A DNA stretch of 64,000 nucleotides from a bacterium (lineage in GTDB: Bacteria > Patescibacteriota > Minisyncoccia > UBA6257 > Colwellbacteraceae): assembly GCA_029548485.1 (NCBI GenBank), contig JAKPNH010000002.1, positions 7,747 to 71,746 on the forward strand, read 5' to 3'. The notes under the pieces were generated by a model. The model saw only the letters and a program-made list of their open reading frames with translations, was not told the origin of the DNA and ran no database searches. Of this stretch, positions 1 through 64,000 are shown one piece after another; the first letter of the stretch is position 1; each line of letters begins with the position of its first letter. A program made the translations under genes and the position numbers.

Positions 1-193
1 GATCGCTTGCCACTCTACCATTTGTGGATTCCGATTGCTCTCTTAACGCTTTTGCTTTGCGAGTTTTGGCTGCCTTCGGTCTGGCCGTTTTGGTCCAAGC
101 TTTTGCTTTGAGTTTTTCGTGGCGGGTTTGTTTCCAATTTGTTATACTAATGACGTATATTTTCGCGTTTTTCTCGCGCGAACAAACATCTAA

Positions 194-1900
194 ATGCTTC
201 AGATCCCCGATGAAACTTTAAAGAGCCTTCTTCTCAAAGAAGGCTTGATCGACGCGGAAAAATTCGACGAGACAGCCAAAGAAACCAAGCGTCTCGGCCA
301 GAACATGGCTGATGTTTTGATTTCCCAGGGCGTCATCACCAAGGATTACTGGATCAACATCCTTTCGGATTACTTCAAGGTGCCGCTCGCGGGTCTGAAC
401 GCGAAGCAGATCAACGAAAATCTCTTGAGACTGCTTCCCGAAGACGTGGCTCGGCAGCGCCGGGTGATCCTTTTCGACCAAGAACCCGACGGAACCATTT
501 CCGCGGCCATGGAAGACCCGTCTAACCTGGAAACGATCGAATTCATCGAGCGCTACATCAAGGCCAAAATAAAGCCTTATCTCGCGGTCGACGCCGACTT
601 GAACAAAGGCTTCATGCTTTACAGCCAGCGTCAGTCGGAAGATTTCCGGAAGCTTATCGAAACGAACATCGCCGAGTCGTTAAGGCTCGGAAAGCGCGGA
701 GAAGAAGCGGCGGCGGACGTGCCGATCGTCGCCATCGTCGACAATCTGATCGCCTACGCCTTTTCCCTGCGGGCTTCGGATATCCATTTCGAGATTTTCG
801 AAGACGGCATCCTTGTCCGTTACCGCATCGACGGCGTTTTGCGGGAAATCCTCCGGATTTCCAAAGACGTCCATCCGGCGATCGTCGCCCGCATCAAGCT
901 TTTGGCGGCTTTGAAGATCGACGAGCACTACAAGCCCCAGGACGGAAGATTCCGCCACAAAATAGGCACCGACATCTTGGATATCCGTGTTTCCATCATT
1001 CCCACTTATTACGGGGAAAAAGTGGAAATGAGGCTTTTACCTTCGACCCAGCGGCCGCTTTCCCTTCAGGAACTCGGCATGTTCGACGATATGGCCGAAT
1101 TGGTGGGCGATAATATCAAAAAAAGCTACGGCATGCTCCTTGTCTGCGGACCGACCGGTTCCGGAAAAACGACCACCCTCTATTCTATCCTCGGGATGCT
1201 CAACCGTTCGGAAGTGAACATCGTGACGATCGAGGACCCGATCGAATACGACATCAAATACATTAACCAGACGCAGATAAATCCGGTTGCGGGCATCACT
1301 TTCGCCACGGGTTTAAGATCAATTCTCCGTCAGGATCCGAACGTCATCATGGTCGGCGAGATCCGCGACGAAGAAACGGCCTCCATTTCCGTCCAGTCGG
1401 CTTTGACCGGGCACCTGGTGCTTTCTTCTTTGCACACGAACGACGCGCCGACGGTCGTGCCGAGGCTGATCGACATGAAAGTGCCGCCGTTTCTGGCGGC
1501 CGCGGTTTTGAACGCCATCGTCGCCCAAAGGCTGGTCCGAAAAATCTGCACCAACTGCATTTATTCCCTTTCTCCTTCTTCGGAACTCGTCGAGTCGCTC
1601 CGGAGGCAAATGAAAGAGTTGGATCTTGAAGAACAATTCGTTCCCCCGAAAGTGGTTTACGCCGGCCGCGGGTGTCCGGTTTGCGGAGGCTCGGGTTACC
1701 GGGGCCGCATGGCCATTTTCGAGGTTTTGAACATAACCGAACAAGTCCGAAAAATCATCGTCGATCCGAATTTTTCCCTCGACGTACTCAAGGCCGAAGC
1801 CCGCAAAGAAGGAATGATCTCCATGTTCGAGGACGGGCTCCGCAAAGCCGAAAGGGGTCTCACCACCATCGAAGAAATATTAAGGGTCATCAGAGAATAA
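194..1900 (+). CDS. pilB: Type IV pilus / type II secretion assembly ATPase PilB/GspE
   Basis: 568 aa. Walker A 'GPTGSGKTT', GspE-type N-terminal domain, and C-terminal tetracysteine (CTNC...CPVCGG) typical of PilB. Confidence 0.9.
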   Translation: MLQIPDETLKSLLLKEGLIDAEKFDETAKETKRLGQNMADVLISQGVITKDYWINILSDYFKVPLAGLNAKQINENLLRLLPEDVARQRRVILFDQEPDGTISAAMEDPSNLETIEFIERYIKAKIKPYLAVDADLNKGFMLYSQRQSEDFRKLIETNIAESLRLGKRGEEAAADVPIVAIVDNLIAYAFSLRASDIHFEIFEDGILVRYRIDGVLREILRISKDVHPAIVARIKLLAALKIDEHYKPQDGRFRHKIGTDILDIRVSIIPTYYGEKVEMRLLPSTQRPLSLQELGMFDDMAELVGDNIKKSYGMLLVCGPTGSGKTTTLYSILGMLNRSEVNIVTIEDPIEYDIKYINQTQINPVAGITFATGLRSILRQDPNVIMVGEIRDEETASISVQSALTGHLVLSSLHTNDAPTVVPRLIDMKVPPFLAAAVLNAIVAQRLVRKICTNCIYSLSPSSELVESLRRQMKELDLEEQFVPPKVVYAGRGCPVCGGSGYRGRMAIFEVLNITEQVRKIIVDPNFSLDVLKAEARKEGMISMFEDGLRKAERGLTTIEEILRVIRE

Positions 1901-3115
1901 ATGAAATTCCGCTACATAGCTTCCCAGCCGAACGGCAAAGTGACCGAAGGAACGGTCGAGGCCAATTCTCCGGCCCAGGTTTTGGAGTGGATGGCCACCC
2001 AGAATCTCCGGCCGATTTCCTTGAAGGCGGTGGAAGCCAAAAAAACCGGCCAGGGCCTGAAAGGGCTTTTCAGTCCGGCGGTGACCGTCGACGACCAGGT
2101 GTTTTTGACCAAATACCTGAGTTTGATGCTCAAGGTGGGAACGGATCTGTTCCACGCGATCGACATCCTGATCGCCGACTTTGACAAGCCGGTGGTCAAA
2201 TCCCTGCTCATCGAGATCAGGGACAATCTCGGCCAAGGCAAGCCGTTTTATTCGACTTTCGCCAAGTATCCCCAGTATTTTTCTTCGGTTTTCATCAACC
2301 TGGTGAGGGCCGGAGAGGCTTCCGGAAACCTTGACCGGGTTTTCGACGATTTGAGCGTCACCCTGGAAAAGGAGAAGGATCTGCGGAGCCGCATCAGATC
2401 GGCCGTCACTTATCCGATCCTGCTTTTGGTTTTCGCCTTTGTCATTCTCTTCGCCCTGGTCGCTTTCGCCCTTCCTAAAATCTCCGATTCCTTCACCCAG
2501 GGAGGAGCCGAACCGCCGGCTTTCTCGAGGATCGTCTTCGCTTTCGGAAATTTCATCGGCAGCCATATCGGCCCCATCATCTTCGTCATGGTCGCCGGCA
2601 TTGCCGGAACGTGGTTTTTCCTCGCGAAAACCCTGCCCGGGAAAAAATTCGGCATCAAGCTCATCAACCGCTTGCCCGTTGTCGGCGCGGTTTTGAAACA
2701 ATTGGCTTTGCAGCGCTTCGCTTCGACTTTCGCTTCGCTTCTCAAGGCGGGTCTTCCTATGCTCGAAGCCTTGGAAATCACCGCCAACGCCGTCGGTTCG
2801 GAAGAGCTCAAAGAGATACTTTTCCGTATTTCCCGCCAGGGCGTGGCCAAAGGCGTGACCGTCGGCGAAGCTTTCCGGCGCGAGCCTTATTTCCCGAGGG
2901 TAGTGGTCAATCTGATCGCCATTTCGGAAAAAGCCGGGCACATGGAGACGATTCTCGAGACCCTCGCCGATTTTTACGCTTCGGACGTCGACACCAGGAT
3001 CAAGGTACTGGTTTCCCTGCTTGAGCCGGCGCTTCTCGTGATGATCGGCTTGGTCGTGGCGGTCATCGCCCTCGCGGTCATCGTCCCGATCTACCAATTG
3101 GTCTCTTCGATCTAA
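1901..3115 (+). CDS. pilC: Type IV pilus inner-membrane platform protein PilC/GspF
   Basis: 404 aa. Duplicated GspF-type domains with three TM segments. Start codon immediately follows the pilB stop. Confidence 0.85.
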   Translation: MKFRYIASQPNGKVTEGTVEANSPAQVLEWMATQNLRPISLKAVEAKKTGQGLKGLFSPAVTVDDQVFLTKYLSLMLKVGTDLFHAIDILIADFDKPVVKSLLIEIRDNLGQGKPFYSTFAKYPQYFSSVFINLVRAGEASGNLDRVFDDLSVTLEKEKDLRSRIRSAVTYPILLLVFAFVILFALVAFALPKISDSFTQGGAEPPAFSRIVFAFGNFIGSHIGPIIFVMVAGIAGTWFFLAKTLPGKKFGIKLINRLPVVGAVLKQLALQRFASTFASLLKAGLPMLEALEITANAVGSEELKEILFRISRQGVAKGVTVGEAFRREPYFPRVVVNLIAISEKAGHMETILETLADFYASDVDTRIKVLVSLLEPALLVMIGLVVAVIALAVIVPIYQLVSSI

Positions 3116-3134
3116 CGCCTATCAAAAAACGAAC

Positions 3135-3614
3135 ATGCCTTCCTCTAAAAATAGTCGGCCGTCGGGATTCTCGCTTGTGGAAATCGTACTCGTTTTCGCC
3201 ATGATGGCGATCATCGTGACGGCTTCAGTCAGCAATCTCTTGGGCGTGAGGAACAAATACGCCCTGGACACCACGGCCGAAAAAATAGTTTTCGATCTGC
3301 GTCTGGCCCGGGAAAACGCCCGGGGCCAGAAAGACGGAACCGCCTGGGGCGTCAGGTTGAACAACGACTCCAACGGAAAATTCTTCGAAGTTTTTTCCGG
3401 GGACAATTACGCGAGCGGCGTAAGATCTTTGCGGACGGCTCTTTCTTCGGGAGTAAAGTTCTTGACGCCGGCGGAAGGAACGAACGCCGATGTCGTTTTC
3501 GCCAAGGTCACCGGTTTGCCCGCGTCTTCTTATTCCATTACAATTGGATCAGAGAATCTTGCTTCGATCACCAAAATAATCACCATCAATGCGAACGGCA
3601 CGATCACATATTAG
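3135..3614 (+). CDS. Prepilin-type (class III signal peptide) pilin
   Basis: 11-aa leader 'MPSSKNSRPSG', then 'FSLVEIVLVFAMMAIIV' (G|FxLxE prepilin cleavage motif plus hydrophobic helix). Confidence 0.75.
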   Translation: MPSSKNSRPSGFSLVEIVLVFAMMAIIVTASVSNLLGVRNKYALDTTAEKIVFDLRLARENARGQKDGTAWGVRLNNDSNGKFFEVFSGDNYASGVRSLRTALSSGVKFLTPAEGTNADVVFAKVTGLPASSYSITIGSENLASITKIITINANGTITY

Positions 3615-4251
3615 GGGCCAATCGCTTATCGAGGCGCTGGTGGCCCTGATGGTCGGCGTTATCATGATCGGCGGCGTATCCACCGTCCTCATCCTGTCGG
3701 TGCGTTCGAGCGCGGACGCGGATCAGTTCAACAGCGCCAGCCGTTTGGCGAGCCAAGAGCTCGACAATATCAGGGTTTTCGCCGAAGCCGATTGGAACGC
3801 CATTTATCTCGCCACCAAATACGTCGATCCGGGAAATACCAACCCGCATTATCTTTCCGTGGTGAACGTCGGCGGCAAAACGAGCTTCGTCATCAACAAC
3901 GGAACGACGGCGGTGACCGTCGACAGCATCGAATACACCAAATCCTTCTATATAGAAAACGTGGAGCGCGACGAAGACGACAACATCGTCGCGAGCGGGG
4001 GAACGGACGACCCCTCGACGCAAAAAATCACCGTCAACGTCACTTGGCTCGACGACAAATCCTTGAGCGTGGTCGGTTATCTTGTCCGGTCGCGGAACGT
4101 TTCGGCTCTGTTTTCGAGCTGGGGAGCCGGTCCGGGATTCGAGGGGCCGTATACCATCCTTTCCGACGCTCCCCAAGGATTTTCTTCCTCTTCCGAAGAC
4201 ATCGATTTCGCTCCCGAGGTCGGAGGAATCACGCTTATCATCGAACAATGA
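3589..4251 (+). CDS. Prepilin-type pseudopilin / minor pilin
   Basis: 10-aa leader 'MRTARSHIRG', then 'QSLIEALVALMVGVIMIGG' (G|QSLIE motif). Overlaps the previous gene by 26 nt. Confidence 0.7.
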   Translation: MRTARSHIRGQSLIEALVALMVGVIMIGGVSTVLILSVRSSADADQFNSASRLASQELDNIRVFAEADWNAIYLATKYVDPGNTNPHYLSVVNVGGKTSFVINNGTTAVTVDSIEYTKSFYIENVERDEDDNIVASGGTDDPSTQKITVNVTWLDDKSLSVVGYLVRSRNVSALFSSWGAGPGFEGPYTILSDAPQGFSSSSEDIDFAPEVGGITLIIEQ

Positions 4252-5261
4252 GCATGACGACGAGCAAAAACAGGATTCTCTGCGGATTGGCGATATTCAT
4301 CGCGGCCGCGTTTCTTACTTTGAATGCGGCCGAAGCCGCGACCAATATCGCCGCCGACAATCCGCCGGCTTATCTTCATTGGGCTTGGAGCGACGTCGTC
4401 GGTTGGATCGATTTTTATTCGACGGACAGCGTCAACGTGACGACGACCGAGCTTCAGGGATATTCGAGATACAGCGCCGAAGGCGACGGAGCGGCTCCCT
4501 GGCAATACATATCTTTGAATTGCGCGAGCGGTCCCTCGGGATCGAGCTGCACACCCATAAGCTACAAGGTTTCCAACACCGGATCCGGAGAATTGTCCGG
4601 CTGGGCCTGGAGCGACGCCGTCGGCTGGATCAGTTTCAACTGCGAGAACGAAGGCACGAGCGGCTGCGCCGGACGCGACTATGGAGTGTCCGTCGTGAAC
4701 AGCTCCGATTACCCGGGCCAGGCGGAGCTGCAGGGATTCGCCTGGAACGACATCGCCGGCTGGATCAGTTTCAACTGCAGCAATCCCCACGTCGGCAACC
4801 CCGACGGCATTTGCGGCACAGTCGATTACAAAGTGGTGACCGGATGGAGCATCGAACCGATGGAGGGAGAAGTGATCTCGAGCACTTTCGACACCGGCGA
4901 GGCCGACGGCGCGGCCTACAACTACATTTTGTGGAAGGGCGTCACCAATTCCGGAGACGTCAGATTCCAATTCGCCACCTCGAATTGCGGCAACGGCGCC
5001 ACCAACCCCCCGGCCTGCGACCAAAACGTCGGCTGGGGCGGAGACAAGACTTCGGGCGACGGCGCTTTCCTGGGGCCGTCCGGCACCTCGGCTCCGGACG
5101 ATCTTTATTCGGGTTCGGGCCCGGACGTGCCCATACCTCTCAAAAACAGGGCGACGCACACCAATAAAAGGTACTTCCGCTACCGGGTCGTTCTTTACAG
5201 CGACATCACCCGGGCGCTTTCTCCGCGAATCGACGGAGTGATCGTCAATTGGAGCCCATAA
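4248..5261 (+). CDS. Secreted Trp/Gly-rich repeat protein inside the pilus operon (function unknown)
   Basis: ATG at 4248 gives MSMTTSKNRILCGLAIFIAAAFLTLNAAEA (signal peptide). Three copies of the motif WAWSD(V/A)VGWI(D/S)F. The track ORF 3792..5261 has an Arg-rich N-terminal extension that is not protein-like. Confidence 0.6.
   Translation: MSMTTSKNRILCGLAIFIAAAFLTLNAAEAATNIAADNPPAYLHWAWSDVVGWIDFYSTDSVNVTTTELQGYSRYSAEGDGAAPWQYISLNCASGPSGSSCTPISYKVSNTGSGELSGWAWSDAVGWISFNCENEGTSGCAGRDYGVSVVNSSDYPGQAELQGFAWNDIAGWISFNCSNPHVGNPDGICGTVDYKVVTGWSIEPMEGEVISSTFDTGEADGAAYNYILWKGVTNSGDVRFQFATSNCGNGATNPPACDQNVGWGGDKTSGDGAFLGPSGTSAPDDLYSGSGPDVPIPLKNRATHTNKRYFRYRVVLYSDITRALSPRIDGVIVNWSP
4380..4788 (+). 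repeat. Three intragenic DNA/protein repeats (GWAWSDxVGWISFNC units)
   Basis: Units at about 4380-4418, 4602-4644 and 4747-4788. The 21-mer ggctggatcagtttcaactgc occurs exactly twice (4623-4643 and 4768-4788). Confidence 0.8.
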
Positions 5262-5732
5262 ATGAAGAAGATCAATCAAAAAAATCGTAAAGGAGTGGCC
5301 ACTCTGCCGACGGTCATCATGATCGGCGGCATTATCATCGAGCTCGCCATCGCCGGAGTCGTCGTCGGCTACGCTTTCACCGAGAGCGGATCGGGCATGA
5401 GGCTTTCGGCCGAAGCGCTCTTTACCGCGCGCGCCGGTGCCGACGACGCCATATATAAGGTGATCAGGGGAGGTTATCAATCTTCGTATAACCTAATCGT
5501 TTCCGGAACGCCCGAAACTCCGAGCGAACGCAAAGCCGAAATCACCATCGAAAAGGATCCGGTTGATCTGGAAGGCCGGTTCGGCACCTGCAACGTCATC
5601 TGGGGATGCTATTTCCGGGTGCGGTCGCTCGGATCCGCCGCCAGCCGAAGAAGGAAAATAGAATCCGTGCTTTCGGTCGATCCGGCGACGCGGGAAATCA
5701 GGACCAGCTATATTAAAGAAATACCGGTTTAA
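5262..5732 (+). CDS. PilX-N-like pilus assembly / minor pilin-like protein
   Basis: Leader 'MKKINQKNRKG', then a hydrophobic helix VATLPTVIMIGGIIIELAIAGVVVG resembling the PilX N-terminal domain. No Glu at +5. Confidence 0.45.
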   Translation: MKKINQKNRKGVATLPTVIMIGGIIIELAIAGVVVGYAFTESGSGMRLSAEALFTARAGADDAIYKVIRGGYQSSYNLIVSGTPETPSERKAEITIEKDPVDLEGRFGTCNVIWGCYFRVRSLGSAASRRRKIESVLSVDPATREIRTSYIKEIPV

Positions 5733-5736
5733 CATC

Positions 5737-7272
5737 ATGGCCGAAACAACCATCAAATCGCGAAGCAAACTGGGGGCTCTCTGGAGACTGATCAACCCGT
5801 TCAAACCGGTGGGCGGCTTGAGTATCAACGATTCTTCTTTGAAATACGTCCGCATAGACGAGAACAACCGCCTGGTCAAAGCCTCTTTGAGGCTGCCGCC
5901 GGGATTGATCGAAGACGGAAAGATCAAGAACCGGGACTTGGCGAAGCAGGCGCTCGAGACTTTGAAATCCTACATCGCTCCTCCCCGCGGCGACCGGCGG
6001 ACGAACGTCATCGTTTCCCTCCAGGACAATCTGATCTATTCGAGAATTTTCAACGTTCCCAACTTGGAGGAAAAAGCTTTGGAAGAAGCGGCCGTGCTCA
6101 ATCTGCAGATGATTTCCCCGATAGATTTGAAGCAGTCCTATTACAGCTACCAGTCCGTCGGAATCACCGCGAACGGCGTCCGCCAGCTCGAGCTTCTCGG
6201 GGCTTTTATTCCGAACGGCATCGTCGACGACTGGCTTTCCCTTTTGAGGGAATCGGGATTCAGCCCGATCGCCGTGGAGTTCCAAAGCCTGAGCATGGTG
6301 AGGGCAATGGACTATCTGAAAATCACCGATCCGAAATCGACCTACGTGGCCTTGGTCGTCGCCGCCGACGGGCTTAATTTCGCCATCATCAAGAACAACA
6401 ACCTTTATTTCAATTATTTTTATTCCTGGAAATCCGTCGGTTCCGGCGGCCGGCAGATCGCTTTTACGGATCTGGAGCAAACCATTTTCACGGAAATAGA
6501 GCGCGTTCTGAATTTTGTCGGAGCGCGATTCGGCACGTCCATTTCCAGAATCTTCGTCGTGGCCGAAGGGCTCGGCGCCAAAATCGCCGCTTCGATCAAA
6601 ACACGGTTTCCCCGGCTCGACAGCCAGGAGTTTTCTTTGATGTCTTCCGCCGGATTGCCGGCGGATTGGGCGCCGGCTTTGGGATCGGCCATCAGAGGCG
6701 CCTTGCCCCGTTCGAAAGACCAATTCATCAGCTTGAACTCCATTACCGTCAGAGAAGAGTACTTTCAGGAACAGTCTTTGAGCCTGGCTTCCGCCTGGCG
6801 GAGCGCCTTTCTCGTTGTTTTGGCTTTCTTGGCGGTCCTTTACGGCGGAAGCGATTTGCTTTTGCGCCGGGTGAAAGAAGACCTTGTCGCCAGCCAAACG
6901 ATCAATTTCCCGGTGAACGAGAACCAGGAATACGCCGAACTGAAAGCCCAAGCCGACGGCTTCAACGCTTTGGTCAATTTGGTGGCGAGCGCCAAAGTCC
7001 GGGAAACGGTCATTTCGCCGTTCTTCCGGAAGATCAGGGAGCTCGCCGGAACCGACGCCACCATTTTGAGGATTTCCACCCAGCCGGTCAGCGGCACTGT
7101 CATTTTGAACGCTTCTTCTCCGTCCCTCGATATGTCGAGGAGATTTGTCGACAGACTGAAGGCCACCCCCCAGCTTCAAAGCGTCGAACAGCCGCTCGCC
7201 AATCTGGTGGTCGATCCGGACGGATCAGTGACTTTCATCGTCAGCTTCAAAGTGACGAGCCAGAATTTCTAG
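5737..7272 (+). CDS. pilM: Type IV pilus assembly protein PilM fused to PilN/PilO-like membrane segment
   Basis: 511 aa. N-terminal ~340 aa is an actin-like PilM fold. A TM helix (AFLVVLAFLAVLYGG) and a coiled periplasmic tail follow, as in PilN/PilO. Confidence 0.7.
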   Translation: MAETTIKSRSKLGALWRLINPFKPVGGLSINDSSLKYVRIDENNRLVKASLRLPPGLIEDGKIKNRDLAKQALETLKSYIAPPRGDRRTNVIVSLQDNLIYSRIFNVPNLEEKALEEAAVLNLQMISPIDLKQSYYSYQSVGITANGVRQLELLGAFIPNGIVDDWLSLLRESGFSPIAVEFQSLSMVRAMDYLKITDPKSTYVALVVAADGLNFAIIKNNNLYFNYFYSWKSVGSGGRQIAFTDLEQTIFTEIERVLNFVGARFGTSISRIFVVAEGLGAKIAASIKTRFPRLDSQEFSLMSSAGLPADWAPALGSAIRGALPRSKDQFISLNSITVREEYFQEQSLSLASAWRSAFLVVLAFLAVLYGGSDLLLRRVKEDLVASQTINFPVNENQEYAELKAQADGFNALVNLVASAKVRETVISPFFRKIRELAGTDATILRISTQPVSGTVILNASSPSLDMSRRFVDRLKATPQLQSVEQPLANLVVDPDGSVTFIVSFKVTSQNF

Positions 7273-7764
7273 GAAGACTTTGTTGAGGATCGACGCGTCG
7301 CGCTTGGAAATCGGTTTCAAAATAAAGTCCCCAGCTTGTTTTTTCTGGTTTTCTGGCCTCGCGCCGATGCGGATCCTCGCGAAGGCTCTGGTTTTGAGGC
7401 GATCGATGATCGATTGCACTCCTTTGTGTCCGGCCGAACCCCGGCCCGCGGAAAACTTGTAAGAACCGAGGACAATATCCGAATCGTCGTGGACGACAAT
7501 CAAATTTTCCGCCGGTATCCGGAAATATTTGACGGCCGCGGCCACGGCGATGCCCGAGTCGTTCATGAATCCGAGCGATTTCACGAGAATCATTCCCGGA
7601 GTTTTAATGAATTCGAACCCCTCTTTTTTGGAGGCTTGCCAATCGTTTTCTAGTTTTTCTTTTTTTGCCAGGAGATCCAAAAAAATCCTTCCCACGCTGT
7701 GATAAGTGTTCGCGTATTCTTCTCCCGGATTACCCAATCCGAAAACGATCTTTTGCTTGCCCAT
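7225..7764 (-). CDS. pth: Peptidyl-tRNA hydrolase
   Basis: Internal start MGKQKIVFGLGNPGEEY... (Pth signature GLGNPG...Y..TRHN-like, HDD). The upstream 34 codons of the track ORF overlap the lepB promoter region. Confidence 0.8.
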   Translation of the reverse strand: MGKQKIVFGLGNPGEEYANTYHSVGRIFLDLLAKKEKLENDWQASKKEGFEFIKTPGMILVKSLGFMNDSGIAVAAAVKYFRIPAENLIVVHDDSDIVLGSYKFSAGRGSAGHKGVQSIIDRLKTRAFARIRIGARPENQKKQAGDFILKPISKRDASILNKVFLEILARHFEADDESH

Positions 7765-7783
7765 CAGCGTCAATTGTATTAAA

Positions 7784-8341
7784 ATGCGACGGATGAAGCA
7801 ATTATTGGCCGTTTGGGAGTTCCTCGAAGTGGCGGCGATCGCCATTATCATCGCCTGCGCTTTCAAATTCTTGGCCCAGCCTTTTTTGGTTCAGGGCGCC
7901 AGCATGGAACCGAATTTCGACGACGGCGATTTCCTGCTCGTCGACGAAATTTCCTACCGCTTCAAAGAGCCGGAAAGGGGAGACGTGATCGTTTTCCACG
8001 CTCCGACCGAAGAGAAACAATATTACATCAAGCGGATCATCGGCCTGCCCGGAGAAACGATAGTCGTCGAAGATGGAGAGGTTTTTATAAACGGCGTCGA
8101 ACTCGAAGAGGAATACCTTCCTCAGGGAATGTCGACGAGGACTCTTCAGCAGAACGAATTCACGCTCGGCGCGAACCAATTCTTCGTTTTGGGAGACAAC
8201 CGGATCATGAGTTTCGATTCCCGGAACTGGGGCCCGCTCGATAGGGAAGAAATAGTGGGGGTGGTCCAGCTTCGGCTTTGGCCGCTTCAATTCCTGGATT
8301 CGTTGAAAGAACAAAGTTTTTACAGTGGCTACCTCCGCTAA
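7784..8341 (+). CDS. lepB: Signal peptidase I (S26)
   Basis: TM anchor, catalytic 'GASMEPN' Ser box, 'YIKRIIGLPGE' and 'GDNRIMSFDSRNWGP' boxes. Start chosen at MRRMKQ. Confidence 0.8.
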   Translation: MRRMKQLLAVWEFLEVAAIAIIIACAFKFLAQPFLVQGASMEPNFDDGDFLLVDEISYRFKEPERGDVIVFHAPTEEKQYYIKRIIGLPGETIVVEDGEVFINGVELEEEYLPQGMSTRTLQQNEFTLGANQFFVLGDNRIMSFDSRNWGPLDREEIVGVVQLRLWPLQFLDSLKEQSFYSGYLR

Positions 8342-9659
8342 AAAAACAGCCAAATCCGCGAAAACCGCCAAATTGACGGCTATTCAGGCTCCGAAAGGAA
8401 TGCACGATATTTTGCCGGAAGACGCCTGGTATTGGGAAAAGGTGGAGCAGGCGGTGAAAGACACGGCTTCGTTTTACGGATTCGACCGCATCCAAACCCC
8501 GATCCTCGAGAACGTCGATCTTTTCATAAGGAGCGTCGGCGAAGCGACCGACATCGTCGAAAAGGAAATGTATGTTTTGAAGACCCGCGGCGGCGATCAT
8601 CTGGCTTTGCGGCCGGAAATGACGGCGCCGGTGATGCGGGCTTATATCGAACGCGGATTGAGCCGCGTCAGCCAGCCGCTCAAAGTCTATTATTTCGGGC
8701 CGGCTTTCAGGCACGAAAATCCACAGGCCGGACGCTACCGCGAATTTTATCAAATGGGATTCGAGACGATCGGCGGGGAATCCGATCCGATCTATGACGC
8801 CGAAGTGATCGTCGCCGGATCGAGGTTTTTGGAATCGTTGAAGATCAAAAACCTGGCCATCCAGGTGAACAGCATCGGCTGCAAGGTCTGCCGGCCGAAT
8901 TACCGCAAAAAGCTCCAGGAATTCTACCGGAAAGAAACCGCCGTCGCCAAGAAAACCAAAGTCGTCTGCAAAGACTGCGAACGCCGCTTGGAAACGAATC
9001 CCTTGCGCCTGCTCGATTGCAAAAACGATCTTTGCGTTTCTTTGAAAGCCCAGGCGCCGAGCATTCTCGACAATCTTTGTTTCGCCTGCAGGCAGCATCT
9101 GAAAGGCGTTTTGGAATATCTGGACGAGGTTAACCTGCCTTACAGCCTGAATCCGTATCTGGTTCGCGGACTCGATTATTACAGCCGCACGGTTTTCGAG
9201 ATTTTCTCGGATCAAAGCGATTTAGCCTTGATGGGCGGCGGCCGCTACGATTATCTCGGCGAAGTCCTTTCGGGCAAGCCGATTCCGGCGGTCGGAGTGG
9301 CCGCGGGCATAGAGCGGATCATCGAGGTCGTCAAGACCAACAATCTTTTGCCTTCGCGCAAGCCTACGGACAAGGTTTTCGTCATCCACGTCGGCGATCT
9401 GGCCAAGAAAAAGGCTTTTGCCTTGATCGAGCAGTTCCGACGGGAAAACATCAGGGTTTCCGCGGCCCTCGGCAAGGATTCGCTTCAGGCCCAGCTCAAG
9501 GCGGCGGACAAAGAGGCCGCGCCTTTGAGCGTCATCATCGGCCAAAAAGAAGTCTACGAAGAAAGCGTCATCATCCGGGACATGAAAACCGGCAGCCAAG
9601 AAACCGTTCCCTTGAAGAAGATCAACGATACTCTCAAGGAAAAATTGAAAAAGCAGTAA
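8325..9659 (+). CDS. hisS: Histidyl-tRNA synthetase
   Basis: Class II aaRS motifs, 'PKGMHDILPED' N-terminal HisRS signature, and an anticodon-binding C-terminus. The true start may be a downstream TTG. Confidence 0.9.
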   Translation: MATSAKKTAKSAKTAKLTAIQAPKGMHDILPEDAWYWEKVEQAVKDTASFYGFDRIQTPILENVDLFIRSVGEATDIVEKEMYVLKTRGGDHLALRPEMTAPVMRAYIERGLSRVSQPLKVYYFGPAFRHENPQAGRYREFYQMGFETIGGESDPIYDAEVIVAGSRFLESLKIKNLAIQVNSIGCKVCRPNYRKKLQEFYRKETAVAKKTKVVCKDCERRLETNPLRLLDCKNDLCVSLKAQAPSILDNLCFACRQHLKGVLEYLDEVNLPYSLNPYLVRGLDYYSRTVFEIFSDQSDLALMGGGRYDYLGEVLSGKPIPAVGVAAGIERIIEVVKTNNLLPSRKPTDKVFVIHVGDLAKKKAFALIEQFRRENIRVSAALGKDSLQAQLKAADKEAAPLSVIIGQKEVYEESVIIRDMKTGSQETVPLKKINDTLKEKLKKQ

Positions 9660-9662
9660 TCC

Positions 9663-10070
9663 ATGGATTGCCTTTTTTGCAAGATCGCGGCCAAGGAAAT
9701 TCCGTCCGAAATCATCTATGAAGACGAGTGGGTAACGGCTTTTTTGGACGTCAATCCCCTGACCGAAGGCCATACCCTGATCGTTCCGAAAAAACACGCC
9801 GAAAACATCCTGGATTTGTCCGAAGCCGACATCGAACCGGTTTTTTTGGCGGTCAAAAAAGTGACCGCCATGCTCGAGAAAGCTCTGCGTCCCCGGGGGT
9901 TTACAATAGGCATAAATCACGGTAAAATCAGCGGGCAATCGATTGATCATCTGCATATCCACGTCATCCCGAGATACGCTTCGGACGGCGGAGGATCGCT
10001 CCATTCGGTGGTTCATTTTCCGCCGACCGCGAGCCTTAAAGAAACAAAGAAAAAGATTTTGAACGCATAA
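9663..10070 (+). CDS. HIT-family (histidine triad) nucleotide hydrolase
   Basis: 'HLHIHVIPR' HxHxHxx motif. 135 aa. Confidence 0.85.
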   Translation: MDCLFCKIAAKEIPSEIIYEDEWVTAFLDVNPLTEGHTLIVPKKHAENILDLSEADIEPVFLAVKKVTAMLEKALRPRGFTIGINHGKISGQSIDHLHIHVIPRYASDGGGSLHSVVHFPPTASLKETKKKILNA

Positions 10071-10286
10071 ATGGCTATCATCGTCAGAAAAAAAGAAGGA
10101 GAATCGGCCGGATCGCTGATTTTCCGTTTCGGAAAGAAAATCCAGCAATCGGGCGTTATTCAGGAGACGAAAAAAAGAAGATTCAAGAAAAGAGACGCCA
10201 ACAAGCGGTCCAAGCGGGTGGCCGCGCTCTACAAGGCGCGCAAGCGGAAAGACATCGAAAAAAAGAAGAAGCTCGGCTTGATGTAA
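10071..10286 (+). CDS. rpsU: 30S ribosomal protein S21
   Basis: 71 aa, very basic. The pattern MxxIxVRxxEsxxxxLxRFxK...RRxFxK...RKR matches S21. Confidence 0.6.
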   Translation: MAIIVRKKEGESAGSLIFRFGKKIQQSGVIQETKKRRFKKRDANKRSKRVAALYKARKRKDIEKKKKLGLM

Positions 10287-10290
10287 CTCC

Positions 10291-10743
10291 ATGGCCATTC
10301 TGCCGACCATCGAAGAGGATTTGAAATCAAGTATGAAGAATGCTGACTCGGAAAGAGTCGGCATTTTGCGTTTGCTCTTGTCGGCGATCCACAATGAGGA
10401 AATCGCCAAGCGGGGCAGGGGAGGAGAAGGCCCGCTCGATCCCGACGAGGAAATCGTCGTTTTGAAAAGGGAAGCCAAAAAAAGAAAAGAATCGATCGAA
10501 CTCTATCGCCAAGGAGGCCGGAACGATCTGGCCGAAAAAGAAGAGCGCGAATTCAGAGTCATCAGCCAGTATCTGCCTCCGGAAATGAGCCGCGAAGCCG
10601 TCGAAGAAACCGTGAGAAAAGTCATCGCTTCTGGACAAAAGGATTTCGGATCGGTCATGAAAGAAGCGATGAAAGAACTGAAGGGTAAAGCCGACGGAAA
10701 ACTTGTCGCCGAAGTCATCAAATCGGCGCTCGGAAGCGAATAA
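10291..10743 (+). CDS. GatB/YqeY-domain protein
   Basis: 150 aa with YqeY-family signature segments LRLLLSAIHNEEI and ...KGKADGKLV.... Confidence 0.75.
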   Translation: MAILPTIEEDLKSSMKNADSERVGILRLLLSAIHNEEIAKRGRGGEGPLDPDEEIVVLKREAKKRKESIELYRQGGRNDLAEKEEREFRVISQYLPPEMSREAVEETVRKVIASGQKDFGSVMKEAMKELKGKADGKLVAEVIKSALGSE

Positions 10744-11120
10744 TGGCTTTGGAGAAAAGGCTGGAATCTTTGGCCGAGAAAGCGCTTGTCGCGCTGCGCC
10801 GGCCGGATTCGTCGGTCTCTGTTTATCTTCTTCCCGACAGCCTGATGCGGAAGCTCAATTTCAAATACCGGCGGAAAGACAAGCCGACGACAGTCTTGTC
10901 GTTTGTCGAACCAAAAGTGCCCCATCCGGAAACCGATAGAAAAGTCCTCGGCGAAATATACCTCGCGCCGCGGTATATCTATAAAAACAAAGGAGACATC
11001 GACCGTTTGCTGCTCCACGGGCTGCTTCATCTTTTGGGGTATGACCATGCGCGAAAAAATGATAAAATAAGAATGGAAAACAAGGAGCGGGATTTGGCCC
11101 GCCGATTGTTGAAACAATAA
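10743..11120 (+). CDS. ybeY: rRNA maturation endoribonuclease YbeY
   Basis: 'HGLLHLLGYDH' zinc-binding motif. Confidence 0.85.
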   Translation: MALEKRLESLAEKALVALRRPDSSVSVYLLPDSLMRKLNFKYRRKDKPTTVLSFVEPKVPHPETDRKVLGEIYLAPRYIYKNKGDIDRLLLHGLLHLLGYDHARKNDKIRMENKERDLARRLLKQ

Positions 11121-11134
11121 TGTAATCCCGAAAT

Positions 11135-12358
11135 ATGGCTCAAAACACGGTTTTAGGATTGGATATCGGGTCGGCCAACATCAAAGCGATAGTGGCCGAA
11201 GCCCGCGGCGACAAAATGAAAGTCATCGCCGGATTCACCAGGGTTTCTTCCGGACTGCGCCGGGGATCGGTCGTGGAGATGGACGAAGTCTGCAAATCGG
11301 TGGCCGAAGTCTTGAACGAGGTTAAAGTCATTTCCCGATCGAGCGTCAAAAACATTTTTCTAAACATCGGCAGCGTCGACGTGAAATCCCAGATCTCCCG
11401 CGGCATCGTCGCCGTCGCCCGGGCCAATTCGGAAATCCACGAAGACGACATCGAACGCGTGGTCAAGGCTTCTCAGGCGATCAATATTCCCCAGAACCGG
11501 ACCATCCTCCATACGATCACCAAAGAATACGTGGTCGACGGCGTGAACGACATCCGCGATCCCGAGGGCATGATCGGCGCCAGGCTCGAAGTCTCGAGCA
11601 TGATCATCGACGCTTTCGCGCCGGCCTTGAAAAATCTCCAAAAATGCGTGGAAATCTCCGGAGGGAGTATCAGCGGATTGGTTTTCAATCCTTTGGCGGC
11701 GGCGAGATCGGTTCTCACCAAGAATCAAAAAGAGCTCGGCGTGGTTTTGATCGACATCGGTTTTGGAACGACGAGCCTCGTCATTTACGAGGAAGACAAA
11801 ATCTTGCATACGGCCATTTTCCCCGTAGGAGCGGGGCATATCACGAACGATTTGGCGATCGCTTTGAAAATTCCGGTTGAAACCGCCGAAAAACTGAAGC
11901 TCGCCTACGGCTACGCCCTTTCCAAGGAGGTTTCGAGCCGCGACACCATCGACCTCAAGAAAATAGATCTGACCGTCACCGGATCGCCCTCCAGGAAATT
12001 CATCGCCGAGGTCATCGAATCGCGAATCCAGGAAATATTCGAATTGGTTAACAACGAACTTCGGCTTATCGGCAAATCCGGCCGTTTGCCCGCCGGCGCG
12101 GTCCTTTGCGGCGGCGGAGCAAAAATGCCGGGGATCGTCGATTTGTCCCGCCAGGAACTCAAGCTTTCGACCCAGATCGGATTGCCGCAGGCCTCGTACT
12201 TCGAGCTCTCGACGAACGAACTCGCCGAATACCTCGAGCTTCCGGAGTGGGCCGTGCCTTTGGGCCTCGTCCTTTGCAGCAAAGACCAAGGCAGGGTAAA
12301 ATCCAAGCCAAGCGGCAGCCTGATCGTCAAAATATTCCAGAATCTCTTACCGGAATGA
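11135..12358 (+). CDS. ftsA: Cell division protein FtsA
   Basis: Actin-like ATPase with 'LGLDIGSANIKAIV' N-terminus. It lies directly upstream of ftsZ. Confidence 0.85.
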   Translation: MAQNTVLGLDIGSANIKAIVAEARGDKMKVIAGFTRVSSGLRRGSVVEMDEVCKSVAEVLNEVKVISRSSVKNIFLNIGSVDVKSQISRGIVAVARANSEIHEDDIERVVKASQAINIPQNRTILHTITKEYVVDGVNDIRDPEGMIGARLEVSSMIIDAFAPALKNLQKCVEISGGSISGLVFNPLAAARSVLTKNQKELGVVLIDIGFGTTSLVIYEEDKILHTAIFPVGAGHITNDLAIALKIPVETAEKLKLAYGYALSKEVSSRDTIDLKKIDLTVTGSPSRKFIAEVIESRIQEIFELVNNELRLIGKSGRLPAGAVLCGGGAKMPGIVDLSRQELKLSTQIGLPQASYFELSTNELAEYLELPEWAVPLGLVLCSKDQGRVKSKPSGSLIVKIFQNLLPE

Positions 12359-13545
12359 AAAAGAAAACTCAGAAGCGGAAAGCAACGACCAGACAGAGGA
12401 AATCGAGAACAGTTCCGGTGTTCGTCCACATCAAAGTAGTCGGCATCGGCGGCGGCGGCGGAAACGCCGTGACGAGAATGAGCGAAGACTTCATCAAGGG
12501 AGTCGAATTCGTGGCCATCAACACCGACACCCAGGATCTGGAATATTGCGAGGCCAAGCAGAAAATCAACATCGGCCGGAGCCTCACCAAGGGAATGGGC
12601 ACGGGCATGAATCCGGATCTGGGCAGGCAGGCGGCCGAGGAAAACCGTTCGGACATCGCCGAGGCCCTCCAAAACACGGATCTGGTGTTTTTGACCGCCG
12701 GCATGGGCGGAGGCACGGGCACCGGTGCCACGCCGGTCGTCGCCGAAATCGCCAGGGAAATGGGTATATTGACCGTGGCCGTAGTCACCAAACCTTTCGC
12801 TTTCGAAGGATCGCAAAGGATCAGGATCGCCGAAGAGGGAATCGCCAAACTGAAAGACAAAGTCGATTCTCTGATCATTATCCCGAACGACCGGGTTTTC
12901 AGCATCATCGGCAACGACACCTCGATCACCAAGGCTTTCATCAAAATCGACGAGATATTGAGGAATACGGTCAAAGGCATTTCCGAGATCGTTTCCATTC
13001 CGGGAATAGTGAACGTCGATTTCGCCGACGTCAAAATGATCATGGGAGGTGGTGGTCTGGCTTTTGTCGGCGTCGGCCAGGCGGCCGGCAACGACCGGGC
13101 CATCAAGGCGGCCACCCAAGCCATCAATTCCCCGCTTTTGGAGTTTTCGATCGATGGCGCCAAGGGCGTGCTTTTCGGGGTTTCTGGCGGCGCCGACCTA
13201 AAGATGGCCGAAATCAACGAAGCAGCCAAGCTGGTGACGGAAAACGTCGATTCCGGAGCGAAAATCATCTTCGGCGCCTATCACGACCGCAAGGTAAAGC
13301 AAGGGCAATTGAAAATTATCCTTATCGCCACCGGCTTCAACGGCCTGGTAAGCCGCGAAAGGGAGACTTTCAGCCTGTTCAGCCCGCTTCGGGAGGAGCC
13401 GTTAATGAAATCCGACGCCAAAAAGCCGGAAAAAGAGGCACTGGAGGAGAAAACGAGCGAAGAAAAGCCGGAAATCGGCAAAGCCGCCAAAGCGGACGAA
13501 GAAATCTGGGACATTCCGACATTTTTGAGAAAAAAACGCAAATAG
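12355..13545 (+). CDS. ftsZ: Cell division GTPase FtsZ
   Basis: ATG overlaps the ftsA stop (ATGA). Tubulin signature 'GMGGGTGTGATPVVAEIA'. The track ORF from 12106 is an N-terminal over-extension. Confidence 0.9.
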   Translation: MKKKTQKRKATTRQRKSRTVPVFVHIKVVGIGGGGGNAVTRMSEDFIKGVEFVAINTDTQDLEYCEAKQKINIGRSLTKGMGTGMNPDLGRQAAEENRSDIAEALQNTDLVFLTAGMGGGTGTGATPVVAEIAREMGILTVAVVTKPFAFEGSQRIRIAEEGIAKLKDKVDSLIIIPNDRVFSIIGNDTSITKAFIKIDEILRNTVKGISEIVSIPGIVNVDFADVKMIMGGGGLAFVGVGQAAGNDRAIKAATQAINSPLLEFSIDGAKGVLFGVSGGADLKMAEINEAAKLVTENVDSGAKIIFGAYHDRKVKQGQLKIILIATGFNGLVSRERETFSLFSPLREEPLMKSDAKKPEKEALEEKTSEEKPEIGKAAKADEEIWDIPTFLRKKRK

Positions 13546-13567
13546 AGTTTCACTTATCCACACGGAA

Positions 13568-13598
13568 ACCGGTTTTCGGGCGATAGACCGGTTTTTTG
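13568..13598 (+). terminator. Rho-independent terminator after ftsZ
   Basis: ACCGGT...ACCGGT hairpin followed by TTTTTTG. Confidence 0.5.
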
Positions 13599-13667
13599 TT
13601 TGAGGTAAAATTAAAAGACATTCTTAAAAAGTCCTCGAAAAAATAAATATAAAAAACAAAGCAAAAT

Positions 13668-15791
13668 ATGCCGCCAAAAAAGTTTCGGAATCATCTGACC
13701 AGCGTGACGAAAAGAGACGGGGAAACAACTCCTTTCGATAAAGCCAGAATCGAGCAAGCCATTTACAAAGCTTTGACCGCGACCGACCAGGGAGGAATCA
13801 AGCTGGCGAAACAATTGGCGGACAAGGTGGTGAGGATTTTGAACCGGCGCTTCAAAAAGAACGAAGCTCCGCACGTCGAGCAGATCCAGGACATCGTCGA
13901 GGAGATCCTGATGCTCGAAGACCTGACGGAAACCGCCAAGGCTTATATCCTTTACCGCGAACAGAGGAGGGCGATCAGGGAAGCGAAGACCGCCACCGAC
14001 GAAGCTTCGGAGTTGATCGACAGCTATCTCAAGGAAGTCGATTGGGAAGTGAAGGAAAACAGCAACATGGCTTTTTCCCTCCAGGGACTGAACCATTATG
14101 TCGCTTCGCACGTCACCAAGAAATATTGGTTGAACAAGATTTATCCGGTTGAAGTGAGGAAAGCCGTGGCCGACGGCGAGATCCACGTGCACGATCTCGA
14201 CATCCTCGGGCCCTATTGCTGCGGCTGGGACGTCGGAGACGTTTTGCTTCGCGGATTCGGAGGGGTTTTCGGAAAGATCCAGTCGCGTCCGGCCAAGCAC
14301 TTGCGTACGGCCTTGGGCCAGCTCGTCAATTTCTTTTACACGCTCCAAGGAGAATCCGCCGGCGCCCAGGCGTTTTCCAATTTCGATACTTATCTCGCGC
14401 CTTTCATCCGTTACGACGGCCTGACGTTCAAAGAGGTGAAGCAATGCCTTCAGGAATTCCTGTTTAATTGCAACGTGCCGACGCGCGTCGGATTCCAGAC
14501 TCCGTTTTCCAATATCTCCCTTGATCTGGTCGTGCCGAGTCACATGAAAGGCCTGCCGATAATCATCGGCGGCCAGCACAAAGAAGATGTCTACGGTTCG
14601 TTCCAGCCGGAAATGGATATCTTCAACAAAGCTCTTTGCGAGGTTTACGTCGAAGGCGACGCCACCGGCCGGGTTTTCACTTTCCCGATTCCGACTTACA
14701 ACATCACCAAGGATTTCGATTGGGACAATCCGAATTACGAAGGCGTTTGGCAGATGACCGCCAAATACGGCATTCCTTATTTCTCGAATTTCATCAATTC
14801 CGACATGAAGCCCGAAGATGCGCGCTCGATGTGCTGCCGACTCCGGCTCGACAACCGCGAACTCTACAAGCGGGGCGGAGGACTTTTCGGGGCCAATCCT
14901 TTGACCGGATCGATCGGCGTCGTCACCATCAATATGCCGCGGATCGGCTATCTCTCGAAGACCAAAAAAGAGTTTTTTGAAAGGCTTGATCGGATCATGG
15001 ATATCTCGAAAACCAGCCTGGAAATAAAAAGAAAGGCTCTGGAGGATCTAATAGAAAAAGGGCTTTATCCGTATTCGCGCTATTATCTCAGTGAAGCGAA
15101 AAAATTGAGGAATTCCTATTGGGCCAACCACTTTTCGACGATCGGGCTGATCGGAATGAACGAGGCGCTTTTGAATTTCCTGGGTGTCAGCATTTCCGAC
15201 AAGAAGGGCATCAAGTTCGCCGAGGAAGTGCTCGATTTCATGCGCGATCGATTGAGCTCTTACCAGGAAGAAACGGGGAACCTTTACAATCTCGAAGCCA
15301 CTCCGGGAGAAGGAACTTCTTACAGGCTTCCCTTGAAAGACAGGAAAGAATATCCGGATATCATCACCGCCGGAGAAAAGGATCCGTATTACACCAATTC
15401 CACCCAGCTTCCGGTCAATTACACCGACGACATTTTCGAGGCCATCGGGCTTCAAGACGGCCTGCAAACCAAGTATACCGGCGGCACGGTTTTCCACGCC
15501 TTCCTCGGGGAAGCTTTGCCGGACAGCGAGGCGGTGAAATCGACCATTAAGACCGTTTTCGGAAAATTCCGGCTGCCGTATTTCACCCTGACGCCGACTT
15601 TTTCCATTTGTCCGTCCCACGGATATATCGCCGGAAACCATCAATTTTGCCCGTATTGCGAAACCGAACAGACCTGCGAAATCTACTCGCGGGTGGTCGG
15701 CTTCCTCCGTCCGATCCAGCAATGGAACAAGGGCAAGCGCGAGGAATTCAACCAGCGGAAGATGTTCAAGGTGGCGGCCAAACAGGATTAG
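13668..15791 (+). CDS. nrdD: Anaerobic ribonucleoside-triphosphate reductase (class III)
   Basis: ATP-cone N-terminus, C-terminal zinc ribbon CxxC...CPYC, and a glycyl-radical segment. 707 aa. Confidence 0.9.
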   Translation: MPPKKFRNHLTSVTKRDGETTPFDKARIEQAIYKALTATDQGGIKLAKQLADKVVRILNRRFKKNEAPHVEQIQDIVEEILMLEDLTETAKAYILYREQRRAIREAKTATDEASELIDSYLKEVDWEVKENSNMAFSLQGLNHYVASHVTKKYWLNKIYPVEVRKAVADGEIHVHDLDILGPYCCGWDVGDVLLRGFGGVFGKIQSRPAKHLRTALGQLVNFFYTLQGESAGAQAFSNFDTYLAPFIRYDGLTFKEVKQCLQEFLFNCNVPTRVGFQTPFSNISLDLVVPSHMKGLPIIIGGQHKEDVYGSFQPEMDIFNKALCEVYVEGDATGRVFTFPIPTYNITKDFDWDNPNYEGVWQMTAKYGIPYFSNFINSDMKPEDARSMCCRLRLDNRELYKRGGGLFGANPLTGSIGVVTINMPRIGYLSKTKKEFFERLDRIMDISKTSLEIKRKALEDLIEKGLYPYSRYYLSEAKKLRNSYWANHFSTIGLIGMNEALLNFLGVSISDKKGIKFAEEVLDFMRDRLSSYQEETGNLYNLEATPGEGTSYRLPLKDRKEYPDIITAGEKDPYYTNSTQLPVNYTDDIFEAIGLQDGLQTKYTGGTVFHAFLGEALPDSEAVKSTIKTVFGKFRLPYFTLTPTFSICPSHGYIAGNHQFCPYCETEQTCEIYSRVVGFLRPIQQWNKGKREEFNQRKMFKVAAKQD

Positions 15792-15848
15792 TTTTTTCAT
15801 TTCCGAGACCGGTTTTTGATTTCTGAAGGCTTTTGTTAAGCTTTAGCT

Positions 15849-16544
15849 ATGATTTTCGGCGGCATCCAAAAAACGACCCTGGTGGATTATCCGGGCAAGG
15901 TGGCCTGCGTTTTGTTCACTTTGGGGTGCGATTTCAAATGCCCTTGGTGCCATAATCCGGAGCTTTCTTCGGCGAATCTGATCTCGGCACAGCCGGTTAT
16001 CGATCAGTCGGAGGTATTGAGTTTTTTGGAATCTAGAAAAGGCCTGCTCCAGGGAATCTGCATAACCGGCGGAGAACCGACTATCCAGCCGGACTTGATC
16101 GATTTTGTCCGCCGGGCAAAGAAAATGGAATTTTTATTGAAGCTCGATTCGAACGGTTCGCATCCGGAAGTCTTGGAAAAACTGATCGCCGAGAAGCTAG
16201 TGGATTACGTCGCCATGGATGTCAAAAACCGGCCGGAGAAATACGAAGAAACGATCGGTATAGCGGTGGCTCCCGAGAGGATCTTGGAGAGTATCAATAT
16301 CGTGAAAACATTGTCCGATTACGAGTTCCGGACAACCGTCGTCCCCGGATTGGTTTTGGAAGAAGACATTTTGGAAATCTCCGAGCTTATCAAAGGAGCC
16401 AGGCGCTATTATCTCCAGCCTTTCCAAGGACAGAAAACGGCCGGCTTTAATTATGACAAAAAAGCCGTTTTAAAGAAGCCGGAGCTGGAAAAAATTAGGG
16501 ATAAAATCAAGGATAAATTCGATATTTGCGAAGTCAGGGGATAG
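15849..16544 (+). CDS. nrdG: Anaerobic RNR activating protein (radical SAM)
   Basis: 'CDFKCPWCHN' CxxxCxxC motif. It follows nrdD directly. Confidence 0.85.
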   Translation: MIFGGIQKTTLVDYPGKVACVLFTLGCDFKCPWCHNPELSSANLISAQPVIDQSEVLSFLESRKGLLQGICITGGEPTIQPDLIDFVRRAKKMEFLLKLDSNGSHPEVLEKLIAEKLVDYVAMDVKNRPEKYEETIGIAVAPERILESINIVKTLSDYEFRTTVVPGLVLEEDILEISELIKGARRYYLQPFQGQKTAGFNYDKKAVLKKPELEKIRDKIKDKFDICEVRG

Positions 16545-16593
16545 TTTCAAGTAGGAGCTTCTATTGAAAAAAACAGTCAAATTTACTATCATA

Positions 16594-16623
16594 AAGCCGC
16601 TACCTTTTTGAAGATAGCGGCTT
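16594..16623. terminator. Hairpin terminator after nrdG
   Basis: AAGCCGCTA-12 nt-TAGCGGCTT perfect 9-bp stem. Confidence 0.4.
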
Positions 16624-16636
16624 AAAAATTGAATAT

Positions 16637-17047
16637 TCCGACATAGCTCAACGGTAGAGCGTCTCCCTGTGAACCGTCTTGTCCGATTGCTATAATTCAA
16701 AACAGTGGCGGGCAAGAGAATCTATGCCGACAGGCGCGAAGAATTGATCAGAACCGTCGGCATCACGCAGCCTTCTCGAGTAATCGAGATTGAATAATGG
16801 GGTGAATTCGGGGAAGTCCAATAATAGGATAATCCCGAGCCAATTCCCGCACATTGCGGGACAGGTGTAGAGACTATCTCGAAAGAGAGTAGTTCCCGCA
16901 GTTTTATATAAAACTGCGGAGGACGAAGCGCCTCATTCCGCACTCCGCAAAAACAGCGGAACGGAAATGATATAGTCCACCCTCGGTGGCAACATCGAGA
17001 TAAGTGTAAGGAGCGGGTTCCTGGTTCGAATCCAGGTGTCGGAGCCA
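16637..17047 (+). tRNA. tRNA-Asn(GUU) interrupted by a group I intron in the anticodon loop
   Basis: 5' exon 16637-16670 = TCCGACA-TA-GCTC-AACGGTA-GAGC-G-TCTCC-CTGT. 3' exon 17007-17047 = TAA-GGAGC-GGGTT-CCTGG-TTCGAAT-CCAGG-TGTCGGA-G-CCA. Spliced, the anticodon loop is CUGUUAA, discriminator is G73, and acceptor and T-arm closely resemble bacterial tRNA-Asn. A junction two nt earlier would instead give a UGU (Thr) anticodon. Confidence 0.7.
16671..17006 (+). ncRNA. Group I self-splicing intron (about 336 nt, no ORF)
   Basis: 5' splice after U, last intron nt is G. Core elements resemble the Tetrahymena/IC-type core: 'ATTGCGGGA' (P4-like), 'AGAGACTA' and 'GATATAGTCC' (P7 strands). Confidence 0.65.
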
Positions 17048-17102
17048 GATTGAGATAGCTCAAATATAGCTTCTGCTATAAAGAACTCTTAAGCTTTTTA
17101 CT

Positions 17103-18152
17103 TTATTCATTGAGCCAAAACCATAATTGATTTTTAAGCTCTTGATTCAGAATGTGTGTATCAGCGTGGGATAAAACACCAAGGTATGATTGTAGTGATT
17201 GTTCAACAGTTTTATAAGGAATTCGTCCATCTTTATATTCTTTGACACGCATTTTTAGTTTTTTAAATACTCGGTTTTTAGTCTTGGTGCGAAGCTGAAG
17301 ATGGTATGGCAAAACAACGTAACCGAGAAAATCTATACCCTGCCTTAATTTGCGGATGGAAACTTTATTGGGATGGAGTTCAAGACAAAGCCTTTGTCTA
17401 AGAAATGATTTTATCGGAGAGATTATCTTTTCAAGATAATACGGGTTATCAGCCAAGATTACAAAATCGTCAGTATAGCGAAGATAATGCTTTATTTTAA
17501 GACCATGTTTTATAAATTGGTCGAATTCATTCAGATAAACGTTTGCGAAAAGCTGGGAAGTAAGATTACCAATGGGCACACCCTTCTGCTCAAAGAGGTT
17601 GGAGTATCGGGAGGAGAAACTTTCTATAACTTCCCGCAGCAGCCACATTGTGTCGGGATCCTTAATTTTTTTAGCAAGAATATTAAACAAGATATAGTGG
17701 TCAATCGTTTCAAAGAACTTCTTAATATCGCACTTCAAAGCAAAACATGGCTTTCGTACGTTACCACTTACTTTTCGAGTAAGGTCCCGCAGTGTTATTA
17801 TGCCCTTGTGGGTTCCTTTGTTAATGCGACAAGAAAAGGAATTGGAGATAAACGATTTTTCAAAGAGAGGATTAATAATTGCGAAAATCGCGTGATGCAA
17901 TACGCGATCTCGTACGGCGGCTTTGTGTATATGACGTTGTTTTGGGTCTTGAATCCAAAATGATGTATAGAGACCGTGTTTATAGCGTCTTGCCTTCAGG
18001 TCGCGGTGCAATTGAAAGATATTTTGCTCAAGCTGCCATTCGAATAATTGGACGTCATCCTTGCCCTGTTTATCACTTTTAAATTTCTCCCAGGCAGCAA
18101 AGAGGTTTTCTAATGAAATGATTTGGTCAAAAAGGTTCCTATAAGTTTTCAT
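17103..18152 (-). CDS. Diversity-generating retroelement (DGR)-type reverse transcriptase
   Basis: About 350 aa. N-terminus 'MKTYRNLFDQIISLENLFAAWEKFKSDKQGK'. Motif 4 'IGNLTSQLFANVYLNEFD' is the [I/L]GxxxSQ DGR hallmark. Motif 5 is 'YLRYTDDFVIL'. No maturase or endonuclease domains. Confidence 0.8.
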   Translation of the reverse strand: MKTYRNLFDQIISLENLFAAWEKFKSDKQGKDDVQLFEWQLEQNIFQLHRDLKARRYKHGLYTSFWIQDPKQRHIHKAAVRDRVLHHAIFAIINPLFEKSFISNSFSCRINKGTHKGIITLRDLTRKVSGNVRKPCFALKCDIKKFFETIDHYILFNILAKKIKDPDTMWLLREVIESFSSRYSNLFEQKGVPIGNLTSQLFANVYLNEFDQFIKHGLKIKHYLRYTDDFVILADNPYYLEKIISPIKSFLRQRLCLELHPNKVSIRKLRQGIDFLGYVVLPYHLQLRTKTKNRVFKKLKMRVKEYKDGRIPYKTVEQSLQSYLGVLSHADTHILNQELKNQLWFWLNE

Positions 18153-18157
18153 AATAC

Positions 18158-18508
18158 ATGGAAGAATTAGACATACCAATTTTAAAAAAGGCTTATAATC
18201 TGTATAAAGACTTTTACGGTTTCCGCAATAATGTTCCCAGGCAGGATAGATTTACTATCTGGCAACGGTGTGAAAATATAATTTTGGAGATGCTAGAAAA
18301 TATCATCTACGCAAGTCAACTGTCAAAGTCGGAAAAATTACCAGTTTTACAGAAAGCCAGTCTCGAATTAAGCTTTCTCCGTGTTTTCCTTCGTCTTTGC
18401 AAAGAAACAAAAGTATTAGATACGAGAAAGTACATCTATTTAGAGGAAGCAGTAGACGAAATAGGTAGAATGCTTGGCGGATGGATAAAATCAACTAAAG
18501 ACCATTAA
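18158..18508 (+). CDS. Avd-like four-helix-bundle protein (23S rRNA IVS protein family), DGR accessory
   Basis: 116 aa. Helical pattern 'AYNLYKDFYGF...RQDRFTIWQ...' and C-terminus '...EEAVDEIGRMLGGWIKS', typical of the Avd/IVS family. Divergent from the RT with starts 5 nt apart. Confidence 0.6.
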   Translation: MEELDIPILKKAYNLYKDFYGFRNNVPRQDRFTIWQRCENIILEMLENIIYASQLSKSEKLPVLQKASLELSFLRVFLRLCKETKVLDTRKYIYLEEAVDEIGRMLGGWIKSTKDH

Positions 18509-18870
18509 ATAAAACGCCCTCCGTGAAAGAGGGCGTTTATTAAACAGCAATAGAGAGTGAACTGCCGCGAGGCGGCGACACCGATGATGTCATTGCGGTT
18601 ATCATTCCAGTAGTTGTTGACATTCAGCCCGTCAGCGTCAAAGTTGCCGACGTTGCCTTCATTGGTTACGATCTGTGTATCTGAAAGAGTGGTTGTGCAG
18701 TTTGATGAGTTTAACGCAAGTATACCGTAGTCTACTGTGCCGTCAGAAACGCTGACTGATACATTTTCTAATAAAACTGTGGCAGCTACCGTTGCGCTGT
18801 CCGAAGCATGGGCCGAGGGGATTAAGACCATCGCGAGTGTCAGAAGAGAAAACAAAATATTTTTCTTCAT
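18505..18870 (-). CDS. Small secreted protein, Asn-rich C-terminus (candidate DGR target)
   Basis: Signal peptide MKKNILFSLLTLAMVLIPSAHA. C-terminus 'NVGNFDADGLNVNNYWNDNRNDIIG'. The last codons are encoded by a 10-bp-stem hairpin. Confidence 0.4.
   Translation of the reverse strand: MKKNILFSLLTLAMVLIPSAHASDSATVAATVLLENVSVSVSDGTVDYGILALNSSNCTTTLSDTQIVTNEGNVGNFDADGLNVNNYWNDNRNDIIGVAASRQFTLYCCLINALFHGGRFI
18512..18538. terminator. Perfect GC-rich hairpin at the avd stop / 3' end of the small secreted gene
   Basis: AAACGCCCTC-cgtgaaa-GAGGGCGTTT. Could act as a bidirectional terminator or as a DGR target-recognition hairpin. Confidence 0.5.
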
Positions 18871-19047
18871 AACAAATTTATTTAATTTTTAATGTTAAAA
18901 AACAAATATCTTTAATATCATACAAAAAGAAAAGACGGATGACAACGATTTTTTAAGCTTGGATGTGGATAACTGCGGAAAAATCCGTTTTTTAAGGAAG
19001 TTGTTACGAGATAAATTATCGCTTATATAGCTTGGTTGAGTCTCTTT

Positions 19048-19518
19048 TTAATTCAAAACTACAATCGCCGCATTCAATATAGAGGCGAAGCTTACCCACA
19101 ATAGATAAGGGATAAGTAGGTAGGATGCTAATTTCGACAGAGGATAAAGCTTTTTTATTGTCATAACGATCAGTATCCACATGGAGATAATCACCAATAA
19201 AGCCAGCGCCGGAGATTTTAAGCCGAAGAAAATCGGTGACCAAAGGAAATTAAGACTCAATTGCGCGAGAAAATATTTCCCTGCGATTTTGACATTTTTA
19301 TTGTTCCAACCCTTTCGCCAGATTAAGTAAAAAGATAATCCCATCAGGAAGTACAATAGCGTCCAAACCGGCCCGAATATCCAATTAGGCGGAGAAAAGG
19401 TCGGTTTATTCAAACCTACATACCACGTGGGAATAGAAGGAATGGTAAACGCGCTTCCGATTATGCCCGCCAATTCGCAACCGACGATGGATATGACGAG
19501 TTTATATGAGTCTTTCAT
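19048..19518 (-). CDS. tspO: TspO/MBR family tryptophan-rich sensory protein
   Basis: Five TM helices. 'FGPVWTLLYFLMG' and 'YLLIPYLLWVSFA' signatures. Confidence 0.8.
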   Translation of the reverse strand: MKDSYKLVISIVGCELAGIIGSAFTIPSIPTWYVGLNKPTFSPPNWIFGPVWTLLYFLMGLSFYLIWRKGWNNKNVKIAGKYFLAQLSLNFLWSPIFFGLKSPALALLVIISMWILIVMTIKKLYPLSKLASYLLIPYLLWVSFASILNAAIVVLN

Positions 19519-19617
19519 GATATTTACATTATGAACTCATTTTAAAAACAGGACAATTGATCGAATGATATGGATAAGTCTGTTGCCGAAAACTAAGAGA
19601 AAAAGTAATATTGATAT

Positions 19618-20097
19618 ATGACAAACAACGCAAAGAATATAAAAATTCTGGCAGTCGCCGTCTTGCTTGTCGGCATCGCCTGGTATTTCGGAGCCTTTAA
19701 AAAATCAAACCAAGTGACTGAGCTCGTTTCTTTCGTGGATAACGCCGTTAGCTTAGTCGAAACAAAAGGCAGGGATGCTTTTGCTGATTTCAGGCAGAAA
19801 GGCGGAGATTGGTGGAAAGGGGACAAGTATATTTTTGTTTACGATATGGAAGCGAATACTTTGGTTTTGCCTCCGACTCCGGAAATCGAGGGAACAAACC
19901 GCTGGTCAACGGAAGACGCTAACGGCGTTTTCTATGTCCGCGAAATGGTCAATGCGCTGGAGAACAAGGATTATGTTTGGATAATGTATTCTTACCCCAA
20001 ACCCGGAGCGGAAAACGCATTGCCCAAAGTCGCCTACGTCAGAAAAGCGATGATAGACGGCAATTATGTGATTGTCGGCTCGGGAATATATTACTAA
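19618..20097 (+). CDS. Membrane-anchored single Cache-like sensor domain protein
   Basis: N-terminal TM, then 'GDWWKGDKYIFVYDMEANTLVLPP' and 'YVWIMYSYPKPGAENALPKVAYV' Cache-type segments. No output domain. Confidence 0.5.
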   Translation: MTNNAKNIKILAVAVLLVGIAWYFGAFKKSNQVTELVSFVDNAVSLVETKGRDAFADFRQKGGDWWKGDKYIFVYDMEANTLVLPPTPEIEGTNRWSTEDANGVFYVREMVNALENKDYVWIMYSYPKPGAENALPKVAYVRKAMIDGNYVIVGSGIYY

Positions 20098-20116
20098 GCG
20101 AACGCAATAACTAATA

Positions 20117-20143
20117 AAACCCCCGGATATCGGGGGTTTTATT
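20117..20143 (+). terminator. Rho-independent terminator
   Basis: AAAACCCCCGG-atat-CGGGGGTTTT plus a T-run. Confidence 0.7.
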
Positions 20144-20167
20144 ATTGAGTTGTTGACAGCCTAAGAC

Positions 20168-20187
20168 ATATCGATCATGATCTATAT
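20168..20187. promoter_or_regulatory. 18/20 palindrome ATATCGATCATGATCTATAT abutting the regulator start codon (putative operator); TTGACA -35-like box at 20153-20158
   Basis: Perfect inner 10-bp palindrome GATCATGATC flanked by ATAT, ending 1 nt before the ATG of the ArsR-type gene. Confidence 0.5.
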
Positions 20188-20469
20188 ATGGCCGATCAAT
20201 CGCCTTGCGTCAAATGTTTCGGATCCTTGGGCATCGACTCGAGGATGAAAATCTACAAATTCTTGAAAGAAAACGGAAAAAGCACGGTTTCCTCGATCGT
20301 CGATATATTAGAATTGACCCAGCCGACGGTTTCTTACCACTTGAAAGAGATGAAAGACGCCGGGCTTTTGAACAGCTCGAAGTCGGGCAAAGAAGTATTC
20401 TACAGCGTCAACCAAAAATGTCCGTCAAACAATATTCCAGACTGTTTCCTGGCTAAGACGAAGTTTTGA
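20188..20469 (+). CDS. ArsR/SmtB-family transcriptional regulator with 4 Cys (SufR-like)
   Basis: Winged HTH 'SSIVDILELTQPTVSYHLKEMKDAGLL'. Cys at CVKC (N-terminus) and C...C (C-terminus). Sits first in the suf operon. Confidence 0.7.
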   Translation: MADQSPCVKCFGSLGIDSRMKIYKFLKENGKSTVSSIVDILELTQPTVSYHLKEMKDAGLLNSSKSGKEVFYSVNQKCPSNNIPDCFLAKTKF

Positions 20470-20472
20470 TCC

Positions 20473-21201
20473 ATGCTCAAAGTAGAAAACCTCCAAGTGT
20501 CTATCGAAAGCAAACAAATCCTCAATGGAGTGGATTTGTCCGTTTCCAAAAATAGCGTCCATGCATTGATGGGCCAGAACGGGTCTGGGAAAAGCACTTT
20601 GGCCCAGACGATTATGGGCAATCCCTTTTATGAGGCCGTCGCCGGAAGAATAGAATTTGAAGGCGTCGATATTTCGGGTTTGAAACCCGACGAGCGTTCC
20701 AAAAGGGGAATATTTTTGTCGTTCCAGTATCCGAGCGAGGTGGCGGGAATGGGAATCCAAAGTTTCTTGAGGCTTCTTTACAACAATTCACACGGAGAAA
20801 AACTGTCGCCCGTGAAATTCAGGGAATTTCTTTCCGACAAAGCAGACATGCTCGGAATAAGCCGGGAAATCCTGGAAAGATCGTTGAACGACGGATTTTC
20901 CGGAGGAGAAAAAAAGAAAATGGAAATGCTCCAGATGCTGATTTTGGAGCCTAAACTGGCGATCTTGGACGAGGTCGACAGCGGCTTGGACATCGACAGC
21001 CTCAAAACAGTGGCCATGGCCGTCGATTGTCTCCGCAGAAAAAACAGCATGGCGGTTTTGATAATCACCCATTACGCGAGAATCCTGAAATATCTGGAGC
21101 CGGATTTCGTCCATATCATGAAAGACGGCCGGATCGCGAAAAGCGGAGACAGAAGTTTGGCCTGCGAACTGGAGGAAAGAGGTTATAAATTCGATGCCTG
21201 A
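20473..21201 (+). CDS. sufC: Fe-S cluster assembly ATPase SufC
   Basis: ABC ATPase with 'GQNGSGKST' and 'SGGEKKK' signatures. Confidence 0.9.
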
Positions 21202-22612
21202 AAAAACTTCCCGCAAAAACATTGATATCCGTCAGAATTACCGCGAGAAATTCGGGTTCAATATGCCCGAAGAATTCTTGCTGAAGATCGAAAAAGGATT
21301 GAACGAGGAAACGGTGAAGCTGATCTCCAAAGCCAAAGACGAACCCGCTTGGATGCTGGAACTCCGGCTGAACGCCTTCGAGTTCTTCAAGAAAAAAAGC
21401 TTGCCGAGTTGGGGTCCGGATCTATCGAAAATCGACTTCGACGACATTTATTATTATCTGAAACCGGTAGATAAAACCAAAAAAACGTGGGACGAGGTTC
21501 CGGAAGCCATCAAAAACACGTTTGAGAAATTGGGCGTGCCGCAGGCCGAGAAAGAGTTTCTGGCCGGCGTGAAGGCGCAATACGATTCCGAAGTCGCCTA
21601 TTCGTCTTTAATGGAGGAACTGGAAAGCGAGGGAATCGTTTTTTTGTCCACGGACGAAGGATTGAGAAAATATCCGGAAATCTTCGAGGAATATTTCGGC
21701 AAACTAGTTCCTTTTTCCGACAACAAGTTCGCCGCCTTAAACAGCGCCGTCTGGTCCGGAGGCTCTTTCGTCTATATTCCCAAAGGCGCCCGGGTCAAAA
21801 GGCCTCTGCAGGCGTATTTCCGTATCAACGCGGAAAAAATGGGACAGTTCGAAAGGACGCTCATCATCGCCGACGAAGGAAGCTTCGCCCAGTACGTCGA
21901 AGGTTGCACGGCTCCGGTCTATTCGACCGATTCCTTGCACGCGGCAGTCGTGGAGGTTTTCGTCAAAAAGGGGGCCAGATTCAGGTATACCACCATCCAG
22001 AACTGGTCGAACGACGTTTACAATCTGGTGACCAAAAAAGCGAGAGTCGAGGAGAACGCCGTCATGGAATGGATTGACGGCAATCTGGGCTCGAAAACGA
22101 CCATGAAATACCCGTCTTGCTATCTCGTCGGCAAAGGCTCTCGAGGCGAGATGCTCTCCATCGCTTACGCGAGCGAAGGCCAGCACCAGGACGCCGGGGC
22201 GAAAATGATCCATCTGGCTCCGGATACTTCCTCGAAAATCGTTTCCAAGTCGATAAGCCTGAAAGGCGGAAGATCGAGTTATCGGGGAACGGTGGAAGTC
22301 TCTCCCGAAGCCAAAAACGCCAGGTGTCGGGTTGAATGCGACGCGCTCATCCTGGACGAGGATTCCGCCTCCGACACTTTTCCTCTCATGAAAATAAACG
22401 AGGGCTCCGCCAACATAGAGCACGAAGCGACCGTGAGCAAAATCGGCGAAGAAAAACTTTTCTATCTGACGAGCCGGGGGCTTACCGAAGACCAGGCGAT
22501 GAGCTTGATCGTTTCCGGATTCATCGAGCCTATTGTCAAAGAACTGCCGATGGAATACGCCATAGAATTGAACAGGCTTATCGAGCTGGAAATGGAAGGG
22601 AGCGTCGGCTAA
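21194..22612 (+). CDS. sufB: Fe-S cluster assembly protein SufB
   Basis: 472 aa SufB/SufD-fold beta-helix. Position and size fit SufB. Confidence 0.85.
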
Positions 22613-22613
22613 C

Positions 22614-23216
22614 ATGAAAACGATCCTTCTCGACACCAAAAAAAACCAGGAAATAAGCGTCAGCGAAGACACGCAATTCGTCTTGGCGGAAAACCGCGGA
22701 TCCGAAGACGAATTTTCTCTGAATCTCATTTTCCAAAAGCCCGGCGTGGCTTCCGAGATATTGGGGGTCTTCCACCTGCCTGAAGGCGGGAAAATCCATC
22801 TGACCACTTCTTCCAACCATCTGGTTCCGGGAACTTCGTGCCAGACGTACATCAAGGCCGTTTTGAACGAGAAATCGGACTTCGATTACCGAGGAGAAAT
22901 CCTAATCGCAAAAGAAGCCCAGCAAACGACCGCTTATCTCTGCGACAACGTCCTGGCCGTCGGAGACGACGTCAAAAGAAACTCCCGGCCGACTCTCCGA
23001 ATCGAGGCGAACGACGTCAAAGCGTCGCACGGCTCCACCACCGGAAGAATAGATCAATCCGAGCTTTATTATCTGGAAAGCCGAGGCATCGGAAAAAGAG
23101 AATCCGAAGAGATTATTATCGAAGGATTCTTGGCTGGTCTGATAAGAAAAATCAAAGACGAGGACGTCAGAAAGTTGGTACTGGATAAGATGGGATTAAA
23201 AAACGAACCGCTATGA
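22614..23216 (+). CDS. sufD: Short SufD-like protein
   Basis: 200 aa C-terminal SufBD-type beta-helix segment between sufB and sufS. Confidence 0.55.
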   Translation: MKTILLDTKKNQEISVSEDTQFVLAENRGSEDEFSLNLIFQKPGVASEILGVFHLPEGGKIHLTTSSNHLVPGTSCQTYIKAVLNEKSDFDYRGEILIAKEAQQTTAYLCDNVLAVGDDVKRNSRPTLRIEANDVKASHGSTTGRIDQSELYYLESRGIGKRESEEIIIEGFLAGLIRKIKDEDVRKLVLDKMGLKNEPL

Positions 23217-24427
23217 AAAACGTGAGGAAAGATTTTCCGATTTTGGAAAGAAAAATCAACGGCCGCCGATTGGTTTATTTGGACAACGCCGCGACTTCGC
23301 AGAAGCCGAAGCAGGTTTTGGAGGCGATCGCCGGATATTATTCGAATCACAACGCCAATATCCACCGGGGATTGCATCTTTTAAGCGAAGAGGCGACCGC
23401 TATGTACGAAGAATCCAGGAAAAAGATCGCCGGCTTCATCGGCGCGAACTGTCCAGAAGAATTGATTTTTACCAAAGGAGCCACCGAATCTTTAAATATG
23501 GTGGCAACAACGTGGGGCGCCGCCAATTTGAAAAAAGGCGACACAATCCTCTTGGGGGACTTCGAGCACCACAGCAACATGGTTCCGTGGTTGGAAATAG
23601 CCGAGAAGACTGGAGCTGAGATCGAATATCTGGAATCGGACGAAAACGGCGAGATTCATCTGGAAGAAGTCGAGAAAAAAATGACCGGCCGGGTGAAATT
23701 GATCTCTCTTACCCACGCTTCGAATGTCTTGGGAACGATCGTACCGATAAAAGAGATCTGCGGCCTCGCGACCGAAAAAGGGATTCTCGTATCCGTCGAC
23801 GGCGCGCAAGCGGCGCCGCATCTTGAAATAAACATGGCCGATCTGGGATGCGATTTTTATTCTTTTTCGGCGCACAAGATGCTCGGGCCTATGGGCGTGG
23901 GCGCGCTCTGGGTGAAGAGAGAGATCTTGGAAAGGCTCAATCCATACGAATTCGGAGGCGGCATGATCGACGAGGTTTCTTACCAAAAAGCCACTTATGC
24001 GGCTATTCCCGCGAGATTCGAGGCGGGCACGCCGAACGTCGCCGGAACGGTCGGATTCGCCGCAGCCGCGGATTACCTCGAAAAAATAGGAATGGATGAT
24101 ATCAGGCAGCACGAAATCGGATTGAACAAATACCTGTCGGAGAAAATAAAAGAGATCGATGGATTGAAAGTCGTCGGTCCGAAGGAACCGGAAAAAAGGA
24201 CCGGTTTGGCTTCTTTCTCGATCGCCGGGATCCACGCGCACGACGTCGCTTCCGTTTTGAACGATTACGGTATCGCCGTCAGGGCCGGGCACCATTGCGT
24301 GATGCCGTATCACGCCAAAATCGGCCTGACAGGCACGACCAGGGCGAGTTTTTATCTTTACAATACCGAAGAAGAGATCGATCGATTGGTCGAGGGAATA
24401 AAAAAAGCCGTGGAGATATTGAGTTGA
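23213..24427 (+). CDS. sufS: Cysteine desulfurase SufS (PLP-dependent, class V)
   Basis: 'SFSAHKMLGPMGVGALWV' PLP-lysine region and 'RAGHHC' active-site Cys loop. Confidence 0.9.
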   Translation: MKNVRKDFPILERKINGRRLVYLDNAATSQKPKQVLEAIAGYYSNHNANIHRGLHLLSEEATAMYEESRKKIAGFIGANCPEELIFTKGATESLNMVATTWGAANLKKGDTILLGDFEHHSNMVPWLEIAEKTGAEIEYLESDENGEIHLEEVEKKMTGRVKLISLTHASNVLGTIVPIKEICGLATEKGILVSVDGAQAAPHLEINMADLGCDFYSFSAHKMLGPMGVGALWVKREILERLNPYEFGGGMIDEVSYQKATYAAIPARFEAGTPNVAGTVGFAAAADYLEKIGMDDIRQHEIGLNKYLSEKIKEIDGLKVVGPKEPEKRTGLASFSIAGIHAHDVASVLNDYGIAVRAGHHCVMPYHAKIGLTGTTRASFYLYNTEEEIDRLVEGIKKAVEILS

Positions 24428-24428
24428 A

Positions 24429-24809
24429 ATGCAAGACCTTTATCGCGAAGAATTCATGGAGATTTTCCGACACCCCCAGAACAAGGGAAATTTGGAAAAC
24501 CCGTCGGCCTTTGCCCATAAGAAAAATCCCATGTGCGGAGACTCCTTGGTTCTTCGTTTGAAGATCAGCGGCGGCATTATCGAAGACGCCAAATTCGAAA
24601 GCGAAGCGTGCGCGGTCAGCGTTATTTCTTCGTCTATCCTTACGGACTATCTGATCGGAAAAAGCGTCGACGAGGCGAAAAAGATAAACAAAGACCGATT
24701 GCTCGAAATGATCGGTTTGAATTTGACCACCAGCCGCGTTTCCTGCGCCACCCTGGTTCTTTACGCCCTGGAAGAGGCGTTGAAAAACTATGAAAAAGAA
24801 TCCGAATAA
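24429..24809 (+). CDS. sufU: SufU/IscU-like Fe-S scaffold (zinc-dependent sulfur acceptor)
   Basis: 'NPMCGDSL', 'ACAVS' and 'SCATL' conserved Cys. Confidence 0.8.
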   Translation: MQDLYREEFMEIFRHPQNKGNLENPSAFAHKKNPMCGDSLVLRLKISGGIIEDAKFESEACAVSVISSSILTDYLIGKSVDEAKKINKDRLLEMIGLNLTTSRVSCATLVLYALEEALKNYEKESE

Positions 24810-25017
24810 AATCACCAAAGATTCGAATCTCGCCCAGGTAGTGTACGAGCATCCGGAAGCGGTGGAGGTATTGCTGGATTACGGGCTTCACTGCATCGGC
24901 TGCATGGCGAGCCACTACGATTCGATCGGAATGGGAGCGAAGATCCACGGGCTTTCCGACAAGGAAATCGACGAAATGATCGGAAAAATAAACAAATCGA
25001 TCCGGTCCGGGAAGTAA
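24790..25017 (+). CDS. DUF1858 redox-disulfide domain protein
   Basis: 75 aa, 'GLHCIGCMAS' CxxC. Confidence 0.55.
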   Translation: MKKNPNKITKDSNLAQVVYEHPEAVEVLLDYGLHCIGCMASHYDSIGMGAKIHGLSDKEIDEMIGKINKSIRSGK

Positions 25018-25054
25018 AACCAGGGCTTAATCGGTTATCGCCGTCGCGGTTTTG

Positions 25055-25063
25055 TGCTACAAT
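25055..25063 (+). promoter_or_regulatory. Extended -10 element TGcTACAAT, 7 nt upstream of the hemerythrin ATG (leaderless transcript likely)
   Basis: TGnTAnAAT consensus. No SD between it and the ATG at 25070. Confidence 0.4.
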
Positions 25064-25069
25064 AGAATC

Positions 25070-25486
25070 ATGGCAAAATTCGTGTGGACAGAAGAATATA
25101 GCGTCGGCATTCCGTCGATCGACGAACAGCACCGGCATTTCTTCGATATCGCCAACCGAGTCGTGGAACTGGCGGAAAAAGAGGATATTGGCCGGGAAGA
25201 ATTGACGACGAGCCTCGGAGAACTCGGAAATTACGCTTTCTACCACTTCAGCACCGAAGAAGGATACTTCTCAAAATTCAATTACGAAGGGGCGGCCATC
25301 CATATAAGCGCCCACAACAATTATCGGCGGCAAATGGAAGATTATCTCGGCAGAGTCAGGGAAGAAAACGATCTGAAATCTTTGGCCGTCGTCGTCGCCA
25401 ACTTCTCGGGCAACTGGCTTCTCGGACATATCCTGGAAATGGACAAGAAATACACCGTGTTCTTCAAAGAAAGCGGAATCATTTGA
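25070..25486 (+). CDS. Hemerythrin-like (bacteriohemerythrin) protein
   Basis: 'FVWTEEYSVGIPSIDEQHRHFF' H/D iron ligand pattern, plus further His at ...HISAHNNY... and ...HILEMD.... Confidence 0.8.
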   Translation: MAKFVWTEEYSVGIPSIDEQHRHFFDIANRVVELAEKEDIGREELTTSLGELGNYAFYHFSTEEGYFSKFNYEGAAIHISAHNNYRRQMEDYLGRVREENDLKSLAVVVANFSGNWLLGHILEMDKKYTVFFKESGII

Positions 25487-25601
25487 TCCGTCCGATATCG
25501 GAAAAATCAGCGGAGCCGAAAACTCCGCTTTTTTGTCGGACATTCCGGAAAAAATGTTATACTTACAATACAGGTCGTCGTTAATCAATAAATCAGAATC
25601 C

Positions 25602-26345
25602 ATGAATAAGAAGACTTTAAGGTCGATCATCATTCTCGTTGTGGCGATCGTCGCCTATTTCGGGGCGGTTCTTTGGCTCAGCCGGAATAACTCGGAGCTC
25701 AAGGGAACGGTTTCTTACCGCGAACGCATCGCTTTGCCTTCGGGCAGCCAGGTGAAAGTGCAAATCCGCGACGTCTCAAAAGGAGAGATCTTCGCGGAAA
25801 CGAGCATCACCACGAAAGGAGAAAACGTGCCGATCCCGTTCACGGTTATCTACGACGCTTCCAAAATAGACCCGAGCACCGCTTACGACGTAGTGGCCCA
25901 AATCATCGTCGACGGCAAAGAGCGCTGGACCGTCGGCGCGCCGGAGCCGTTCATGGGCGAAGATTCGCAGCCGATCGCGGAGATCGATTTCATGCTGGTG
26001 GCTTCGGATCAGGAGCTTTCCATTTTCGACCTCGACGGAAAGAGACTGAAAATGGTCTCTTTCAACGGAAACGCCGCGCCTGCGGAACCGGCTTACACTT
26101 TGGAGTTCAACAATACCTTGGTCTCGGCCGTGATCTGCAACAATATCGCCGGAGATTTCACCCTTTCCGACAATACGATTCAAGCATTGCTTACGACCAC
26201 GGAAAAGATCTGCACGATCCCGGACGGCATCATGGAAGCGGAAGAAGCGTTTAAAGCCATGCTGAGCTCTGGGGCGACGTTGTTTCTCGCCGGCGACACG
26301 CTGACGATATCCGACAGCGAAAATATAATGGTTTTTGCCCAATAA
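25602..26345 (+). CDS. Membrane-anchored YbaY-like / META (HslJ-like) domain protein
   Basis: Start at MNKKTLRSIIILVVAIVAYFG (TM anchor). C-terminal META-like segment 'LEFNNTLVSAVICNNIAGDFTLSDNTIQAL'. Confidence 0.45.
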   Translation: MNKKTLRSIIILVVAIVAYFGAVLWLSRNNSELKGTVSYRERIALPSGSQVKVQIRDVSKGEIFAETSITTKGENVPIPFTVIYDASKIDPSTAYDVVAQIIVDGKERWTVGAPEPFMGEDSQPIAEIDFMLVASDQELSIFDLDGKRLKMVSFNGNAAPAEPAYTLEFNNTLVSAVICNNIAGDFTLSDNTIQALLTTTEKICTIPDGIMEAEEAFKAMLSSGATLFLAGDTLTISDSENIMVFAQ

Positions 26346-26406
26346 TTTTTCCGCCGACTCAAAAGGAAGATAAAACCTCCGGCTATGCGGGAGGTTTTGC
26401 TTTCTT

Positions 26407-26415
26407 GGTATAATA
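26407..26415 (+). promoter_or_regulatory. Extended -10 TGgTATAAT upstream of the lactate permease
   Basis: Follows the terminator-like hairpin at about 26380-26400. Confidence 0.35.
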
Positions 26416-26422
26416 AAAATCA

Positions 26423-27916
26423 ATGGATCTTCCCTTTATTTTATCGATAAGTCCGCTCGTTCTTTTTTTGATTCTTCTTCTCGGACTCCGCAAGCCGCTT
26501 TCCGAGGTTTCTCTGTGGACCTTGGGCTTGATGATCGTTCTCGCTCTTTTGTACTGGCAGATAGCGCCTGTTTTGTTTTGGGCGTCTTTCGCCAAAGGGA
26601 TCTTCGTGGCCCTCGATATTTTCTTGATCATCTTCGGCGCCATCTTCTTTCTTGAAGTTTTGAGAAGCCTCGGGGTTATCGGAAGCATCTCTTATTATCT
26701 CGAATCCTTTTCCAAGGATTACCGGATACAAACGATCATTCTCGCCTGGTTTTTCGAAAACTTCCTGGAAGGCGCGGCCGGTTTCGGGACCGCCGCCGTC
26801 ATCGTCGCTCCTTTGCTCATCGGCTTGGGATTGACGCCGATCAAGGCGGTCATTGTTTCGCTTTTGGGGAACAGCACCTCGGTCGCCTTCGGCGCCGCCG
26901 GAACGCCGATCAGGATCGGATTCAGCGGGCTCGAGTATCCGGCCATCCCCTAGCTCGCCGCTTGGATCAACTGCATCGGGTTCTTGGTCCCGATTTTCAT
27001 GCTTTTTACCATCACTGCCGGCAAACCGGACAGAAAAAAACAGATCAAAGAGGCTTTGCCTTTCGCCGTTTGGTCGGGAATCGCCTTTGTCATCCCTTCG
27101 GCCCTTGTCGTGCCTTTTGGCCAGGAATTCCCGTCGATTATCGGCGCCGTCATCGGATTGGTGCTCGTGCTGCTGACCACCAAGCTCGGAATTCTAATTC
27201 CGAAAAACATCCGATCCGGCGGGTCAGAGGAAAAACCGCAAAGGACGCTTTCTTCTTTCAAAACTTTCTTCCCTTACGCTTTGCTCATCGCGGTTCTGAT
27301 TCTGGGCAAGATCTTTTTCGGAGAGACCAACATAGGCATTCCTTTCGCCCTTGACCACCAGTTCAATCTTTTCAATCCGGGATTCGCGTTCTTTCTGGCC
27401 GGACTACCGATCGCTTTCGCCTGGAGATCGAAAAACAAGAAAATCATTCGGGAACCATTGGGAAAATCCGTCAAAGGATCGATTAACTCCTTTTTGATCA
27501 TTTCTTGTATTTCCATAGTCGTCCAATTGATGGTTAATTCCGGGATGAACGCAAACGGCATTCCTTCGGCCGTATCTTTGATCGCCAAGAGCTTCGAAAC
27601 CTCGTTTCTTCCTTTTTGGACGCCGTTTATCAGCGCTTTCGGATGTTTTTTGACCGGAAGCGCCACGGTTTCGAATATCATGTTCGGGAAGTTTCTGGAG
27701 ATTTCGAGCAAGGCGATCGGTATGGATAGCGCGAAGATACTGGCCCTGGCTCTAGTTGGCGCTTCCGCGGGCAACATGATCGCCTTGGCGGACATGCTCG
27801 CGGCCGAAGCCGTTGTCGGGCTAAAAAACCGGGAAAGAGACATCCTTAAAGGAGTGATCGTGCCGTGTCTTGTCTACCTTGTTTTCGTCGGGACTATCGG
27901 AATATTGATTATCTGA
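26423..27916 (+). pseudogene. lctP: L-lactate permease (LctP family) interrupted by an in-frame TAG at 26951-26953
   Basis: Two track ORFs (26423-26953 and 26984-27916) are in the same frame and together form a continuous LctP-like 12-TM protein: ...EYPAIP*LAAWINCIGFLVPIFMLF.... Confidence 0.6.
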
Positions 27917-27952
27917 AAGATTTCACATAAAAAGTTATAATTCAGTCGACTC

Positions 27953-29185
27953 ATGAAAATCTCTGAAGAAAAAAGAGGAGACGAAGGATCGATGGTTAGC
28001 GTCAATTTGGGAGCCTTTTGCAACCAGAATTGCGTTTTTTGCCTGGCCGCCGACGGCAAAGAGGTTTATCCGAGATTATCCCGCGACGAAGCCGTCAAAG
28101 TTATCGAAAGCTATCTTGACCAGAAAGGCAAAAATTTGCTTCTCACGGGCGGAGAGTCGACCATCCATCCGGATTTCGTGGAAATCATCGGAAAAGTGCT
28201 TAAAGACGACCGCGTTCGTTCTTTGAATATCATGACGAACGGAGTCAGGTTGGGAGATAAAAGCTTTTTCGACGCCGTGATCGCGGCCGACTCCAAGAAA
28301 AAGATTTCTTTTTCTTTCTCTCTTCACGGCCACAATCCGAAGTTGTCGGAAAGCATCACTCGAGGGCAAAAGGGAGATTTCAAGAAAACTTGCACCGCCA
28401 TGCATTACGCCATCCAAGGCGGCTATAATGCGGACGTGGCCATCATCATGGTCGAACAGAATTATCGTTATCTTCCCGATTTCGCGAGGTTTATCGTCAA
28501 TGAGTTTCCGGGAATCGGAGGAGTTTCTTTCGGCTATCCGCTCCTCTTCGGAAACGCGGAAATCAACAAAGATTTCATTTACGCCAAATTCAGCGACATC
28601 GCGCCTTATCTTAAAGAAGCCTTGAGTATCCTTCTCGCTAAAGGAATCAGGGCCGTCACCGCGGCCGGAGCGCCGGTACCGCTTTGCGCCATTCCCGGAG
28701 TGGAGGAAGTGTCGGTGAGGCCGCTTATCGAATGGCGAAGGCGGTATATCGGAACGGCCACCAGCGGCCTTTTGAATTCTTTGAAAGACGAAGACACCAT
28801 TATTCCAAAAATCAAACCCGAGCAGTGCGCCGAATGCGTTTTAAACGACGCCTGCGTCGGGGTGCTCAAGTGCTATGCCGATATCTTCGGATCGGACGGC
28901 GTCATACCCGTGACGATCGGTAGTTTCCAGGGGCCGATCGTGAAGGGCGACAGCTTGTCCGAATGCCTGCCGAAGCTGGACAAAACCAAGCTGAATCTTA
29001 TTGTTTTGAGCGGAGGGGGCGATAACACCGGCCTTTATGGGTTTCCCGATGGAAGAATAGGAGTGGTTGTGAGAGAAAATAAAGATCAATCCAAACCGAA
29101 GTCGAAAGACCGTCAAAAATCCGTCAAACCGACGAAACCAAAGTCGGTAAAAAAGATCAAAAATAATCGGAAGAAATCCAGCTGA
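27953..29185 (+). CDS. Radical SAM protein with partial SPASM/twitch Cys cluster and Lys-rich C-terminal tail
   Basis: 'CNQNCVFC' CxxxCxxC. Downstream 'CAECVLNDACVGVLKC'. Tail KPKSKDRQKSVKPTKPKSVKKIKNNRKKSS. Confidence 0.75.
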   Translation: MKISEEKRGDEGSMVSVNLGAFCNQNCVFCLAADGKEVYPRLSRDEAVKVIESYLDQKGKNLLLTGGESTIHPDFVEIIGKVLKDDRVRSLNIMTNGVRLGDKSFFDAVIAADSKKKISFSFSLHGHNPKLSESITRGQKGDFKKTCTAMHYAIQGGYNADVAIIMVEQNYRYLPDFARFIVNEFPGIGGVSFGYPLLFGNAEINKDFIYAKFSDIAPYLKEALSILLAKGIRAVTAAGAPVPLCAIPGVEEVSVRPLIEWRRRYIGTATSGLLNSLKDEDTIIPKIKPEQCAECVLNDACVGVLKCYADIFGSDGVIPVTIGSFQGPIVKGDSLSECLPKLDKTKLNLIVLSGGGDNTGLYGFPDGRIGVVVRENKDQSKPKSKDRQKSVKPTKPKSVKKIKNNRKKSS

Positions 29186-29205
29186 TTTTATGCTAATCTA
29201 ATATC

Positions 29206-30102
29206 ATGCAAAGGAAAACAATCATCGCCGTTCTCCTTATTGTCGTGATCGCGGCTTTGGCCGCATCGATATTCTTAGAAAGACCGCAAGACCGCCAAGC
29301 GGCGCAAGACGTCGTAGAAACTTTCGGGGAGCGCTTGCGGAACGTTTCTCTGCTCGAGCCGCAAGATATTTTTGTCGAGAGCGTTCAAGAAAACTACGGG
29401 GAGCTGGTTTCGGCTAGATTGATCGGCCGATGGATTAGCGATCCGAAGAACGCGCCGGGCAGGCTGCTTTCGAATCCCTGGCCGCGTCATATCGAAATAA
29501 CTTCGATCAAAAAGTCTTTGATCAACTCTTACAGAATAAGCGGAGACATCATCGAAGTTGCGGAAGTCGAATTAGGCGAAACCGTTTTGCTTATCAAGCA
29601 ACCGGTGGAGATCACCGTTGGAAAAACGAACAATGGTTGGAAGATCAATGACTTCAAGGCGTCCGCCTATAAAACGGTACTTCCGAGGAACATATCCGGT
29701 AACGTTGCCAGTACTTTCAGCTTTGACTATCCCGCGATTTTGGCCGCCAAATTCATCTATCCAGAAGTATGGCCGCCGACATTGACTTTAAGCGACGAAG
29801 ATTTCTTTTGTATAGAAACCGCCGCCGCGCCCGACATACCGGAGCGCGTCGCGGAAAAAGTGATCGATGCCAGGGCTTATTGCGTCAAGACTTTGGACGA
29901 ATTTGACGACGAATCGATCCACACCACCTATACTTATTCCACTTTTCGGGATAATAGAGTCGCCAATCTTCAGTTTGCCTTGCGGTATCCGCGTTGCGAA
30001 AATTACGATGATCCGGAAAGAACCGAGTGTTCGCGCGAAAGGCTCGGTTTCGATCTGAATGCGATAATCGCCTCGATCATGACGAGTTTGAGGAATCAAT
30101 AG
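29206..30102 (+). CDS. Membrane-anchored or secreted hypothetical protein
   Basis: N-terminal TM IIAVLLIVVIAALAASIFL. Six Cys in the C-terminal third. Confidence 0.45.
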   Translation: MQRKTIIAVLLIVVIAALAASIFLERPQDRQAAQDVVETFGERLRNVSLLEPQDIFVESVQENYGELVSARLIGRWISDPKNAPGRLLSNPWPRHIEITSIKKSLINSYRISGDIIEVAEVELGETVLLIKQPVEITVGKTNNGWKINDFKASAYKTVLPRNISGNVASTFSFDYPAILAAKFIYPEVWPPTLTLSDEDFFCIETAAAPDIPERVAEKVIDARAYCVKTLDEFDDESIHTTYTYSTFRDNRVANLQFALRYPRCENYDDPERTECSRERLGFDLNAIIASIMTSLRNQ

Positions 30103-30265
30103 GTTAAGCCTCAAGAAGTTATCCACAAGGGAGGTATTGAAGGATTTCGGGGGCTTAATACTATTTAAATAGCTGATGAAGTTGGCGTTAATCAGCTTAT
30201 ACTTGCAGATCATGGTTCGCCCAGATAAAACTTGAGCCTAAAAAACTTGGGGCTGTAAGCGAAGA

Positions 30266-30314
30266 ATACGACGGTGCCAACAACTAATTTAATTTAGAAC
30301 CGTCGTATTTTTTG
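30266..30314 (+). terminator. Strong hairpin terminator
   Basis: ATACGACGGT-22 nt-ACCGTCGTAT perfect 10-bp inverted repeat plus TTTTTTG. Confidence 0.55.
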
Positions 30315-30376
30315 TTTTCTCTTTTTTAAGAGCGATGAAGGCTGACTGCGGAACGCAACCATGCTATAATTTATTT

Positions 30377-31150
30377 ATGAAGAAAAAATATTCAAAAATA
30401 ACGTTTCTCGCCTTGGCGTTTCTGGCGGTCGGTCTGATAGCCTGTTTTTTATATAAAGGGTTCTTGCCCGGAAAAGCCTTGACTCTTGAGAATCACAATA
30501 TTTCCGAGAACAACGATTTTTTCCGCGTCCGGGCGGAATACCCGCAGTTTCCCAGAGCGAGCCGCGATTTCAATGACAAGATCAAAGAGCTCGTCACCGG
30601 GAAAATAGCCGAGTTCAAAAAATCTTCTAACGAATATTGGCAGGCGAGGCGAGAGACCGCTTCGCCCGGAGAAACCGTACCGACCGCTCCGGAAGTGCCT
30701 TTCGATTTTATCGCCCATTGGGAACACGATCGGCTTGACGAGAAATACATCAGCGTCGTTTTGAAGATTTATTATTTCTCTGGCGGTGCCCACGGCAATG
30801 AAGAGATCCATACTTTCAATTACGATCTGAAGAACCGCCGGGAGATCGGCATCATGGATTTTATCGGTTCCGAAGAAAATCTGCGAGCGATCTCCAACCT
30901 GGCCAAAACGCAATTGGCGGCAAGCTTGGAATCAATGGGTTGGAGGAGCACCAGCGACACTTGGTCTATGCTTGACGAAGGCGCGGCTCCGACCTTGGAA
31001 AACTACAAAGACTTCACTTTCAACCAGGATGTTCTGACCGTATATTTCCAGAAATACCAAGTGGCTGCCGGAGCGGCCGGAAGCCAGCAGGCGTTCTTCT
31101 ACAAAGACAATCTCGAAGCGGAGGGAATCAATTTGAATTGGCCGAAATAA
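30377..31150 (+). CDS. Membrane-anchored hypothetical protein (possibly DUF3298/DUF4163-like)
   Basis: Start at MKKKYSKITFLALAFLAVGLIACF (TM). Domain assignment is tentative. Confidence 0.3.
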   Translation: MKKKYSKITFLALAFLAVGLIACFLYKGFLPGKALTLENHNISENNDFFRVRAEYPQFPRASRDFNDKIKELVTGKIAEFKKSSNEYWQARRETASPGETVPTAPEVPFDFIAHWEHDRLDEKYISVVLKIYYFSGGAHGNEEIHTFNYDLKNRREIGIMDFIGSEENLRAISNLAKTQLAASLESMGWRSTSDTWSMLDEGAAPTLENYKDFTFNQDVLTVYFQKYQVAAGAAGSQQAFFYKDNLEAEGINLNWPK

Positions 31151-31187
31151 ATCATCTGGCACAAAGGTCGAAACTACCATCATTCAT

Positions 31188-31421
31188 ATGAGTCTTTCCA
31201 ATCTCGGATTATTCATGATCCTCGTTGCCTGGCTGTGGCAGTTCGTGTCTTTCACGAAAGGCCAGCAGAGGATGCAGTTGGGATTTTTGCTTTTGTACGC
31301 TATCGGCGTATTGATGCTTATCTGGAACAACTTGATGACCGGATCGCTCAGCGTGAGCGACTGGCAGGAATTGGCCGTCATCGTCTTGGTTGTTGTTCTG
31401 ATGTTCAAGCTTAAAAAATAA
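31188..31421 (+). CDS. Small two-TM membrane protein
   Basis: 77 aa, hydrophobic. Confidence 0.3.
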   Translation: MSLSNLGLFMILVAWLWQFVSFTKGQQRMQLGFLLLYAIGVLMLIWNNLMTGSLSVSDWQELAVIVLVVVLMFKLKK

Positions 31422-31470
31422 CATTAACCTAAAGCAGCCGGCTCGGCCGGCTGCTTCTTTATCAGATACA

Positions 31471-31911
31471 ATGGATCAATTCATGGAGGCCGCCGTCGAA
31501 GAAGCGATTCGAGGGCTTGGCGAAAGGGGAATCCCCATCGGATCGGTTCTCGTGAAAGACGGCAAGATCATCGGCCGAGGGCACAATCGCCGCGTTCAGA
31601 AAGGGTCGTCCATCCTTCACGCGGAAATGGACTGCCTCGAATCCGCCGGACGGCTGAAACCCGAAGATTACGCGAAAAGCGTTCTCTACTCGACTCTTTC
31701 TCCTTGCGACATGTGCGCGGGAGCGGTCCTCCTTTACAAGATCCCCAAAGTCGTCATCGGCGAGAACGAGAACTTCAAAGGGCCGGAGGAATACCTGCGT
31801 TCCCGCGGAGTCGAGGTGACGAATCTTCGCCTCGAAGAATGCAAAAGAATGATGCGGGATTTCATAGACAAGAATCCCGAGTTGTGGAACGAAGACATTA
31901 GCGAAGAATAA
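31471..31911 (+). CDS. Cytosine deaminase (FCY1-type CMP/dCMP-deaminase fold)
   Basis: 'GRGHNRRVQKGSSILHAEMDCLE', 'TLSPCDMCAGAV', 'VIGENENFKG' and C-terminal 'LWNEDISEE' closely parallel yeast FCY1. Confidence 0.75.
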   Translation: MDQFMEAAVEEAIRGLGERGIPIGSVLVKDGKIIGRGHNRRVQKGSSILHAEMDCLESAGRLKPEDYAKSVLYSTLSPCDMCAGAVLLYKIPKVVIGENENFKGPEEYLRSRGVEVTNLRLEECKRMMRDFIDKNPELWNEDISEE

Positions 31912-31924
31912 TCGTCTATAAAAA

Positions 31925-32125
31925 ATGAACAAAAAACAATCGAAGATAATTTTGATCGTCTTGGCCGTGGTTCTCGTTGTCGCCGCGGTTTTCGTCTATT
32001 ATTCCTGCCGCCGGAAAAACGAAGCGGTTTTCTGCACCTTGGATGCCAAACTTTGTCCGGACGGCAGCTATGTCGGCCGGGTGGCGCCGGATTGCGAATT
32101 CGCGGCTTGCCCCGGAGAAGAATAG
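31925..32125 (+). CDS. Small membrane-anchored Cys-rich protein
   Basis: 66 aa, TM then 5 Cys. Confidence 0.3.
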   Translation: MNKKQSKIILIVLAVVLVVAAVFVYYSCRRKNEAVFCTLDAKLCPDGSYVGRVAPDCEFAACPGEE

Positions 32126-32182
32126 ATCCGCTCTTTACCACGACGAGGAGCTGTTTGAAGAGAAAAATGATATAATGGAAAC

Positions 32183-32398
32183 ATGAATAACTTAATGATT
32201 ATCCAGTTTGCCGTTCTTACCGTCGGAACGATTTTCGCCTGGAGCAATTTTTTCAAGGAATTCATTGCTTGGCGCAATAAAAAGATGTGCACGGACGGCT
32301 GCGGCGGAGGAGTCAACCCTTTCAAAACTCCTTGTTTCTACGGAGCTTTGTTTTTCGCCACCGCTCTGGTTTTACACTATTTGATCACCCAAGGTTAA
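32183..32398 (+). CDS. Small membrane protein with CTDGCGGG motif
   Basis: 71 aa, two TM helices. Confidence 0.3.
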   Translation: MNNLMIIQFAVLTVGTIFAWSNFFKEFIAWRNKKMCTDGCGGGVNPFKTPCFYGALFFATALVLHYLITQG

Positions 32399-32428
32399 TC
32401 GTCTGACAGATATCTCTTTTGAGAATCT

Positions 32429-32689
32429 TTGAAGGAAAGTTTTCGATCAAAAGTTTTTGAAATCGTCAAAGCCATCCCGCAAGGAGAAACTTTAAGCTAC
32501 AAGCGGGTGGCGGAACTCGCCGGCAGGCCGAAAGCTTTTCGGGCGGTCGGTAATATCCTGCATCGTAATTATGACCCTTCGATCCCTTGCCACCGGGTGA
32601 TAAGAAGCGACGGGACTCCCGGAGGATACAACCGGGGATCTGCGGCCAAAATAAGAAAACTGCGCGAAGAGAAAGACGATCAATTTTGA
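32429..32689 (+). CDS. MGMT-family protein (methylated-DNA-protein-cysteine methyltransferase DNA-binding/active-site domain)
   Basis: 'GETLSYKRVAELAGRPKAFRAVGNIL...PCHRVIRSDG' with the PCHRV active-site Cys. Confidence 0.6.
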   Translation: MKESFRSKVFEIVKAIPQGETLSYKRVAELAGRPKAFRAVGNILHRNYDPSIPCHRVIRSDGTPGGYNRGSAAKIRKLREEKDDQF

Positions 32690-33231
32690 TTGCTGAATTC
32701 GCAGCCGCAGTATTTTTGGCGGTAGAATCCGGCTTCGCGGCTGATTTCCGATGCCTTTTTCCAAGAATCTTTTTTGTCCGGACAGATTTCGGCAAAAGCG
32801 ATGAATTCCGTCTCGGTTTCTTCGGCGATCGTTTTGCCCAGTTGATCGATGTAATGTTCGTTTTTATGAAGGCTGGCGCTCAAGGTGGTGGTAAAAAATC
32901 GGATATTCAGGCGTTTGGCCTCGGCCGCGGTTCTCCCGAGCCGTAAGGCGAAGCAAACCGGACATCTTTTGCCTCCTTCGGGCTCTTTTTCTAGTCCGGA
33001 GACGGCCTCGTACCAGGCCGCTGGATCGTATCGGTCTTCGATAAACTCCGCTTCATTCTCCAAAGCGAGCTTTTTGGCCGCTTCAAGGCGTTTCCGATAT
33101 TCCTCTTCCGGATGGATGTTGGAATTGGAATAAAAGACGATCGGCTCGAATCGTTCGCGGAGGATCTTGAGCATCAAAGCTCCGCAAACGGCGCAGCAAA
33201 CATGGAGCAGGATTTTTGGTTTGGGGACCAT
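32680..33231 (-). CDS. queH: Epoxyqueuosine reductase QueH (DUF208)
   Basis: Internal start MVPKPKILLHVCCAVCG.... Cys motifs LLHVCC, CPVC and CGC. Confidence 0.8.
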   Translation of the reverse strand: MVPKPKILLHVCCAVCGALMLKILRERFEPIVFYSNSNIHPEEEYRKRLEAAKKLALENEAEFIEDRYDPAAWYEAVSGLEKEPEGGKRCPVCFALRLGRTAAEAKRLNIRFFTTTLSASLHKNEHYIDQLGKTIAEETETEFIAFAEICPDKKDSWKKASEISREAGFYRQKYCGCEFSNQN

Positions 33232-33283
33232 GTTATTAACGCTTACTCTATTCTTTATGATAAGATTAAGCAATTATCCATCG

Positions 33284-34075
33284 ATGGATTTTCGGCAAAC
33301 GCGATTTTTAAGTGTAGTTTCTGTTTTTATGATGGCGGCGACCGCCTTTTTTTTGGTTTCGGAGAACAACCGACAGGCTTCGAAAATCAAATTCAATCTT
33401 TCCGGATTCAAGGAAACGATTCCGCCGGAAATGGTTCTCTCCGAAGAAAAAACAGCGGTCGCCATGCCTTTGGCCGTTCCCCAATATATACAAAGATACA
33501 GGGCTTCTTGCGAAGTGGCGGCCGCTCGGGCGGCCCTGCTTTATTTCGGGGTTTCGTTTTCGGAAGACGATATGATCGAAGAGATCGGCTGGGAGATCAC
33601 CCCTCGATATTACGATAAAAACGGAGATCTGGTTTGGGGGAATCCGCAGTCGAAGTACGTGGGATATTACGATCCCGAAAGGATTTATATCGACGGCTAC
33701 GGAGTCTACAATCAGCCGATTTACGGATTTCTTTCCGAACACGGATTCGGAAAAAGCGTTTCCAAAACAAACTGGAGCATAGACGAGCTCATTTCCTACG
33801 TTCGCCAGGGCTATCCGGCGATCGCCTGGGTCTCCGGGGATTTCAAGAAAAAAGCCGTGGGCGTGATGGTTGGCCTGGACGGCGTTAAAAACCCGTGGAT
33901 TTTCTCGGAACACGCCGTGGTGGTGAGGGGATTCGACGAAAAAAGAGTTTACCTCATGGATCCGGCTCCGGGAGCGGGCTATCGCCAGGTTACCTGGAAA
34001 GAGTTCGAAGACGGATTCGGCAACTTGAACAATATGGCGATCGCGATCATTCCCGGAGAAATGGCGGAATTGTAG
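33284..34075 (+). CDS. Peptidase C39-like domain protein
   Basis: Start chosen at MDFRQTRFLSVVSVFMMAATAFFLV (TM) to avoid the divergent queH start. 'PQYIQRYRASCEVAAARAALLYFG' is the papain-like catalytic Cys region. Confidence 0.5.
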   Translation: MDFRQTRFLSVVSVFMMAATAFFLVSENNRQASKIKFNLSGFKETIPPEMVLSEEKTAVAMPLAVPQYIQRYRASCEVAAARAALLYFGVSFSEDDMIEEIGWEITPRYYDKNGDLVWGNPQSKYVGYYDPERIYIDGYGVYNQPIYGFLSEHGFGKSVSKTNWSIDELISYVRQGYPAIAWVSGDFKKKAVGVMVGLDGVKNPWIFSEHAVVVRGFDEKRVYLMDPAPGAGYRQVTWKEFEDGFGNLNNMAIAIIPGEMAEL

Positions 34076-34162
34076 TCTTTTTTATCCACAATACCTTTGT
34101 TGCAAATCCGGTTTCAGGGCGTAAACTGAAAGTCCAAAGTCCTTTGAAAATCTCGAAAGGAG

Positions 34163-34762
34163 ATGAGTTCCGTGGGTCTCGATGCTTTGTGCGAGGGCGC
34201 TGTCAATCATTATTTCTGGTGCGCCGGGTGCAAGGAGAAGCATGCGTTTGCGGCAATCCGTTTTACGGGGTCTCGCGCCGAGTTCGTTTTTAGCTTCCCC
34301 TCCGGCAGCCGTGAAGGCGATTTGTTCGCGATCGAGCCATACGATGCGAAGAAACACGAAAGCTTGCGGGTTGGTTTTACCCCTCTTCAAATCTATCCGG
34401 GAGACGCGTTGCCGGCCCGTTTGCTTCGTAACGACCTGACCGGATTGGCCGGAGGAGTTATCTATCTTTGCCCCGACTGCGTCGCCAAAGGAAGCCTGTC
34501 AAAACTGGAAGAGGAATTCATAGAACAAGCGAGATCTCTTCTTATGAAGGAGATCTGCATGTTAGTCTGGATCGGTGTTTTAACGCCCATGGGTATTCCG
34601 AAGTCTTTGAGGCTTTCCAAGAAACAAAAGCGGCTTCGGATCGAGAGCATCAAGGCGGTCATCGATAATTTCCGGGCCATCAAGCCGACAGACGCCCCTT
34701 ATGACCCTAAGTTCATACCCATTTTAGAGAAGTGTCTCAAGCTCTTGGAGCACATTTCTTGA
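34163..34762 (+). CDS. Hypothetical protein with two CxxC pairs
   Basis: WCAGCKEKH ... YLCPDCVAKG. No recognisable family. Confidence 0.35.
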   Translation: MSSVGLDALCEGAVNHYFWCAGCKEKHAFAAIRFTGSRAEFVFSFPSGSREGDLFAIEPYDAKKHESLRVGFTPLQIYPGDALPARLLRNDLTGLAGGVIYLCPDCVAKGSLSKLEEEFIEQARSLLMKEICMLVWIGVLTPMGIPKSLRLSKKQKRLRIESIKAVIDNFRAIKPTDAPYDPKFIPILEKCLKLLEHIS

Positions 34763-34842
34763 AAACGGTTATAACGAGCGGCCGAGCAATCTCGGCCGTT
34801 TTTGTTCTTGTCCCCGAGCTTGCCAGAAACTATAATGAGCTT

Positions 34843-35844
34843 ATGGCGAAAAAAGTGATTCTGACCGGAGACAGGCCGACCGGAAAGCTGCACCTGGGGC
34901 ACTATATCGGTTCTTTGACGAACCGTTTAAAACTTCAAGACGAAGCCGAAGAATACGTGATGATCGCCGATGCCCAGGCCTTGACCGATAACGCCGATAA
35001 TCCGGAAAAAGTCAGGCAGAATGTCTTGGAATTGATGCTCGATTATCTGGCGATCGGACTCGACCCGGAGAAAACCGTTTTCTTCGTCCAATCGGCTTTG
35101 CCCGAGCTTCCGGAACTCACGGTTTATTTTTTGAACCTGGTCACCTTGGCCAGGCTCCAGCGGAACCCGACGGTCAAAAACGAGATGAAGCAAAAAGGAT
35201 ACGGCGCGAACGTTCCGGCCGGTTTTCTGACTTATCCGATAAGCCAGGCGGCCGACATCTTGGCCTTCAAGGCCGATCTGGTCCCGGTCGGGGAAGACCA
35301 GCTGCCGATGATCGAACAGGCGAACGAGATCGCCGACACTTTCAACAGATTCTACGGGCCGGTATTCAAACGCGCCAAGGCTTTGGTTTCTTCGACCGGC
35401 CGGCTTCCGGGGATCGACGGCAAAGCGAAAATGTCGAAGTCCCTCGGGAACGCCATTTATCTTTCCGATGCGGAGAAAACCATCAAAGAACAGGTGATGA
35501 AGATGTACACCGATCCGCGGCATATCCACGTCGAAGACAAAGGGAAAGTCGAGGGCAACGTCGTTTTTACCTATCTTGACGCTTTCGATCCGGACAAGTC
35601 AGCTGTCGGGGCCCTGAAGAGACAATACCGGAAAGGCGGATTGGGAGACGTGGAGATAAAAAAGCGGCTGATCGAGGTTTTGGAAAGCCTGATAAGCCCG
35701 ATCAGGCAAAAAAGGGAGAAGCTGGCCAAAGATCCAGAGAGAGTGATGTCTATTTTGGAAAAAGGCACCAAAAAAGCCGGGGAAACGACCAGGAAGACCC
35801 TGGCCGAGGCCAAAAAGGCGATGAAAATAGACTATTTCCGATAA
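34843..35844 (+). CDS. trpS: Tryptophanyl-tRNA synthetase
   Basis: Start MAKKVILTGDRPTGKLHLGHY (HIGH-type). 'KMSKSLGN' present. Confidence 0.9.
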   Translation: MAKKVILTGDRPTGKLHLGHYIGSLTNRLKLQDEAEEYVMIADAQALTDNADNPEKVRQNVLELMLDYLAIGLDPEKTVFFVQSALPELPELTVYFLNLVTLARLQRNPTVKNEMKQKGYGANVPAGFLTYPISQAADILAFKADLVPVGEDQLPMIEQANEIADTFNRFYGPVFKRAKALVSSTGRLPGIDGKAKMSKSLGNAIYLSDAEKTIKEQVMKMYTDPRHIHVEDKGKVEGNVVFTYLDAFDPDKSAVGALKRQYRKGGLGDVEIKKRLIEVLESLISPIRQKREKLAKDPERVMSILEKGTKKAGETTRKTLAEAKKAMKIDYFR

Positions 35845-35868
35845 GCCGGCCGCCTGTTTATTCCGGCG

Positions 35869-35877
35869 TGCTATAAT
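35869..35877 (+). promoter_or_regulatory. Extended -10 gTGcTATAAT promoter for the Cys-rich micro-ORF
   Basis: TGnTATAAT at 35869-35877, about 30 nt before the ATG at 35908. Confidence 0.45.
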
Positions 35878-35907
35878 GCGGGAAAGGTCGTCAACGTCAA
35901 TTTCGAC

Positions 35908-36024
35908 ATGTGCCAGACTTGCGGATGTTCTCCCTGCAAAAAGTGCGGCAGGGAAATAAAAAACGGCGTCTGCAGCGGTTGCGGCAAGAGATCTGACGAA
36001 TGCGAATGTAAGAGGGAGGGATAA
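35908..36024 (+). CDS. 38-aa Cys-rich peptide (10 Cys)
   Basis: MCQTCGCSPCKKCGREIKNGVCSGCGKRSDECECKREG. Too short for the ORF track. Bracketed by its own promoter and terminator. Confidence 0.4.
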   Translation: MCQTCGCSPCKKCGREIKNGVCSGCGKRSDECECKREG

Positions 36025-36051
36025 GGTTGTTTTCAGATAGCTGCTTTCCAT

Positions 36052-36077
36052 CCCGCGGTTAAGCCGCGGGATTTTTG
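36052..36077 (+). terminator. Rho-independent terminator
   Basis: CCCGCGG-ttaag-CCGCGGG plus TTTTTG. Confidence 0.7.
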
Positions 36078-36098
36078 TTTCCCGAAGATTTTCGTGTT

Positions 36099-37250
36099 AT
36101 GACTTATGGCGAAATGATCGATTTTCGAGTCTTGAAAGAGTCTCCGAAAAGTCGAGCCAGGCTCGGCTTTTTGAAAACGCCGCACGGCGAAATCGAGACC
36201 CCGGCCCTGGTCGGAGTGGCCACCCAGGCGACGGTGAAAACCCTGACTTCCGAAGAAGCGAATGAGGCGAAGCTGAAGCTTCTGATTTGCAATACTTATC
36301 ATCTTCATCTCCGGCCGGGAGAGAAAATCGTTAAAGCGAATGGCGGACTTCACGAGTTCATGAACTGGAATTCCGGCCTGATGACCGATTCCGGCGGTTT
36401 CCAGGTGTTCAGCCTCGGGTTCGGACGGGATTTCGGATTGAGCAAGGTTTCGAAATCCGCTTCGAAAGAAACGCTCGAAGAGGGCAGTCAGCCGAGGAAT
36501 TTGAAAATTACCGGTGACGGCGTATTTTTCAAATCCCATCTCGACGGACGAGAAATATTCTTGGGGCCGAAAGAATCGATCAAGATCCAGGAAGACCTGG
36601 GAGCCGACATCATTCTCGCTTTCGACGAATGCCCTCCGCCCATCGCCGGCCGCGAATACGTCTTAAAGTCCCTGGAGCGCACTCATCGCTGGGCCAAGGA
36701 ATGCCTGCGCGCCAAAAAATCCCAACAAGCCCTTTACGGAATCGTTCAGGGAGGCCGGTTCAAGGATCTGCGGTCGGAATCAGCGCGATTCATCGATTCT
36801 CTGGGGTTCGACGGCTACGCCATCGGCGGAGAATTCGGAAGCGATAAGTCGTCCATGATGAAAATGCTCGAAACGGTGAACGCCGAACTCGACGCTTCGA
36901 GGCCGAGGCATCTTTTGGGAATCGGATACCTCGAAGACATTCCGAAGATCGTCAAATCCGGCGTGGATACTTTCGACTGCACCGCGCCGACGCATTACGG
37001 CCGCCGGGGCATCGCTTTCGTCTCTTCGGGAAAATTGGATCTGAATAAGGCGGCGTTTTTGAAAGACCGAAAACCACTTGACCGGACTTGCGGTTGTCCG
37101 GTCTGCGGAGCCTATTCCCGAAGCTATATCAGCCATTTGATCCGCGCCAAAGAAATTTCCGGCTTGAAGCTTCTCACTGTGCATAACCTGTTTTTCTTCA
37201 ATACTTATATCGAGAAAATAAGGCAGGATATCAAAAAAGGAAGGCTTTGA
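36099..37250 (+). CDS. tgt: Queuine/preQ1 tRNA-ribosyltransferase
   Basis: 'LMTDSGGFQVFSLG' catalytic Asp region. Zinc site 'CGCPVCGAY...H'. Confidence 0.85.
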   Translation: MTYGEMIDFRVLKESPKSRARLGFLKTPHGEIETPALVGVATQATVKTLTSEEANEAKLKLLICNTYHLHLRPGEKIVKANGGLHEFMNWNSGLMTDSGGFQVFSLGFGRDFGLSKVSKSASKETLEEGSQPRNLKITGDGVFFKSHLDGREIFLGPKESIKIQEDLGADIILAFDECPPPIAGREYVLKSLERTHRWAKECLRAKKSQQALYGIVQGGRFKDLRSESARFIDSLGFDGYAIGGEFGSDKSSMMKMLETVNAELDASRPRHLLGIGYLEDIPKIVKSGVDTFDCTAPTHYGRRGIAFVSSGKLDLNKAAFLKDRKPLDRTCGCPVCGAYSRSYISHLIRAKEISGLKLLTVHNLFFFNTYIEKIRQDIKKGRL

Positions 37251-37283
37251 TCGATACGGCCGAACGCTTATAATGAGAACGCT

Positions 37284-37844
37284 ATGGGCTTGATCATGAT
37301 TTTGGGTCCGATGAAAAGCGGCAAATCATTCGAGATGATCAGTCGCTTTATTCATCTGAAATACACAGCCCTTCCTTATGGTCTCTTCCAGTCGTCGAGA
37401 AACGTCCGCAATGAAAATGTTTGGTCCCGGAACGGTCTGTCTCTGGAGGCGATTAAAGTCGACAATCTCGATGCATCTTTAAGGAGAAATTATCGGATTG
37501 TCGGCGTTGACGAAATACATATGTTTGCGGAAGAAGAAGTAAAAACTGTCGAGGAGTTGTTGAATCGGGGCACGGACGTCATTGTTTCCGGATTGGACAG
37601 CGATTATCGCGGTCGGATGTTTCCGATTATCCGCGGGCTTTTGGAACTCGGTCCGACGGAAGTTCATTATAAAAAAGCGGTTTGCGAAATATGCAAAAGT
37701 CCGGATGCGATTTACACGCAAATTTTCAGCGGTGAACAACCGGTTGTCGAAGGACTGCCTCCGGTGGTGCCCGATGACGGGGGATATGTTTACAAATCGG
37801 TCTGCCGTAAATGTTTTGTGCGAAAACTCGATCGGATTAGATGA
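37284..37844 (+). CDS. tdk: Thymidine kinase
   Basis: 'GPMKSGKS' P-loop. C-terminal zinc ribbon CEICK...CRKC. Confidence 0.85.
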   Translation: MGLIMILGPMKSGKSFEMISRFIHLKYTALPYGLFQSSRNVRNENVWSRNGLSLEAIKVDNLDASLRRNYRIVGVDEIHMFAEEEVKTVEELLNRGTDVIVSGLDSDYRGRMFPIIRGLLELGPTEVHYKKAVCEICKSPDAIYTQIFSGEQPVVEGLPPVVPDDGGYVYKSVCRKCFVRKLDRIR

Positions 37845-38875
37845 AATTCGAAAAAATTCTGGAACTTTACGATTACCGGTTTCCCGAAAAAGCCGTGGCC
37901 CAGTGTCCGGCGAGCCCCAGGGACAGCGCCAAGCTTTTGGTTTACGACCGGAAAACTAAAAAAACCTTTTTCGATGTTTTCCGGAATCTCGGCGATCATC
38001 TCCCTTTGAAAGCGGTTCTGGTTTTCAACGAAACCAAGGTGGTTCCGGCGCGGATCTGGGCCAAGAAATCGACCGGCGGAAAGATCCAGCTGCTTTACGT
38101 GGGAGAGGAAAAAGGAAAGCTTCGATTCATGGTCGACCGCAAAATCCGTCCGGGAGAGAAAATATTTCTGGATAGCCGGAACTTTTTGACTTTTGCGGGC
38201 CAGAAAGAAGGAGTTTGGCTTTTCGAACCGTCTTTTCCGGCGCGAAACATTTTCGGCGTTCTGGAGAAATTCGGAGAAACGCCGATCCCCCCGTATATCA
38301 AGCATTCGCCTTTGAAAGAGTCCGAGCTCAAGGAAAAGTACCAGGCGGTTTTCGCGAAAATCCGGGGTTCGGTGGCCGCCCCCACTGCTTCGCTCCATTT
38401 TACGAAGAGATTGATGTCGAAACTAGAAAAATCCGGCTTTGACCTGAAATTCATCGTTCTCCACGTCAACCTTGGAACTTTCGCCAAGCTGACGCCGAAG
38501 CAAATAGAACACTCGAAACTCCACGAAGAGTTTTACGAGATAGATCCGGAAACGGCGGAATTCCTGAATAAAGCCAAAAAAGAAGGCCGGCCGATCGTCA
38601 GCGTCGGTACGACCGTCGCCCGTACGCTCGAATCGGCGAGCGACGCCAAGGGAAGCCTCGTCAAGTTGTCCGGGAAAACGAGTCTTTTCATCAAAGAAGG
38701 ATATCGGTTCAGATTCGTCGACGGCCTCGTCACCAATTTCCACGTGCCGCAATCGAGCCTTTTGATGCTCGTTTCCGCTTTCGCCGGAAGAAAACGGATC
38801 CTCGATTTGTACCGGAAAGCGATCGCCAAAGGATTCAAGATATTCTCTTTCGGAGACGGAATGCTTTTGAAATAA
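37841..38875 (+). CDS. queA: S-adenosylmethionine:tRNA ribosyltransferase-isomerase
   Basis: 'LELYDYRFPEKAVAQCPASPRDSAKLLV' N-terminal QueA signature. Confidence 0.9.
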   Translation: MKFEKILELYDYRFPEKAVAQCPASPRDSAKLLVYDRKTKKTFFDVFRNLGDHLPLKAVLVFNETKVVPARIWAKKSTGGKIQLLYVGEEKGKLRFMVDRKIRPGEKIFLDSRNFLTFAGQKEGVWLFEPSFPARNIFGVLEKFGETPIPPYIKHSPLKESELKEKYQAVFAKIRGSVAAPTASLHFTKRLMSKLEKSGFDLKFIVLHVNLGTFAKLTPKQIEHSKLHEEFYEIDPETAEFLNKAKKEGRPIVSVGTTVARTLESASDAKGSLVKLSGKTSLFIKEGYRFRFVDGLVTNFHVPQSSLLMLVSAFAGRKRILDLYRKAIAKGFKIFSFGDGMLLK

Positions 38876-38917
38876 CTTGATTCCAGCCGGTTTTGATGAT
38901 AATGATTCGTTTAGTTC

Positions 38918-39271
38918 TTGATAAAGGAGGCGAAATCCTTGAAGTTGTTCTTCCTTTTGATGTTATTGACGGGAACGATCGCCGGCCTCGCGGAAAAATG
39001 CGCGGAGCTCAAAAACAGGGAGCCCTTGAGAACGATCGCTCCCGTGATCGTCGTTTTTCCGCTCGTGATAGCGATAGTGAAAATGTTTCCGGAGGCGACA
39101 ACCGATATGGCCGCACCCGACACTTGGCCGGGTTGGATCGCTTCTCTCGCAGTCAGCCTCGCGGGCAATTTCTGGGCGAGCCGCGTTTGCCCCGAATGGC
39201 ATTTCGATCCGATCGGTTGGGCGAGAGAGCTCGCGAAACGCGTCAAATCGAAAATATCCCGCAAGCGTTGA
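38918..39271 (+). CDS. Hypothetical membrane or secreted protein
   Basis: Only protein-like frame between queA and rsmE. The overlapping track ORF 38893.. is Arg-rich junk upstream of the rsmE start. Confidence 0.3.
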   Translation: MIKEAKSLKLFFLLMLLTGTIAGLAEKCAELKNREPLRTIAPVIVVFPLVIAIVKMFPEATTDMAAPDTWPGWIASLAVSLAGNFWASRVCPEWHFDPIGWARELAKRVKSKISRKR

Positions 39272-39357
39272 TACGGACGGAGCCAAAAACTCCGTCTTTT
39301 TTACGACGATTGCCGGTTCAAATAAGACGCGTTAAGCTTAAAATAATTCAAACTTAT

Positions 39358-40065
39358 ATGAAACAGCATCGATTCATCGGCGATTTCGCGCCCGAAGGAA
39401 ATTACCTGGAGATCCGGGACGAAGAACTCATAAATCAGATGAGAAGCGTCCTCAAGTTAAAGCCCGGAGAAGAAGTGATCTTGGCCGACGGCCGAGGCTC
39501 GGAACTCACGGCGACGATCAAGTCTTTCCATCCGAAATTCATCGCTTTGACAGTCGGAGAAAAAAGACAAAACTCGAATGATCCGGCCGCGGCCGTTATT
39601 TTGTACTGCTCTTTGCTCAAAAAAGAGAATTTCGAATGGGTGGCGGAAAAAGCGACCGAAACCGGGGCGCGGGGAATCGTTCCCGTGATTTCCGACCGGA
39701 CGGTCAAGCTAAATCTGAACATCGGCCGTTTGCGGAAAATAGTCAAAGAGGCGGCCGAGCAGTCCGGCCGCGGATTCTTGCCCGAAGTTTCGGAAATCAT
39801 CGGTTTCGACGAAGCGGTGGAACAGTCCAAAGACAACGAGCTCAATATTTTTTTCGATCCCAAAGGAAAAGCGTTCGAGAAACCCCAGTGGTTTTCGATG
39901 TACGGAGAAAAACGGATAGGCGTTTTCATCGGTCCGGAAGGAGGCTGGACCGATAGGGAAATCGCGGCCGCCGCAGCCAACGATTTCCAAATCGTTTCTT
40001 TGGGAAAACTTGTTCTGCGGGCGGAAACAGCGGCCATCGTCGCCGTTTATCTCGCGGCTCACTGA
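39358..40065 (+). CDS. rsmE: 16S rRNA m3U1498 methyltransferase RsmE
   Basis: Start MKQHRFIGDF. SPOUT fold with 'GPEGGWTDREI' motif. Confidence 0.85.
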   Translation: MKQHRFIGDFAPEGNYLEIRDEELINQMRSVLKLKPGEEVILADGRGSELTATIKSFHPKFIALTVGEKRQNSNDPAAAVILYCSLLKKENFEWVAEKATETGARGIVPVISDRTVKLNLNIGRLRKIVKEAAEQSGRGFLPEVSEIIGFDEAVEQSKDNELNIFFDPKGKAFEKPQWFSMYGEKRIGVFIGPEGGWTDREIAAAAANDFQIVSLGKLVLRAETAAIVAVYLAAH

Positions 40066-40104
40066 TTTTACAAAAAAAAGAGAGCGGCCAAAGCCGCCCT
40101 TTAA

Positions 40105-40467
40105 TCAACCATCTCCCGCTGCCACCAAGACATCTATCCGGAAAGATCTTTGGTAGCACGATCTATCGATGGTGTAGCCGTTTTTCTCGATCCAGGCAAG
40201 GACGCGTTTCTGTTCTTCGGGAGAATTGCCCCAGATATAACCGGGGCTCTTGTGCGCTTTTGTTTCGCATTCCCGGCATCGGAGCCGGCAGAAATCTATG
40301 AGGTCGAGCGCTTTTTCTCCTTTGAGGCTCCTGAACATCTGGATTCTTTTCAGGGCGCCGCGCGGAAGAACGTGGTGACCGATGAGTTCTTTGTCGGTCG
40401 CTCCGCAATCTTCGCAGCGATGCCCTTTTAGAGAAGTCCTCCTGTCGACTACCAAGCTCCAGTACAA
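40105..40467 (-). CDS. Free-standing HNH endonuclease
   Basis: 'HRCEDCG...ELIGHHVLPRG...CRLRCRECETKAH' HNH/zinc-finger pattern. Confidence 0.6.
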   Translation of the reverse strand: MYWSLVVDRRTSLKGHRCEDCGATDKELIGHHVLPRGALKRIQMFRSLKGEKALDLIDFCRLRCRECETKAHKSPGYIWGNSPEEQKRVLAWIEKNGYTIDRSCYQRSFRIDVLVAAGDG

Positions 40468-40628
40468 TCTTTGGATTCTCCATGAGCTGTCTTTGGTAAT
40501 CGCCTCCCTGCGGGACGATTAAGGTTCTGTTTCCATTATAGCCCGATTACCGCTTTAGCTGCACAAGTGGATAACTCCGGCGTTTGCCGTATCGGAAAAC
40601 AAAAGGTAAAATGAATCAAACCACATAT

Positions 40629-40760
40629 TTATCAAGAGAACGGCGAGAGTCCTGGCTCTACGACCCGTCGACAACTTGCCGGAGTTCGGCAAAGTGCCAA
40701 ATCCAGCCCTTCGAGGGAAGATAAACTTTAGCCAAAAGCCTTCTCGCGAGGCTGTTTATT
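40629..40760 (+). promoter_or_regulatory. SAM-I (S-box) riboswitch in the metK leader
   Basis: 'TTATCAAGAGAACGGCGAGAGTCCTGGCTC...AGTGCCAAATCCAGCCC...GGGAAGATAAAC' matches S-box conserved blocks. Terminator-like hairpin AGCCT-tctcgcg-AGGCT plus a T-run sits just before the ATG. Confidence 0.7.
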
Positions 40761-40766
40761 TTTATC

Positions 40767-41828
40767 ATGCCAAAAGAATTTTCCGTTTATTCGGTAGAAA
40801 GCGTCACCTCCGGCCATCCGGACAAAATTTGCGACCAGATATCCGACGCCATTCTTGACGAATGCCTCAGAGAAGACCCCGAAAGCCGCGTGGCCGTCGA
40901 ATCTTTCGGCGGACACGGTTTGATCGTCGTCGGCGGAGAAGTGACGAGCAAAGCGAAAGTCGATTACAAAAAAATCGCGCTCGAAGTATATCGCGGCATA
41001 GGTTACGAGGATGATCCGGAAGTGATCGTGAATATCGTCACCCAGTCTTCGGACATCGCCTTGGGCGTGGACACGGGCGGCGCCGGAGACCAGGGAATAA
41101 TGTACGGCTATGCCACCGACGAAACCCCGGAATTCTTGCCGAAAGGAGTGGTCCTGGCCCACAAACTTACCTTTGGCCTGGAAAGAATGAGGAAATCCGC
41201 GGAAGTCGGATGGCTCTTGCCGGACGGCAAAGCCCAGGTGACGATTTCTTCCGGCGAGACCACGGCCGTTTTGGTGAGCGCGAGCCACCAGGAAAGCGTT
41301 TCTCACGAAGAAATCCGGCAAACGCTTAAAAACAAACTGATCATTCCGATTGTCGGCGACATTCCCGACGAGCGCATACTGGTCAATCCGACCGGGAAAT
41401 TCGTCAAAGCCGGATTCGAGGCCGACACCGGGCTGACCGGCCGGAAAATCATGGTCGATACCTACGGCGGCGTCATGCCGCACGGCGGAGGATGCTTTTC
41501 CGGAAAAGACGCCACCAAAGTCGACAGGTCGGCCGCGTACATGTGCCGTTTTGCGGCCAAGAACATCGTCGCCGCCGGGCTTTCCCGGAATTGCGTCGTT
41601 TCCGTGGCTTACGCCATCGGCCGGGCCGAACCCTTGATGCTCGAAGCGACCGGAGACGACGATAAAGACCTGACGGAGGTTTTGAAGCGTCATTTCGATT
41701 TCCGTCCGAGGGCGATCATCGAGAGGCTTGGCCTTAAAAAGCCGATTTACCGCGAGACGTCCGTCTACGGGCATTTCGGAAAAGAAAATCTGCCGTGGGA
41801 GCGGATTATCGATTTGGATCGATTGTGA
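40767..41828 (+). CDS. metK: S-adenosylmethionine synthetase
   Basis: 'ESVTSGHPDKICDQISDAILD', 'GAGDQGIMYGYA' and 'GGGCFSGKDATKVDRSAAY' signatures. Confidence 0.9.
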   Translation: MPKEFSVYSVESVTSGHPDKICDQISDAILDECLREDPESRVAVESFGGHGLIVVGGEVTSKAKVDYKKIALEVYRGIGYEDDPEVIVNIVTQSSDIALGVDTGGAGDQGIMYGYATDETPEFLPKGVVLAHKLTFGLERMRKSAEVGWLLPDGKAQVTISSGETTAVLVSASHQESVSHEEIRQTLKNKLIIPIVGDIPDERILVNPTGKFVKAGFEADTGLTGRKIMVDTYGGVMPHGGGCFSGKDATKVDRSAAYMCRFAAKNIVAAGLSRNCVVSVAYAIGRAEPLMLEATGDDDKDLTEVLKRHFDFRPRAIIERLGLKKPIYRETSVYGHFGKENLPWERIIDLDRL

Positions 41829-41933
41829 TATAATTATTTCATAGAGCCTTGCTTATTTTCTGCGATGATTTTCTCGAGCGGCGATTGGTTCACCGGCTCG
41901 CTTTATAAAAGGTCGCAATAAAAAAATCAATCA

Positions 41934-42194
41934 ATGGCAGTCGTCAAAAAGAAAATCTGGCCGCAGTATTTCGAACTGGTCAATTCCGGCAAGAAAAGAT
42001 TCGAACTCCGCTTGGCTGATTTCAAGATCAAAGAAGGCGATACCCTGGTGCTCGAGGAATGGGATCCCCAGCAAAAGAGGTTGACCGGCCGGAAAATCAC
42101 CAAGAAGGTCACTTATGTTTTGAAGTTCGATTTGGACGATTTCGGGCAGAAAAAGGAAATTTTGAAAGACGGGCTGTACGCGATCCAGTTTTGA
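41934..42194 (+). CDS. DUF3850/ASCH-like small protein
   Basis: 'KIWPQYFELVNSGKKRFELRLADFKIKEGDTLVLEEWD...TGRKI'. Confidence 0.5.
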   Translation: MAVVKKKIWPQYFELVNSGKKRFELRLADFKIKEGDTLVLEEWDPQQKRLTGRKITKKVTYVLKFDLDDFGQKKEILKDGLYAIQF

Positions 42195-42238
42195 CGCCTG
42201 CCGGCCGCAAGCGAAGTTCGCTTTCGGCTTTGCAATCC

Positions 42239-42619
42239 ATGCAAAAAAACATCATTTGGGTAATCGTCGTCATTGTCGCGGTTGTCGTAATCTATTACGC
42301 TTACGGCTTCCTGAAGAACGGTTCGTTGCCGGAGACGCCGGCGGGGACGCCTTTGACCACCGGCTCCGGAAACGCTTCCGAAGTGCTCATATCGAATTTC
42401 TCCTTCGAACCGAAGGAGCTGACGATCAGCCGGGGAACGACCGTTAGGTGGACGAATAGGGACAACGTGAATCATCCGATCGTAAGCGACGAGGGCGTGT
42501 TCCAGAGCGGCGCCCTTATGCCGGGAGGAACGTTCGAATTCGCTTTCGATTCGGCCGGAGAGTTCTCTTATTATTGCTCCGTTCATCCGTGGATGACCGG
42601 GAAAATCATCGTCGAATAA
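42239..42619 (+). CDS. Membrane-anchored cupredoxin (type-1 blue copper protein)
   Basis: Start MQKNIIWVIVVIVAVVVIYY (TM). Copper ligands H (NHPIV), C-x2-H-x2-M in 'YYCSVHPWMTGKIIV'. Confidence 0.75.
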   Translation: MQKNIIWVIVVIVAVVVIYYAYGFLKNGSLPETPAGTPLTTGSGNASEVLISNFSFEPKELTISRGTTVRWTNRDNVNHPIVSDEGVFQSGALMPGGTFEFAFDSAGEFSYYCSVHPWMTGKIIVE

Positions 42620-42634
42620 CCAGCTTCAAAAAAG

Positions 42635-43831
42635 ATGGGAAAAAACATCACCGCCGTCGCCATCATCGTTCTCGCGATCGTCCTGGTGTTAATGATCGGT
42701 TCTTATTATCGGAGCAGATTGGGTCTCGAGACTCCGTCCGGAAGCGTTTCCACGACTCCGGAGGGAATCAATCTGCCGGAAGGATTCAAGATGTCGGTTT
42801 TCGCCGAGGATCTCATTGCTCCGCGGGTCCTCGCCTTTGACCCGAATGGCGTTCTTTTGACGAGCATCACTTCGACCGGAGAAATCGTCGCCTTGCCGTC
42901 AGAAAATCCGGACGATCCGGTGGCGGAAAAAACCGTTATTCTGGCTTCGGGCCTGAACAAACCCCACGGCCTGGCGTTTTATTGCAAAGATTCCTGCAAG
43001 CTTTACGTCGCCGAGACGGACAGCGTTTCCGTCTTCGATTACGACGCCGTTAATCTTAAGCTGTCCAACAAGCAAAAGATCATCGATCTTCCGGGAGGAG
43101 GCCAGCACTTCACGAGGACCCTGCTTGTTCTGCCTTCGGATTCCGGAGACAGACTGCTCGTCGCTTTGGGTTCGGATTGCAACGTTTGTGACGAATCCGA
43201 CTGGCGGCGGGCGAGCATTTTGTCGGCCGACATGGACGGCAAAGACCTGAAGACTTTCGCTTCGGGGCTCCGCAATTCCGTTTTTATGGCTTTGGAGCCG
43301 CAAAGCGGCAAGGTTTTCGCCACCGAAAACGGACGCGACCTCTTGGGAGACGATATTCCGCCCGATGAAATCAACATCATCGAAGAAGGGAAGAATTACG
43401 GTTGGCCGATCTGCTACGGAAAGAACATCCATGACACGGACTTCGACAAGAACGTCTATATTGCCGATCCCTGTCGTGACAAAATAGCGAGCCACATCGA
43501 TATCCAGGCGCATTCCGCTCCTTTGGGGCTCGCTTTCATTCCGGACAATTGGCCGAGCGAATATCGGAACGATCTGTTCGTTTCTCTCCACGGGTCGTGG
43601 AACAGGTCGGTTCCGACCGGCTATAAAGTTACGAGATTTTCTTTGGATGCCGGCGGCCTTTATTCGGGAAGCAAGCCGGAACAAGTCGATTTTATCACCG
43701 GTTGGCTTGATGCTGACGGAAAAGTTTCGGGCAGGCCCACGGGTATCGCCTTCGATCCTTACGGCAACATGTTCGTCGCCGACGACCGGGCCGGAGTGAT
43801 TTACAAAATCGTTCCCCATTCTGACCGATGA
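42635..43831 (+). CDS. PQQ-dependent soluble sugar (glucose/sorbosone) dehydrogenase-like beta-propeller
   Basis: TM anchor, 'NKPHGLAF', 'NYGWPICYG' and 'PTGIAFDPYGNMFVADD' blades. Confidence 0.7.
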   Translation: MGKNITAVAIIVLAIVLVLMIGSYYRSRLGLETPSGSVSTTPEGINLPEGFKMSVFAEDLIAPRVLAFDPNGVLLTSITSTGEIVALPSENPDDPVAEKTVILASGLNKPHGLAFYCKDSCKLYVAETDSVSVFDYDAVNLKLSNKQKIIDLPGGGQHFTRTLLVLPSDSGDRLLVALGSDCNVCDESDWRRASILSADMDGKDLKTFASGLRNSVFMALEPQSGKVFATENGRDLLGDDIPPDEINIIEEGKNYGWPICYGKNIHDTDFDKNVYIADPCRDKIASHIDIQAHSAPLGLAFIPDNWPSEYRNDLFVSLHGSWNRSVPTGYKVTRFSLDAGGLYSGSKPEQVDFITGWLDADGKVSGRPTGIAFDPYGNMFVADDRAGVIYKIVPHSDR

Positions 43832-43856
43832 TCCGGCGCCGTTTTGAACCCTCTTA

Positions 43857-43865
43857 TGCTATAAT
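43857..43865 (+). promoter_or_regulatory. Extended -10 TGcTATAAT
   Basis: Upstream of the DUF378 gene. Confidence 0.35.
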
Positions 43866-43900
43866 TTGATCAATAAAGGTCGCTTAATAAACTTTATGTA

Positions 43901-44092
43901 ATGAAAACTTTAAGTTGGATTGCCTGGATTCTAGTGGTTATAGGCGCTATCAACTGGGGATTGTACGGTCTGTTCGGAATGAATCTGGTTATGGCGATTT
44001 TCGGTTCCATGCCGATAGTGGAAAAGGTTGTCTATATCTTGGTCGGAATCTCCGGTATCTGGATGATTTTCGACAAGATGCAAAAGTCGTAG
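43901..44092 (+). CDS. DUF378 small membrane protein
   Basis: 'INWGLYGLFGMNLV' signature. 63 aa. Confidence 0.6.
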   Translation: MKTLSWIAWILVVIGAINWGLYGLFGMNLVMAIFGSMPIVEKVVYILVGISGIWMIFDKMQKS

Positions 44093-44157
44093 TTCTGCGG
44101 CTTTTTCGAAATCCCTCGCTTCGGCGGGGGATTTTTTGGCGTTATAATGAAAAAAAC

Positions 44158-44379
44158 ATGATCGTCAAATCGAAAGTCCTAGCCGGTTCTTCCAAGGCCG
44201 GAGTCGAGCGCCGATCCGACGTTCTGATCGTCAAAACGAGATCCAAAGCCGAAGCGGGCCAAGCCAACGCCGAAGCCTTGAAGCTCCTGGCCCGGCATTT
44301 CCGGGTTCCGGTTTCGGATCTGAAGATCCTCAAAGGATCGAGGTCCAAAAACAAGATTATCAAGATCAGAGAAAGCTGA
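44158..44379 (+). CDS. DUF167 (YggU-like) protein
   Basis: Start MIVKSKVLAG.... TATAAT at 44143-44148. The track ORF 43915.. is an upstream extension through a terminator-like hairpin. Confidence 0.55.
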   Translation: MIVKSKVLAGSSKAGVERRSDVLIVKTRSKAEAGQANAEALKLLARHFRVPVSDLKILKGSRSKNKIIKIRES

Positions 44380-44476
44380 GCTGTCAGGTTGGGCCGCGGA
44401 TTTTGACTCCGCGGGCTTTTGACCCTATAAATAACTGTCGCCAGGTTTTTGAAAACCGAAGAAAGGAGGCGGTAAT

Positions 44477-45418
44477 ATGGCGCGGGATCTCGCGGCCACG
44501 GTCGCGGCCGACGTGACTAAGGTCAAAAAAGCGGCCACTGTCTTGATCGAAGAGGATGGTGGGATATTCGGCTATCGAATAACCAACGAGGCCAATATGC
44601 TTTCTTCGGCACAGGGTTTGATCGCGGTGATCGGTCCGACACCGGATTTCGACAAGGCGGTTCTTGCGGAGATAGGGATTGGGCATACAAAGCCGTACGG
44701 AGAGATGCATCATATTCGTCTCGAAGACGGCTCCGAAGCCAGGGTTTTGCGTCGGCAGACTCGTTTCCAAATGAGTCTTGAGCAGTATAACGAGGCAGCC
44801 GCTCTTATCTTTGTCGGTATGGGTCAAGTGGCGTATGAGCGAACTAAAAAATGGCGTTTTACCACTTGGACCAATGAAAAGATGTCCCATGTCCGCTCGA
44901 GCAAATCGGGACGCAAAGTGATCCGTTTCAGGAAAGATTATGAGATGGTCAAGGGCATCCGTTTCAGCGTCTTAATCGGATTTGCACCGCTCATCGCTGA
45001 TCTGCTCTGGGCCGAGAAGAGATCGTTTCGGGATTACTATGTCGGTCTCGGACAGGTGATCGATATGAGATTGGCGCCGTACCGGCGGAACGGATACAGC
45101 CGTCTCTTCAATACGCTGCTTGGAGCAAAGGATCTGATAGATATCGTCGAATCCCGCGATTTCCTTAAACCGGCTTATCGTCGCTCACAAGCGCTCGAAT
45201 TCTTGCCGAAGGGCGATCAGCATCCGCTTTATTACGAAATCGCCAAAGATGTCTTCGGTCATGATTTTTCCAAGGTCCCGGAGGAAATCCAGATCATGAA
45301 AGCCGGTCTTCCGGACCCCGAACAGAGAATCTCTCCGGAGATCTATTGCCGCGGTATAAGCACCTTTGCCGAGGCAAAGGATAATATGGTCTTTGAGGTT
45401 TCGTGGCGGCGTTCTTGA
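44477..45418 (+). CDS. Hypothetical 313-aa protein, no recognisable family
   Basis: Strong SD GAAAGGAGG 7 nt before the ATG. Soluble and charged. No motifs I can assign. Confidence 0.5.
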   Translation: MARDLAATVAADVTKVKKAATVLIEEDGGIFGYRITNEANMLSSAQGLIAVIGPTPDFDKAVLAEIGIGHTKPYGEMHHIRLEDGSEARVLRRQTRFQMSLEQYNEAAALIFVGMGQVAYERTKKWRFTTWTNEKMSHVRSSKSGRKVIRFRKDYEMVKGIRFSVLIGFAPLIADLLWAEKRSFRDYYVGLGQVIDMRLAPYRRNGYSRLFNTLLGAKDLIDIVESRDFLKPAYRRSQALEFLPKGDQHPLYYEIAKDVFGHDFSKVPEEIQIMKAGLPDPEQRISPEIYCRGISTFAEAKDNMVFEVSWRRS

Positions 45419-45467
45419 GCGCTCGACAACATTGTTGTCGGGCGCTTATTCTATCTATAATCATTCC

Positions 45468-46046
45468 ATGGAAGTTTATAAGACTTTGAACGATAAAATC
45501 GCCGCGGCCGTAAAGGCCGGCCGGATCGCCGTCATTCCGACGGACACGATTTACGGTATCGTCGGTTCGGCGCTTCGGCCGGAGACCGTGGAAAAGATCT
45601 ATCGCCTGCGGAAAAGGAACAGGACAAAGCCGATGATCATTTTGATCGGCGAGCTGAAACAGCTTTCTCTTTTCGGAATAAAACTTGATTTAGAAACAAA
45701 GAAAAAACTCGATTGTTTCTGGCCGGGAAAAACGAGCATTATTCTTCCTTGTCCCTCTGCGAAGTTCCGGTATCTCCATCGAGGCAAGCGAACTCTGGCT
45801 TTCCGTTTACCCGCTTTGAAGTCCCTGTCGAAGTTTTTACAGAAAACCGGACCGTTGGTCGCTCCGAGCGCCAATATCGAAGGAATGCCTCCGGCTCAAA
45901 ACATCGACGAAGCCAAAAAATATTTCGGCGACAAGGTCGATTTTTACGTCGACCAAGGCCGAAGGCAAGGCAAACCTTCGGCTTTGATAGATTTGTCCGG
46001 AAAAACAATTAAAGTTTTGAGGCCCGGACCGAAGAAAACATCATGA
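45468..46046 (+). CDS. tsaC: L-threonylcarbamoyladenylate synthase TsaC/YrdC
   Basis: Start MEVYKTL.... 'PTDTIYGIVGSA' and 'SANIEG' signatures. Confidence 0.8.
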   Translation: MEVYKTLNDKIAAAVKAGRIAVIPTDTIYGIVGSALRPETVEKIYRLRKRNRTKPMIILIGELKQLSLFGIKLDLETKKKLDCFWPGKTSIILPCPSAKFRYLHRGKRTLAFRLPALKSLSKFLQKTGPLVAPSANIEGMPPAQNIDEAKKYFGDKVDFYVDQGRRQGKPSALIDLSGKTIKVLRPGPKKTS

Positions 46047-46726
46047 TCGAAGGCATTTTTCCGATTTACAAAGAAAAAGGCCCGACTTCCAACAGGACGA
46101 TCCAGGAATTGAAAAAGATCGTCGGAAAAAGCAAGATCGGCCACGCCGGCACCCTGGACCCGCTGGCCGAAGGCGTGCTCGTGGTCGCGATCGGCCGCAA
46201 ATTCACCAAGGAGATCCACAAAGAAGAGGCCAAAGAAAAAGAATACTTGGCCGTTGTCCGGCTCGGCGCGACGAGCGATACCGACGACGAAGAAGGAGCG
46301 AAGACTCTTTGCGAAATAAAGCGAAGGCCGTCGATTCTCGGAATCCGCCGGGCCATCGGGAAATTCGTCGGCGAGATCGAGCAAAAGCCGCCGGTATTTT
46401 CCGCGGTCAAAATCAAAGGTGAAGAAGCTTACAAGCGAGCGAGGCGGGGAGAGCGTCCGGAAATGAAAGCCCGTAAAGCTGAAATCAAGAAAATCAAAAT
46501 CGTTTCTTATCGTTGGCCTGATCTGAAAATCCGGGTTATTACCGGACCGGGAGTCTATATTCGTTCGCTCGCGAGGGACTTGGGCGAGACGCTCGGCACG
46601 GGCGGTTATCTCCGAGCCCTTGTCCGGACAAGGGTCGGTAATTTTTCCGCCAAGAAATCGTTCACCGTTTCCGAATTCAAAGAAAAACTGGAAAATGGTA
46701 AGATCAAACAAAGAAACCTTTCCTAA
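46043..46726 (+). CDS. truB: tRNA pseudouridine(55) synthase
   Basis: 'GHAGTLDPLAEGVLVVAIG' catalytic Asp motif. Confidence 0.9.
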   Translation: MIEGIFPIYKEKGPTSNRTIQELKKIVGKSKIGHAGTLDPLAEGVLVVAIGRKFTKEIHKEEAKEKEYLAVVRLGATSDTDDEEGAKTLCEIKRRPSILGIRRAIGKFVGEIEQKPPVFSAVKIKGEEAYKRARRGERPEMKARKAEIKKIKIVSYRWPDLKIRVITGPGVYIRSLARDLGETLGTGGYLRALVRTRVGNFSAKKSFTVSEFKEKLENGKIKQRNLS

Positions 46727-46750
46727 AGGCCGTCAATAAAAAACATTTTT

Positions 46751-47659
46751 ATGGAACAAATCACCATCGTCGGCGCCGGCCAGATCGGCCAAGCAGTCGG
46801 CAAAATATTGATCGATAAAGAATACCACGTCGAATTCTGGGACAGCGCTCCCGGAAAAGTGAAAAACCAGTCCAAGCTCGAGGATATCATCCCGGATTCG
46901 GAGCTGATCTTCCTCTGCGTGCCTTCGCGGGCCTTGCGGCAGGCGATCGCCTCTGTCAAGCCCTATTTCTCTTCGAAAAACATCTTGGTTTGCTTTTCCA
47001 AGGGCATGGAGGCGGACACTTCCAATTTTTCTCACGAAACAATCGAGGAAACGGCAAGCGTGACGCCTTACGCTCTTTTCGGAGGCCCGATGATCGCCGA
47101 AACATTGCGTCGGGGAGGCGCCGGCTGCGTCGCTTCGAAATCCGAGGACGTTTTCAAGAAAATAAGCATGGCTTTCGACAGGTCGCCGGTCTACGTCGAT
47201 TATTCGAGGGACGTTTTGGGCGTCGCCGCCTGCGGAGTTTTGAAAAACATCTACGCCTTGGGCTTGGGCGTTGCCGACGGATTGGGCTTGGGAGAAAACA
47301 TCAGGGGCTGGCTCGCCTCGGCGGCCATCAAGGAAATGGCGGAAATCGTGACTCTTTTGGGAGGAGAAAAGAAAACAAGCCAAGGCGTCGCCGGTGTCGG
47401 AGACTTTATGGCCACGGCCTATTCTCCGAATTCGGACAACCGCCAAACCGGCGAAGCGCTCGTCAAAACCGGAAAATTGAACGCCGCTTCGGAAAGCGTG
47501 TCTTCGATCGGGCCGATGACGAGAAGGATCGGCAACAAAGTGGGGGATTTCAAGTTTTTCCACAAGATCAGCGAAATCGTCTTGGCCGGAGAAAAACCGA
47601 AAATCGGGATCAAGGAATTCTTGGCCACGGCCTCGGAATATTCGATCGACAATGATTAG
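46751..47659 (+). CDS. gpsA: NAD(P)H-dependent glycerol-3-phosphate dehydrogenase
   Basis: 'IVGAGQIG' Rossmann fold. 'GVLKNIYALGLG' parallels GpsA 'GAVKNVIAIGAG'. Confidence 0.8.
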   Translation: MEQITIVGAGQIGQAVGKILIDKEYHVEFWDSAPGKVKNQSKLEDIIPDSELIFLCVPSRALRQAIASVKPYFSSKNILVCFSKGMEADTSNFSHETIEETASVTPYALFGGPMIAETLRRGGAGCVASKSEDVFKKISMAFDRSPVYVDYSRDVLGVAACGVLKNIYALGLGVADGLGLGENIRGWLASAAIKEMAEIVTLLGGEKKTSQGVAGVGDFMATAYSPNSDNRQTGEALVKTGKLNAASESVSSIGPMTRRIGNKVGDFKFFHKISEIVLAGEKPKIGIKEFLATASEYSIDND

Positions 47660-47978
47660 CATCGACGACTTCAAAAAAATCGAATTGAAAACGGCGAAAA
47701 TAATCCGGGCCGAACGCGTGGAAGGATCGGAAAAACTATTGAAGCTCCGGGTGACGCTCGGCGACGAAGAAAGGCAGATAGTCGCCGGCATCGGAAAATA
47801 TTACGAACCCGATGATCTGGTTTCCAAAAATATCGTCATCGTCGCCAATCTCGAGCCTAAAACCCTGGCCGGCGAGGAAAGCCAGGGAATGCTTTTGGCG
47901 GCCACGGACAGCGTAAGCGGAGAACCGGTGATCATCTCTCCGGTCAAAGAAACGGCAACCGGATCGATCATCAAATAA
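47652..47978 (+). CDS. tRNA-binding domain protein (CsaA/Trbp111-like)
   Basis: 'KIELKTAKIIRAERVEGSEKLLKLRV...GEESQGMLLAA'. Confidence 0.75.
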   Translation: MISIDDFKKIELKTAKIIRAERVEGSEKLLKLRVTLGDEERQIVAGIGKYYEPDDLVSKNIVIVANLEPKTLAGEESQGMLLAATDSVSGEPVIISPVKETATGSIIK

Positions 47979-47980
47979 CC

Positions 47981-48508
47981 ATGGTTCTTCTGTCCCATGC
48001 CGTTGTCGGAGCCGCCATCGGCGTCGCCGTAAAGAATTCTCTTTGGAGTTTTTTGATCGGCATCTTGAGCCACCACTTGATGGATTCTTTTCCGCATATC
48101 GATTACGGCAGCCAGCTGATCAAGGAGTCCGGCCCGAGATTCCTGGGACAGAAGCCGAAACTCAAACCCGATTCTCCGCGGAAATTCGACGAAACCTTTT
48201 GGAAGATCCTTTTCGTCGATTTTTCCGTGGCCTGGACGGTTTTTCTGTGGATTTTCTACCGTTTGCCGGAAAATTTGTGGCTGTCGGTTTTCTTCGGCGC
48301 TTTGGGAGCGTTGCTTCCGGATGTCATCGCTTTTTATCCGCCGTTCGTCAAAGCCGCGACGCGGAAATACAAATGGGCGGCTTTTATCGCGGAAATACAT
48401 TCGGTCTTCCACTGGGCTTTGCCGATCAAATCGCTTTTCTGGGGATTTTTCTGGCAGATCGCTTTCACGGCATCGGCTTTGGGTTATATAGCGCGGTTCA
48501 TCCGTTGA
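47981..48508 (+). CDS. Membrane-bound metal-dependent hydrolase (YdjM/DUF457-like)
   Basis: 'LSHHLMDSFPH' plus multiple TM helices. Confidence 0.55.
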   Translation: MVLLSHAVVGAAIGVAVKNSLWSFLIGILSHHLMDSFPHIDYGSQLIKESGPRFLGQKPKLKPDSPRKFDETFWKILFVDFSVAWTVFLWIFYRLPENLWLSVFFGALGALLPDVIAFYPPFVKAATRKYKWAAFIAEIHSVFHWALPIKSLFWGFFWQIAFTASALGYIARFIR

Positions 48509-48550
48509 TCGGTCGCCCGTCGAAGCGATAAATGGTAGAATAAAAGCATC

Positions 48551-49384
48551 ATGAAAAGAATTCTATCCATTGTCATCAAGATCGTCATCGCCGTCGCTGT
48601 TTTTAGTTTGGCGGTCATTTACATTCCCAAGCTGTTCGGCCAAGGCGGATTGAGCATCTTCACTCCGAGAAAAAGCGAAAGCGGGAATGTCGTCGTGCGC
48701 GAGCCCGCGGCCAATAGCTTGAAATCTTTGCCTTTTTCCGTAAAGGGAGAAGCTCGGGTTTTCGAGAACATGATCGCTTATGAGCTTCGCGACGCGGCCG
48801 ACGGCTTTGTCTTAAACGAGGGTAACGCTTACGCGAACGCGCCTGATGTCGGCCAATTCGGCCCGTTTTCCATCGAAATCAAAAGCCTGCGCCGTTTGCC
48901 GATGGACGGCGGCGTCATCCTCGAAGTTTTCAATTATTCGGCCAAGGACGGTTCGCGGGAAAATCAGGTAGTTATTCCTCTTAAATTGGCCAAGCAGGAT
49001 TTTCAGACGCTCCAGGTGTTTTTCGGAAAGCAGGGGGTTTCCGAAGCGGACTGCATGACCATGGCGGCGGTCCCAAGGATCGTCCCGAGAACTTCGGCTC
49101 CGGCGCGGGAAAGTTTGGAATTCCTATTGGAGGGGCCGACGAGGACCGAATACGACGAAGGCTATTACACCAATCTGAATCCGGACGTCAAAATCCAGCG
49201 CCTCGCGATCGAGAACGGCTTGGCCGAAGTCGATTTTGACGAGACGCTCGAAGGAAGCGTCGGCGGTTCTTGCCGGGTAACGGCCATCAGGTCGCAAATC
49301 ATCCAAACTTTGAAACAGTTTCCGACCGTCGAAAACGTGATCATTTCCATCGACGGCCGGACCGAAGACATTCTCCAGCCGTAA
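48551..49384 (+). CDS. Gmad2/GerMN-domain lipoprotein-like protein
   Basis: N-terminal anchor. C-terminal 'ARESLEFLLEGPT...GYYTNL...LAIENGLAEVDF' GerMN-like segment. Confidence 0.45.
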   Translation: MKRILSIVIKIVIAVAVFSLAVIYIPKLFGQGGLSIFTPRKSESGNVVVREPAANSLKSLPFSVKGEARVFENMIAYELRDAADGFVLNEGNAYANAPDVGQFGPFSIEIKSLRRLPMDGGVILEVFNYSAKDGSRENQVVIPLKLAKQDFQTLQVFFGKQGVSEADCMTMAAVPRIVPRTSAPARESLEFLLEGPTRTEYDEGYYTNLNPDVKIQRLAIENGLAEVDFDETLEGSVGGSCRVTAIRSQIIQTLKQFPTVENVIISIDGRTEDILQP

Positions 49385-49449
49385 TCAAACCGGTCGAAAC
49401 CGGCTTGGACGAATGTCGATATGATATAATAGAAAAAAACAAAATAAAC

Positions 49450-49992
49450 ATGGCCAAAAAAGAAAAAGTCGTTGTTTTAAACAAACCGGAAACAAGGCGG
49501 AAGATCCTCGTCGGAGTCTTGGTCGCGCTTGTCGTCATTATTCCGTTCGTATATTGGAAAGGATGGAGTAAGCTTCAGACGGCTTTCGACTCAATCATGG
49601 TGGAGCGGACGGTCAAGAACTTCTATCGGGATTTCGCCGAACAGATAAACACGAACGAGGCTTGGGAGGATTTTATCGAGCAATACCTTTCTAAAACCGC
49701 CGAAATCCTGATGACCGGACGGGCTTCGAGATTGATTTACGACGCCGAACACGGCAGCCAGCACGTCTTCAAGTTCACTTCGCCGGTGGGAACCAAAATC
49801 TATAAGCTCGAGGATCTGATGGCTTATGTCTTGGCCGACGCCACTTACGAAGAGAGTTTGATCGGCGGCGAGCCGCAGGATTTTGTCATGGAAAAGTTCC
49901 TTACCCTCGAAAAAATCAACAACGAGTGGAGAATAACCGCCGATGCGGATCGAACGGCGAGTTTCAACGAATATCTCGGAAACTTAAATTAA
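49450..49992 (+). CDS. Membrane-anchored hypothetical protein
   Basis: Start MAKKEKVVVLNK.... TM helix ILVGVLVALVVIIPFVYW. Confidence 0.4.
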   Translation: MAKKEKVVVLNKPETRRKILVGVLVALVVIIPFVYWKGWSKLQTAFDSIMVERTVKNFYRDFAEQINTNEAWEDFIEQYLSKTAEILMTGRASRLIYDAEHGSQHVFKFTSPVGTKIYKLEDLMAYVLADATYEESLIGGEPQDFVMEKFLTLEKINNEWRITADADRTASFNEYLGNLN

Positions 49993-49993
49993 C

Positions 49994-50980
49994 ATGACCA
50001 AGTACAATAAAATTTGTCTCTCGCTCGGCCTTTTGTTCGTTTTAGCTTTTGCCGGTGCGGACTTGAAAACTGCCAAGGCCGATTATGTAGATTACGTGAA
50101 TGGTAGAGAAGTTTTAGTGCAATACGATTGGGATACTGGAAAATTGGACCTTATCGATGTTAGTACTGGTTCGACCATCGCAAATGATTTAGATTTTACG
50201 CAGGATGATAATGGCCGAGGAGTGCCGGTCGGTGGATACGATATTGAGCCACCAGAAAGAGAAGAAACACTTGGCATTACAGATTCTTCGGAAAGAGCTG
50301 AAGAATATTCTTGCTCGCAAGTCGGAGTCTGCGGCACTACGGTCATCGGTTATAATTCTAATCCCCAAAATCCGAATTACGCGTTATATAGCGCTACGAA
50401 TACTCGAGAAATAGTAACCGTTTTTCTTAGGCATTCCGGTCAATCCCAAGGCAATCAAGCTTGGGACGACGCAGAGGATGACGCAGCTTCATTGATCGAG
50501 AAATATGGCATTAATGAAAATTCTGTTCTAGATTCTAAGACTGTGAATGATATATTAAGGGACCTTGGAGCTAATTTTAAAGTGGATGATAATATCGATT
50601 CTGTATCCCGAAAAGAATTACTTGAGGCTCTCGCGCAAGCCGGCCAAAACGGCAGTGAACCGGGGGGGTCACCAGACGAAGAGGAAGAAGAATGGACTCC
50701 ACCGGAAACCGGGCCTTTTGTCTCGATTTTGGAATGTTCGTTCACGGCCACGCCTGCGGAAATCCTCTACAGTAAATCAAGCCGGTTGAGATGGAATTGC
50801 AATCGAGCCGATACTTGCTCGATCAGTGATGAAACGGGCGTAGTTGTAAGGTCGTCGATCACGACCATGTCTGGAGAAGTCCAGGTTTCTCCGCTCAAAA
50901 CCACGCGCTATTATCTGAATTGTTCCGATAACAAATCTTGGGAAACTCTGGTAAGAGTTTTCAGCAGCGGAATACAGTAA
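49994..50980 (+). CDS. Secreted hypothetical protein (AT-rich gene)
   Basis: Signal peptide MTKYNKICLSLGLLFVLAFAGA. Acidic linker EEEEEW. Markedly lower GC than its neighbours. Confidence 0.5.
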   Translation: MTKYNKICLSLGLLFVLAFAGADLKTAKADYVDYVNGREVLVQYDWDTGKLDLIDVSTGSTIANDLDFTQDDNGRGVPVGGYDIEPPEREETLGITDSSERAEEYSCSQVGVCGTTVIGYNSNPQNPNYALYSATNTREIVTVFLRHSGQSQGNQAWDDAEDDAASLIEKYGINENSVLDSKTVNDILRDLGANFKVDDNIDSVSRKELLEALAQAGQNGSEPGGSPDEEEEEWTPPETGPFVSILECSFTATPAEILYSKSSRLRWNCNRADTCSISDETGVVVRSSITTMSGEVQVSPLKTTRYYLNCSDNKSWETLVRVFSSGIQ

Positions 50981-50994
50981 GGTAAGCTGAAGGT

Positions 50995-51025
50995 AAAAAC
51001 CCCGTGCATCGGTACGGGGTTTTTG
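50995..51025 (+). terminator. Rho-independent terminator
   Basis: CCCCGT-gcatcggt-ACGGGG plus TTTTTG. Confidence 0.65.
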
Positions 51026-51037
51026 TATAAAAAAATA

Positions 51038-51057
51038 GAACGCTCCAGGAGCGTTCT
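51038..51057 (-). terminator. Palindromic hairpin terminator for the minus-strand small gene
   Basis: AGAACGCTCC-a-GGAGCGTTCT. Preceded on plus by A-run, which is a T-run on minus. Confidence 0.55.
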
Positions 51058-51286
51058 AAAAGTGCTTATCGATGAATTCCTGGATCTCCGGGCGTGTCTT
51101 CCTCCAGGTTAATAGGAGAAGAATGGGCCCAGAAACCATCATCGCTGGCGTCGGCATAAAGCGACCGACGCCGATGTAACGGGTTTGGAACATCACCAGG
51201 CCTAAAGCATTGAAGAATAACCAGGATATCAATTCGACGCTCAAACAAACCCCAACGATAAATACGATTCTTCTTATTACTTTCAA
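51056..51286 (-). CDS. Small membrane protein
   Basis: 76 aa, two TM helices. Confidence 0.3.
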   Translation of the reverse strand: MKVIRRIVFIVGVCLSVELISWLFFNALGLVMFQTRYIGVGRFMPTPAMMVSGPILLLLTWRKTRPEIQEFIDKHF

Positions 51287-51387
51287 GGTTCTACCTCCTT
51301 TTAGTCTTATAAATTAATTATAACACATTATAACATTTATGTCAAACACAAAAAACATAGGAATTATGCTATTATTTAGCGTAAGAA

Positions 51388-52692
51388 ATGCCTCAAAAAT
51401 TCATTATCAAAGGCGGAAATCGGCTTGAAGGAGAGGTTAGGGTCCGCGGCGCCAAAAACTCCGTGAGCAAGCTTTTGATCGCCAGTCTTTTGACCGAAGA
51501 CGAAGTTAAATTGACAAACGTCCCCCTGAACCAGGAAACGGAAATCTCTTTGGAGCTTTGCGAAAGCATCGGTTCGATCGTAAAGCGCGAAGCGGACACG
51601 ATCACTATCAAAACCCCGGATATCAAGAATTACCGCGTCAAAGAGTTGTCGAGAAAAAACCGCATTCCCATTCTGGCGCTCGGACCGCTTCTCGTAAGGG
51701 CCGGAGAAGCCGAAGTGCCGATGGTGGGCGGAGACAAGATCGGCCCCCGGCCCATAGATTTCCACATCGCTTCTTTGGAAAAGCTCGGAGCGAAAATAGA
51801 AATGAACGAATCGACCATCGTCGCCAAAGCCAGAACCTGTCTCTGCGGAGCGGACATTGTTTTGCCGTATCCGAGCGTAGGCGCCACGGAAAACTCCATT
51901 TTGGCCGCGGTTCTCGCCAAAGGCAGGACGACGATCGTGAACGCCGCCACCGAGCCGGAAATCATCGACATGATAAAAATGCTCCAGAACATGGGAGCGA
52001 TCATCGAACTCGGAGCGAACCGGACGGTCTATATCGACGGCGTCGAACGCCTCCACGGCGTGGAACATCGGCTCATACCCGACAGGCTCGAAGCGGTTTC
52101 TTTCGCGGTCATGGCTCTCGCGACAAACGGAAACATTTTGGTTCGCGATGCGGTCCAGGAGCATCTGATCGCTTTTTTGAACGCGGTGAGAAGAATGGGC
52201 GCAAAGTACGAAGTCGAACCCGAAGACGGCATCAGGTTTTACCGGAATGGAGAACTGAAAGCGACGAATATCGAAACCGACACCTATCCCGGATTCGCCA
52301 CCGATTGGCAGCAGCCGACGGCCGTGCTTTTGACGCAGGCGAGAGGGACGTCGGTGATCCACGAAACCGTCTACGAAGACCGGTTCGGCTACGCCGAAGA
52401 TTTGAACAAAATGGGCGCGAAAATCAGCGTTGAAACAAAATGCCTCGGGATATTGCCTTGCCGTTTCCAGGGCAAGGACTACAAGCACAGCGCCGTGATC
52501 CAGGGGCCGACTTTGCTCAAGGCGGCCGACATTTCCATGCGGGACATCAGGGCCGGCATGGCCCAGGTGATCGCCGCCTTGATCGCTCGTGGCGTGTCCG
52601 AAGTTTCCGGAGTGGAGCACATCGACCGGGGTTACGAAAAAATAGACGAAAGGATAAAAGAGCTCGGCGGCGACATCAAAAGAATCGGTTAA
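51388..52692 (+). CDS. murA: UDP-N-acetylglucosamine 1-carboxyvinyltransferase
   Basis: EPSP-synthase fold, 'KFIIKGGNRLEGEVRVRGAKNS' N-terminus. Confidence 0.9.
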   Translation: MPQKFIIKGGNRLEGEVRVRGAKNSVSKLLIASLLTEDEVKLTNVPLNQETEISLELCESIGSIVKREADTITIKTPDIKNYRVKELSRKNRIPILALGPLLVRAGEAEVPMVGGDKIGPRPIDFHIASLEKLGAKIEMNESTIVAKARTCLCGADIVLPYPSVGATENSILAAVLAKGRTTIVNAATEPEIIDMIKMLQNMGAIIELGANRTVYIDGVERLHGVEHRLIPDRLEAVSFAVMALATNGNILVRDAVQEHLIAFLNAVRRMGAKYEVEPEDGIRFYRNGELKATNIETDTYPGFATDWQQPTAVLLTQARGTSVIHETVYEDRFGYAEDLNKMGAKISVETKCLGILPCRFQGKDYKHSAVIQGPTLLKAADISMRDIRAGMAQVIAALIARGVSEVSGVEHIDRGYEKIDERIKELGGDIKRIG

Positions 52693-52699
52693 GCGCAAG

Positions 52700-54721
52700 A
52701 TGACGAAGCAAGAAGCCAAAGAGCGCATCGAAAAGCTCAAAAAAGAAATCAATCGGGACCGCTACGCTTACCACGTCCTCGACAAATCCCTGATTCCGGA
52801 CGAGGTTTTGGATTCCTTGAAAAAAGAGCTTTTCGACCTGGAGCTCCAATATCCGGAATTCGTCACGCCGGATTCGCCGACGCAAAGAGTGGCCGGAGAA
52901 CCCCTCAAGGAGTTCCGGAAAGTTCCGCACGAGCGGCCGATGATTTCTTTCAACGACGCTTTTTCCGAGAAAGACATGGAAGATTGGCTCGACAGGCTCG
53001 AGAATTATTTGAAAAAGAAAATCGACAGGGAATTCTTCTGCGAACTGAAGCTCGACGGATTGTCGGTGGAGCTCGTCTACGACAACGGAGTTTTTGTTCG
53101 GGGTTCGACGAGGGGCGACGGCCTGGTCGGCGAAGACGTCACCCAGAACTTGAGAACCATCGAAGACATTCCCTTGAAGCTCGAAGGCGATTACCCGAAA
53201 CATTTGGTGGTCCGCGGAGAAGTGATTCTGAGCAAAAAAGAATTCGAACGGATCAACAAGGAGCAGAAAAAGAAAGGCGAGAAGCTTTACGCCAATCCGC
53301 GGAACATCGCCTCGGGTTCGGTCCGTCAGCTCGATCCGAAAATCACCGCTTCGAGAAACATGGATTCTTTCCAATACGACATCGTGGTGGGCCGGGAAAC
53401 CAAAACCCACGCCGAAGAGCACGCGCTTTTGAAAAAATGGGGGTTCAACGTCAATCCGGAAAGCAAACTTACCCGTTCGCTCGAAGAAGTTTTCGATTTC
53501 CACCGGCGCTGGGGCGATCCGATCGCCCGGGAAAAACTGGATTACGAGATCGACGGCATCGTCGTCATCGTGAACCAGAACAAGGTTTTCGAAGAAGCCG
53601 GAGTCATCGGCAAGGCTTCGCGGGCGACCATCGCCTACAAGTTTTCTCCGAAAGAGGCGACGACCATCGTCGAAGACATCAGAGTCCAGGTCGGCCGCAC
53701 CGGGAACCTGACGCCGGTCGCGGTGATGAAACCGGTCTCGGTCGGCGGAACGACCATCACCCACGCCACGCTCCATAACATGGACCAGATCGAAAAACTC
53801 GACCTGAAGATCGGGGATACGGTGGTGGTTAGCCGGGCCGGAGACGTCATTCCCCAGATCACCAAGGTTTTCAAGGAATTGCGGACCGGAAAGGAAAGAT
53901 CCTTCAAAATGCCTGAAACGTGTCCGGTGGACGGCTCGCCCGTAATCAAAACCGGAGTCTTTTACCGTTGCTCCAACCCCAAATGCGGCGCTAGGAACAG
54001 GCGGGAAATAAGGCATTTCGTTTCCAAGGCGGCTTTCAACATCGAAGGCCTTGGCCCGAAAATCATCGACCGGTTCATGGACGAAGGCTTGATCTCGGAC
54101 GCGGCCGACATTTGGAGCCTCCAAAAAGGCGACATCGCCTCGCTCGAGAAGTTCGGGGAAAAATCCGCCGATAATCTGATCAATGAAATTGAAGCCAGAA
54201 AAAAAGTGGGGCTGGCGAGATTCATTTATTCTTTGGGAATCTTGCATGTAGGCGAGGAAACGGCGAACACCCTGGCCAAAGACATGGCGAAAAAGAGCGG
54301 AAAAAAGACTTTCAAGCCCGGAGAAGCGACCGGAATCTTGGAGTCCTTGTCCAAAGAAGAACTCGAGGAACTGCCGGATATCGGCCCCAAGGTGGCGGAA
54401 AGCTTTTATTCCTGGTTCAAGGATAAAAGAAACATCCACTTGTTGGAAAAATTGGACAAGTCGGGAATAGAAATCCGGTTGGAAACTCCGGCTTCGGGGA
54501 AATTGAGCGGCAAGACTTTTGTCTTGACCGGAACGCTCGAGACGATGTCCCGGGAACAGGCCAAAGAAAAGATCCGCGCTTTGGGAGGGGATATATCGGA
54601 ATCTGTCGGCTCGAAAACGGATTATCTTGTCGCGGGTATCGATCCGGGATCGAAATATAACAGAGCGAAAGAAATCGGCGTGAAAATCTTAGACGAGAAA
54701 GAGTTCTTGAGGCTGATATAA
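52700..54721 (+). CDS. ligA: NAD-dependent DNA ligase
   Basis: Adenylation 'ELKLDG', OB fold, Zn finger (CPVDGSPV...C..C), HhH motifs, C-terminal BRCT. Confidence 0.9.
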   Translation: MTKQEAKERIEKLKKEINRDRYAYHVLDKSLIPDEVLDSLKKELFDLELQYPEFVTPDSPTQRVAGEPLKEFRKVPHERPMISFNDAFSEKDMEDWLDRLENYLKKKIDREFFCELKLDGLSVELVYDNGVFVRGSTRGDGLVGEDVTQNLRTIEDIPLKLEGDYPKHLVVRGEVILSKKEFERINKEQKKKGEKLYANPRNIASGSVRQLDPKITASRNMDSFQYDIVVGRETKTHAEEHALLKKWGFNVNPESKLTRSLEEVFDFHRRWGDPIAREKLDYEIDGIVVIVNQNKVFEEAGVIGKASRATIAYKFSPKEATTIVEDIRVQVGRTGNLTPVAVMKPVSVGGTTITHATLHNMDQIEKLDLKIGDTVVVSRAGDVIPQITKVFKELRTGKERSFKMPETCPVDGSPVIKTGVFYRCSNPKCGARNRREIRHFVSKAAFNIEGLGPKIIDRFMDEGLISDAADIWSLQKGDIASLEKFGEKSADNLINEIEARKKVGLARFIYSLGILHVGEETANTLAKDMAKKSGKKTFKPGEATGILESLSKEELEELPDIGPKVAESFYSWFKDKRNIHLLEKLDKSGIEIRLETPASGKLSGKTFVLTGTLETMSREQAKEKIRALGGDISESVGSKTDYLVAGIDPGSKYNRAKEIGVKILDEKEFLRLI

Positions 54722-54748
54722 AACTTAAGAATAGTTGTCTTTTGGTGT

Positions 54749-56521
54749 ATGATAAAATCTAACGCTTTATTTTCTATGATTTTCAAAGATCCCCATATCC
54801 AAAAAACGATCGAACTTCTGAAAGAGCCGAAAAAGCTTTATTGGGGCATGCTCGCCGCCGTTGTTTCCGCCGGAATGACCGCTCTCATTCCTTTGATTTA
54901 CGGCCGTTCGATCGACATCGCCGTTCAGCCGGAATCCGATCTTCTCTTTATCATCGGACTGCTCGTTTTGTGGTTTATTCTGTCTTTGGTCGCCGACGGG
55001 CTTTCGAGGTACAGCGTCAGGCAATCTTACGAGGTGGCGATGGATTTGACGAACAGGCTCCTCGTGAAGATTTTCCGCCACCTGAACGATCTGCCGATCA
55101 AGTTCCACAAGGAAATGAAAATGGGAAAGATCATGCGCCGGGTGGACCGGGGAGTGGAAGATCTTTCCAATATGATAGAAAAATCTCTTTTCGCTTTTTT
55201 CCCGTCGGTCATCTCATGCGTCGTCGCCATCGCCATTCTCTTTTTCGTGGAATGGCGGCTGGCTTCGATTCTCACGGTTTCGAGCCTGGTCTACGTCTGG
55301 ATCACTTTCGTCTACACGAAAAACATCGTCAAGAAGCAGAAGGAAATGCACCGCGGTTGGGAAAAAGCCTACGGGGACCTGTGGGATTCGGTTTTGAACG
55401 TCCAAGCGGTCAAGGCGGCCGTGGCCGAGGAGTTCGAAGAAAAAAGGAATTTGAAGAATTTCATTGCCGCCGGAGGAGTTTATATCAAATGGCGGAATAT
55501 ATGGCAGGAAATGGCCATGTGGCAAAAGATAGTTTTTTCCTTGGGATTCGTTTCGGTGTTCGGGTTGGGAATAATCATGCTCCGGTCCGGAGAGCTTTCC
55601 GCGGGCAATTTGGTGATGTTCTTCGGATACATCAACCTTTTGACCGTTCCCTTGACCCAGCTCGCCGACCAGTACCGGATGATAAAAAGCGGCATGTTTT
55701 CTTTCCGCCGGGCCATGAAATATTACGATTATCCGGAAGAGAAAGACGTGAGCCGTCCGGTCGTCATCGAAAGCCTTGGTGGATCGGTGGAGTTCGAGAA
55801 CGTCGATTTCGGCTACAAGAAAAACAAGCTTGTTTTGCGTGACATCAGCTTCAAAGTCGAACCCGGAGAGTCCGTGGCCTTTGTCGGAGAGTCCGGCGTT
55901 GGCAAAAGTACGGTCGTCGACATGATCGGCCGGTATTATTTGCCGGTCAAAGGACGGATCCTCATCGACGGCGTGGACATCAAGAGGCTCCAATTGAAAG
56001 CGCTCCGCGAGCAGATGGCGGTCGTGCCCCAGGAAATATTGCTTTTCAACGACACCATTAAAAACAACATCCGCTACGGGAAGCCGAAAGCGACCGACGA
56101 GGAGATCGAGGCGGCGGCCAAGGCGGCGAGCGCCGACGAATTCATCGAGACGTTTCCCCGGAAATATAACCAGATGGTGGGTGAGCGGGGAATCAAGCTT
56201 TCCGGAGGCCAGAAACAGCGGCTTGCCATCGCCCGGGCGATTTTGAGGAATCCGAAGATTTTGATCCTGGACGAAGCCACTTCGGCGCTCGATTCGGCCT
56301 CGGAAAAAATGGTCCAGGCCGCTTTGGCCGATTTGATCAGGGGTCGGACGACTTTCATCATCGCCCACCGCTTGAGCACCATCCAGAAAGCGGATAAAAT
56401 CATCGTTTTGGAAAAAGGCAAGATCGCCGAAATGGGAACGCACGAAGAATTGATGCGGGATCCGGACGGCATTTACCGCAATTTCTGGGAGCTCCAAACC
56501 GCCATCGGCAAAGTGAGCTGA
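54749..56521 (+). CDS. ABC exporter, fused permease-ATPase (MsbA-like)
   Basis: Six TM helices, Walker A 'GESGVGKST' and 'LSGGQKQRLAIARA'. Confidence 0.85.
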   Translation: MIKSNALFSMIFKDPHIQKTIELLKEPKKLYWGMLAAVVSAGMTALIPLIYGRSIDIAVQPESDLLFIIGLLVLWFILSLVADGLSRYSVRQSYEVAMDLTNRLLVKIFRHLNDLPIKFHKEMKMGKIMRRVDRGVEDLSNMIEKSLFAFFPSVISCVVAIAILFFVEWRLASILTVSSLVYVWITFVYTKNIVKKQKEMHRGWEKAYGDLWDSVLNVQAVKAAVAEEFEEKRNLKNFIAAGGVYIKWRNIWQEMAMWQKIVFSLGFVSVFGLGIIMLRSGELSAGNLVMFFGYINLLTVPLTQLADQYRMIKSGMFSFRRAMKYYDYPEEKDVSRPVVIESLGGSVEFENVDFGYKKNKLVLRDISFKVEPGESVAFVGESGVGKSTVVDMIGRYYLPVKGRILIDGVDIKRLQLKALREQMAVVPQEILLFNDTIKNNIRYGKPKATDEEIEAAAKAASADEFIETFPRKYNQMVGERGIKLSGGQKQRLAIARAILRNPKILILDEATSALDSASEKMVQAALADLIRGRTTFIIAHRLSTIQKADKIIVLEKGKIAEMGTHEELMRDPDGIYRNFWELQTAIGKVS

Positions 56522-56563
56522 TTTGTGGAGAGCGGAGGTTTTGTTTAAGATGAGTGAAGAATC

Positions 56564-56863
56564 ATGGCGATCAACGAAGAGACAATCGAACATCTGGCCG
56601 AACTCTGCCGAATAAAAATAAGCGACAAGCAGAAAGAGAAGCTTTCCTCCGATCTCGAGGGAATACTCGGCCATTTCAAGGAGCTGACCGAGCTCGACAC
56701 CGCTGATGTTTCGCCCGTAACCGGCGGCACGGATTTGATGAACGTCTTGATGGACGACGAAGAAAACGACGAATTGCTTTCCAAAGGTAAGGAGGCTTTC
56801 CCCGAGGAAGAAAAGGGATTCTTGAAAGTCCCGGCCGTGTTCGATAAAAGCGACCATGAATGA
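56564..56863 (+). CDS. gatC: Glu/Asp-tRNA amidotransferase subunit C
   Basis: 99 aa, 'LAELCRIKISDKQKEKL...' GatC pattern. Overlaps the gatA start. Confidence 0.8.
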   Translation: MAINEETIEHLAELCRIKISDKQKEKLSSDLEGILGHFKELTELDTADVSPVTGGTDLMNVLMDDEENDELLSKGKEAFPEEEKGFLKVPAVFDKSDHE

Positions 56864-58286
56864 TAGGGAGAATTTAAGCGTTTCCGAAATCAGGGACGGA
56901 TTGCGGTCCGGAAAGTTTTCGGCCGCGGAAATCACCGAGGATTATTTCGGAAGAATCGAAAAAAGAGACAAAGACATCCACGCCTTTTTGAATCTCAACA
57001 AAAAGTCCGGCCTCGAGGCGGCCGCCTGGGTTGACAGCCGTTTGGCCTCGGGAGAAAATCTGCCGGACTTGGCCGGCGTGCCGATCGCCTTGAAAGACGT
57101 CATCATGTCCGAAGGTTTGCCTTGCACCGCTTCTTCGAAGATTTTGGAGGATTACGTCGCTTCTTACGACGCGACCGTTGTCAAAAAACTGAAAGAACAG
57201 GGGGCGATAATCCTCGGGAAGACCAATACCGACGAATTCGCCATGGGATCGTCCACCGAGACTTCGGCCTACGGCCCGACCAAGAACCCCCATGATTTGG
57301 AACGGGTTCCCGGAGGTTCTTCGGGAGGTTCGGCCGCGGCGGTCGCGGCCAATATGGCCGTTGTCTCCTTGGGATCGGACACCGGAGGCTCGATCAGGCA
57401 GCCGGCCGGATTCTGCGGCACGGTCGGATTCAAGCCGACCTACGGCGCGGTTTCGCGCTTCGGGCTTTTGGCCCTGTGTTCGAGCCTGGACCAGATCGGG
57501 CCGTTCGCCAATTCCGTGGCCGACGCCGAAATAGTCTTCGAAGCGATCAAGGGCGAAGATCGCTACGATGCCACTTCTTTCAATTTGCCAGACAGGAAAA
57601 TTTGGGAAAAAGAGGATTTAAAGGATATCGTCATCGGGCTTCCCAAAGAATATCTGGAAGGAGGATTGTCGAAAGAAGTCGAAGCGACCATGAAAAACGT
57701 CATCCGCGAATTCACGGAAATGGGAGCGGTTTTCAAGGACATCGGCTTGCCCCACACCAAATACGCCCTGCCTTGCTATTACATCATCATGCCGGCCGAG
57801 GCTTCGACCAATCTGGCCCGTTACGACGGCATCCGCTACGGCCGGTCGAAAGACGCGAAAAGCCTTCTCGAGATTTACGAGAAAACCAAGGGCGAAGGGT
57901 TCGGCGAGGAAGTCAAGCGTCGGATTCTGCTCGGAACATTCGTGCTTTCTTCCGGCTATTACGACGCCTATTACGCCAAAGCCCAAAGGGTGAGGAGATT
58001 GATCCGGGAAGACTTCGAAAAAGTTTTTGAAAAAGAAAGAGTGGACGCGATTCTCGCTCCGGTTTCGCCGTCTCCGGCTTTCAAGATCGGAGAGAAGACG
58101 CAAAGCCCGATGGAAATGTATCTTTCCGACATTTTCACCATTCCGGCGAATTTGGCCGGCATTCCGGGACTGGCCATTCCGGCCAAAAACAAAGAAGGCG
58201 ATCTACCGATCGGGTTCCAATTGATGGGCAAATGGGGAGACGACAAGAATCTTTTCGCCCTGGGAAAACTTTACGAGGAGGCGTAG
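56856..58286 (+). CDS. gatA: Glu/Asp-tRNA amidotransferase subunit A
   Basis: Amidase signature 'GGSSGGSAAAVAA'. Confidence 0.9.
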   Translation: MNDRENLSVSEIRDGLRSGKFSAAEITEDYFGRIEKRDKDIHAFLNLNKKSGLEAAAWVDSRLASGENLPDLAGVPIALKDVIMSEGLPCTASSKILEDYVASYDATVVKKLKEQGAIILGKTNTDEFAMGSSTETSAYGPTKNPHDLERVPGGSSGGSAAAVAANMAVVSLGSDTGGSIRQPAGFCGTVGFKPTYGAVSRFGLLALCSSLDQIGPFANSVADAEIVFEAIKGEDRYDATSFNLPDRKIWEKEDLKDIVIGLPKEYLEGGLSKEVEATMKNVIREFTEMGAVFKDIGLPHTKYALPCYYIIMPAEASTNLARYDGIRYGRSKDAKSLLEIYEKTKGEGFGEEVKRRILLGTFVLSSGYYDAYYAKAQRVRRLIREDFEKVFEKERVDAILAPVSPSPAFKIGEKTQSPMEMYLSDIFTIPANLAGIPGLAIPAKNKEGDLPIGFQLMGKWGDDKNLFALGKLYEEA

Positions 58287-58302
58287 GTTTATTGATTAAA
58301 AA

Positions 58303-58327
58303 AGCCGCCCTGTTATCGGGCGGCTTT
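58303..58327. terminator. Hairpin terminator shared by gatA (+) and the minus-strand tRNA
   Basis: AAGCCGCCC-tgttatc-GGGCGGCTT. T-run on the minus side. Confidence 0.6.
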
Positions 58328-58340
58328 CATATAAAGTTGC

Positions 58341-58412
58341 GGGGGCGGGAATTGAACCCGCTATCTAGAGCTTATGAGGCTCCCGACTTACCGTCCGTCT
58401 CCCCCGCGATAA
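58341..58412 (-). tRNA. tRNA-Met(CAU) (initiator-like C1.A72, or Ile2)
   Basis: Reverse complement is CGCGGGG...anticodon loop CTCATAA...T-arm GCGGG-TTCAATT-CCCGC...CCCCGCA-A. No CCA encoded. Overlaps the spurious N-terminal extension of the murD track ORF. Confidence 0.65.
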
Positions 58413-58450
58413 CGCTTAATAAAACTTGCCATATATATTACTATGAAATC

Positions 58451-59713
58451 ATGAAATTGGCAATTTTGGGATTCGGCCGCGAGGGAAAAGCCTTGAAGGC
58501 TTATCTTCGGAAAAAATATCCCAAAGAGAAAATAGCGATTCTCGACAGGAAAACCGATCCGGATTATCTCCGTCGCCTCGGCGATTTCGATATCGTTTTC
58601 CGTTCTCCCGGAGTTCCTTACAACTTCCCTGAAATCCAAAAAGCCTTGAAAAAAGGAACCGAGTTTTCTAGCGCCACCAAAGTCTTTTTCGAGGAAGTAA
58701 GAAAGAATAAAAAAGGATCGATAATCGGCATCACCGGCACCAAAGGCAAAGGCACGACTTCGAGTTTGCTTTACGATATCCTCAAAGCCGCCAAAAAAGA
58801 CGCTTATCTCGCCGGAAACATCGGCACTCCGGCCTTGTCCATTCTTCCGAAGTTGAAAAAAAACTCCATTTCCGTGATCGAACTTTCAAGCTTCCAGCTT
58901 CAGGGGCTCGGGCTTTCGCCCGATATCTCCGTAGTGCTCAATGTTTTTCCGGACCATTTGGACGCTCATCGGTCGGTCAAAGAGTATTTGGAAGCCAAAT
59001 CGGAAATCGCCAAAAACCAGAATAAATCCGACGTTATTTTTTACAACAAAGACAACAGGAATTCTTTTTTGATCGCCCAAAAAAGCAAAGGAAAAAAGAT
59101 TCCAATTTCGGAAAAGGAATTCAAGCTGTTTTCTCCGGCCGACCTCAAAATCGTCGGTCCGCACAATTTTAAAAACGCGGTCATGGCCGCGGAAATCGGC
59201 CTTTATCTAGGGATTAAGCCCGAGATCGTCAAAGCGACGGTCAAAAGATACAAAGGCCTGCCTTACCGCCTGGAATTGGTGAAAAAAATAAAAGCGGACG
59301 GAAAATCGATAGAAATCTACAACGATTCCGCCTCCACCAACCCGGATACGACCGCGGCGGCGGTCAAATCGTTCAAAGAACCGATTTTTCTGATTGCCGG
59401 AGGCAAAGACAAGAATTTGGACTACGCGCCGCTTGGCGCGACTCTCAAAAAGTCCTCGGTCCGGGAAGCAATTCTTTTTGGAGAAAATAAGGCGAAAATA
59501 GAAAAAGCCGTTGGCGGAATCGAAATCGTTTTGGCCGGCAATCTGGAAGAAGCCCTAGCCGCGGCAGCAAAGGACGCCAAAAACTACCTGCGGTTTTATC
59601 CGGACGAAAAAGCGATCGTCGTCTTTTCCCCGGGAGCGACCAGCTTCGATATGTTTAAAGATTACGCTGACCGGGGGAAAAAGTTCAGCAAACTCGCGAA
59701 AAGCTTGGATTGA
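58451..59713 (+). CDS. murD: UDP-N-acetylmuramoylalanine--D-glutamate ligase
   Basis: Start MKLAILGFGREG. Mur ligase 'GITGTKGKGTTSSL'. Confidence 0.8.
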   Translation: MKLAILGFGREGKALKAYLRKKYPKEKIAILDRKTDPDYLRRLGDFDIVFRSPGVPYNFPEIQKALKKGTEFSSATKVFFEEVRKNKKGSIIGITGTKGKGTTSSLLYDILKAAKKDAYLAGNIGTPALSILPKLKKNSISVIELSSFQLQGLGLSPDISVVLNVFPDHLDAHRSVKEYLEAKSEIAKNQNKSDVIFYNKDNRNSFLIAQKSKGKKIPISEKEFKLFSPADLKIVGPHNFKNAVMAAEIGLYLGIKPEIVKATVKRYKGLPYRLELVKKIKADGKSIEIYNDSASTNPDTTAAAVKSFKEPIFLIAGGKDKNLDYAPLGATLKKSSVREAILFGENKAKIEKAVGGIEIVLAGNLEEALAAAAKDAKNYLRFYPDEKAIVVFSPGATSFDMFKDYADRGKKFSKLAKSLD

Positions 59714-59756
59714 TTTATTTGAAAATCGGCTTTAAAATACGTCAGTAATCGGATCT

Positions 59757-59831
59757 GCAGCGGTAGCTTAGTTGGCTTAAAGCGCTGCCCTGTCACGGCA
59801 GAGATCGCGGGTTCGAATCCCGTCCGCTGCG
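59757..59831 (+). tRNA. tRNA-Asp(GUC)
   Basis: GCAGCGG-TA-GCTT...anticodon loop CTGTCAC...GCGGG-TTCGAAT-CCCGT-CCGCTGC-G. Close to bacterial tRNA-Asp. Confidence 0.85.
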
Positions 59832-59911
59832 CATTTATCAAAAGGCATTTTTTCTTGCCTTCTAATTTCGGTTATATTAGCCTAATATAATAAAGTAGGC
59901 AGACATTCGCT

Positions 59912-59984
59912 GCCGGCGTAGCTCAGTGGTTAGAGCGAAGCACTCATAACGCTTAGGTCGGTGGTCCGATTCCACCCGCCGGCA
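59912..59984 (+). tRNA. tRNA(CAU) Met or Ile2
   Basis: GCCGGCG-TA-GCTC-AGTGGTTA-GAGC...loop CTCATAA...GGTGG-TCCGATT-CCACC-CGCCGGC-A. A31.C39 mismatch in the anticodon stem. Confidence 0.7.
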
Positions 59985-59989
59985 CCTAT

Positions 59990-60991
59990 ATGAACAAAGA
60001 CATAGACACAATCAAATCCGAAGCCGCAGAAGCAATCGATCGCGCACAAACCTCCGCAGAAGTCGAGGCGATCAGGGTGCGCTATCTGGGCAGGAAAGAG
60101 GGTTTGTTGAACAATGTGTTGAAATCGTTGAAAGATCTTCCGCTCGAGGAAAAGCGGAGTATCGGCCCTATGGCTCAGCAGGCGAGGAAAGAAATCGAGA
60201 AAGCGATCGATTTCAAGCTCAAATCTTTGGCCGAATTCGAGATTCCGGAAGAAGATATCACTTTGCCCGGCAAGCGCTCCGAAACCGGGCATCTCCATCC
60301 TTTGACGAAAACGGAAAACGAGATTTTAAAGATCTTCGCTTCACTCAATTTTTCCGTGATCGACGGGCCGGAACTAGAAACCGAATATTATAATTTCGAC
60401 GTCTTGAACATTCCGGCCGACCATCCGGCGCGGGAAATGTGGGACACTTTTTGGATCAAACAGGACAAGAAGCCCAAAAGCTCCAAAGATCATTATCTGC
60501 TCCGCACCCACACTTCGCCGATGCAGGTGCGGTACATGGAGACGCACGAGCCGCCGTTCCAGATCGTCGTCCCCGGACGGACTTTCCGCTACGAGGCGCT
60601 CGACGCTTCGCACGAAGCCAATTTCTCGCAAGTCGAAGGATTGATGGTCGGCAAAGATGTTTCTTTCGCCAATTTCAAATTTGTCATCGAGCAGTTTCTG
60701 AAGAGCTTCTTCAGAGGTAAAAAAATAGAATTCCGGTTCCGTTCCAGCTATTTTCCGTTTGTCGAACCCGGAGTCGAAGTGGACATCAAGTTCAAAAACT
60801 CCAGGTGGCTCGAGGTGATGGGCGCCGGCATGGTGCATCCGCGGGTTTTCGAGTTCGCCGGATACAATCCCCGCGACTGGCAGGGATTCGCCTTCGGCGT
60901 GGGCATCGAAAGGCTCGCGATGATCAAATACAACATTCCGGATATCCGCATGTTCTACAACGGAGACTTGAGATTCATTAAACAATTCTAG
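59990..60991 (+). CDS. pheS: Phenylalanyl-tRNA synthetase alpha subunit
   Basis: Class II motifs 'FRYEALDASHEANFSQVEG' and 'GAGMVHP'. Confidence 0.9.
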   Translation: MNKDIDTIKSEAAEAIDRAQTSAEVEAIRVRYLGRKEGLLNNVLKSLKDLPLEEKRSIGPMAQQARKEIEKAIDFKLKSLAEFEIPEEDITLPGKRSETGHLHPLTKTENEILKIFASLNFSVIDGPELETEYYNFDVLNIPADHPAREMWDTFWIKQDKKPKSSKDHYLLRTHTSPMQVRYMETHEPPFQIVVPGRTFRYEALDASHEANFSQVEGLMVGKDVSFANFKFVIEQFLKSFFRGKKIEFRFRSSYFPFVEPGVEVDIKFKNSRWLEVMGAGMVHPRVFEFAGYNPRDWQGFAFGVGIERLAMIKYNIPDIRMFYNGDLRFIKQF

Positions 60992-60994
60992 TCT

Positions 60995-62893
60995 ATGAAA
61001 TTTTCCTATTCTTTGCTCAAAAAAATGGTCCCGGGGATTCCGGAGAAAAAGAGGCTGGCCGATGTTTTGAGCGTCAAATCCTTCGAGGTGGAAGAGGTCA
61101 AAGCCGACGCCATGGAGATCAAGATCATGCCGAACCGCTGGTCGGACGCCGCTTCCCACTGGGGAATGGCGAGAGAAGCCGCGGCCGCGACCGGACAAAA
61201 GCTTTCTTTTGGCCCCAAAATTATCATCAACCAGCCGCAGAACAAAGGATTTTTGGAAAAGATCAGAGTCGAAGATCCGAGGCTTTGCCCGAGATACATG
61301 GCTTATTATCTGGAGATTCCGAAAATCGGTGAGTCTCCGGTCTGGATGCGGAAAATGCTTCAAACTTGCGGTTTGCGGCCGGTGAACGCCGTTGTCGACA
61401 TTTTGAATTACGTCATGCTTGAAACCGGTCAGCCCTTACACGCTTTCGATGCTTCGAAAATCAAGGGCGGAATCCGGGTCCGCCTGGCCAAAGCGAACGA
61501 AACGATGGAGACGATCGACAACCAGAGAATCAAGCTCGACAAATCGGTTTTGATCATCGCCGACCGCGAAAAGCCTCTGGCCATCGCCGGCATCAAAGGA
61601 GGGGAAAGCTCGAAAGTGGGTTCCGGAACCAAGGCGATCATCGTCGAGTCCGCCAATTTCGACCCGGTTTCGATTTACAAGGCTTCCAAAACGATCAAAC
61701 TCGCGACCGATGCCTCCCAGAGATTCGGCCACGGCCTGTCTCCGGAACTTTGCAAGATCGGCGTTGACCGGGCGGCCGTGCTGCTCAAAGAAATCTGCAA
61801 AGCGACGTTCCTCGATTCCAAAGACGTTTATCCGAAACGCCAGCCGAAGAAGATCTTGAAACTCGATCAGGAAAAGCTTCGAAGCGTTCTCGGAATAAAT
61901 ATCGATTCCAAGACCGTTTCGTCTATTTTGAAATCTTTGGGATTCCGCCTTATTCATAAAAACATGGTCGAGGTCCCGGCCTTGAGGCTCGACATCAACA
62001 TTGTCGAGGATCTGATCGAGGAAGTCGGCCGGATGTACGATTTGAACAAGATTCCCGGGAAAAATCCGGCCGTTCTCCTCGCGCCGCCGGAAATAGACGA
62101 TTATTTCTCGGCCGCGGAAAAAGCCAAAAACAGCCTGGTGGAAATGGGATTTTCCGAAGTCCGCAATTCCAGTTTTGTTCCGGGCGATGCGGCCGGAGAC
62201 GTCGAAATAGAAAATCCTTTATCCGACGACAAGCGGTTCCTTAGGAGTAACCTCATCTACCATCTTCGCGGGAACATCAAAACCAATCATCGGTTTTTGG
62301 AAAACGTGAGAATATTCGAAATCGGAAAAGTTTTTCTCAAAGGATTCAAGGAAGAATACCGTCTGGCCATGGCCGTCGGCCTCAAATCCGGCGGCCATGT
62401 TTTCCGCGAACTCCGCGGTCCGGCCGAGAATTTGCTGCGGAGCCTCGGACTTACGGATTACGCCTTTGTTCCGGAAGGCGACAAATTGCGGCTGGAATCC
62501 GATCACGAAGTTTTGGGATATCTCTTTCCCGAGCCGAAGAGCAAAGCCGCTTTTCTCGAAATCGATTTCGACAAAGCGCGGCGGCTGATGGAGGGGGAAA
62601 GGGAGTATCTCGAGATTTCTCCGTATCCTTCGATCATCCGCGACATTTCTTTCACCGTTCCCGTTTCCGCGAGAATGAATCTTATCCTCGAGGCGATCGC
62701 CGATTTGAGAATCGAGAATCTCGAAGACGTCGATTTGATCGACTACCTGGCGCTTGATTCCGGCCGGATCAGCCTCACTTTGCGTCTGGTTTTCCAATCC
62801 ATGAAAAAGACGCTTTCGGATGAGGAAGCCAACCGTTCGACAGCCAAGATCGCCGGTATTTTGGCCTCTGATTTCGAGGCCGAAATCCGCTAA
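60995..62893 (+). CDS. pheT: Phenylalanyl-tRNA synthetase beta subunit (short form)
   Basis: 632 aa, B3/B4 and B5 domains. Follows pheS. Confidence 0.85.
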   Translation: MKFSYSLLKKMVPGIPEKKRLADVLSVKSFEVEEVKADAMEIKIMPNRWSDAASHWGMAREAAAATGQKLSFGPKIIINQPQNKGFLEKIRVEDPRLCPRYMAYYLEIPKIGESPVWMRKMLQTCGLRPVNAVVDILNYVMLETGQPLHAFDASKIKGGIRVRLAKANETMETIDNQRIKLDKSVLIIADREKPLAIAGIKGGESSKVGSGTKAIIVESANFDPVSIYKASKTIKLATDASQRFGHGLSPELCKIGVDRAAVLLKEICKATFLDSKDVYPKRQPKKILKLDQEKLRSVLGINIDSKTVSSILKSLGFRLIHKNMVEVPALRLDINIVEDLIEEVGRMYDLNKIPGKNPAVLLAPPEIDDYFSAAEKAKNSLVEMGFSEVRNSSFVPGDAAGDVEIENPLSDDKRFLRSNLIYHLRGNIKTNHRFLENVRIFEIGKVFLKGFKEEYRLAMAVGLKSGGHVFRELRGPAENLLRSLGLTDYAFVPEGDKLRLESDHEVLGYLFPEPKSKAAFLEIDFDKARRLMEGEREYLEISPYPSIIRDISFTVPVSARMNLILEAIADLRIENLEDVDLIDYLALDSGRISLTLRLVFQSMKKTLSDEEANRSTAKIAGILASDFEAEIR

Positions 62894-62975
62894 AACCAAA
62901 GGCCCGGCGGGTTGTCTTTGAGCCGGATTTTTGTTAGAATAAATAAGACTTTTTGAAGTTTTAAACATCTGGAAA

Positions 62976-64000
62976 ATGGCCAAAAAAAGCGAGGAAAAAT
63001 CCGTTAAAAAAGAGCAGTCGTACAGCGCCAAAGACATCGAAGTCCTGGAGGGTTTGGAGCCGGTCAGAAAAAGGCCGGGAATGTACATCGGTTCGACCGG
63101 CGTCGACGGCTTGCACCATTTGATTTGGGAGATCGTCGACAACTCGGTCGACGAAGCCATGGGTGGATACGCCAATAATATCCGCGTGGAATTGAACAAA
63201 GACGGCAGCGTGGCGGTAGAAGACGACGGACGCGGCATTCCGGTCGATGTCCACGCCGTGACCAAAAAGTCCGCGCTCGAGACCGTGATGACCACGCTCC
63301 ACGCCGGCGGCAAGTTCGGCGGAGCCGGATACAAAGTTTCCGGAGGGCTTCACGGAGTCGGCGCTTCGGTGGTGAACGCTTTGTCCGAACGGATGAGAGT
63401 CGAAGTCCGGCAGAACGGAAACCTTTACAGTCAGGAATACGAACGGGGCAAGCCTAAATCAGCCGTCAAAAAAGTGGGCAAATCCGAAGGCCACGGTACC
63501 ACTTCCATTTTTTATCCGGACAAGACGGTCTTTTCCGAAACGGTTTTCGATCGGAAAAGAATCCTGGACCATCTGCGAGAGCAGGCTTATCTCACCAAAG
63601 GATTGAGGATCATTTTTATCGACCGCCGGGAAGAGACTCCGTTTTATTACACCTTCCGGTTCGCCGGCGGTTTGAGATCGTTCATCGATTATCTGAACGA
63701 AGACGGCGATCCGATCATCCAGCAGGAAGTTTTTTACGTCAACAAGGAATATAACGGCATAGATATCGAAGCGGCTTTGGCTTACACCGAAGGCTTCGAA
63801 GTCGAAGAATACAGCTTCGCCAACAACATCCATACTTCGGACGGCGGCATGCATCTGACCGGGCTCCGGACGGCCATCACGAGGACTTTGAACGATTTCA
63901 GCCGTTCGTCCGGATATCTGAAAGAAACGGACGACAATCTGACCGGAGAAGACGTGCGCGAGGGATTGATCGCCGTCGTGTCGGTCAAGCTCAAAAACCC
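62976..64000 (+). CDS. gyrB: DNA gyrase subunit B (3' truncated by window end)
   Basis: ATG at 62976 gives MAKKSEEKSVKKEQSYSAKDIEVLEGLEPVRKRPGMYIGSTG...HHLIWEIVDNSVDEAMGGY. Not in the ORF track because no stop occurs before the window end. Confidence 0.9.
   Translation, partial: MAKKSEEKSVKKEQSYSAKDIEVLEGLEPVRKRPGMYIGSTGVDGLHHLIWEIVDNSVDEAMGGYANNIRVELNKDGSVAVEDDGRGIPVDVHAVTKKSALETVMTTLHAGGKFGGAGYKVSGGLHGVGASVVNALSERMRVEVRQNGNLYSQEYERGKPKSAVKKVGKSEGHGTTSIFYPDKTVFSETVFDRKRILDHLREQAYLTKGLRIIFIDRREETPFYYTFRFAGGLRSFIDYLNEDGDPIIQQEVFYVNKEYNGIDIEAALAYTEGFEVEEYSFANNIHTSDGGMHLTGLRTAITRTLNDFSRSSGYLKETDDNLTGEDVREGLIAVVSVKLKN

Follow-up and report, generated by a model that had tools for sequence, protein, structure and literature searches.

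A secreted Trp-hairpin protein in the type IV pilus operon of a Colwellbacteria genome, fused in relatives to the neighboring minor pilin

Within the type IV pilus (T4P) operon of the window (the whole 64-kb stretch of DNA analyzed) lies a gene, at positions 4248 to 5261, for a secreted protein, here designated X, that in about one-quarter of the related protein clusters is fused to the neighboring minor pilin and is therefore most likely a working module of the pilus tip. We read X as the effector portion of a modular minor pilin that has here become detached as a gene of its own (probability about 0.55). The sequence of X is exactly that of HOF50158.1, annotated as a “hypothetical protein” of “Candidatus Colwellbacteria” (Parcubacteria group); this bears out the CPR-like source proposed in the initial annotation. 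X is a candidate for how these ultrasmall cells grip other cells. It is a central question how Patescibacteria (CPR) locate and keep hold of their hosts; type IV pili are the leading candidates, and experimental work on CPR pili so far concerns Saccharibacteria (PMC11623550). The very widespread X family, annotated as hypothetical everywhere, is a constant extracellular part of the Parcubacteria minor-pilin set.

The X reading frame encodes 337 amino acids plus the stop codon, with no internal stops; the 338 residues originally given for this otherwise correctly delimited open reading frame (ORF) had counted the stop. As read from the translation, the N-terminus is MSMTTSKNRILCGLAIFIAAAFLTLNAAEA|ATNI, a Sec-type signal peptide (residues 1 to 30, positions 4248 to 4337) with a predicted signal peptidase I (SPase I) cut at A-E-A|A-T-N-I. 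The usual Sec/SPase I features, i.e., a positive n-region, a hydrophobic h-region of 15 to 20 residues, and small residues at −3 and −1, can be recognized in K7/R9, the following ILCGLAIFIAAAFLTL, and A28-E-A30|A31, respectively. Residues 7 to 25 are helical in the AF2 model, and in 68 standalone X orthologues the residue before the cut (−1) is Ala in 59 and that at −3 is Ala or Val in 60, ahead of a conserved (A/S)TNI. In type IV pilins and pseudopilins, a short leader closes with Gly and is followed by a hydrophobic α1 helix with Glu at +5, and the protein matches N_methyl (PF07963/TIGR02532). X instead has an n-h-c Sec signal with A-E-A|A in place of the class III leader; a G/F-x-x-x-E prepilin motif was not found at its N-terminus, nor was an N_methyl match at E ≤ 1 in Pfam or NCBIfam, in agreement with its first description as a signal-peptide protein that is not a prepilin. 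A lipoprotein was rejected, the lipobox being absent and the leader Cys not conserved. A frameshift-generated fusion with the upstream pilin was also rejected: the X frame is open upstream to position 3792, but long spurious ORFs in alternative frames are common in this GC-rich stretch, and the signal peptide would end up buried in midchain.

Mature X has a pI of 4.3, a net charge of −17, 4.2% Trp, and eight Cys in four closely spaced pairs, and its C-terminus carries no membrane or wall anchor. X is an acidic, Trp-rich, all-β extracytoplasmic protein with a predicted cleavable Sec/SPase I signal peptide. Judging from their spacing, the conserved Cys pairs probably form disulfides; a thiol-disulfide oxidoreductase for which a role in pilin folding has been proposed is enriched among CPR genomes (PMC6744442).

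All genes of the operon, X included, are on the plus strand. It comprises pilB (assembly ATPase, positions 194 to 1900; Pfam T2SSE, E = 3e-118, and MshEN, E = 5e-14), pilC (platform protein, 1901 to 3115; two copies of T2SSF, E = 3e-52), and two minor prepilins. The first (159 residues, 3135 to 3614) is GspH/FimU-like, with the leader ...RPSG|FSLVE, an N_methyl match (E = 7e-4), and a match to TIGR01708 GspH under the curated cutoff (E = 3.7e-7). The second, pilin 2 (220 residues, 3589 to 4251), is the proposed carrier of X and its partner; it is PilV-like, with the leader ..IRG|QSLIE and a match to TIGR02523 PilV, again under the cutoff (E = 5.5e-7); it ends in a C-terminal tail of about 50 residues (..SSWGAGPGFEGP..GGITLIIEQ), and its stop codon (4249 to 4251) overlaps the X start codon in the tetranucleotide ATGA. 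Directly after the X stop begins a pilin-like protein of 156 residues (5262 to 5732), recognizable by its N-terminal pattern only: K-G|V-A-T-L-P-x-V-I-M-I-G-G followed by a hydrophobic helix, with no Glu at +5. The pattern is kept in 36 loci. The protein may be PilX/GspK-like, a label we keep conditional because Pfam and PDB searches, including profile searches with 20 orthologues, gave no match. It is followed by a PilM-like protein with a membrane-spanning C-terminal half (5737 to 7272; PilM_2, E = 1.5e-5, under the cutoff; TIGR01175, E = 3.5e-5). The order pilB-pilC-pilin-pilin-X-pilMNO of the initial annotation therefore holds, save that X and pilM are separated by the 156-residue gene. 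Stop codons overlap with or adjoin the start codons that follow, and internal promoter or terminator signals are not in excess.

X would thus fill the operon slot between a GspI/PilV-like pilin and a Glu5-less GspK/PilX-like gene, a slot that normally holds a J/W-type pilin with an extra β domain. This parallel with GspJ/PilW is one of gene position only, as X lacks a pilin N-terminus and has no profile match to GspJ or PilW.

The X profile recovered 8,294 protein clusters (50% identity) at E ≤ 1e-3, and the family is present in at least 537 species-level genomes. All named relatives belong to the Patescibacteria/Parcubacteria, and IMG/VR viral contigs contain no relatives. Gene order was compared in a set of 80 species-level genomes. 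T4P genes lie near X in 74 of the 80 loci, with a PilV-like prepilin directly upstream in 67 of the 72 that have enough flank, pilC upstream in 49/55, and pilM downstream in 51/64; the conserved order is pilB-pilC-pilin-pilin-X-(pilin-like)-pilM. In the remaining six loci there is no T4P gene in the flanks present, three of the six having short flanks or contigs. At L074, which has full flanks, no T4P gene was found within 8 kb, and the same applies to the locus of P0074. The unrelated neighboring genes pth-lepB-hisS are also syntenic at X loci.

Fusion ties X to the pilin more directly. The PilV-like pilin and X form a single polypeptide in 35 of 150 unbiased representatives of the top 150 clusters and in 93 of the 354 proteins fetched. 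The fused proteins consist of a class III leader, in which G15 and Q16 never vary and E20 is conserved to at least 90%, a pilin fold, a short low-confidence linker, and then X. Among them are proteins annotated as prepilins or containing PF07963 and one that JGI labels “PulJ”; at L062, L076, and L084 it is the fused gene that takes this place in the operon. In the fused relative P0094, residues 10 to 229 align to residues 5 to 218 of pilin 2 from the window (E = 9e-26) and residues 246 to 504 to residues 44 to 337 of X (E = 4e-66). The AF2 model of P0094 shows a long α1 helix (residues 18 to 72), a β pilin domain, a linker (residues 232 to 237, pLDDT < 50), and X. A homologue search with pilin 2 gave 42 matches, almost all with tails. 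The gene break in the window coincides with the linker position of the fused relatives, and it is this coincidence, together with the fusion itself, that leads us to read X as a detached effector module. The window itself does not encode a modular pilin in the sense of pilin and effector in one chain: there are two ORFs, X having its own signal peptide, as in most species, where pilin and X are separate genes and X carries its own Sec signal peptide. The repeated fusion argues that X works on the pilin; very probably, as far as sequence can tell, X works with the T4P minor pilins. “Pilus tip or adhesin” is accordingly the best supported of the roles initially proposed, the alternative of a cell-wall-spanning accessory having gained no specific support from the analysis. 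Display at the pilus tip appears likely.

The AF2 model of X (pLDDT 89.8) comprises two modules. Module A (residues 31 to 200, positions 4338 to 4847), delimited by DSSP of the model and by conserved G, W, and C positions, consists of four three-stranded units, each with a Trp-rich hairpin at the end and then a Cys-bounded loop (C92-C101, C132-C140, and C177-C189); sequence entropy is at its minimum in the hairpins and its maximum in the Cys loops. Module B (residues 201 to 337, positions 4848 to 5258) is a β-sandwich with long ordered loops and a conserved C-terminal VIVNWSP, modeled with a pLDDT of 91 to 97 in 10-residue blocks across its whole length.

The hairpins carry the motif W-A-W-S/N-D-x-x-G-W-I-S/D-F, in three copies plus a degenerate fourth. 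The full copies are WAWSDVVGWIDF (positions 4380 to 4415), WAWSDAVGWISF (4602 to 4637), and FAWNDIAGWISF (4737 to 4772); the degenerate copy, LQGYSRYSAEGDGAAPWQYISLNC (residues 69 to 92, LQGYSRYS...WQYISLNC; positions 4452 to 4523), corresponds to the family consensus LxGYAxSxxGYISLDC. A six-frame scan of the window found the motif exactly three times, all within the X ORF, the number first reported. In the DNA, the repeat appears as three copies of 39 nt (4383 to 4421, 4605 to 4643, and 4740 to 4778) that are 74 to 100% identical. The exact repeat noticed earlier is real and is a 22-mer rather than a 21-mer (4622 to 4643 = 4757 to 4778, each partly within motifs 2 and 3, respectively), for which 0 matches were expected from 100 shuffles. 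The hairpin repeat is not due to chance, since across 41 diverse homologues each of its G and W positions is either invariant or conserved to at least 90%, and these positions have the lowest entropy in 202 homologues. We take the aromatic G-W hairpin to resemble the cell wall/choline-binding repeat; none of the 41 members matched CW_binding_1 (PF01473) in Pfam at E ≤ 10. A reverse transcriptase encoded at 17.1 to 18.2 kb was considered as part of a diversity-generating element (DGR) acting on X and rejected, as there is no template/variable repeat pair anywhere in the window.

X matches no described family and clearly merits consideration as a new Pfam family. Searches of Pfam and NCBIfam with X gave no match, nor did Pfam with the 41 homologues (alignment A1) at E ≤ 10, profile searches with A1 and A2 against PDB sequences, or Foldseek with the X model against the PDB at E ≤ 1e-3. 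Matches of X to lectin-like folds were all weak (E ≥ 0.027, TM ≤ 0.37), and its fold neighbors are limited to weak β-sandwich, carbohydrate-binding module (CBM), MAM, PNGase, and jelly-roll-type lectin-like domains, the CBM, MAM, PNGase, and jelly-roll matches concerning module B. For X alone, the weak β-sandwich matches included the CBM 2c26 (E = 0.075), CBM32 (0.17), and MAM (0.22); for the fused model of P0094, they included 2c26 (E = 2.7e-4 but with TM ≤ 0.25), the PNGase C-terminal domain (0.012), and Fbs1 (0.059). Matches to podovirus gp10/nozzle-type proteins (fused model against the PDB and X against BFVD) had E values of 1e-6 to 1e-3 and were set aside as not interpretable (TM of 0.12 to 0.24, root mean square deviation of 15 to 37 Å). 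The placement of X outside the standard pilus components thus stands, there being no Pfam, NCBIfam, or PDB sequence match and no PilY1 among the Foldseek PDB matches. The two findings that would have spoken against the initial annotation, a confident match to an unrelated family and a lack of conserved T4P linkage, were both absent. The weak β-sandwich/CBM-like matches, the Trp richness, and the acidity lead us to propose, tentatively, a glycan-binding or adhesin function.

Several known systems resemble this arrangement. The fused relatives of X share a leader, small pilin, linker, and bulky effector with modular pilins such as PilB (vWA) and PilC (lectin) of Streptococcus sanguinis (PMC8179133); the window and most species differ in having two genes, the effector with its own Sec signal. 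Modular pilins are proposed to be tip exposed, with PilY1 as their nonpilin analogue (PMC8179133). Saccharibacteria TM7x has two modular minor pilins, the jelly-roll PilX1 and the β-propeller PilX2; like X, PilX1 is a β-sandwich that domain databases lack, and its fold neighbors are of lectin, hydrolase, and capsid-like types (PMC11623550). The domain of X is undescribed and probably of a different family. PilY1/PilC, the T4aP tip-associated nonpilin adhesin of Pseudomonas, Neisseria, and Myxococcus, is like X a Sec-signal nonpilin, large and all-β, that is encoded among minor-pilin genes, and by analogy both may ride the minor-pilin complex at the tip (PMC8179133, PMC11623550). X is analogous and not homologous to PilY1: it is about one-third of the size and lacks the PilY1/Neisseria_PilC β-propeller (IPR008707), with no Pfam match and no PilY1 among the Foldseek PDB matches. 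We know of no report of PilY1 covalently fused to a pilin, whereas X does occur fused.

CofB of enterotoxigenic Escherichia coli (ETEC) CFA/III has a pilin domain and two β-rich domains, the second an H-type lectin (PMC6048534), also described as a flexible linker, a β-repeat domain, and a β-sandwich domain (PMC8179133). This order matches the pilin-linker-module A (repeats)-module B (sandwich) of the fused relative, and CofJ, separately secreted and operon encoded, shows that such a protein can be anchored on a tip minor pilin (PMC6048534); the comparison extends to TcpB/TcpF. The differences are that CofB, a homotrimer, is part of the T4bP type and comes from a diderm, that X has no sequence similarity to any PDB chain, and that CofB is absent from the listed Foldseek matches.

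As a split effector module, X would be exported separately via Sec, fold, and then reunite with the minor-pilin complex. The mature protein might dock noncovalently on a priming complex seated on PilC/PilM and formed by the GspH-like pilin, the PilV-like pilin with its conserved tail, and the Glu5-less pilin-like protein; PilB would polymerize the major pilin beneath, carrying X through the wall at the pilus tip. There the Trp-hairpin module and the β-sandwich could attach to a conserved ligand, probably a carbohydrate, displayed by a partner cell or surface; retraction would then draw the cells together. X would then be functionally what PilY1 is to T4aP, or the C-terminal module to a modular pilin. 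That this split modular pilin, with an undescribed lectin fold, is the conserved host/surface-recognition head of the main Parcubacteria T4P is a bolder and somewhat doubtful proposition; if true, a very large group of uncultured episymbionts would depend on X as its primary determinant of attachment. The existence of both split and fused forms is also a natural experiment in the attachment of pilus effector modules.

X is unusually well conserved for an adhesin and in this is unlike a host-specific one: it shows a median identity of 41% and 0.61 bits per residue, against 31 to 35% and about 0.45 for the minor pilins and PilM of the same genomes. Because X is more conserved than the pilins, a purely structural role is a serious rival, one we consider unlikely on balance. 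PilY1 has a role in assembly, starting the pilus or preventing full retraction. X could likewise be only a cap or priming factor, belonging to a conserved initiation complex that starts assembly or blocks full retraction, and bind no ligand, with host specificity residing in LamG-type inserts or other pilins. X is indeed the best-conserved extracytoplasmic gene of the operon and always sits at the extreme C-terminus, its domain ending at most 3 residues from the end in 344 of the 354 relatives and terminating in NWSP; some fused relatives add LamG/ConA-like modules while pilin plus X stays the constant unit; and residual co-variation (mirror-tree partial correlations) is highest with PilM (r = 0.60), the value for X and the pilin (r = 0.47) being no stronger and the correlations being significant yet not specific to the pilin-X pair. 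Against a mere cap, the Cys-bounded loops and region 251 to 300 are variable and indel rich, as a binding surface would be; relatives of about 450 residues (P0033 and P0037) have the whole of module A duplicated and inserted elsewhere, which fits avidity better than a fixed structural fit; and orphan X copies exist apart from pilus genes.

It is improbable that X is a secreted cargo or bridging protein like CofJ or TcpF, released via the pilus machinery and either free or transiently bound to the tip pilin. CofJ itself provides the precedent, being secreted, encoded in its operon, and bound to a tip minor pilin (PMC6048534), and X is an operon-encoded, Sec-exported nonpilin adjoining minor pilins, with no anchor at its C-terminus. 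However, covalent fusion to the pilin in 35 of the 150 clusters rules out release in those organisms, and the conserved mature N-terminus TNI is also found inside the fused proteins, which makes it an element of the fold and not a free peptide for anchoring.

Less probable still is that the pilus is of the competence type and X its DNA receptor, comparable to ComZ/ComP, capturing DNA at the tip for nucleotide-auxotrophic CPR cells. T4P and competence genes are widespread in CPR, for which DNA uptake has been proposed (PMC6744442), and DNA binding by modules at the tip is known from other systems (discussed in PMC8179133), but mature X is strongly acidic, as is its family (median pI 4.46, no member above 6.0), and no DNA-binding domain was detected by Pfam in X or its 41 homologues. 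Least credible is a pilus-independent surface or cell wall protein in a merely inherited gene order: orphan X copies between housekeeping genes, away from pilus genes, and the shared synteny of pth-lepB-hisS would fit it, but passive synteny leaves unexplained both the repeated prepilin fusion and the overlap suggestive of translational coupling.

The start of the window is a tightly packed gene row, all on the plus strand, comprising pilB (194-1900; T2SSE, E=3e-118), pilC (1901-3115; T2SSF, E=3e-52), a 159-aa prepilin, pilin 1 (3135-3614; leader ..SG|FSLVE, weak GspH match), a 220-aa prepilin, pilin 2 (3589-4251; leader ..RG|QSLIE, weak PilV match), the ORF under study, X (4248-5261), a 156-aa gene immediately following the X stop codon (5262-5732), and a gene for a 511-aa PilM-like protein (5737-7272). 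Since adjacent genes abut or overlap (the pilin 2 stop and the X start share an ATGA), and since consensus scans found promoter and terminator sites to be no commoner than in shuffled sequence, the stretch from pilB to the PilM-like gene reads as one operon. The pilus operon containing X described in the initial annotation is confirmed, except that the 156-aa gene between X and the PilM-like gene had been overlooked. The X frame is open for a further 456 nt 5′ of its ATG (3792-4247), overlapping pilin 2; this was taken as chance, long spurious alternative-frame ORFs being common across this GC-rich stretch. After the PilM-like gene come pth (minus strand), lepB, and hisS (7225-9659), which trail the pilus operon in most related loci. 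lepB encodes signal peptidase I (SPase I), which would cleave the leader of X, and its conserved place two genes downstream may reflect inherited gene order only.

X is 337 aa long and identical to HOF50158.1, a "hypothetical protein" from a Candidatus Colwellbacteria MAG (Parcubacteria group). A scan of every frame of the 64-kb window found the motif W-A-W-S/N-D-x-x-G-W-I-S/D-F in three copies, the ones noticed initially, all in X; at the DNA level the copies are 39 nt each with 74-100% identity, and two of them have in common an exact repeat, previously reported as a 21-mer but in fact a 22-mer, that was never found in shuffled sequence. The family consensus exposed a fourth, decayed copy at aa 69-92. 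A full repeat unit reads Y-x-V..G-x-L-x-G-W-A-W-S-D-x-x-G-W-I-S-F-N-C and leads into a short loop ended by a second cysteine. The cysteine pairs of X are C92/C101, C132/C140, and C177/C189, plus C247/C257 in the second half. The G and W residues of the motif vary little or not at all across 41 homologues (41-78% identity), and across 202 homologues column entropy is lowest in the hairpin segments (~0.9-1.1 bits); judging from these alignments, the repeat is not a local accident. The N-terminus has a classical n-h-c layout with A-E-A|A-T-N-I, and in 68 standalone orthologues position -1 is Ala in 59 and position -3 is Ala or Val in 60, directly before a conserved (A/S)-T-N-I. The predicted leader follows the SPase I rule and is not a prepilin site. 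Mature X is acidic (pI 4.3, net charge -17; family median pI 4.46), with 4.2% Trp and eight Cys.

An AlphaFold2 model built with the family alignment was all-β and confident (mean pLDDT 89.8, pTM 0.74). In it, the hairpins are borne by four three-stranded units that form module A (aa ~31-200), followed by module B (aa ~201-337), a β-sandwich with long ordered loops and a conserved C-terminal end, ..VIVNWSP. Some relatives (P0033 and P0037, both ~450 aa, columns ~340-500 of the 41-homologue alignment; also P0121 and P0122) have a full second four-hairpin module A inserted in a β-sandwich loop, at the C247-C257 position; module A thus behaves as an autonomous, duplicable unit.

A word-indexed search returned 608 X relatives, the named ones all being "hypothetical proteins" of Patescibacteria/Parcubacteria lineages, Colwell-, Wolfe-, and Paceibacteria among them. 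Searched exhaustively with a profile, the family amounted to 8,294 clusters (50% identity) at E≤1e-3, 492 of them at E≤1e-30. In one-genome-per-species contigs, at least 537 pattern-matched stretches code for an X relative; among the best 80 of these species loci, Liptonbacteria, Harrisonbacteria, and Tyrphobacter appear as further named lineages. IMG/VR viral contigs yielded no relative, and the searchable literature no account of the family.

Many relatives are longer (~470-540 aa, up to 1,533 aa) and open with a class III prepilin leader followed by a pilin 2-homologous domain. In one such fusion, P0094, residues 10-229 align with pilin 2 residues 5-218 (E=9e-26) and residues 246-504 with X residues 44-337 (44% identity, E=4e-66). 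Its AlphaFold2 model shows a pilin "lollipop," made up of the α1 helix (18-72) plus a β domain whose tail is structured, followed by six residues at pLDDT <50 (232-237) and the X fold; this six-residue linker is where the gene break falls in the window. Alignment of 44 fusions showed the leader Gly and the Gln after it to be invariant, with Glu+5 conserved to at least 90%; several carry PF07963 and are labelled prepilin or pseudopilin by NCBI or JGI. The 150 top unbiased cluster representatives comprised 105 standalone proteins, 35 pilin fusions, and 10 proteins with other N-terminal extensions. In 344 of 354 proteins the X domain forms the very C-terminal end, and at three species loci the fused gene takes the place in the operon that the split pair has elsewhere. 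By the gene-fusion argument, this occurrence as single polypeptides suggests that the PilV-like pilin and X form one physical working unit. LamG/ConA-like modules (PF13385) are added in some fusions. Six fusions (P0145, P0194, P0204, P0319, P0160, and P0201) reach 665-1,533 aa against ~490 aa for the basic form, with the pilin still N-terminal and X still C-terminal; P0319, P0160, and P0201 have a precomputed LamG/ConA-like domain (PF13385), and the extra regions of the other three were seen by eye.

Synteny was assessed by tblastn of the window genes against the best 80 of the at least 537 species-level loci. Type IV pilus genes were present at 74 of the 80; of the 72 loci with enough flank, 67 have a PilV-like pilin starting ≤2 kb upstream of X; pilC lies upstream in 49/55, and a PilM-like gene downstream in 51/64. 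The full order pilB-pilC-pilin-pilin-X-(156-aa gene)-pilM-pth-lepB-hisS recurs among related loci. No pilus gene was found within the available flanks at six loci, three of which have short flanks or lie on short contigs. One of the six, with full flanks, has an orphan X (L074, 8001-8906) beside cysS, dnaB, and a gene for a secreted protein; a separate orphan, P0074 (L004, 8001-8915), lies between fbaA and rpsB. Both copies are distant from all pilus genes yet keep the signal peptide.

The 156-aa gene is a member of a conserved family that shares a pilin-like N-terminus, (K/R)-G|(V/Q/I)-A-A/T-L-P-x-(I/V)-L-L-I-G-G-I, lacking Glu at +5, and a subsequent conserved helix, S-x-E-A-L-x-A-A-x-A-G-x-x-D-A. 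Its product looks like a GspK/PilX-type tip pilin, a label backed by no Pfam or PDB profile match. In one relative, X and the 156-aa-type gene are separated by an additional gene (L002, 8921-9307) for a 128-aa protein with a membrane helix at its N-terminus.

We classify the X family as an undescribed two-module domain family that would supply the effector, whether split or fused, for the Parcubacteria type IV pilus minor-pilin set. The fused form would be a typical modular minor pilin, i.e., carrier pilin plus effector, and the tip of the pilus is the proposed place of modular pilins (PMC8179133). In the split form, found in the window and most species, the effector would have to be exported separately, hence its acquired Sec/SPase I signal, and then rejoin the minor-pilin complex non-covalently, a situation like that of PilY1 in T4aP and, differently, of CofJ on CofB (PMC8179133, PMC6048534). 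The conserved, structured C-terminal tail of pilin 2 is kept in both forms and is therefore a plausible docking surface for X. The conserved cysteine pairs fit the enrichment in CPR of a disulfide oxidoreductase proposed to fold pilins (PMC6744442). X would thus work like PilY1 or a modular-pilin effector but belongs to neither family, lacking the propeller of the former and the pilin leader of the latter; searches gave no CofB or choline-binding-repeat match, no Pfam match to a lectin family, and only weak lectin/CBM-like fold hits. The hedged initial reading of X as a pilus tip protein or adhesin is supported in its main point by the comparative evidence, its tip function being putative.

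The weakest part of the argument concerns the ligand. The acidic, Trp-, Gly-, Ser-, Thr-, and Asn-rich composition, the variable Cys-bounded loops adjoining invariant aromatic hairpins, and the weak, exclusively lectin/CBM-like fold neighbors of the modeled β-sandwich point to carbohydrate rather than DNA. The jelly-roll module of Saccharibacteria PilX1 gives a comparable range of hits, and in that system host glycans play a part in attachment (PMC11623550). A serious alternative is that X binds a conserved ligand or has a mainly structural/priming role, because in the same 34 genomes X is better conserved (41% identity, 0.61 bits/residue) than the minor pilins and PilM (31-35%, ~0.45), an advantage somewhat inflated by the choice of loci by similarity to X, and because variable LamG-type modules are added separately in some relatives. 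This conservation counts against a host-specific adhesin. Distance-matrix co-variation with the species signal removed was significant for X-pilin 2 (r=0.47) and does not discriminate, as X-PilM (r=0.60) and pilin 2-PilM (r=0.51) were equally significant.

Elsewhere in the window, a full-length group I intron match (Rfam RF00028, 58.5 bits; 16754-16999, plus strand) lies just downstream of nrdD (13668-15791) and nrdG (15849-16544), within sequence of low GC (0.39-0.42 at 16-20 kb); its surroundings showed no recognisable rRNA, tRNA, or interrupted coding gene. The same low-GC island contains a reverse-transcriptase ORF (RVT_1, E=3e-22; 17103-18179, minus strand). The window has no template/variable repeat pair and thus gives no evidence that a DGR acts on X or on anything else in it. 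A SAM riboswitch (RF00162, 57.9 bits; 40626-40727, plus strand) is located immediately upstream of the ORF at 40767-41828.

Follow-up and report, generated by a model that had tools for sequence, protein, structure and literature searches.

The described introns closest to the one analysed here interrupt bacterial tRNA genes and their relatives. The IC3 introns of Azoarcus tRNA-Ile(CAU), Anabaena and other cyanobacterial tRNA-Leu(UAA), tRNA-fMet, and tRNA-Arg(CCU) form a compact, self-splicing class inserted in the anticodon loop, with a short P1 that uses anticodon-loop nucleotides and with GNRA loops on P2 and P9; self-splicing in vitro is documented for the Azoarcus intron, whose 5′ exon pairs with a guide sequence. 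The tRNA-fMet intron of Synechocystis also carries an open reading frame of ~150 codons for the homing endonuclease I-SspI, as cited in PMC5733544. Introns of tmRNA, such as that of Clostridium botulinum (Cbo40.tmRNA in the seed alignment of Williams 2020), likewise occupy a tRNA-like host and have two helices between P7 and P3′. Finally, a class of bacterial tRNA group I introns named 'Asn.4Ug', with the seed Pam37.Asn.4Ug, was catalogued by K. P. Williams (bioRxiv 2020, doi 10.1101/2020.01.27.920355).

Here we examine a split tRNA gene in a 64-kb stretch of DNA, called the window throughout. Its intron lies after the fourth anticodon-loop nucleotide of a tRNA-Asn, with U at position −1 and G at omega, and so belongs to the Asn.4Ug class. 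We are highly confident of the reading as a whole, namely a tRNA-Asn(GUU) in which a 336-nt group I intron, presumably self-splicing, splits the anticodon loop between nucleotides 35 and 36.

Results

The interrupted gene occupies 16637–17047 on the plus strand of the window, to which all coordinates refer unless stated otherwise, and contains a group I intron at 16671–17006 in the anticodon loop of tRNA-Asn. The 5′ exon (16637–16670) provides the acceptor strand, the D-arm, the 5′ side of the anticodon stem and C32 U33 G34 U35, and starts with U1 C2 C3 as uninterrupted tRNA-Asn genes do. The 3′ exon (17007–17047) provides U36 A37 A38, the 3′ side of the anticodon stem, the variable loop, the T-arm, the acceptor strand, G73 and an encoded CCA. 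The initial annotation had placed two tRNA halves 336 nt apart, and this is what we found; when joined they form a 75-nt cloverleaf that ARAGORN accepts, with a U27·C43 mismatch in the anticodon stem. Both default ARAGORN and the Rfam tRNA model miss the split gene, and a tRNA gene search of the 64-kb window found no second tRNA-Asn.

Searching the intron with the Rfam model RF00028 (Intron_gpI), as the initial annotation had proposed, gave a match at 16754–16999 on the plus strand that scores 58.5 bits (gathering score 50) and covers the full model (1–253), with E-values of 2.9e-12 over the whole window and 2.5e-14 in a local search. A composite pattern of P7, P7′ and T-loop matched once in the window and never in 100 shuffled sequences.

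We then considered how widely this intron occurs. Among 124 fetched regions, 85 have the arrangement CTGT|...G|TAA: 81 from species-representative genomes, three from same-species contigs, and the window itself. In this ARAGORN-based search for the Asn-type family, upstream flanks of 450 nt missed the members that carry an endonuclease gene, and flanks of 1100 nt recovered them. The same intron is therefore found at the same site in at least 81 species-representative genomes, mostly Patescibacteria, and in all 85 regions a G precedes TAA at the intron end (G17006 in the window). The initial annotation had expected an Asn host to be uncommon, a view that these counts contradict; it is not rare, since the class was already described as Asn.4Ug in 2020. 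The closest relative, L073, is a Patescibacteria metagenome-assembled genome that is syntenic with the window and 88% identical to it in nrdD-nrdG. Three other metagenome assemblies contain the intron with an identical sequence.

A 40-sequence family alignment strongly supports the intron's secondary structure. In this alignment 81.8% of cells are paired, compared with 67.2% after shuffling; two-sided changes occur at 50 of 68 pairs; and the covariation score is 0.374, compared with 0.149 for shuffled alignments and at most 0.175 for slid controls. Helices P2 to P9 covary strongly in the family. The pairs of P7 show no variation, in part a consequence of the pattern used for the search, and are hence uninformative.

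The P2 hairpin (16774–16789; UCUCGA/UCGAGA closed by a GUAA loop) has two-sided changes at all six pairs. P3 pairs 16797–16804 with 16929–16936, the latter placed by both the Rfam and the family alignments; the helix is paired in 87.5% of cells and has changes on both sides at four of its eight pairs. P4 (16808–16813/16833–16838; 96.7% paired, four of six pairs covarying) encloses P5 (16817–16819/16827–16829), and the family alignment places P6 at 16839–16840/16865–16866 and P6a at 16845–16851/16855–16861. The element ATTGCGGGA had been assigned to P4 but is the 3′ strand of P6a (16855–16861). By contrast, the assignment of AGAGACTA and GATATAGTCC to the two strands of P7 agrees with the Rfam and family alignments: the 5′ strand G(A)GACUA, with A16871 bulged, lies at 16870–16876 and pairs with UAGUCC at 16973–16978, which follows J8/7 (AAUGAUA). 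By analogy with the Tetrahymena intron, we take G16872–C16977 to be the guanosine-binding pair.

Two further hairpins, P7.1 (16877–16880/16885–16888, GAAA loop) and P7.2 (16896–16905/16910–16919), separate P7 from the 3′ strand of P3 at 16877–16919 and together appear as a 50-nt insertion relative to the Rfam consensus in the RF00028 alignment. P7.1 is 96% paired in the family and covaries, whereas P7.2 is variable and poorly aligned. The structure continues with P8 (16937–16940/16962–16965; 92% paired, covarying) and P8a (16944–16948/16956–16960), and ends with the P9 hairpin (16982–16999; GCAA loop, six of seven pairs covarying) and the tail AUAAGUG, whose last nucleotide, G17006, is omega-G.

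P1 is formed by the exon. Its 5′ strand (16667–16671) comprises C32 to U35 and the first intron nucleotide, G, and pairs with 16766–16770 as C-G, U-A, G-C, U·G and G-C, giving four exon pairs and one intron pair that close over a loop of ~94 nt. The 3′ strand lies in an internal guide sequence, C-GCAG-C (16766–16771, with GCAG at 16767–16770), and the sole wobble pair of the helix, U35·G16767, lies at the 5′ splice site after U16670. In essentially all family members GCAG(C) is found immediately 5′ of P2, whatever the length of the P1 loop (L1; 5–324 nt across the family). Because the tRNA dictates the exon side of P1, CUGU, this strand has no freedom to covary within the class, but the pair between intron position +1 and the nucleotide before the guide does covary: it is paired in 49 of 56 members (G-C in 23, A-U in 14, C-G in five, U-A in three). 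Across other intron classes the guide tracks the host tRNA (CAU/GUG, GGCCU/GGGCC, AGCCCU/GGGGCU, GGGAU/GUCCC and CGGAU/GUCCG). Two other pairings, one with a guide inside the first L1 hairpin (hairpin A) and one, of minimum free energy, between the exon and J6/7-P7, were dropped in favor of GCAG after comparison with relatives.

The initial annotation had asked for a P1 and a P10 consistent with the junction. P1 is present, but we saw no convincing P10 in the window or in the majority of relatives: UAA has no complement in the nucleotides 5′ of the guide (..CAC), and the nucleotide just before the guide pairs with intron position +1. P10 is not known to be strictly required in tRNA introns, and its absence is acceptable in them because the anticodon stem keeps the exons together.

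These elements suggest how the intron would be removed. C32 U33 G34 U35 of the precursor would pair with GCAG at 16767–16770 to form P1, with U35·G16767 marking the 5′ splice site, and the core P3–P9 would fold with the extra hairpins P7.1 and P7.2 between P7 and P3′. Free guanosine would attack after U16670; the terminal G17006 would then enter the same P7 pocket, and the freed exon would attack after G17006, restoring the loop CUGUUAA. Throughout, the exons would be held by the anticodon stem (16663–16666 with 17010–17013) instead of by P10.

The expanded P1 loop (16672–16765, ~94–96 nt) is predicted by folding to form two hairpins, A at 16677–16717 and B at 16724–16763. It is homologous to the intron of another family member, L081, on either side of a ~234-nt deletion, and other copies of it occur solely in same-lineage loci. 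The initial annotation had reported no ORF in the intron. There is indeed no intact gene, but a 30-codon remnant, VAGKRIYADRREELIRTVGITQPSRVIEIE followed by a stop codon, spans 16705–16797. The two ends of the L081 protein both align to this remnant, with 77 residues missing between them, and the retained residues are 77% identical. In 27 relatives L1 contains an intact HNH ORF of 77–127 aa (mostly 100–127 aa); these ORFs match the PHROG HNH family (E 5e-29), and one of three tested passed the Pfam HNH cut-off. The 77 residues missing from the window include the CxxC...HH...CxxCH core. This alignment identifies the P1 loop as what is left of an HNH homing-endonuclease gene whose N- and C-terminal ends have been joined by deletion of ~77 codons, including the whole catalytic core, a detail that is new. 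Having lost that core, the window copy would be unable to home and would be inherited vertically.

Upstream of the remnant, in what would be the former leader of the endonuclease gene, the extended −10-like motif TGCTATAAT (16688–16696) reads as a putative promoter; the same or similar motifs (TGnTATAAT, TGnTATACT) precede the intact endonuclease ORFs of relatives. In 25 of the 27 intact copies the endonuclease ORF reads through the guide sequence and P2, in two different frames.

Three other features of this region were considered and set aside. An 8-nt direct repeat, GAACCGUC, flanks the P1 loop and could be taken for a target-site duplication; it is not conserved in L073, and the endonuclease relic explains the loop. 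Two minus-strand ORFs overlie the intron, one of 113 aa at 16722–17063, with no Pfam match, and one of 54 aa at 16690–16854. Indels relative to L073 over these ORFs (9, 1 and 1 nt, together 11 nt) break the reading frame, and we therefore do not regard either as a gene.

Could the enlarged loop instead be a functional addition, for example a binding site or a splicing switch, and not mere debris of an endonuclease gene? Despite sequence changes, the window and L073 share the two-hairpin fold (z-scores −2.4 and −3.2), and hairpin B, which is formed from both ends of the relic, brings the P1 strands close together. The loop is nevertheless confined to the lineage of the window in a family whose L1 length is free to vary, it matched no Rfam family even at a permissive threshold, and the HNH gene of relatives accounts for its sequence codon by codon. 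We consider a functional role for the loop improbable.

The decay of the endonuclease gene, the need for P1 to close over a 94-nt loop, and the U·C mismatch in the anticodon stem would also fit a different history, in which the ribozyme is inactive and a tRNA-Asn elsewhere in the genome has taken over from the split gene, now a pseudogene. Against this, all core helices are intact in the window and the conserved junction sequences agree with the family consensus. Moreover, the differences from L073, to which the intron is ~86% identical, include compensated changes in P5, P8a (two) and P9, which indicates selection on the structure. The identical sequence in three other metagenome assemblies also counts against a dead intron, as does the lack of another tRNA-Asn in the 64-kb window, genomes of Patescibacteria-like type usually having one gene per tRNA. 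A dead relic is thus very unlikely.

The exact junction decides the identity of the tRNA. The initial annotation had favored the CUGU|UAA junction and tRNA-Asn, and had warned that a junction two nucleotides earlier would give UGU. That ambiguity is real. With the exon ending at U16668 and the intron at G17004, the loop would read CUUGUAA and the gene would be tRNA-Thr(UGU); ARAGORN with intron search reports exactly this, as tRNA-Thr(tgt) i(33,336). Both spliced forms fold as 75-nt tRNAs, and the rule of U before the intron and G at its end, which the initial annotation had noted, holds for both junctions. The shifted junction is also available in 43 of 59 distinct family members, and the Williams 2020 seed includes a 'Thr.2Ug' entry with the same P1, cuguc/GGCAG.

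Several lines of evidence favor Asn. The G·U wobble of P1 occurs at U35 alone; at the shifted site, U33 pairs with A. The remaining 16 of the 59 members, whose introns end in ATG, TTG or CTG, can use only the Asn junction, and no member is limited to the shifted one. Where the alternative exists its product varies, giving UGU, CGU or AGU (CGU or AGU in L066 and L122), and so is not conserved. When the junction was set by the P1 wobble pair, ARAGORN called the CUGU|UAA-spliced sequence as tRNA-Asn(gtt), 75 nt, with a 7-nt loop.

The tRNA body is also of the Asn type. It reads TCC...GGAG-CCA, with U1-A72 and G73. In a metagenome sample of uninterrupted tRNAs with the same anticodon stem, six of six distinct Asn(GUU) genes start with U, a nucleotide absent from that position in 74 Lys genes and one Thr gene; in that Thr(UGU) gene positions 1 and 73 are G and U. 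Five of the six extracted Asn sequences, a small sample, end in ...GAG-C, which we read as G73, and G73 has a role in Asn identity. Scored against Asn genes, the window body reached 37, 32, 31 and 29, whereas its score with the Thr gene was 7. A BLAST search of the spliced tRNA against E. coli genomes returned weak, generic tRNA matches (Arg, Val and a phage-plasmid Thr) that were uninformative on isotype. An exact-match scan of metagenome contigs for this tRNA without its intron, with one anticodon or the other, found none, and so provided no direct pair of sequences from before and after insertion. Given the wobble at U35, the relatives restricted to the Asn junction, the unconserved alternative product and the Asn-type body, tRNA-Thr(UGU) is scarcely tenable, and the covariance-model match and these observations together support tRNA-Asn with the CUGU|UAA junction.

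The locus has a reverse-transcriptase gene as its neighbor. The gap of 56 nt given in the initial annotation is correct, but the ORF (17103–18179, with a Pfam RVT_1 match) runs along the minus strand and thus presents its stop codon, rather than its start, to the tRNA. The further proposal of a DGR next door is not supported as it stands: besides the reverse transcriptase, a neighboring Avd protein passes the NCBIfam DGR-Avd cut-off (91.7 vs 80), but repeat searches found no template/variable repeat pair within the window.

Discussion

The intron shares with the Asn.4Ug class its host tRNA, its insertion point (CUGU/UAA), the U at −1 and the G at its end. Like the window intron, Pam37 has a guide, GCAGCC, after an expanded P1 loop, the J3/4-P4 motif (GUGAAUUC..GGAA), an extra hairpin after P7, and the identical 3′ tail AUAAGUG. 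Outside the core, however, the two sequences are only distantly similar, and the Williams alignment has one hairpin between P7 and P3′ where the window has two. That alignment also differs in pairing Pam37 P1 as UGUA/UGUA and not with GCAG, and the 2020 work does not describe an endonuclease gene or its relics.

The window intron resembles the IC3 introns in being compact, in its place in an anticodon loop, in its short P1 made with loop nucleotides and in the GNRA loops of P2 and P9. Compared with them, it has a different host tRNA, lies between nucleotides 35 and 36 instead of 34/35 or 36/37, and has an expanded P1 loop. In IC3 introns P7 leads directly to P3′, and neither they nor the Rfam consensus have the ~50 nt that form P7.1 and P7.2 here, of which P7.1 covaries. 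The tmRNA introns do have two helices at this position, but they interrupt the T-loop of tmRNA rather than an anticodon loop, and their core sequences differ.

The Synechocystis tRNA-fMet intron offers the nearest parallel for an endonuclease gene, but I-SspI is not known to be of the HNH type. Where Asn-class introns have the gene, it occupies the P1 loop, and in relatives its frame extends through the guide and P2; the window retains a relic. The HNH gene would once have made this intron mobile and now lies wrecked in the P1 loop. No paper that we consulted describes an HNH gene within the P1 loop that is translated through the guide and P2; a 2025 preprint on group I introns in Patescibacteria tRNA genes, cited in PMC12641178, was outside our search. 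It is possible, though we hold this only tentatively, that the Asn-class introns are a still-active, undescribed lineage of mobile tRNA introns with an HNH gene within the P1 loop, of which the window copy is a decayed member at the stage of loss. If so, translation of the HNH gene through the guide and P2 would have to be coordinated with splicing of the same RNA.

The window intron does not change the understanding of how group I introns work. Its practical consequence is for annotation: standard tRNA finders miss the split gene or, when introns are allowed, call it tRNA-Thr(UGU), so genomes of this group may be taken to be without tRNA-Asn or be credited with a puzzling additional tRNA-Thr. 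A simple way to set the junction for the entire Asn class is the P1 wobble rule. With the gene intact in relatives and gutted in the window, the family also offers a snapshot of the homing-endonuclease life cycle, and in the window an essential tRNA of a reduced genome apparently needs a ribozyme in order to mature.

A group I intron splits a tRNA-Asn gene

The 5' half of the tRNA gene (16637-16670, +) runs from the acceptor strand through the D-arm and the first strand of the anticodon stem to CUGU; the 3' half (17007-17047, +) opens with UAA and continues through the second strand of the anticodon stem, a variable loop of 5 nt, the T-arm, and the other acceptor strand to G73 and CCA. When the window was scanned, neither ARAGORN at default settings nor the tRNA model of Rfam detected the split gene. 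Excising the 336 nt between the halves leaves a 75-nt cloverleaf, as called by ARAGORN, and our Rfam scan found a match to the group I intron model RF00028 at 16754-16999 (+) that covers the model in full and exceeds its gathering score (58.5 versus 50 bits, E 2.9e-12). These results confirm the initial annotation, which had described two tRNA halves separated by such an intron and proposed the covariance-model search. No Rfam family other than RF00028 matched the intron region, even at a permissive threshold. Group I introns are frequent in CPR tRNAs and conceal them from detection (Lui et al. 2021), and the tRNAscan-SE 2.0 paper states that the program was not designed for finding such intron-split genes.

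The outermost position of the anticodon stem is a U27·C43 mismatch (16662 and 17014), also present in L073, a locus from another Patescibacteria genome. Between nrdG and the tRNA lies a strong hairpin, AAGCCGCUA...UAGCGGCUU (16594-16626, +), with no T-run after it; a promoter-like site just 5' of this hairpin (16564-16592) makes the tRNA's own transcription start ambiguous. The window also carries a SAM riboswitch (RF00162; 40626-40727, +) that scores 57.9 bits, exceeding the gathering score.

The splice junction points to tRNA-Asn(GUU)

Because the junctions read CUGU|GAA on the 5' side and AAGUG|UAA on the 3' side, two 336-nt excisions satisfy the rule that U precedes the intron and G ends it. 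An exon ending at U16670 and an intron ending at G17006 give the loop CUGUUAA of tRNA-Asn(GUU), whereas U16668 and G17004 give CUUGUAA, that of tRNA-Thr(UGU). The ambiguity of identity raised initially is therefore real, and ARAGORN, run with intron detection, found the split tRNA but chose the Thr version.

The 5' exon CUGU pairs with the guide GCAG, the 3' strand of helix P1, as C32-G, U33-A, G34-C, and U35·G. As U35 forms the only wobble pair, the 5' splice site lies directly behind U16670 and the intron ends with G17006. Among 59 distinct Asn-type members, the Asn junction is the only one possible in 16 (introns ending ATG, TTG, or CTG), and none permits only the shifted, Thr-type junction. 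Members that admit the shifted junction differ in what it would yield: UGU in most, but CGU in locus L066 and AGU in L122.

Asn identity elements include G73 and the anticodon. In a metagenome sample, all six distinct uninterrupted Asn(GUU) genes with the same anticodon stem begin with U, and five of the six sequences extracted terminate in ...GAG-C, interpreted as G73; U1 is absent from 74 Lys(UUU) genes and one Thr(UGU) gene in that sample. With the anticodon loop removed, the window tRNA had its highest scores against Asn genes (37, 32, 31, and 29, versus 7 against the Thr gene), and by this comparison its body is of the Asn type. The wobble pair, the Asn-only members, the inconstant shifted product, and the Asn-type body agree in pointing to the Asn(GUU) junction, CUGU|UAA, as had been proposed.

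The guide tracks the exon, and the core covaries

Short Asn-class members have 5-10 intron nucleotides, then GCAGC, with the P2 hairpin directly after. In the window, GCAGC (16767-16771, +) is likewise directly 5' of P2, 96 nt from the splice site. Beside the wobble, a pair between intron position +1 and the base preceding the guide forms in 49 of 56 members (G-C 23, A-U 14, C-G 5, U-A 3); in the window it is G16671-C16766. The guide tracks the exon in other host tRNAs as well (exon/guide CAU/GUG, GGCCU/GGGCC, AGCCCU/GGGGCU, GGGAU/GUCCC, and CGGAU/GUCCG), always with a U·G pair at the junction; in Azoarcus, the 5' exon-guide pairing has been seen structurally. The P1/P10 folding test suggested by the initial annotation yielded P1, but no P10 can be drawn for the window intron. 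The anticodon stem acts as an exon clamp in other tRNA introns and, by analogy, likely does so here.

We mapped the helices seen in the window onto an alignment of 40 sequences, spanning the guide to the last G. Paired cells amounted to 81.8% versus 67.2% in shuffled alignments, 50 of 68 pairs had changes on both sides, and the covariation score was 0.374, compared to 0.149 when shuffled and at most 0.175 with slid partners. This evidence supports each of P2, P3, P4, P5, outer P6a, P7.1, P8, and P9. P7 is invariant but uninformative because our search pattern demanded its sequence, and P7.2 and P8a fall in variable, badly aligned stretches. Roughly 50 nt between P7 and the P3 3' strand, absent from the Rfam consensus, form P7.1, with a GAAA loop, and P7.2. 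The four classical bacterial tRNA introns, all filed as IC3, are built differently here, whereas tmRNA introns have a similar layout between P7 and P3' in the alignment of Williams (bioRxiv 2020, doi 10.1101/2020.01.27.920355).

The intron belongs to a widespread class

We scanned three collections with a pattern combining P7, P7', and the T-loop; it had a single match in the window and none in shuffles, and elsewhere it hit one viral contig and at least 119 species-representative genomes. Among the matches listed, with class counts biased by the search pattern, a split tRNA was called in 114 of 124 regions once flanks were extended: 85 in tRNA-Asn(GUU) at 35/36, CTGT|...G|TAA (the window, three same-species contigs, and at least 81 genomes), nine in tRNA(CAU) at 36/37, eight in Leu(CAA) at 32/33, three in Asp(GUC) at 35/36, and two in Phe(GAA) at 33/34. 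The parser left the other seven of the 114 unplaced; on visual inspection at least four are Asn-type, with a CUGU exon and GCAGC guide (L030, L052, L064, L109). The Asn hosts among these matches are mostly Patescibacteria/CPR (Saccharibacteria and Parcubacteria-type groups), with others among Gammaproteobacteria, Elusimicrobia, Omnitrophota, and Bdellovibrionales MAGs.

Contrary to the first supposition, an Asn host is not uncommon, and the class is already catalogued. The survey of Williams (2020) covered 5292 bacterial tRNA genes split by introns, raising the number of bacterial tRNA intron classes from 4 to 21, and the seed entry Pam37.Asn.4Ug has the same site, GCAGCC guide, and AUAAGUG tail as the window. 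In another seed entry, Pgr210.Thr.2Ug (gpI.sto supplement), cuguc/GGCAG forms P1 and the sequence finishes in ..uuacg; the wobble rule makes this a probable Asn.4Ug intron with its junction set two nt early.

Other hosts share the intron architecture: Phe(GAA) at 33/34 (L014, L028), Asp(GUC) at 35/36 (L042, L051, L113), where the guide is again GCAG, and tRNA(CAU) at 36/37 (L006, L033, L036, L039, L057, L084, L091, L112), with the GUG guide also found in Azoarcus. The tRNA-Leu(CAA) introns, apparently between loop nucleotides 32 and 33 (L040, L058, L076, L078, L102, L114, L116, and L035, L048), occur in the Gammaproteobacteria Colwellia, Pseudoalteromonas, Spongiibacter, and Enterovibrio, and their GUCCC/GUCCG guide covaries with the anticodon stem. 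The viral contig IMGVR_UViG_3300009161_005353 (L005) carries a tRNA(CAU) (5184-5470, -) interrupted at 36/37 by a group I intron of 244 nt and adjoined by an intact tRNA-Leu(UAA).

The closest relative, L073 (Patescibacteria MAG, JAKJEF010000014.1), shares its exon sequences exactly with the window, has an intron of 335 nt, and is syntenic, with 88% nucleotide identity in the upstream nrdD-nrdG and 86% in the tRNA plus intron; the organism behind the window is therefore closely related to it. Differences between the two are compensated in P5, P8a, and P9, which argues for selection on the fold. The window's copy recurs unchanged in three further metagenome assemblies.

The P1 loop holds remains of an HNH endonuclease gene

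Asn-class intron lengths are bimodal, at 206-403 nt and 519-668 nt. All 27 long introns contain an ORF of 77-127 aa (mostly 100-127 aa) that starts 7-121 nt past the splice site, with the common pattern ...KRTYADR.EYL..AV.KRRK...YKGGKC.ICGY.KC..ALEFHH...TRSW...DKC.L.CANCHRE.H.GITQLP... These ORFs match phage HNH endonuclease families (E 5e-29); of three tested, one passes the Pfam HNH cut-off and two fall marginally below. Loci with an intact ORF are L081, L109, L068, L059, L086, L017, L022, and about 20 others. In 25 of the 27, the ORF runs through the guide into P2; the guide is usually translated as Thr-Gln (ACG CAG), but three ORFs cross it in a different frame, giving Arg-Ser. Given these two frames, the RNA constraint seems to dominate. 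We found no description of an HNH gene in the P1 loop in the accessible literature; a 2025 preprint treats Patescibacteria tRNA group I introns.

The window intron was initially said to have no ORF. It has no intact gene, but a relic, VAGKRIYADRREELIRTVGITQPSRVIEIE* (16705-16797, +), lies in the same frame as the relatives' HNH ORFs. It aligns to both termini of the L081 protein, its first 18 and last 12 residues, with 77% identity around a 77-residue gap, so that the whole catalytic core is gone. By this comparison, the window's long P1 loop is a dead homing-endonuclease gene. In the former leader, TGCTATAAT (16688-16696, +) resembles the TGnTATAAT or TGnTATACT 5' of intact ORFs and may be a promoter. 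In L073, the deletion has the same left end and ten more nucleotides are retained (HREIEAGITQ); most of the loss is therefore older than the divergence of these organisms. The relic folds as two hairpins in both, has no Rfam match, and no copies were found elsewhere.

Homology ends at the tRNA 3' end

Next to the tRNA are a reverse transcriptase (17103-18179, -) and an Avd gene (18158-18508), divergent with overlapping 5' ends. The reverse transcriptase had been said to begin 56 nt downstream; it does adjoin the tRNA, but converges on it, so its 3' end faces the tRNA. The Avd protein scores above the NCBIfam DGR-Avd cut-off, and the two genes together resemble a portion of a diversity-generating retroelement, as initially proposed, although no template/variable repeat pair was found within the 64-kb window. 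Homology to L073 reaches precisely to the 3' end of the tRNA (17047) and no farther; beyond it, L073 has a terminator hairpin and then unrelated DNA, whereas the window has the reverse transcriptase and Avd. This abrupt change suggests an insertion or replacement beside the tRNA gene.

We conclude that the window carries a genuine group I intron in tRNA-Asn(GUU) that is probably functional and whose splicing we infer. The intron belongs to a catalogued, widespread class, within which it is set apart only by the gutted homing-endonuclease gene that its P1 loop contains.

Follow-up and report, generated by a model that had tools for sequence, protein, structure and literature searches.

A Patescibacteria-type diversity-generating retroelement that has probably lost its target, with a template-repeat remnant fused to the start of a secreted-protein gene

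Of the diversity-generating retroelements (DGRs) of CPR genomes, 90% have the B3 architecture, TR-(avd)-RT (PMC5758913). This architecture is defined by a template repeat (TR), an avd gene on the reverse strand, and a reverse transcriptase (RT) gene on the TR strand (PMC5758913, Figure 5 legend). In the standard CPR layout, a target gene with a C-terminal variable region (VR) comes first, followed by a spacer of ~350–450 nt, the TR, avd on the opposite strand, and the RT gene. In intact relatives, the TR RNA is copied by the RT–Avd complex into cDNA, with random bases placed opposite the template adenines, and the mutated cDNA takes the place of the VR.

The element described here is located in a 64-kb stretch of DNA (the window) and belongs to this known kind, the CPR-type DGR. 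The most probable reading of the locus, to which we assign a probability of roughly 85%, is a Patescibacteria-type DGR (TR, inverted avd, and RT) that has lost its target by deletion, leaving a TR remnant fused to a secreted-protein gene.

The RT gene (positions 17103–18152, minus strand) is intact and encodes 349 residues counted from the ATG; the mechanical open reading frame (ORF) reaches a TTG at 18179. RVT_1 is the only Pfam domain in the protein (E = 2.8e-22), in agreement with the preliminary description, which had noted a length of about 350 residues and no maturase or endonuclease domains. The best match in the Protein Data Bank is 8ub7_A, with 173 bits over residues 2–337, while the best group II intron RT reaches 92 bits. 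The 8ub7_A chain is bRT of Bordetella phage BPP-1. In this alignment, motif 4 of the RT (IGNLTSQLFANVY) is matched with IGSLTSQLFANVY, the DGR motif IGxLTSQ of the RT is aligned, and YTDD is positioned opposite YMDD, which confirms the YTDD and DGR motif 4 first noticed in this frame. More than 7000 homologs of the RT were found. Among the best 120, nearly all have 349 residues and are 64–84% identical to it, and the named organisms are all Patescibacteria.

Other classes of RT were considered and rejected. For a group II intron RT/maturase, the score with TIGR04416 is 150.6 bits, below the cutoff of 300, and no group II intron RNA was found in an Rfam scan of the window. For a retron, Abi, or DRT defence RT, the scores are also under the family cutoffs (56 vs 235 for retron St85, 64 vs 390 for Drt2, 76 vs 200 for Drt3a, and 25 vs 250 for AbiA), and the matches to PADLOC defence RTs reflect generic RT-domain similarity. 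A grouping with retron, Abi, or group II enzymes had been named at the outset as evidence against a DGR. No NCBIfam model for group II, retron, Abi, or Drt enzymes reaches its cutoff, and the RT is most probably a DGR-type enzyme, as judged from these comparisons.

The neighbor of the RT, a protein of 116 residues encoded at 18158–18508 on the plus strand, is an Avd (accessory variability determinant). It matches the Pfam bAvd family (PF22296) with an E value of 5e-20 and the NCBIfam equivalog model NF033474 (DivGenRetAVD, 'DGR protein Avd') with 91.7 bits, above the cutoff of 80. It is 88–90% identical to the Avd proteins of two relatives, L051 and L053. The assignment to the Avd family made in the preliminary description, for which a comparison with PF22296 had been proposed, is thus upheld by both models. 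The start of avd diverges from that of the RT gene on the opposite strand, with a gap of 5 nt. This head-to-head arrangement had been regarded as unusual. It is instead the CPR norm, and the order along the minus strand (TR at 18654–18559, avd on the plus strand at 18158–18508, and RT at 18152–17103) is that of the B3 architecture, which is present in every relative examined.

In L001, L003, L005, L053, and L054–L057, the RT is 48–84% identical to that of the window and the TR is located directly past the 3′ end of the inverted avd. Nine relatives have sufficient sequence, and each of them has a VR no more than 2.5 kb from the RT. Within the repeat, each VR/TR pair differs (7–16 mismatches per pair) at TR adenines only, and the AAY positions of the TRs are the diversified positions of the VRs. 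The closest relatives, with RTs 83–84% identical to that of the window, are ordinary DGRs with TR/VR pairs. The targets of the relatives have 275–377 residues and no signal peptide, and they have no counterpart at the window locus. The VR–TR spacer upstream of the TR is conserved among the relatives and absent from the window. The sequence of L051 ends at its TR.

An adenine-rich repeat near the RT is also found in the window, at 18559–18654 on the minus strand. It has ~96 nt, lacks ~32 nt at its 5′ end, and can be aligned base for base with the TRs of L053, L051, L001, L003, and L005. It adjoins the 3′ end of avd, the position equivalent to that of the TRs in the relatives, and the AAY codons, the adenine-rich core, the 3′ end, and the neighboring hairpin are all retained. 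The repeat ends with CGGCAG, as in TRs, and not with the CGGAAG of VRs, and it does not have the stop codon that closes the VRs of the relatives (…RKF*). Six independent assemblies (ENA, NCBI, two from JGI, Logan, and a second one from ENA) have the same sequence here, and the absence of variation at adenine positions across the repeat in these consensus sequences is what is expected of a TR. This segment, which encodes the Asn-rich tail of an ORF of 121 residues, had been interpreted as a VR; based on its alignment, position, and ending, it is in all probability the template repeat. One assembly (L011) has a gap of 10 N within the TR.

A plain repeat search of the 64-kb window produced no TR/VR pair. 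Adenine-tolerant diagonal scans were carried out with TR candidates from 12–24 kb and 16.5–19.7 kb against the whole window in four orientations, and yielded only A-rich noise. When the search was extended by 19 kb of flanking sequence, to a total of ~83 kb, no VR with mismatches at TR adenines was found in any orientation. The best 40-nt windows have at least 7 non-A mismatches, compared to 1 in the positive control, L053. Scans of public genome and metagenome contigs with the 3′-terminal, A-free part of the TR (TCGGTGTCGCCGCCTCGCGG) returned unrelated GC-rich genomes only and did not retrieve the source organism itself, so that they carry no information on a VR elsewhere. A cluster of YTTGA repeats, which follows the VRs in the relatives, occurs once in the window (38866–38945), with no VR-like sequence upstream. 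The preliminary description had seen no template copy, which it supposed to be remote or degenerate, and had counted the lack of a TR/VR pair against its reading. The window indeed holds no second copy and no pair was found in the ~83 kb, but the tail itself appears to be the TR.

The 121-residue ORF (18505–18870, minus strand) has a signal-peptide-like start, an Asn-rich tail (NVNNYWNDNRND), a promoter-like site upstream (18945–18917, minus strand), and no Pfam match. A secreted protein of 167 residues from sister Colwellbacteria (P0122), the locus of which is syntenic in L045–L050, is 95% identical to the ORF over 61% of its length. The first 74 codons (18649–18870) correspond to the signal peptide and the start of the mature part of this protein. 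They are followed in frame by the TR and by read-through over the hairpin. A three-way comparison of the window, the sister genome L046, and the TRs of L053 and L051 places the junction at 18649–18654, where the six nucleotides AACGTC are common to the secreted-protein gene and the TR. The N-terminal 74 residues do not resemble the DGR targets of the relatives. Where a target gene with a VR at its 3′ end is expected of a DGR, there is a foreign fragment joined to a TR. The ORF is a chimera of the start of a secreted-protein gene and a 5′-truncated TR, fused in frame. The signal-peptide ORF and its Asn-rich tail are real, as first noted, but its proposed role as a small target is not borne out.

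A GC-rich hairpin (18512–18538) separates the TR from the avd stop codon. It has a stem of 11 pairs followed by T-rich sequence, and is terminator-like in both directions. Across six loci, pairing holds in 100% of the cells, with compensatory changes at three pairs, a result matched by only 3 of 500 shuffles. Hairpins of unrelated sequence are found at the equivalent place in L054, L055, and L057. It is therefore a conserved, TR-proximal, terminator-like stem. The hairpin at the end of the ORF had been likened to that of the Bordetella VR. The stem itself is confirmed, but the comparison is rejected because the hairpin follows the TR, and not a VR, in all loci.

The segment that contains the RT, avd, and the truncated TR (17065–18648, 37.8% GC) is lineage-specific. 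By blastn, window positions 18990–18649 are 92% identical to positions 7881–8222 of the sister genome L046, with the homology ending at 18649, and the two breakpoints relative to the sister genome are at 18649/18648 and 17064/17065. At this site L046 has 4.6 kb (8223–12805) with the rest of the 167-residue gene and five other genes. The TspO and Cache genes (19.0–20.1 kb) and the 5′ part of the 121-residue ORF are syntenic in the sister genome. The AT-rich region of 17.1–20.1 kb, described earlier as island-like, is thus not a single island; its lineage-specific part is limited to 17065–18648. The segment does abut a tRNA gene, as had been stated, but this is not a plain one: the tRNA (16637–17047, plus strand), which lies outside the DGR, is split by a 336-nt group I intron (Rfam RF00028 at 16754–16999, 58.5 bits). 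It was found by ARAGORN with introns allowed and missed at default settings. Its 3′ end and the right boundary of the DGR segment are 17 nt apart, and the tRNA is also present in the sister genome.

These observations suggest a history for the locus. An ancestor in which an entire cassette lay between the gene for the periplasmic binding protein and the tRNA would have undergone a single deletion. This deletion, or an equivalent illegitimate recombination, would have joined codon 74 of the secreted-protein gene to the TR via AACGTC. The event would have removed the rest of the secreted-protein gene, several further genes, the DGR target and its VR, the VR–TR spacer, and ~32 nt at the start of the TR. 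Left over would be the RT, avd, the TR-proximal hairpin, and ~96 nt of the TR, read in frame as an Asn-rich tail. The element is presumably no longer able to diversify anything in cis, and the TR remnant may still be transcribed, from the promoter of the truncated gene to the hairpin. No genome was found in which the supposed intermediate, with its cassette still complete, occupies this site.

A counterpoint to a remnant is provided by the proteins. The RT and avd frames are complete and under purifying selection, with dN/dS of 0.01–0.06 (0.055 for the RT against its closest relatives and 0.01–0.03 for Avd against L051 and L053), but dS is saturated, and the ratios are therefore silent on the recent past. 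Such strong purifying selection is not what would be expected of a long-dead remnant. The intact, strongly constrained RT and avd would point to a loss that is recent or to an ongoing role with an unlinked target.

The second of these possibilities, that the cis target was deleted and the element is active in trans, with a truncated TR, a captured promoter, and cDNA homing to one or more unlinked VR genes, is considered unlikely. The constraint on the two proteins and the retention of the TR 3′ end, adenine-rich core, and hairpin are consistent with it, and documented cases exist of DGRs that have multiple targets or trans-acting ones, according to a passage in PMC8632793 that cites Wu et al. 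2018. The gap in the TR of L011 could also come from a second, near-identical copy. On the other hand, there is no VR within ~83 kb, whereas in the relatives it is always at most 2.5 kb from the RT (9/9), and the conserved spacer upstream of the TR is lost. A protein search with the 121-residue ORF gave no VR-like protein from this organism, a weak argument as the word filter needs three shared 5-mers. A further protein search with the C-terminal part of the L053 target yielded nothing that passed this filter, which shows how little power the first search has to detect a remote VR. It is less probable still that the fusion is a snapshot of DGR target turnover, or that the element already serves an unlinked target. 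If turnover is the case, the TR now stands downstream of a secreted protein's promoter, signal peptide, and N-terminal domain as the result of a microhomology rearrangement. With RT and Avd intact, the repeat could be expressed as both protein and template RNA, and a later duplication or self-homing would make a new diversified surface protein.

The original proposal, that the 121-residue protein is a small DGR target with its Asn-rich C terminus as the VR and a remote or degenerate TR, is largely refuted, and we regard it as very improbable. The ORF is open, with a plausible signal peptide and a promoter-like site upstream, and the gene calls of every assembly include it. However, its tail has AAY where the TRs of the relatives have AAY and their VRs are diversified, it lies exactly where a TR does, beside the conserved hairpin and the 3′ end of avd, it has the TR-type ending and no VR-type stop, it is invariant in the six assemblies, and an unrelated gene supplies the 74 residues at the N terminus of the ORF. 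There is equally little to recommend a recruitment of RT–Avd to a role independent of any TR/VR pair, for instance in cDNA synthesis of the defence type, with the TR remnant being irrelevant. The proteins are intact in the absence of a linked target and the RT resembles the PADLOC defence models, but only in the generic RT domain; moreover, no Drt, retron, or Abi model reaches its cutoff, no effector gene is adjacent, and TR/VR pairs are present in 9/9 relatives, the closest of which are ordinary DGRs. An assembly artefact (a chimeric contig) is scarcely credible. TR/VR repeats often break or confuse assemblies, and L051 stops at its TR, but the junction and its sequence are identical in the six assemblies, which derive from different samples and assemblers.

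Target loss by deletion, the preferred reading, has consequences for annotation and for DGR biology. The head-to-head arrangement of RT and avd should be treated as the norm in CPR genomes, an Asn/AAY-rich open frame beside avd as a template and not a target, and an RT, Avd, and TR lacking a VR as an orphaned cassette. The locus would be a clean example of target loss from a cassette through a 6-nt microhomology junction, and indicates that a TR can end up fused to foreign coding sequence. Our knowledge of the DGR mechanism is unchanged by it.

The closest known systems are the CPR B3 DGRs (Wu, Zimmerly et al., Nucleic Acids Res 2018, PMC5758913). The element in the window agrees with them in how TR, inverted avd, and RT are ordered and oriented. 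Its RT falls within a large clade of Patescibacteria enzymes, AAY codons are frequent in its TR, and canonical TR/VR pairs occur in its closest relatives. In contrast to these elements, the copy in the window has no target or VR in ~83 kb, and its TR is truncated by ~32 nt at the 5′ end and fused to a foreign gene fragment.

The Bordetella phage BPP-1 DGR is similar in its RT, which is homologous end to end (8ub7_A), with IGxLTSQLFANVY and Y[MT]DD, and in having an Avd-family accessory protein, although a direct sequence match between the Avd of the window and Bbp7 (4dwl) is not significant (E = 0.33). The BPP-1 element is arranged as mtd-avd-TR-brt on one strand, whereas in the window avd is inverted and separates the TR from the RT. 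In BPP-1 the GC hairpin comes after the VR; in the window it comes after the TR and the avd 3′ end. With its RT, Avd, and TR but no VR, the locus is also comparable to inactivated or incomplete DGR cassettes. It differs from them in that both protein genes are intact and the event can be reconstructed to the nucleotide (AACGTC), thanks to the availability of a syntenic sister genome and of close relatives that are intact.

The RT gene is located at 17103-18152 on the reverse strand (349 residues when counted from the ATG, with the mechanical ORF extending back to a TTG at 18179), and the avd gene (18158-18508, forward strand, 116 residues) begins 5 nt away from the start of the RT gene. A DGR-type RT with a head-to-head Avd protein was proposed in the preliminary description, and this observation is correct, based on the profile and structure matches and on the scores of other RT models below their cutoffs. 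The RT matches RVT_1 in Pfam (2.8e-22). Its closest solved structure is chain 8ub7_A (173 bits, E=9e-50, residues 2-337), with IGNLTSQLFANVY positioned opposite IGSLTSQLFANVY and YTDD opposite YMDD; from its sequence (KRHRNLIDQITTWENLL...), we take this chain to be the bRT of Bordetella phage BPP-1. In comparison, the top group II intron RT match has 92 bits, and none of the group II, retron, Abi and Drt models of NCBIfam is matched at its cutoff. Matches to defence RT models in PADLOC reflect generic RT similarity. Comparison of the 116-residue protein with bAvd, as suggested earlier, gives PF22296 at 5e-20 (Pfam), and the NCBIfam equivalog NF033474, 'diversity-generating retroelement protein Avd', is matched with 91.7 bits (cutoff 80).

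The database contains more than 7000 homologues of the RT. Nearly all of the best 120 have exactly 349 residues, with 64-84% identity, and those among them with a named source are all from Patescibacteria (Colwellbacteria, Nealsonbacteria, Sungiibacteriota, Staskawiczbacteria and Paceibacterota). The window RT protein itself is annotated in a Candidatus Colwellbacteria MAG. The GC content of the cassette is 37.8%, compared to 50.5% for the window, and resembles that of the RTs of the relatives (37.5%).

TR/VR pairs were searched for in relatives carrying homologous RT and avd genes, using a diagonal scan in which a mismatch is allowed only if one of the two partners has A. Pairs are found in L001 (TR 5475-5603, VR 4996-5124), L003 (TR 5459-5579, VR 4980-5100) and L005 (TR 5446-5568, VR 4887-5009), with one pair in each of L054-L057. 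In L053, the closest relative having a VR (RT 84% identical), both repeats were located by inspection. Within the repeats, each pair has 7-16 mismatches, all of them at adenines. In every pair the TR, recognised as the copy rich in adenine, lies 30-45 nt past the inverted avd gene, on its 3′ side. The VR forms the final ~40 codons of a gene for 275-377 residues, ~480-590 nt upstream, in all eight pairs but one: in L054, the VR is on the other side of the RT and on the opposite strand.

The Asn-rich tail of the 121-residue ORF, previously read as a variable region, is the template repeat of the window. The segment 18559-18654 (reverse strand) aligns base for base with the TRs of the relatives (VGNFDADGLNVNNYWNDNRNDIIGVAASRQ in the window, VNVGNFDENGLNVNNYWDDNRNYNIGLAASRQ in the L001 TR), and it ends with the TR-type CGGCAG, whereas VRs end with CGGAAG followed by TTC and the stop codon. 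The identity of 18480-19060 across six independent assemblies of the organism, bar one 10-N gap, is consistent with this assignment. A TR, earlier reported as not visible, is therefore present in a 5′-truncated form. It has six differences from the TR of L051, another relative, and four of these are synonymous in the VR frame as read from the alignment, which fits a coding constraint on the window TR until recently. The 10-N gap sits in the middle of the TR in L011 (JGI 3300037067), and a DGR-less sister strain (L050) is found in the same sample; a second near-identical copy, low coverage or a mixture of strains could each account for the gap.

The 121-residue ORF (18505-18870, reverse strand) had been regarded as a small DGR target. 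Instead, it is a chimera of a P0122-like start and the truncated TR. No domain is found by Pfam, and its N-terminal part shows no resemblance to the targets of the relatives. A database search returns the ORF itself and one further protein, P0122 (167 residues, Colwellbacteria), with 95% identity across the first 61% of the query. The P0122 gene has a syntenic position in sister genomes, in the order SUF operon, HTH regulator, Cache, TspO, P0122, genes for 195, 158 and 523 residues, NUDIX, a periplasmic binding protein, and NrdG and NrdD. Comparison by blastn with the sister genome L046 aligns window 21000-19010 with 5791-7792 (86%, upstream synteny), 18990-18649 with 7881-8222 (92%, start of the P0122 gene), 17064-16561 with 12806-13308 (85%, split tRNA), and 16546-15003 with 13672-15212 (86%, downstream synteny). 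The sole segment specific to the window lineage is 17065-18648, in place of which the sister carries 4.6 kb. The locus at L046 8001-11210, lost from the window lineage, encodes the 167-residue signal-peptide protein and then proteins of 195, 158 and 523 residues (the last with a weak fn3 match), and resembles a small operon for secreted or surface proteins, with no Pfam annotation.

At the left junction, GAAGGCAACGTC is followed by AATATC in the sister and by GGCAACTTTGAC in the window, and the TR of L053 and L051 reads CCGTGTTAACGTC followed by GGTAACTTTGAT. The crossover is placed by this alignment within AACGTC (18649-18654), as this hexamer is common to the sister, window and TR sequences. 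The window lacks the first ~32 nt of the TR, together with the conserved VR-TR spacer and the target gene. The VR reading frame is kept across the fusion by chance, and since a stop codon is absent from TRs, the ORF continues through the hairpin to a TAA overlapping the avd stop.

The tRNA gene on the other side of the element (16637-17047, forward strand) is interrupted by a 336-nt group I intron (RF00028, 58.5 bits), and is shared with the sister (L046 12806-13308). It is not called by default ARAGORN; with introns allowed, the program gives tRNA-Thr(UGU), placing the intron at 33/34 (16669-17004). ARAGORN is shown to mis-call Patescibacteria tRNA-Asn(GUU) genes whose intron is at 35/36 in just this manner, through a 2-nt boundary shift (PMC13011429, mSystems 2026). 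The same boundary ambiguity is present here (CT/GT/GAACC ... AAG/TG/TAAGG), and the discriminator base, a G, agrees with Asn. Elsewhere, the window contains three direct copies of a 39-nt unit, GCCTGGAGCGACGCCGTCGGCTGGATCAGTTTCAACTGC (4383-4778; 74-100% identical, spaced 222 and 135 nt), and a SAM riboswitch (40626-40727, forward strand; RF00162, 57.9 bits).

A first scan compared TR candidates lying at 12-24 kb with the complete window in all four combinations of orientation, using 60-nt windows with no more than 2 non-A mismatches, and found no VR partner. A relaxed scan (45-nt windows, at most 5 non-A mismatches) gave A-rich noise alone, and the window TR has no partner in the window plus ~19 kb of extra flank (L099, L102/L103). 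In this last scan, the best 40-nt windows other than the TR itself have at least 7 non-A mismatches, while the same query finds the TR and VR of L053, a different organism, with 1 mismatch. The ~83 kb around the RT is thus free of a VR. Beyond this region, two pattern scans of public sequence collections did not recover even the organism itself and are uninformative, and a further protein search yielded no candidate. In the left flank, L102 6320-8242 (~2-4 kb past the end of the window) is a 1.9-kb stretch without called genes between L31 and a response-regulator gene, and this gap is also present in L104.

In the relatives, the VR stop codon is directly followed by 3-6 copies of YTTGA with a spacing of ~8-12 nt (L001 5129-5190, L003 5108-5160, L005 5013-5080, L057 1604-1660, L053 181-240); ~0.02 such clusters are expected per 64 kb of shuffled sequence. 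The cluster may serve this DGR clade as a recognition element on the target side. The flanks of the window TR have no comparable cluster, and an unrelated one is located at 38866-38945. A ~85-nt piece of the VR-TR spacer has opposite orientations in L051 (1-105) and L053 (430-545), and in L053 it lies between the arms of the inverted repeat TTGCTTGTCT / AGACAAGCAA. Either the segment is invertible or the difference is an assembly artefact at a contig end, as the L051 contig starts there.

The element is, with a probability of about 0.85, a B3-type Patescibacteria DGR that lost its cis target by microhomology-mediated deletion or equivalent recombination, an event that would have removed the target via the AACGTC microhomology. 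Both genes are full length, with dN/dS relative to the closest relatives of 0.055 for RT and 0.01-0.03 for Avd, although dS is saturated and the ratios therefore give no date for the loss. It is unlikely that the element still serves an unlinked target. The TR remnant is probably still transcribed, with termination at the hairpin, as a promoter-like site of the truncated gene (TTGTCA-17-TATGAT, 18945-18917, reverse strand) lies upstream of it.

On both strands, T-rich sequence comes after the hairpin stem (18512-18538, 11 pairs). Across six loci, 60/60 pair cells are standard and three pairs have compensatory double changes; only 3 of 500 shuffles match this, and slid registers are 30-60% paired. 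L054, L055 and L057 also have a hairpin at this position, though of unrelated sequence. The hairpin is conserved at the TR/avd junction. The simplest explanation is a bidirectional terminator that ends both the avd mRNA and the TR RNA, and it may also form part of the functional DGR RNA.

Elements of this kind, and with this architecture, have been published before. The head-to-head layout, initially described as unusual, is the normal CPR arrangement. An inverted avd gene is directly upstream of the RT in all relatives with a contig reaching upstream of the RT (L001-L006, L051, L053 and L057, the last from its ORF listing), and in L054-L056 the TR is upstream of the RT at an equal distance. 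The window order of TR, inverted avd and RT agrees with CPR architecture B3, TR-(avd)-RT, with parentheses indicating the reverse strand (Wu et al. 2018, PMC5758913). The hairpin does not correspond to that of the Bordetella element, to which it had been likened: the Bordetella hairpin flanks the VR, whereas that of the window is located between the TR end and the avd stop.
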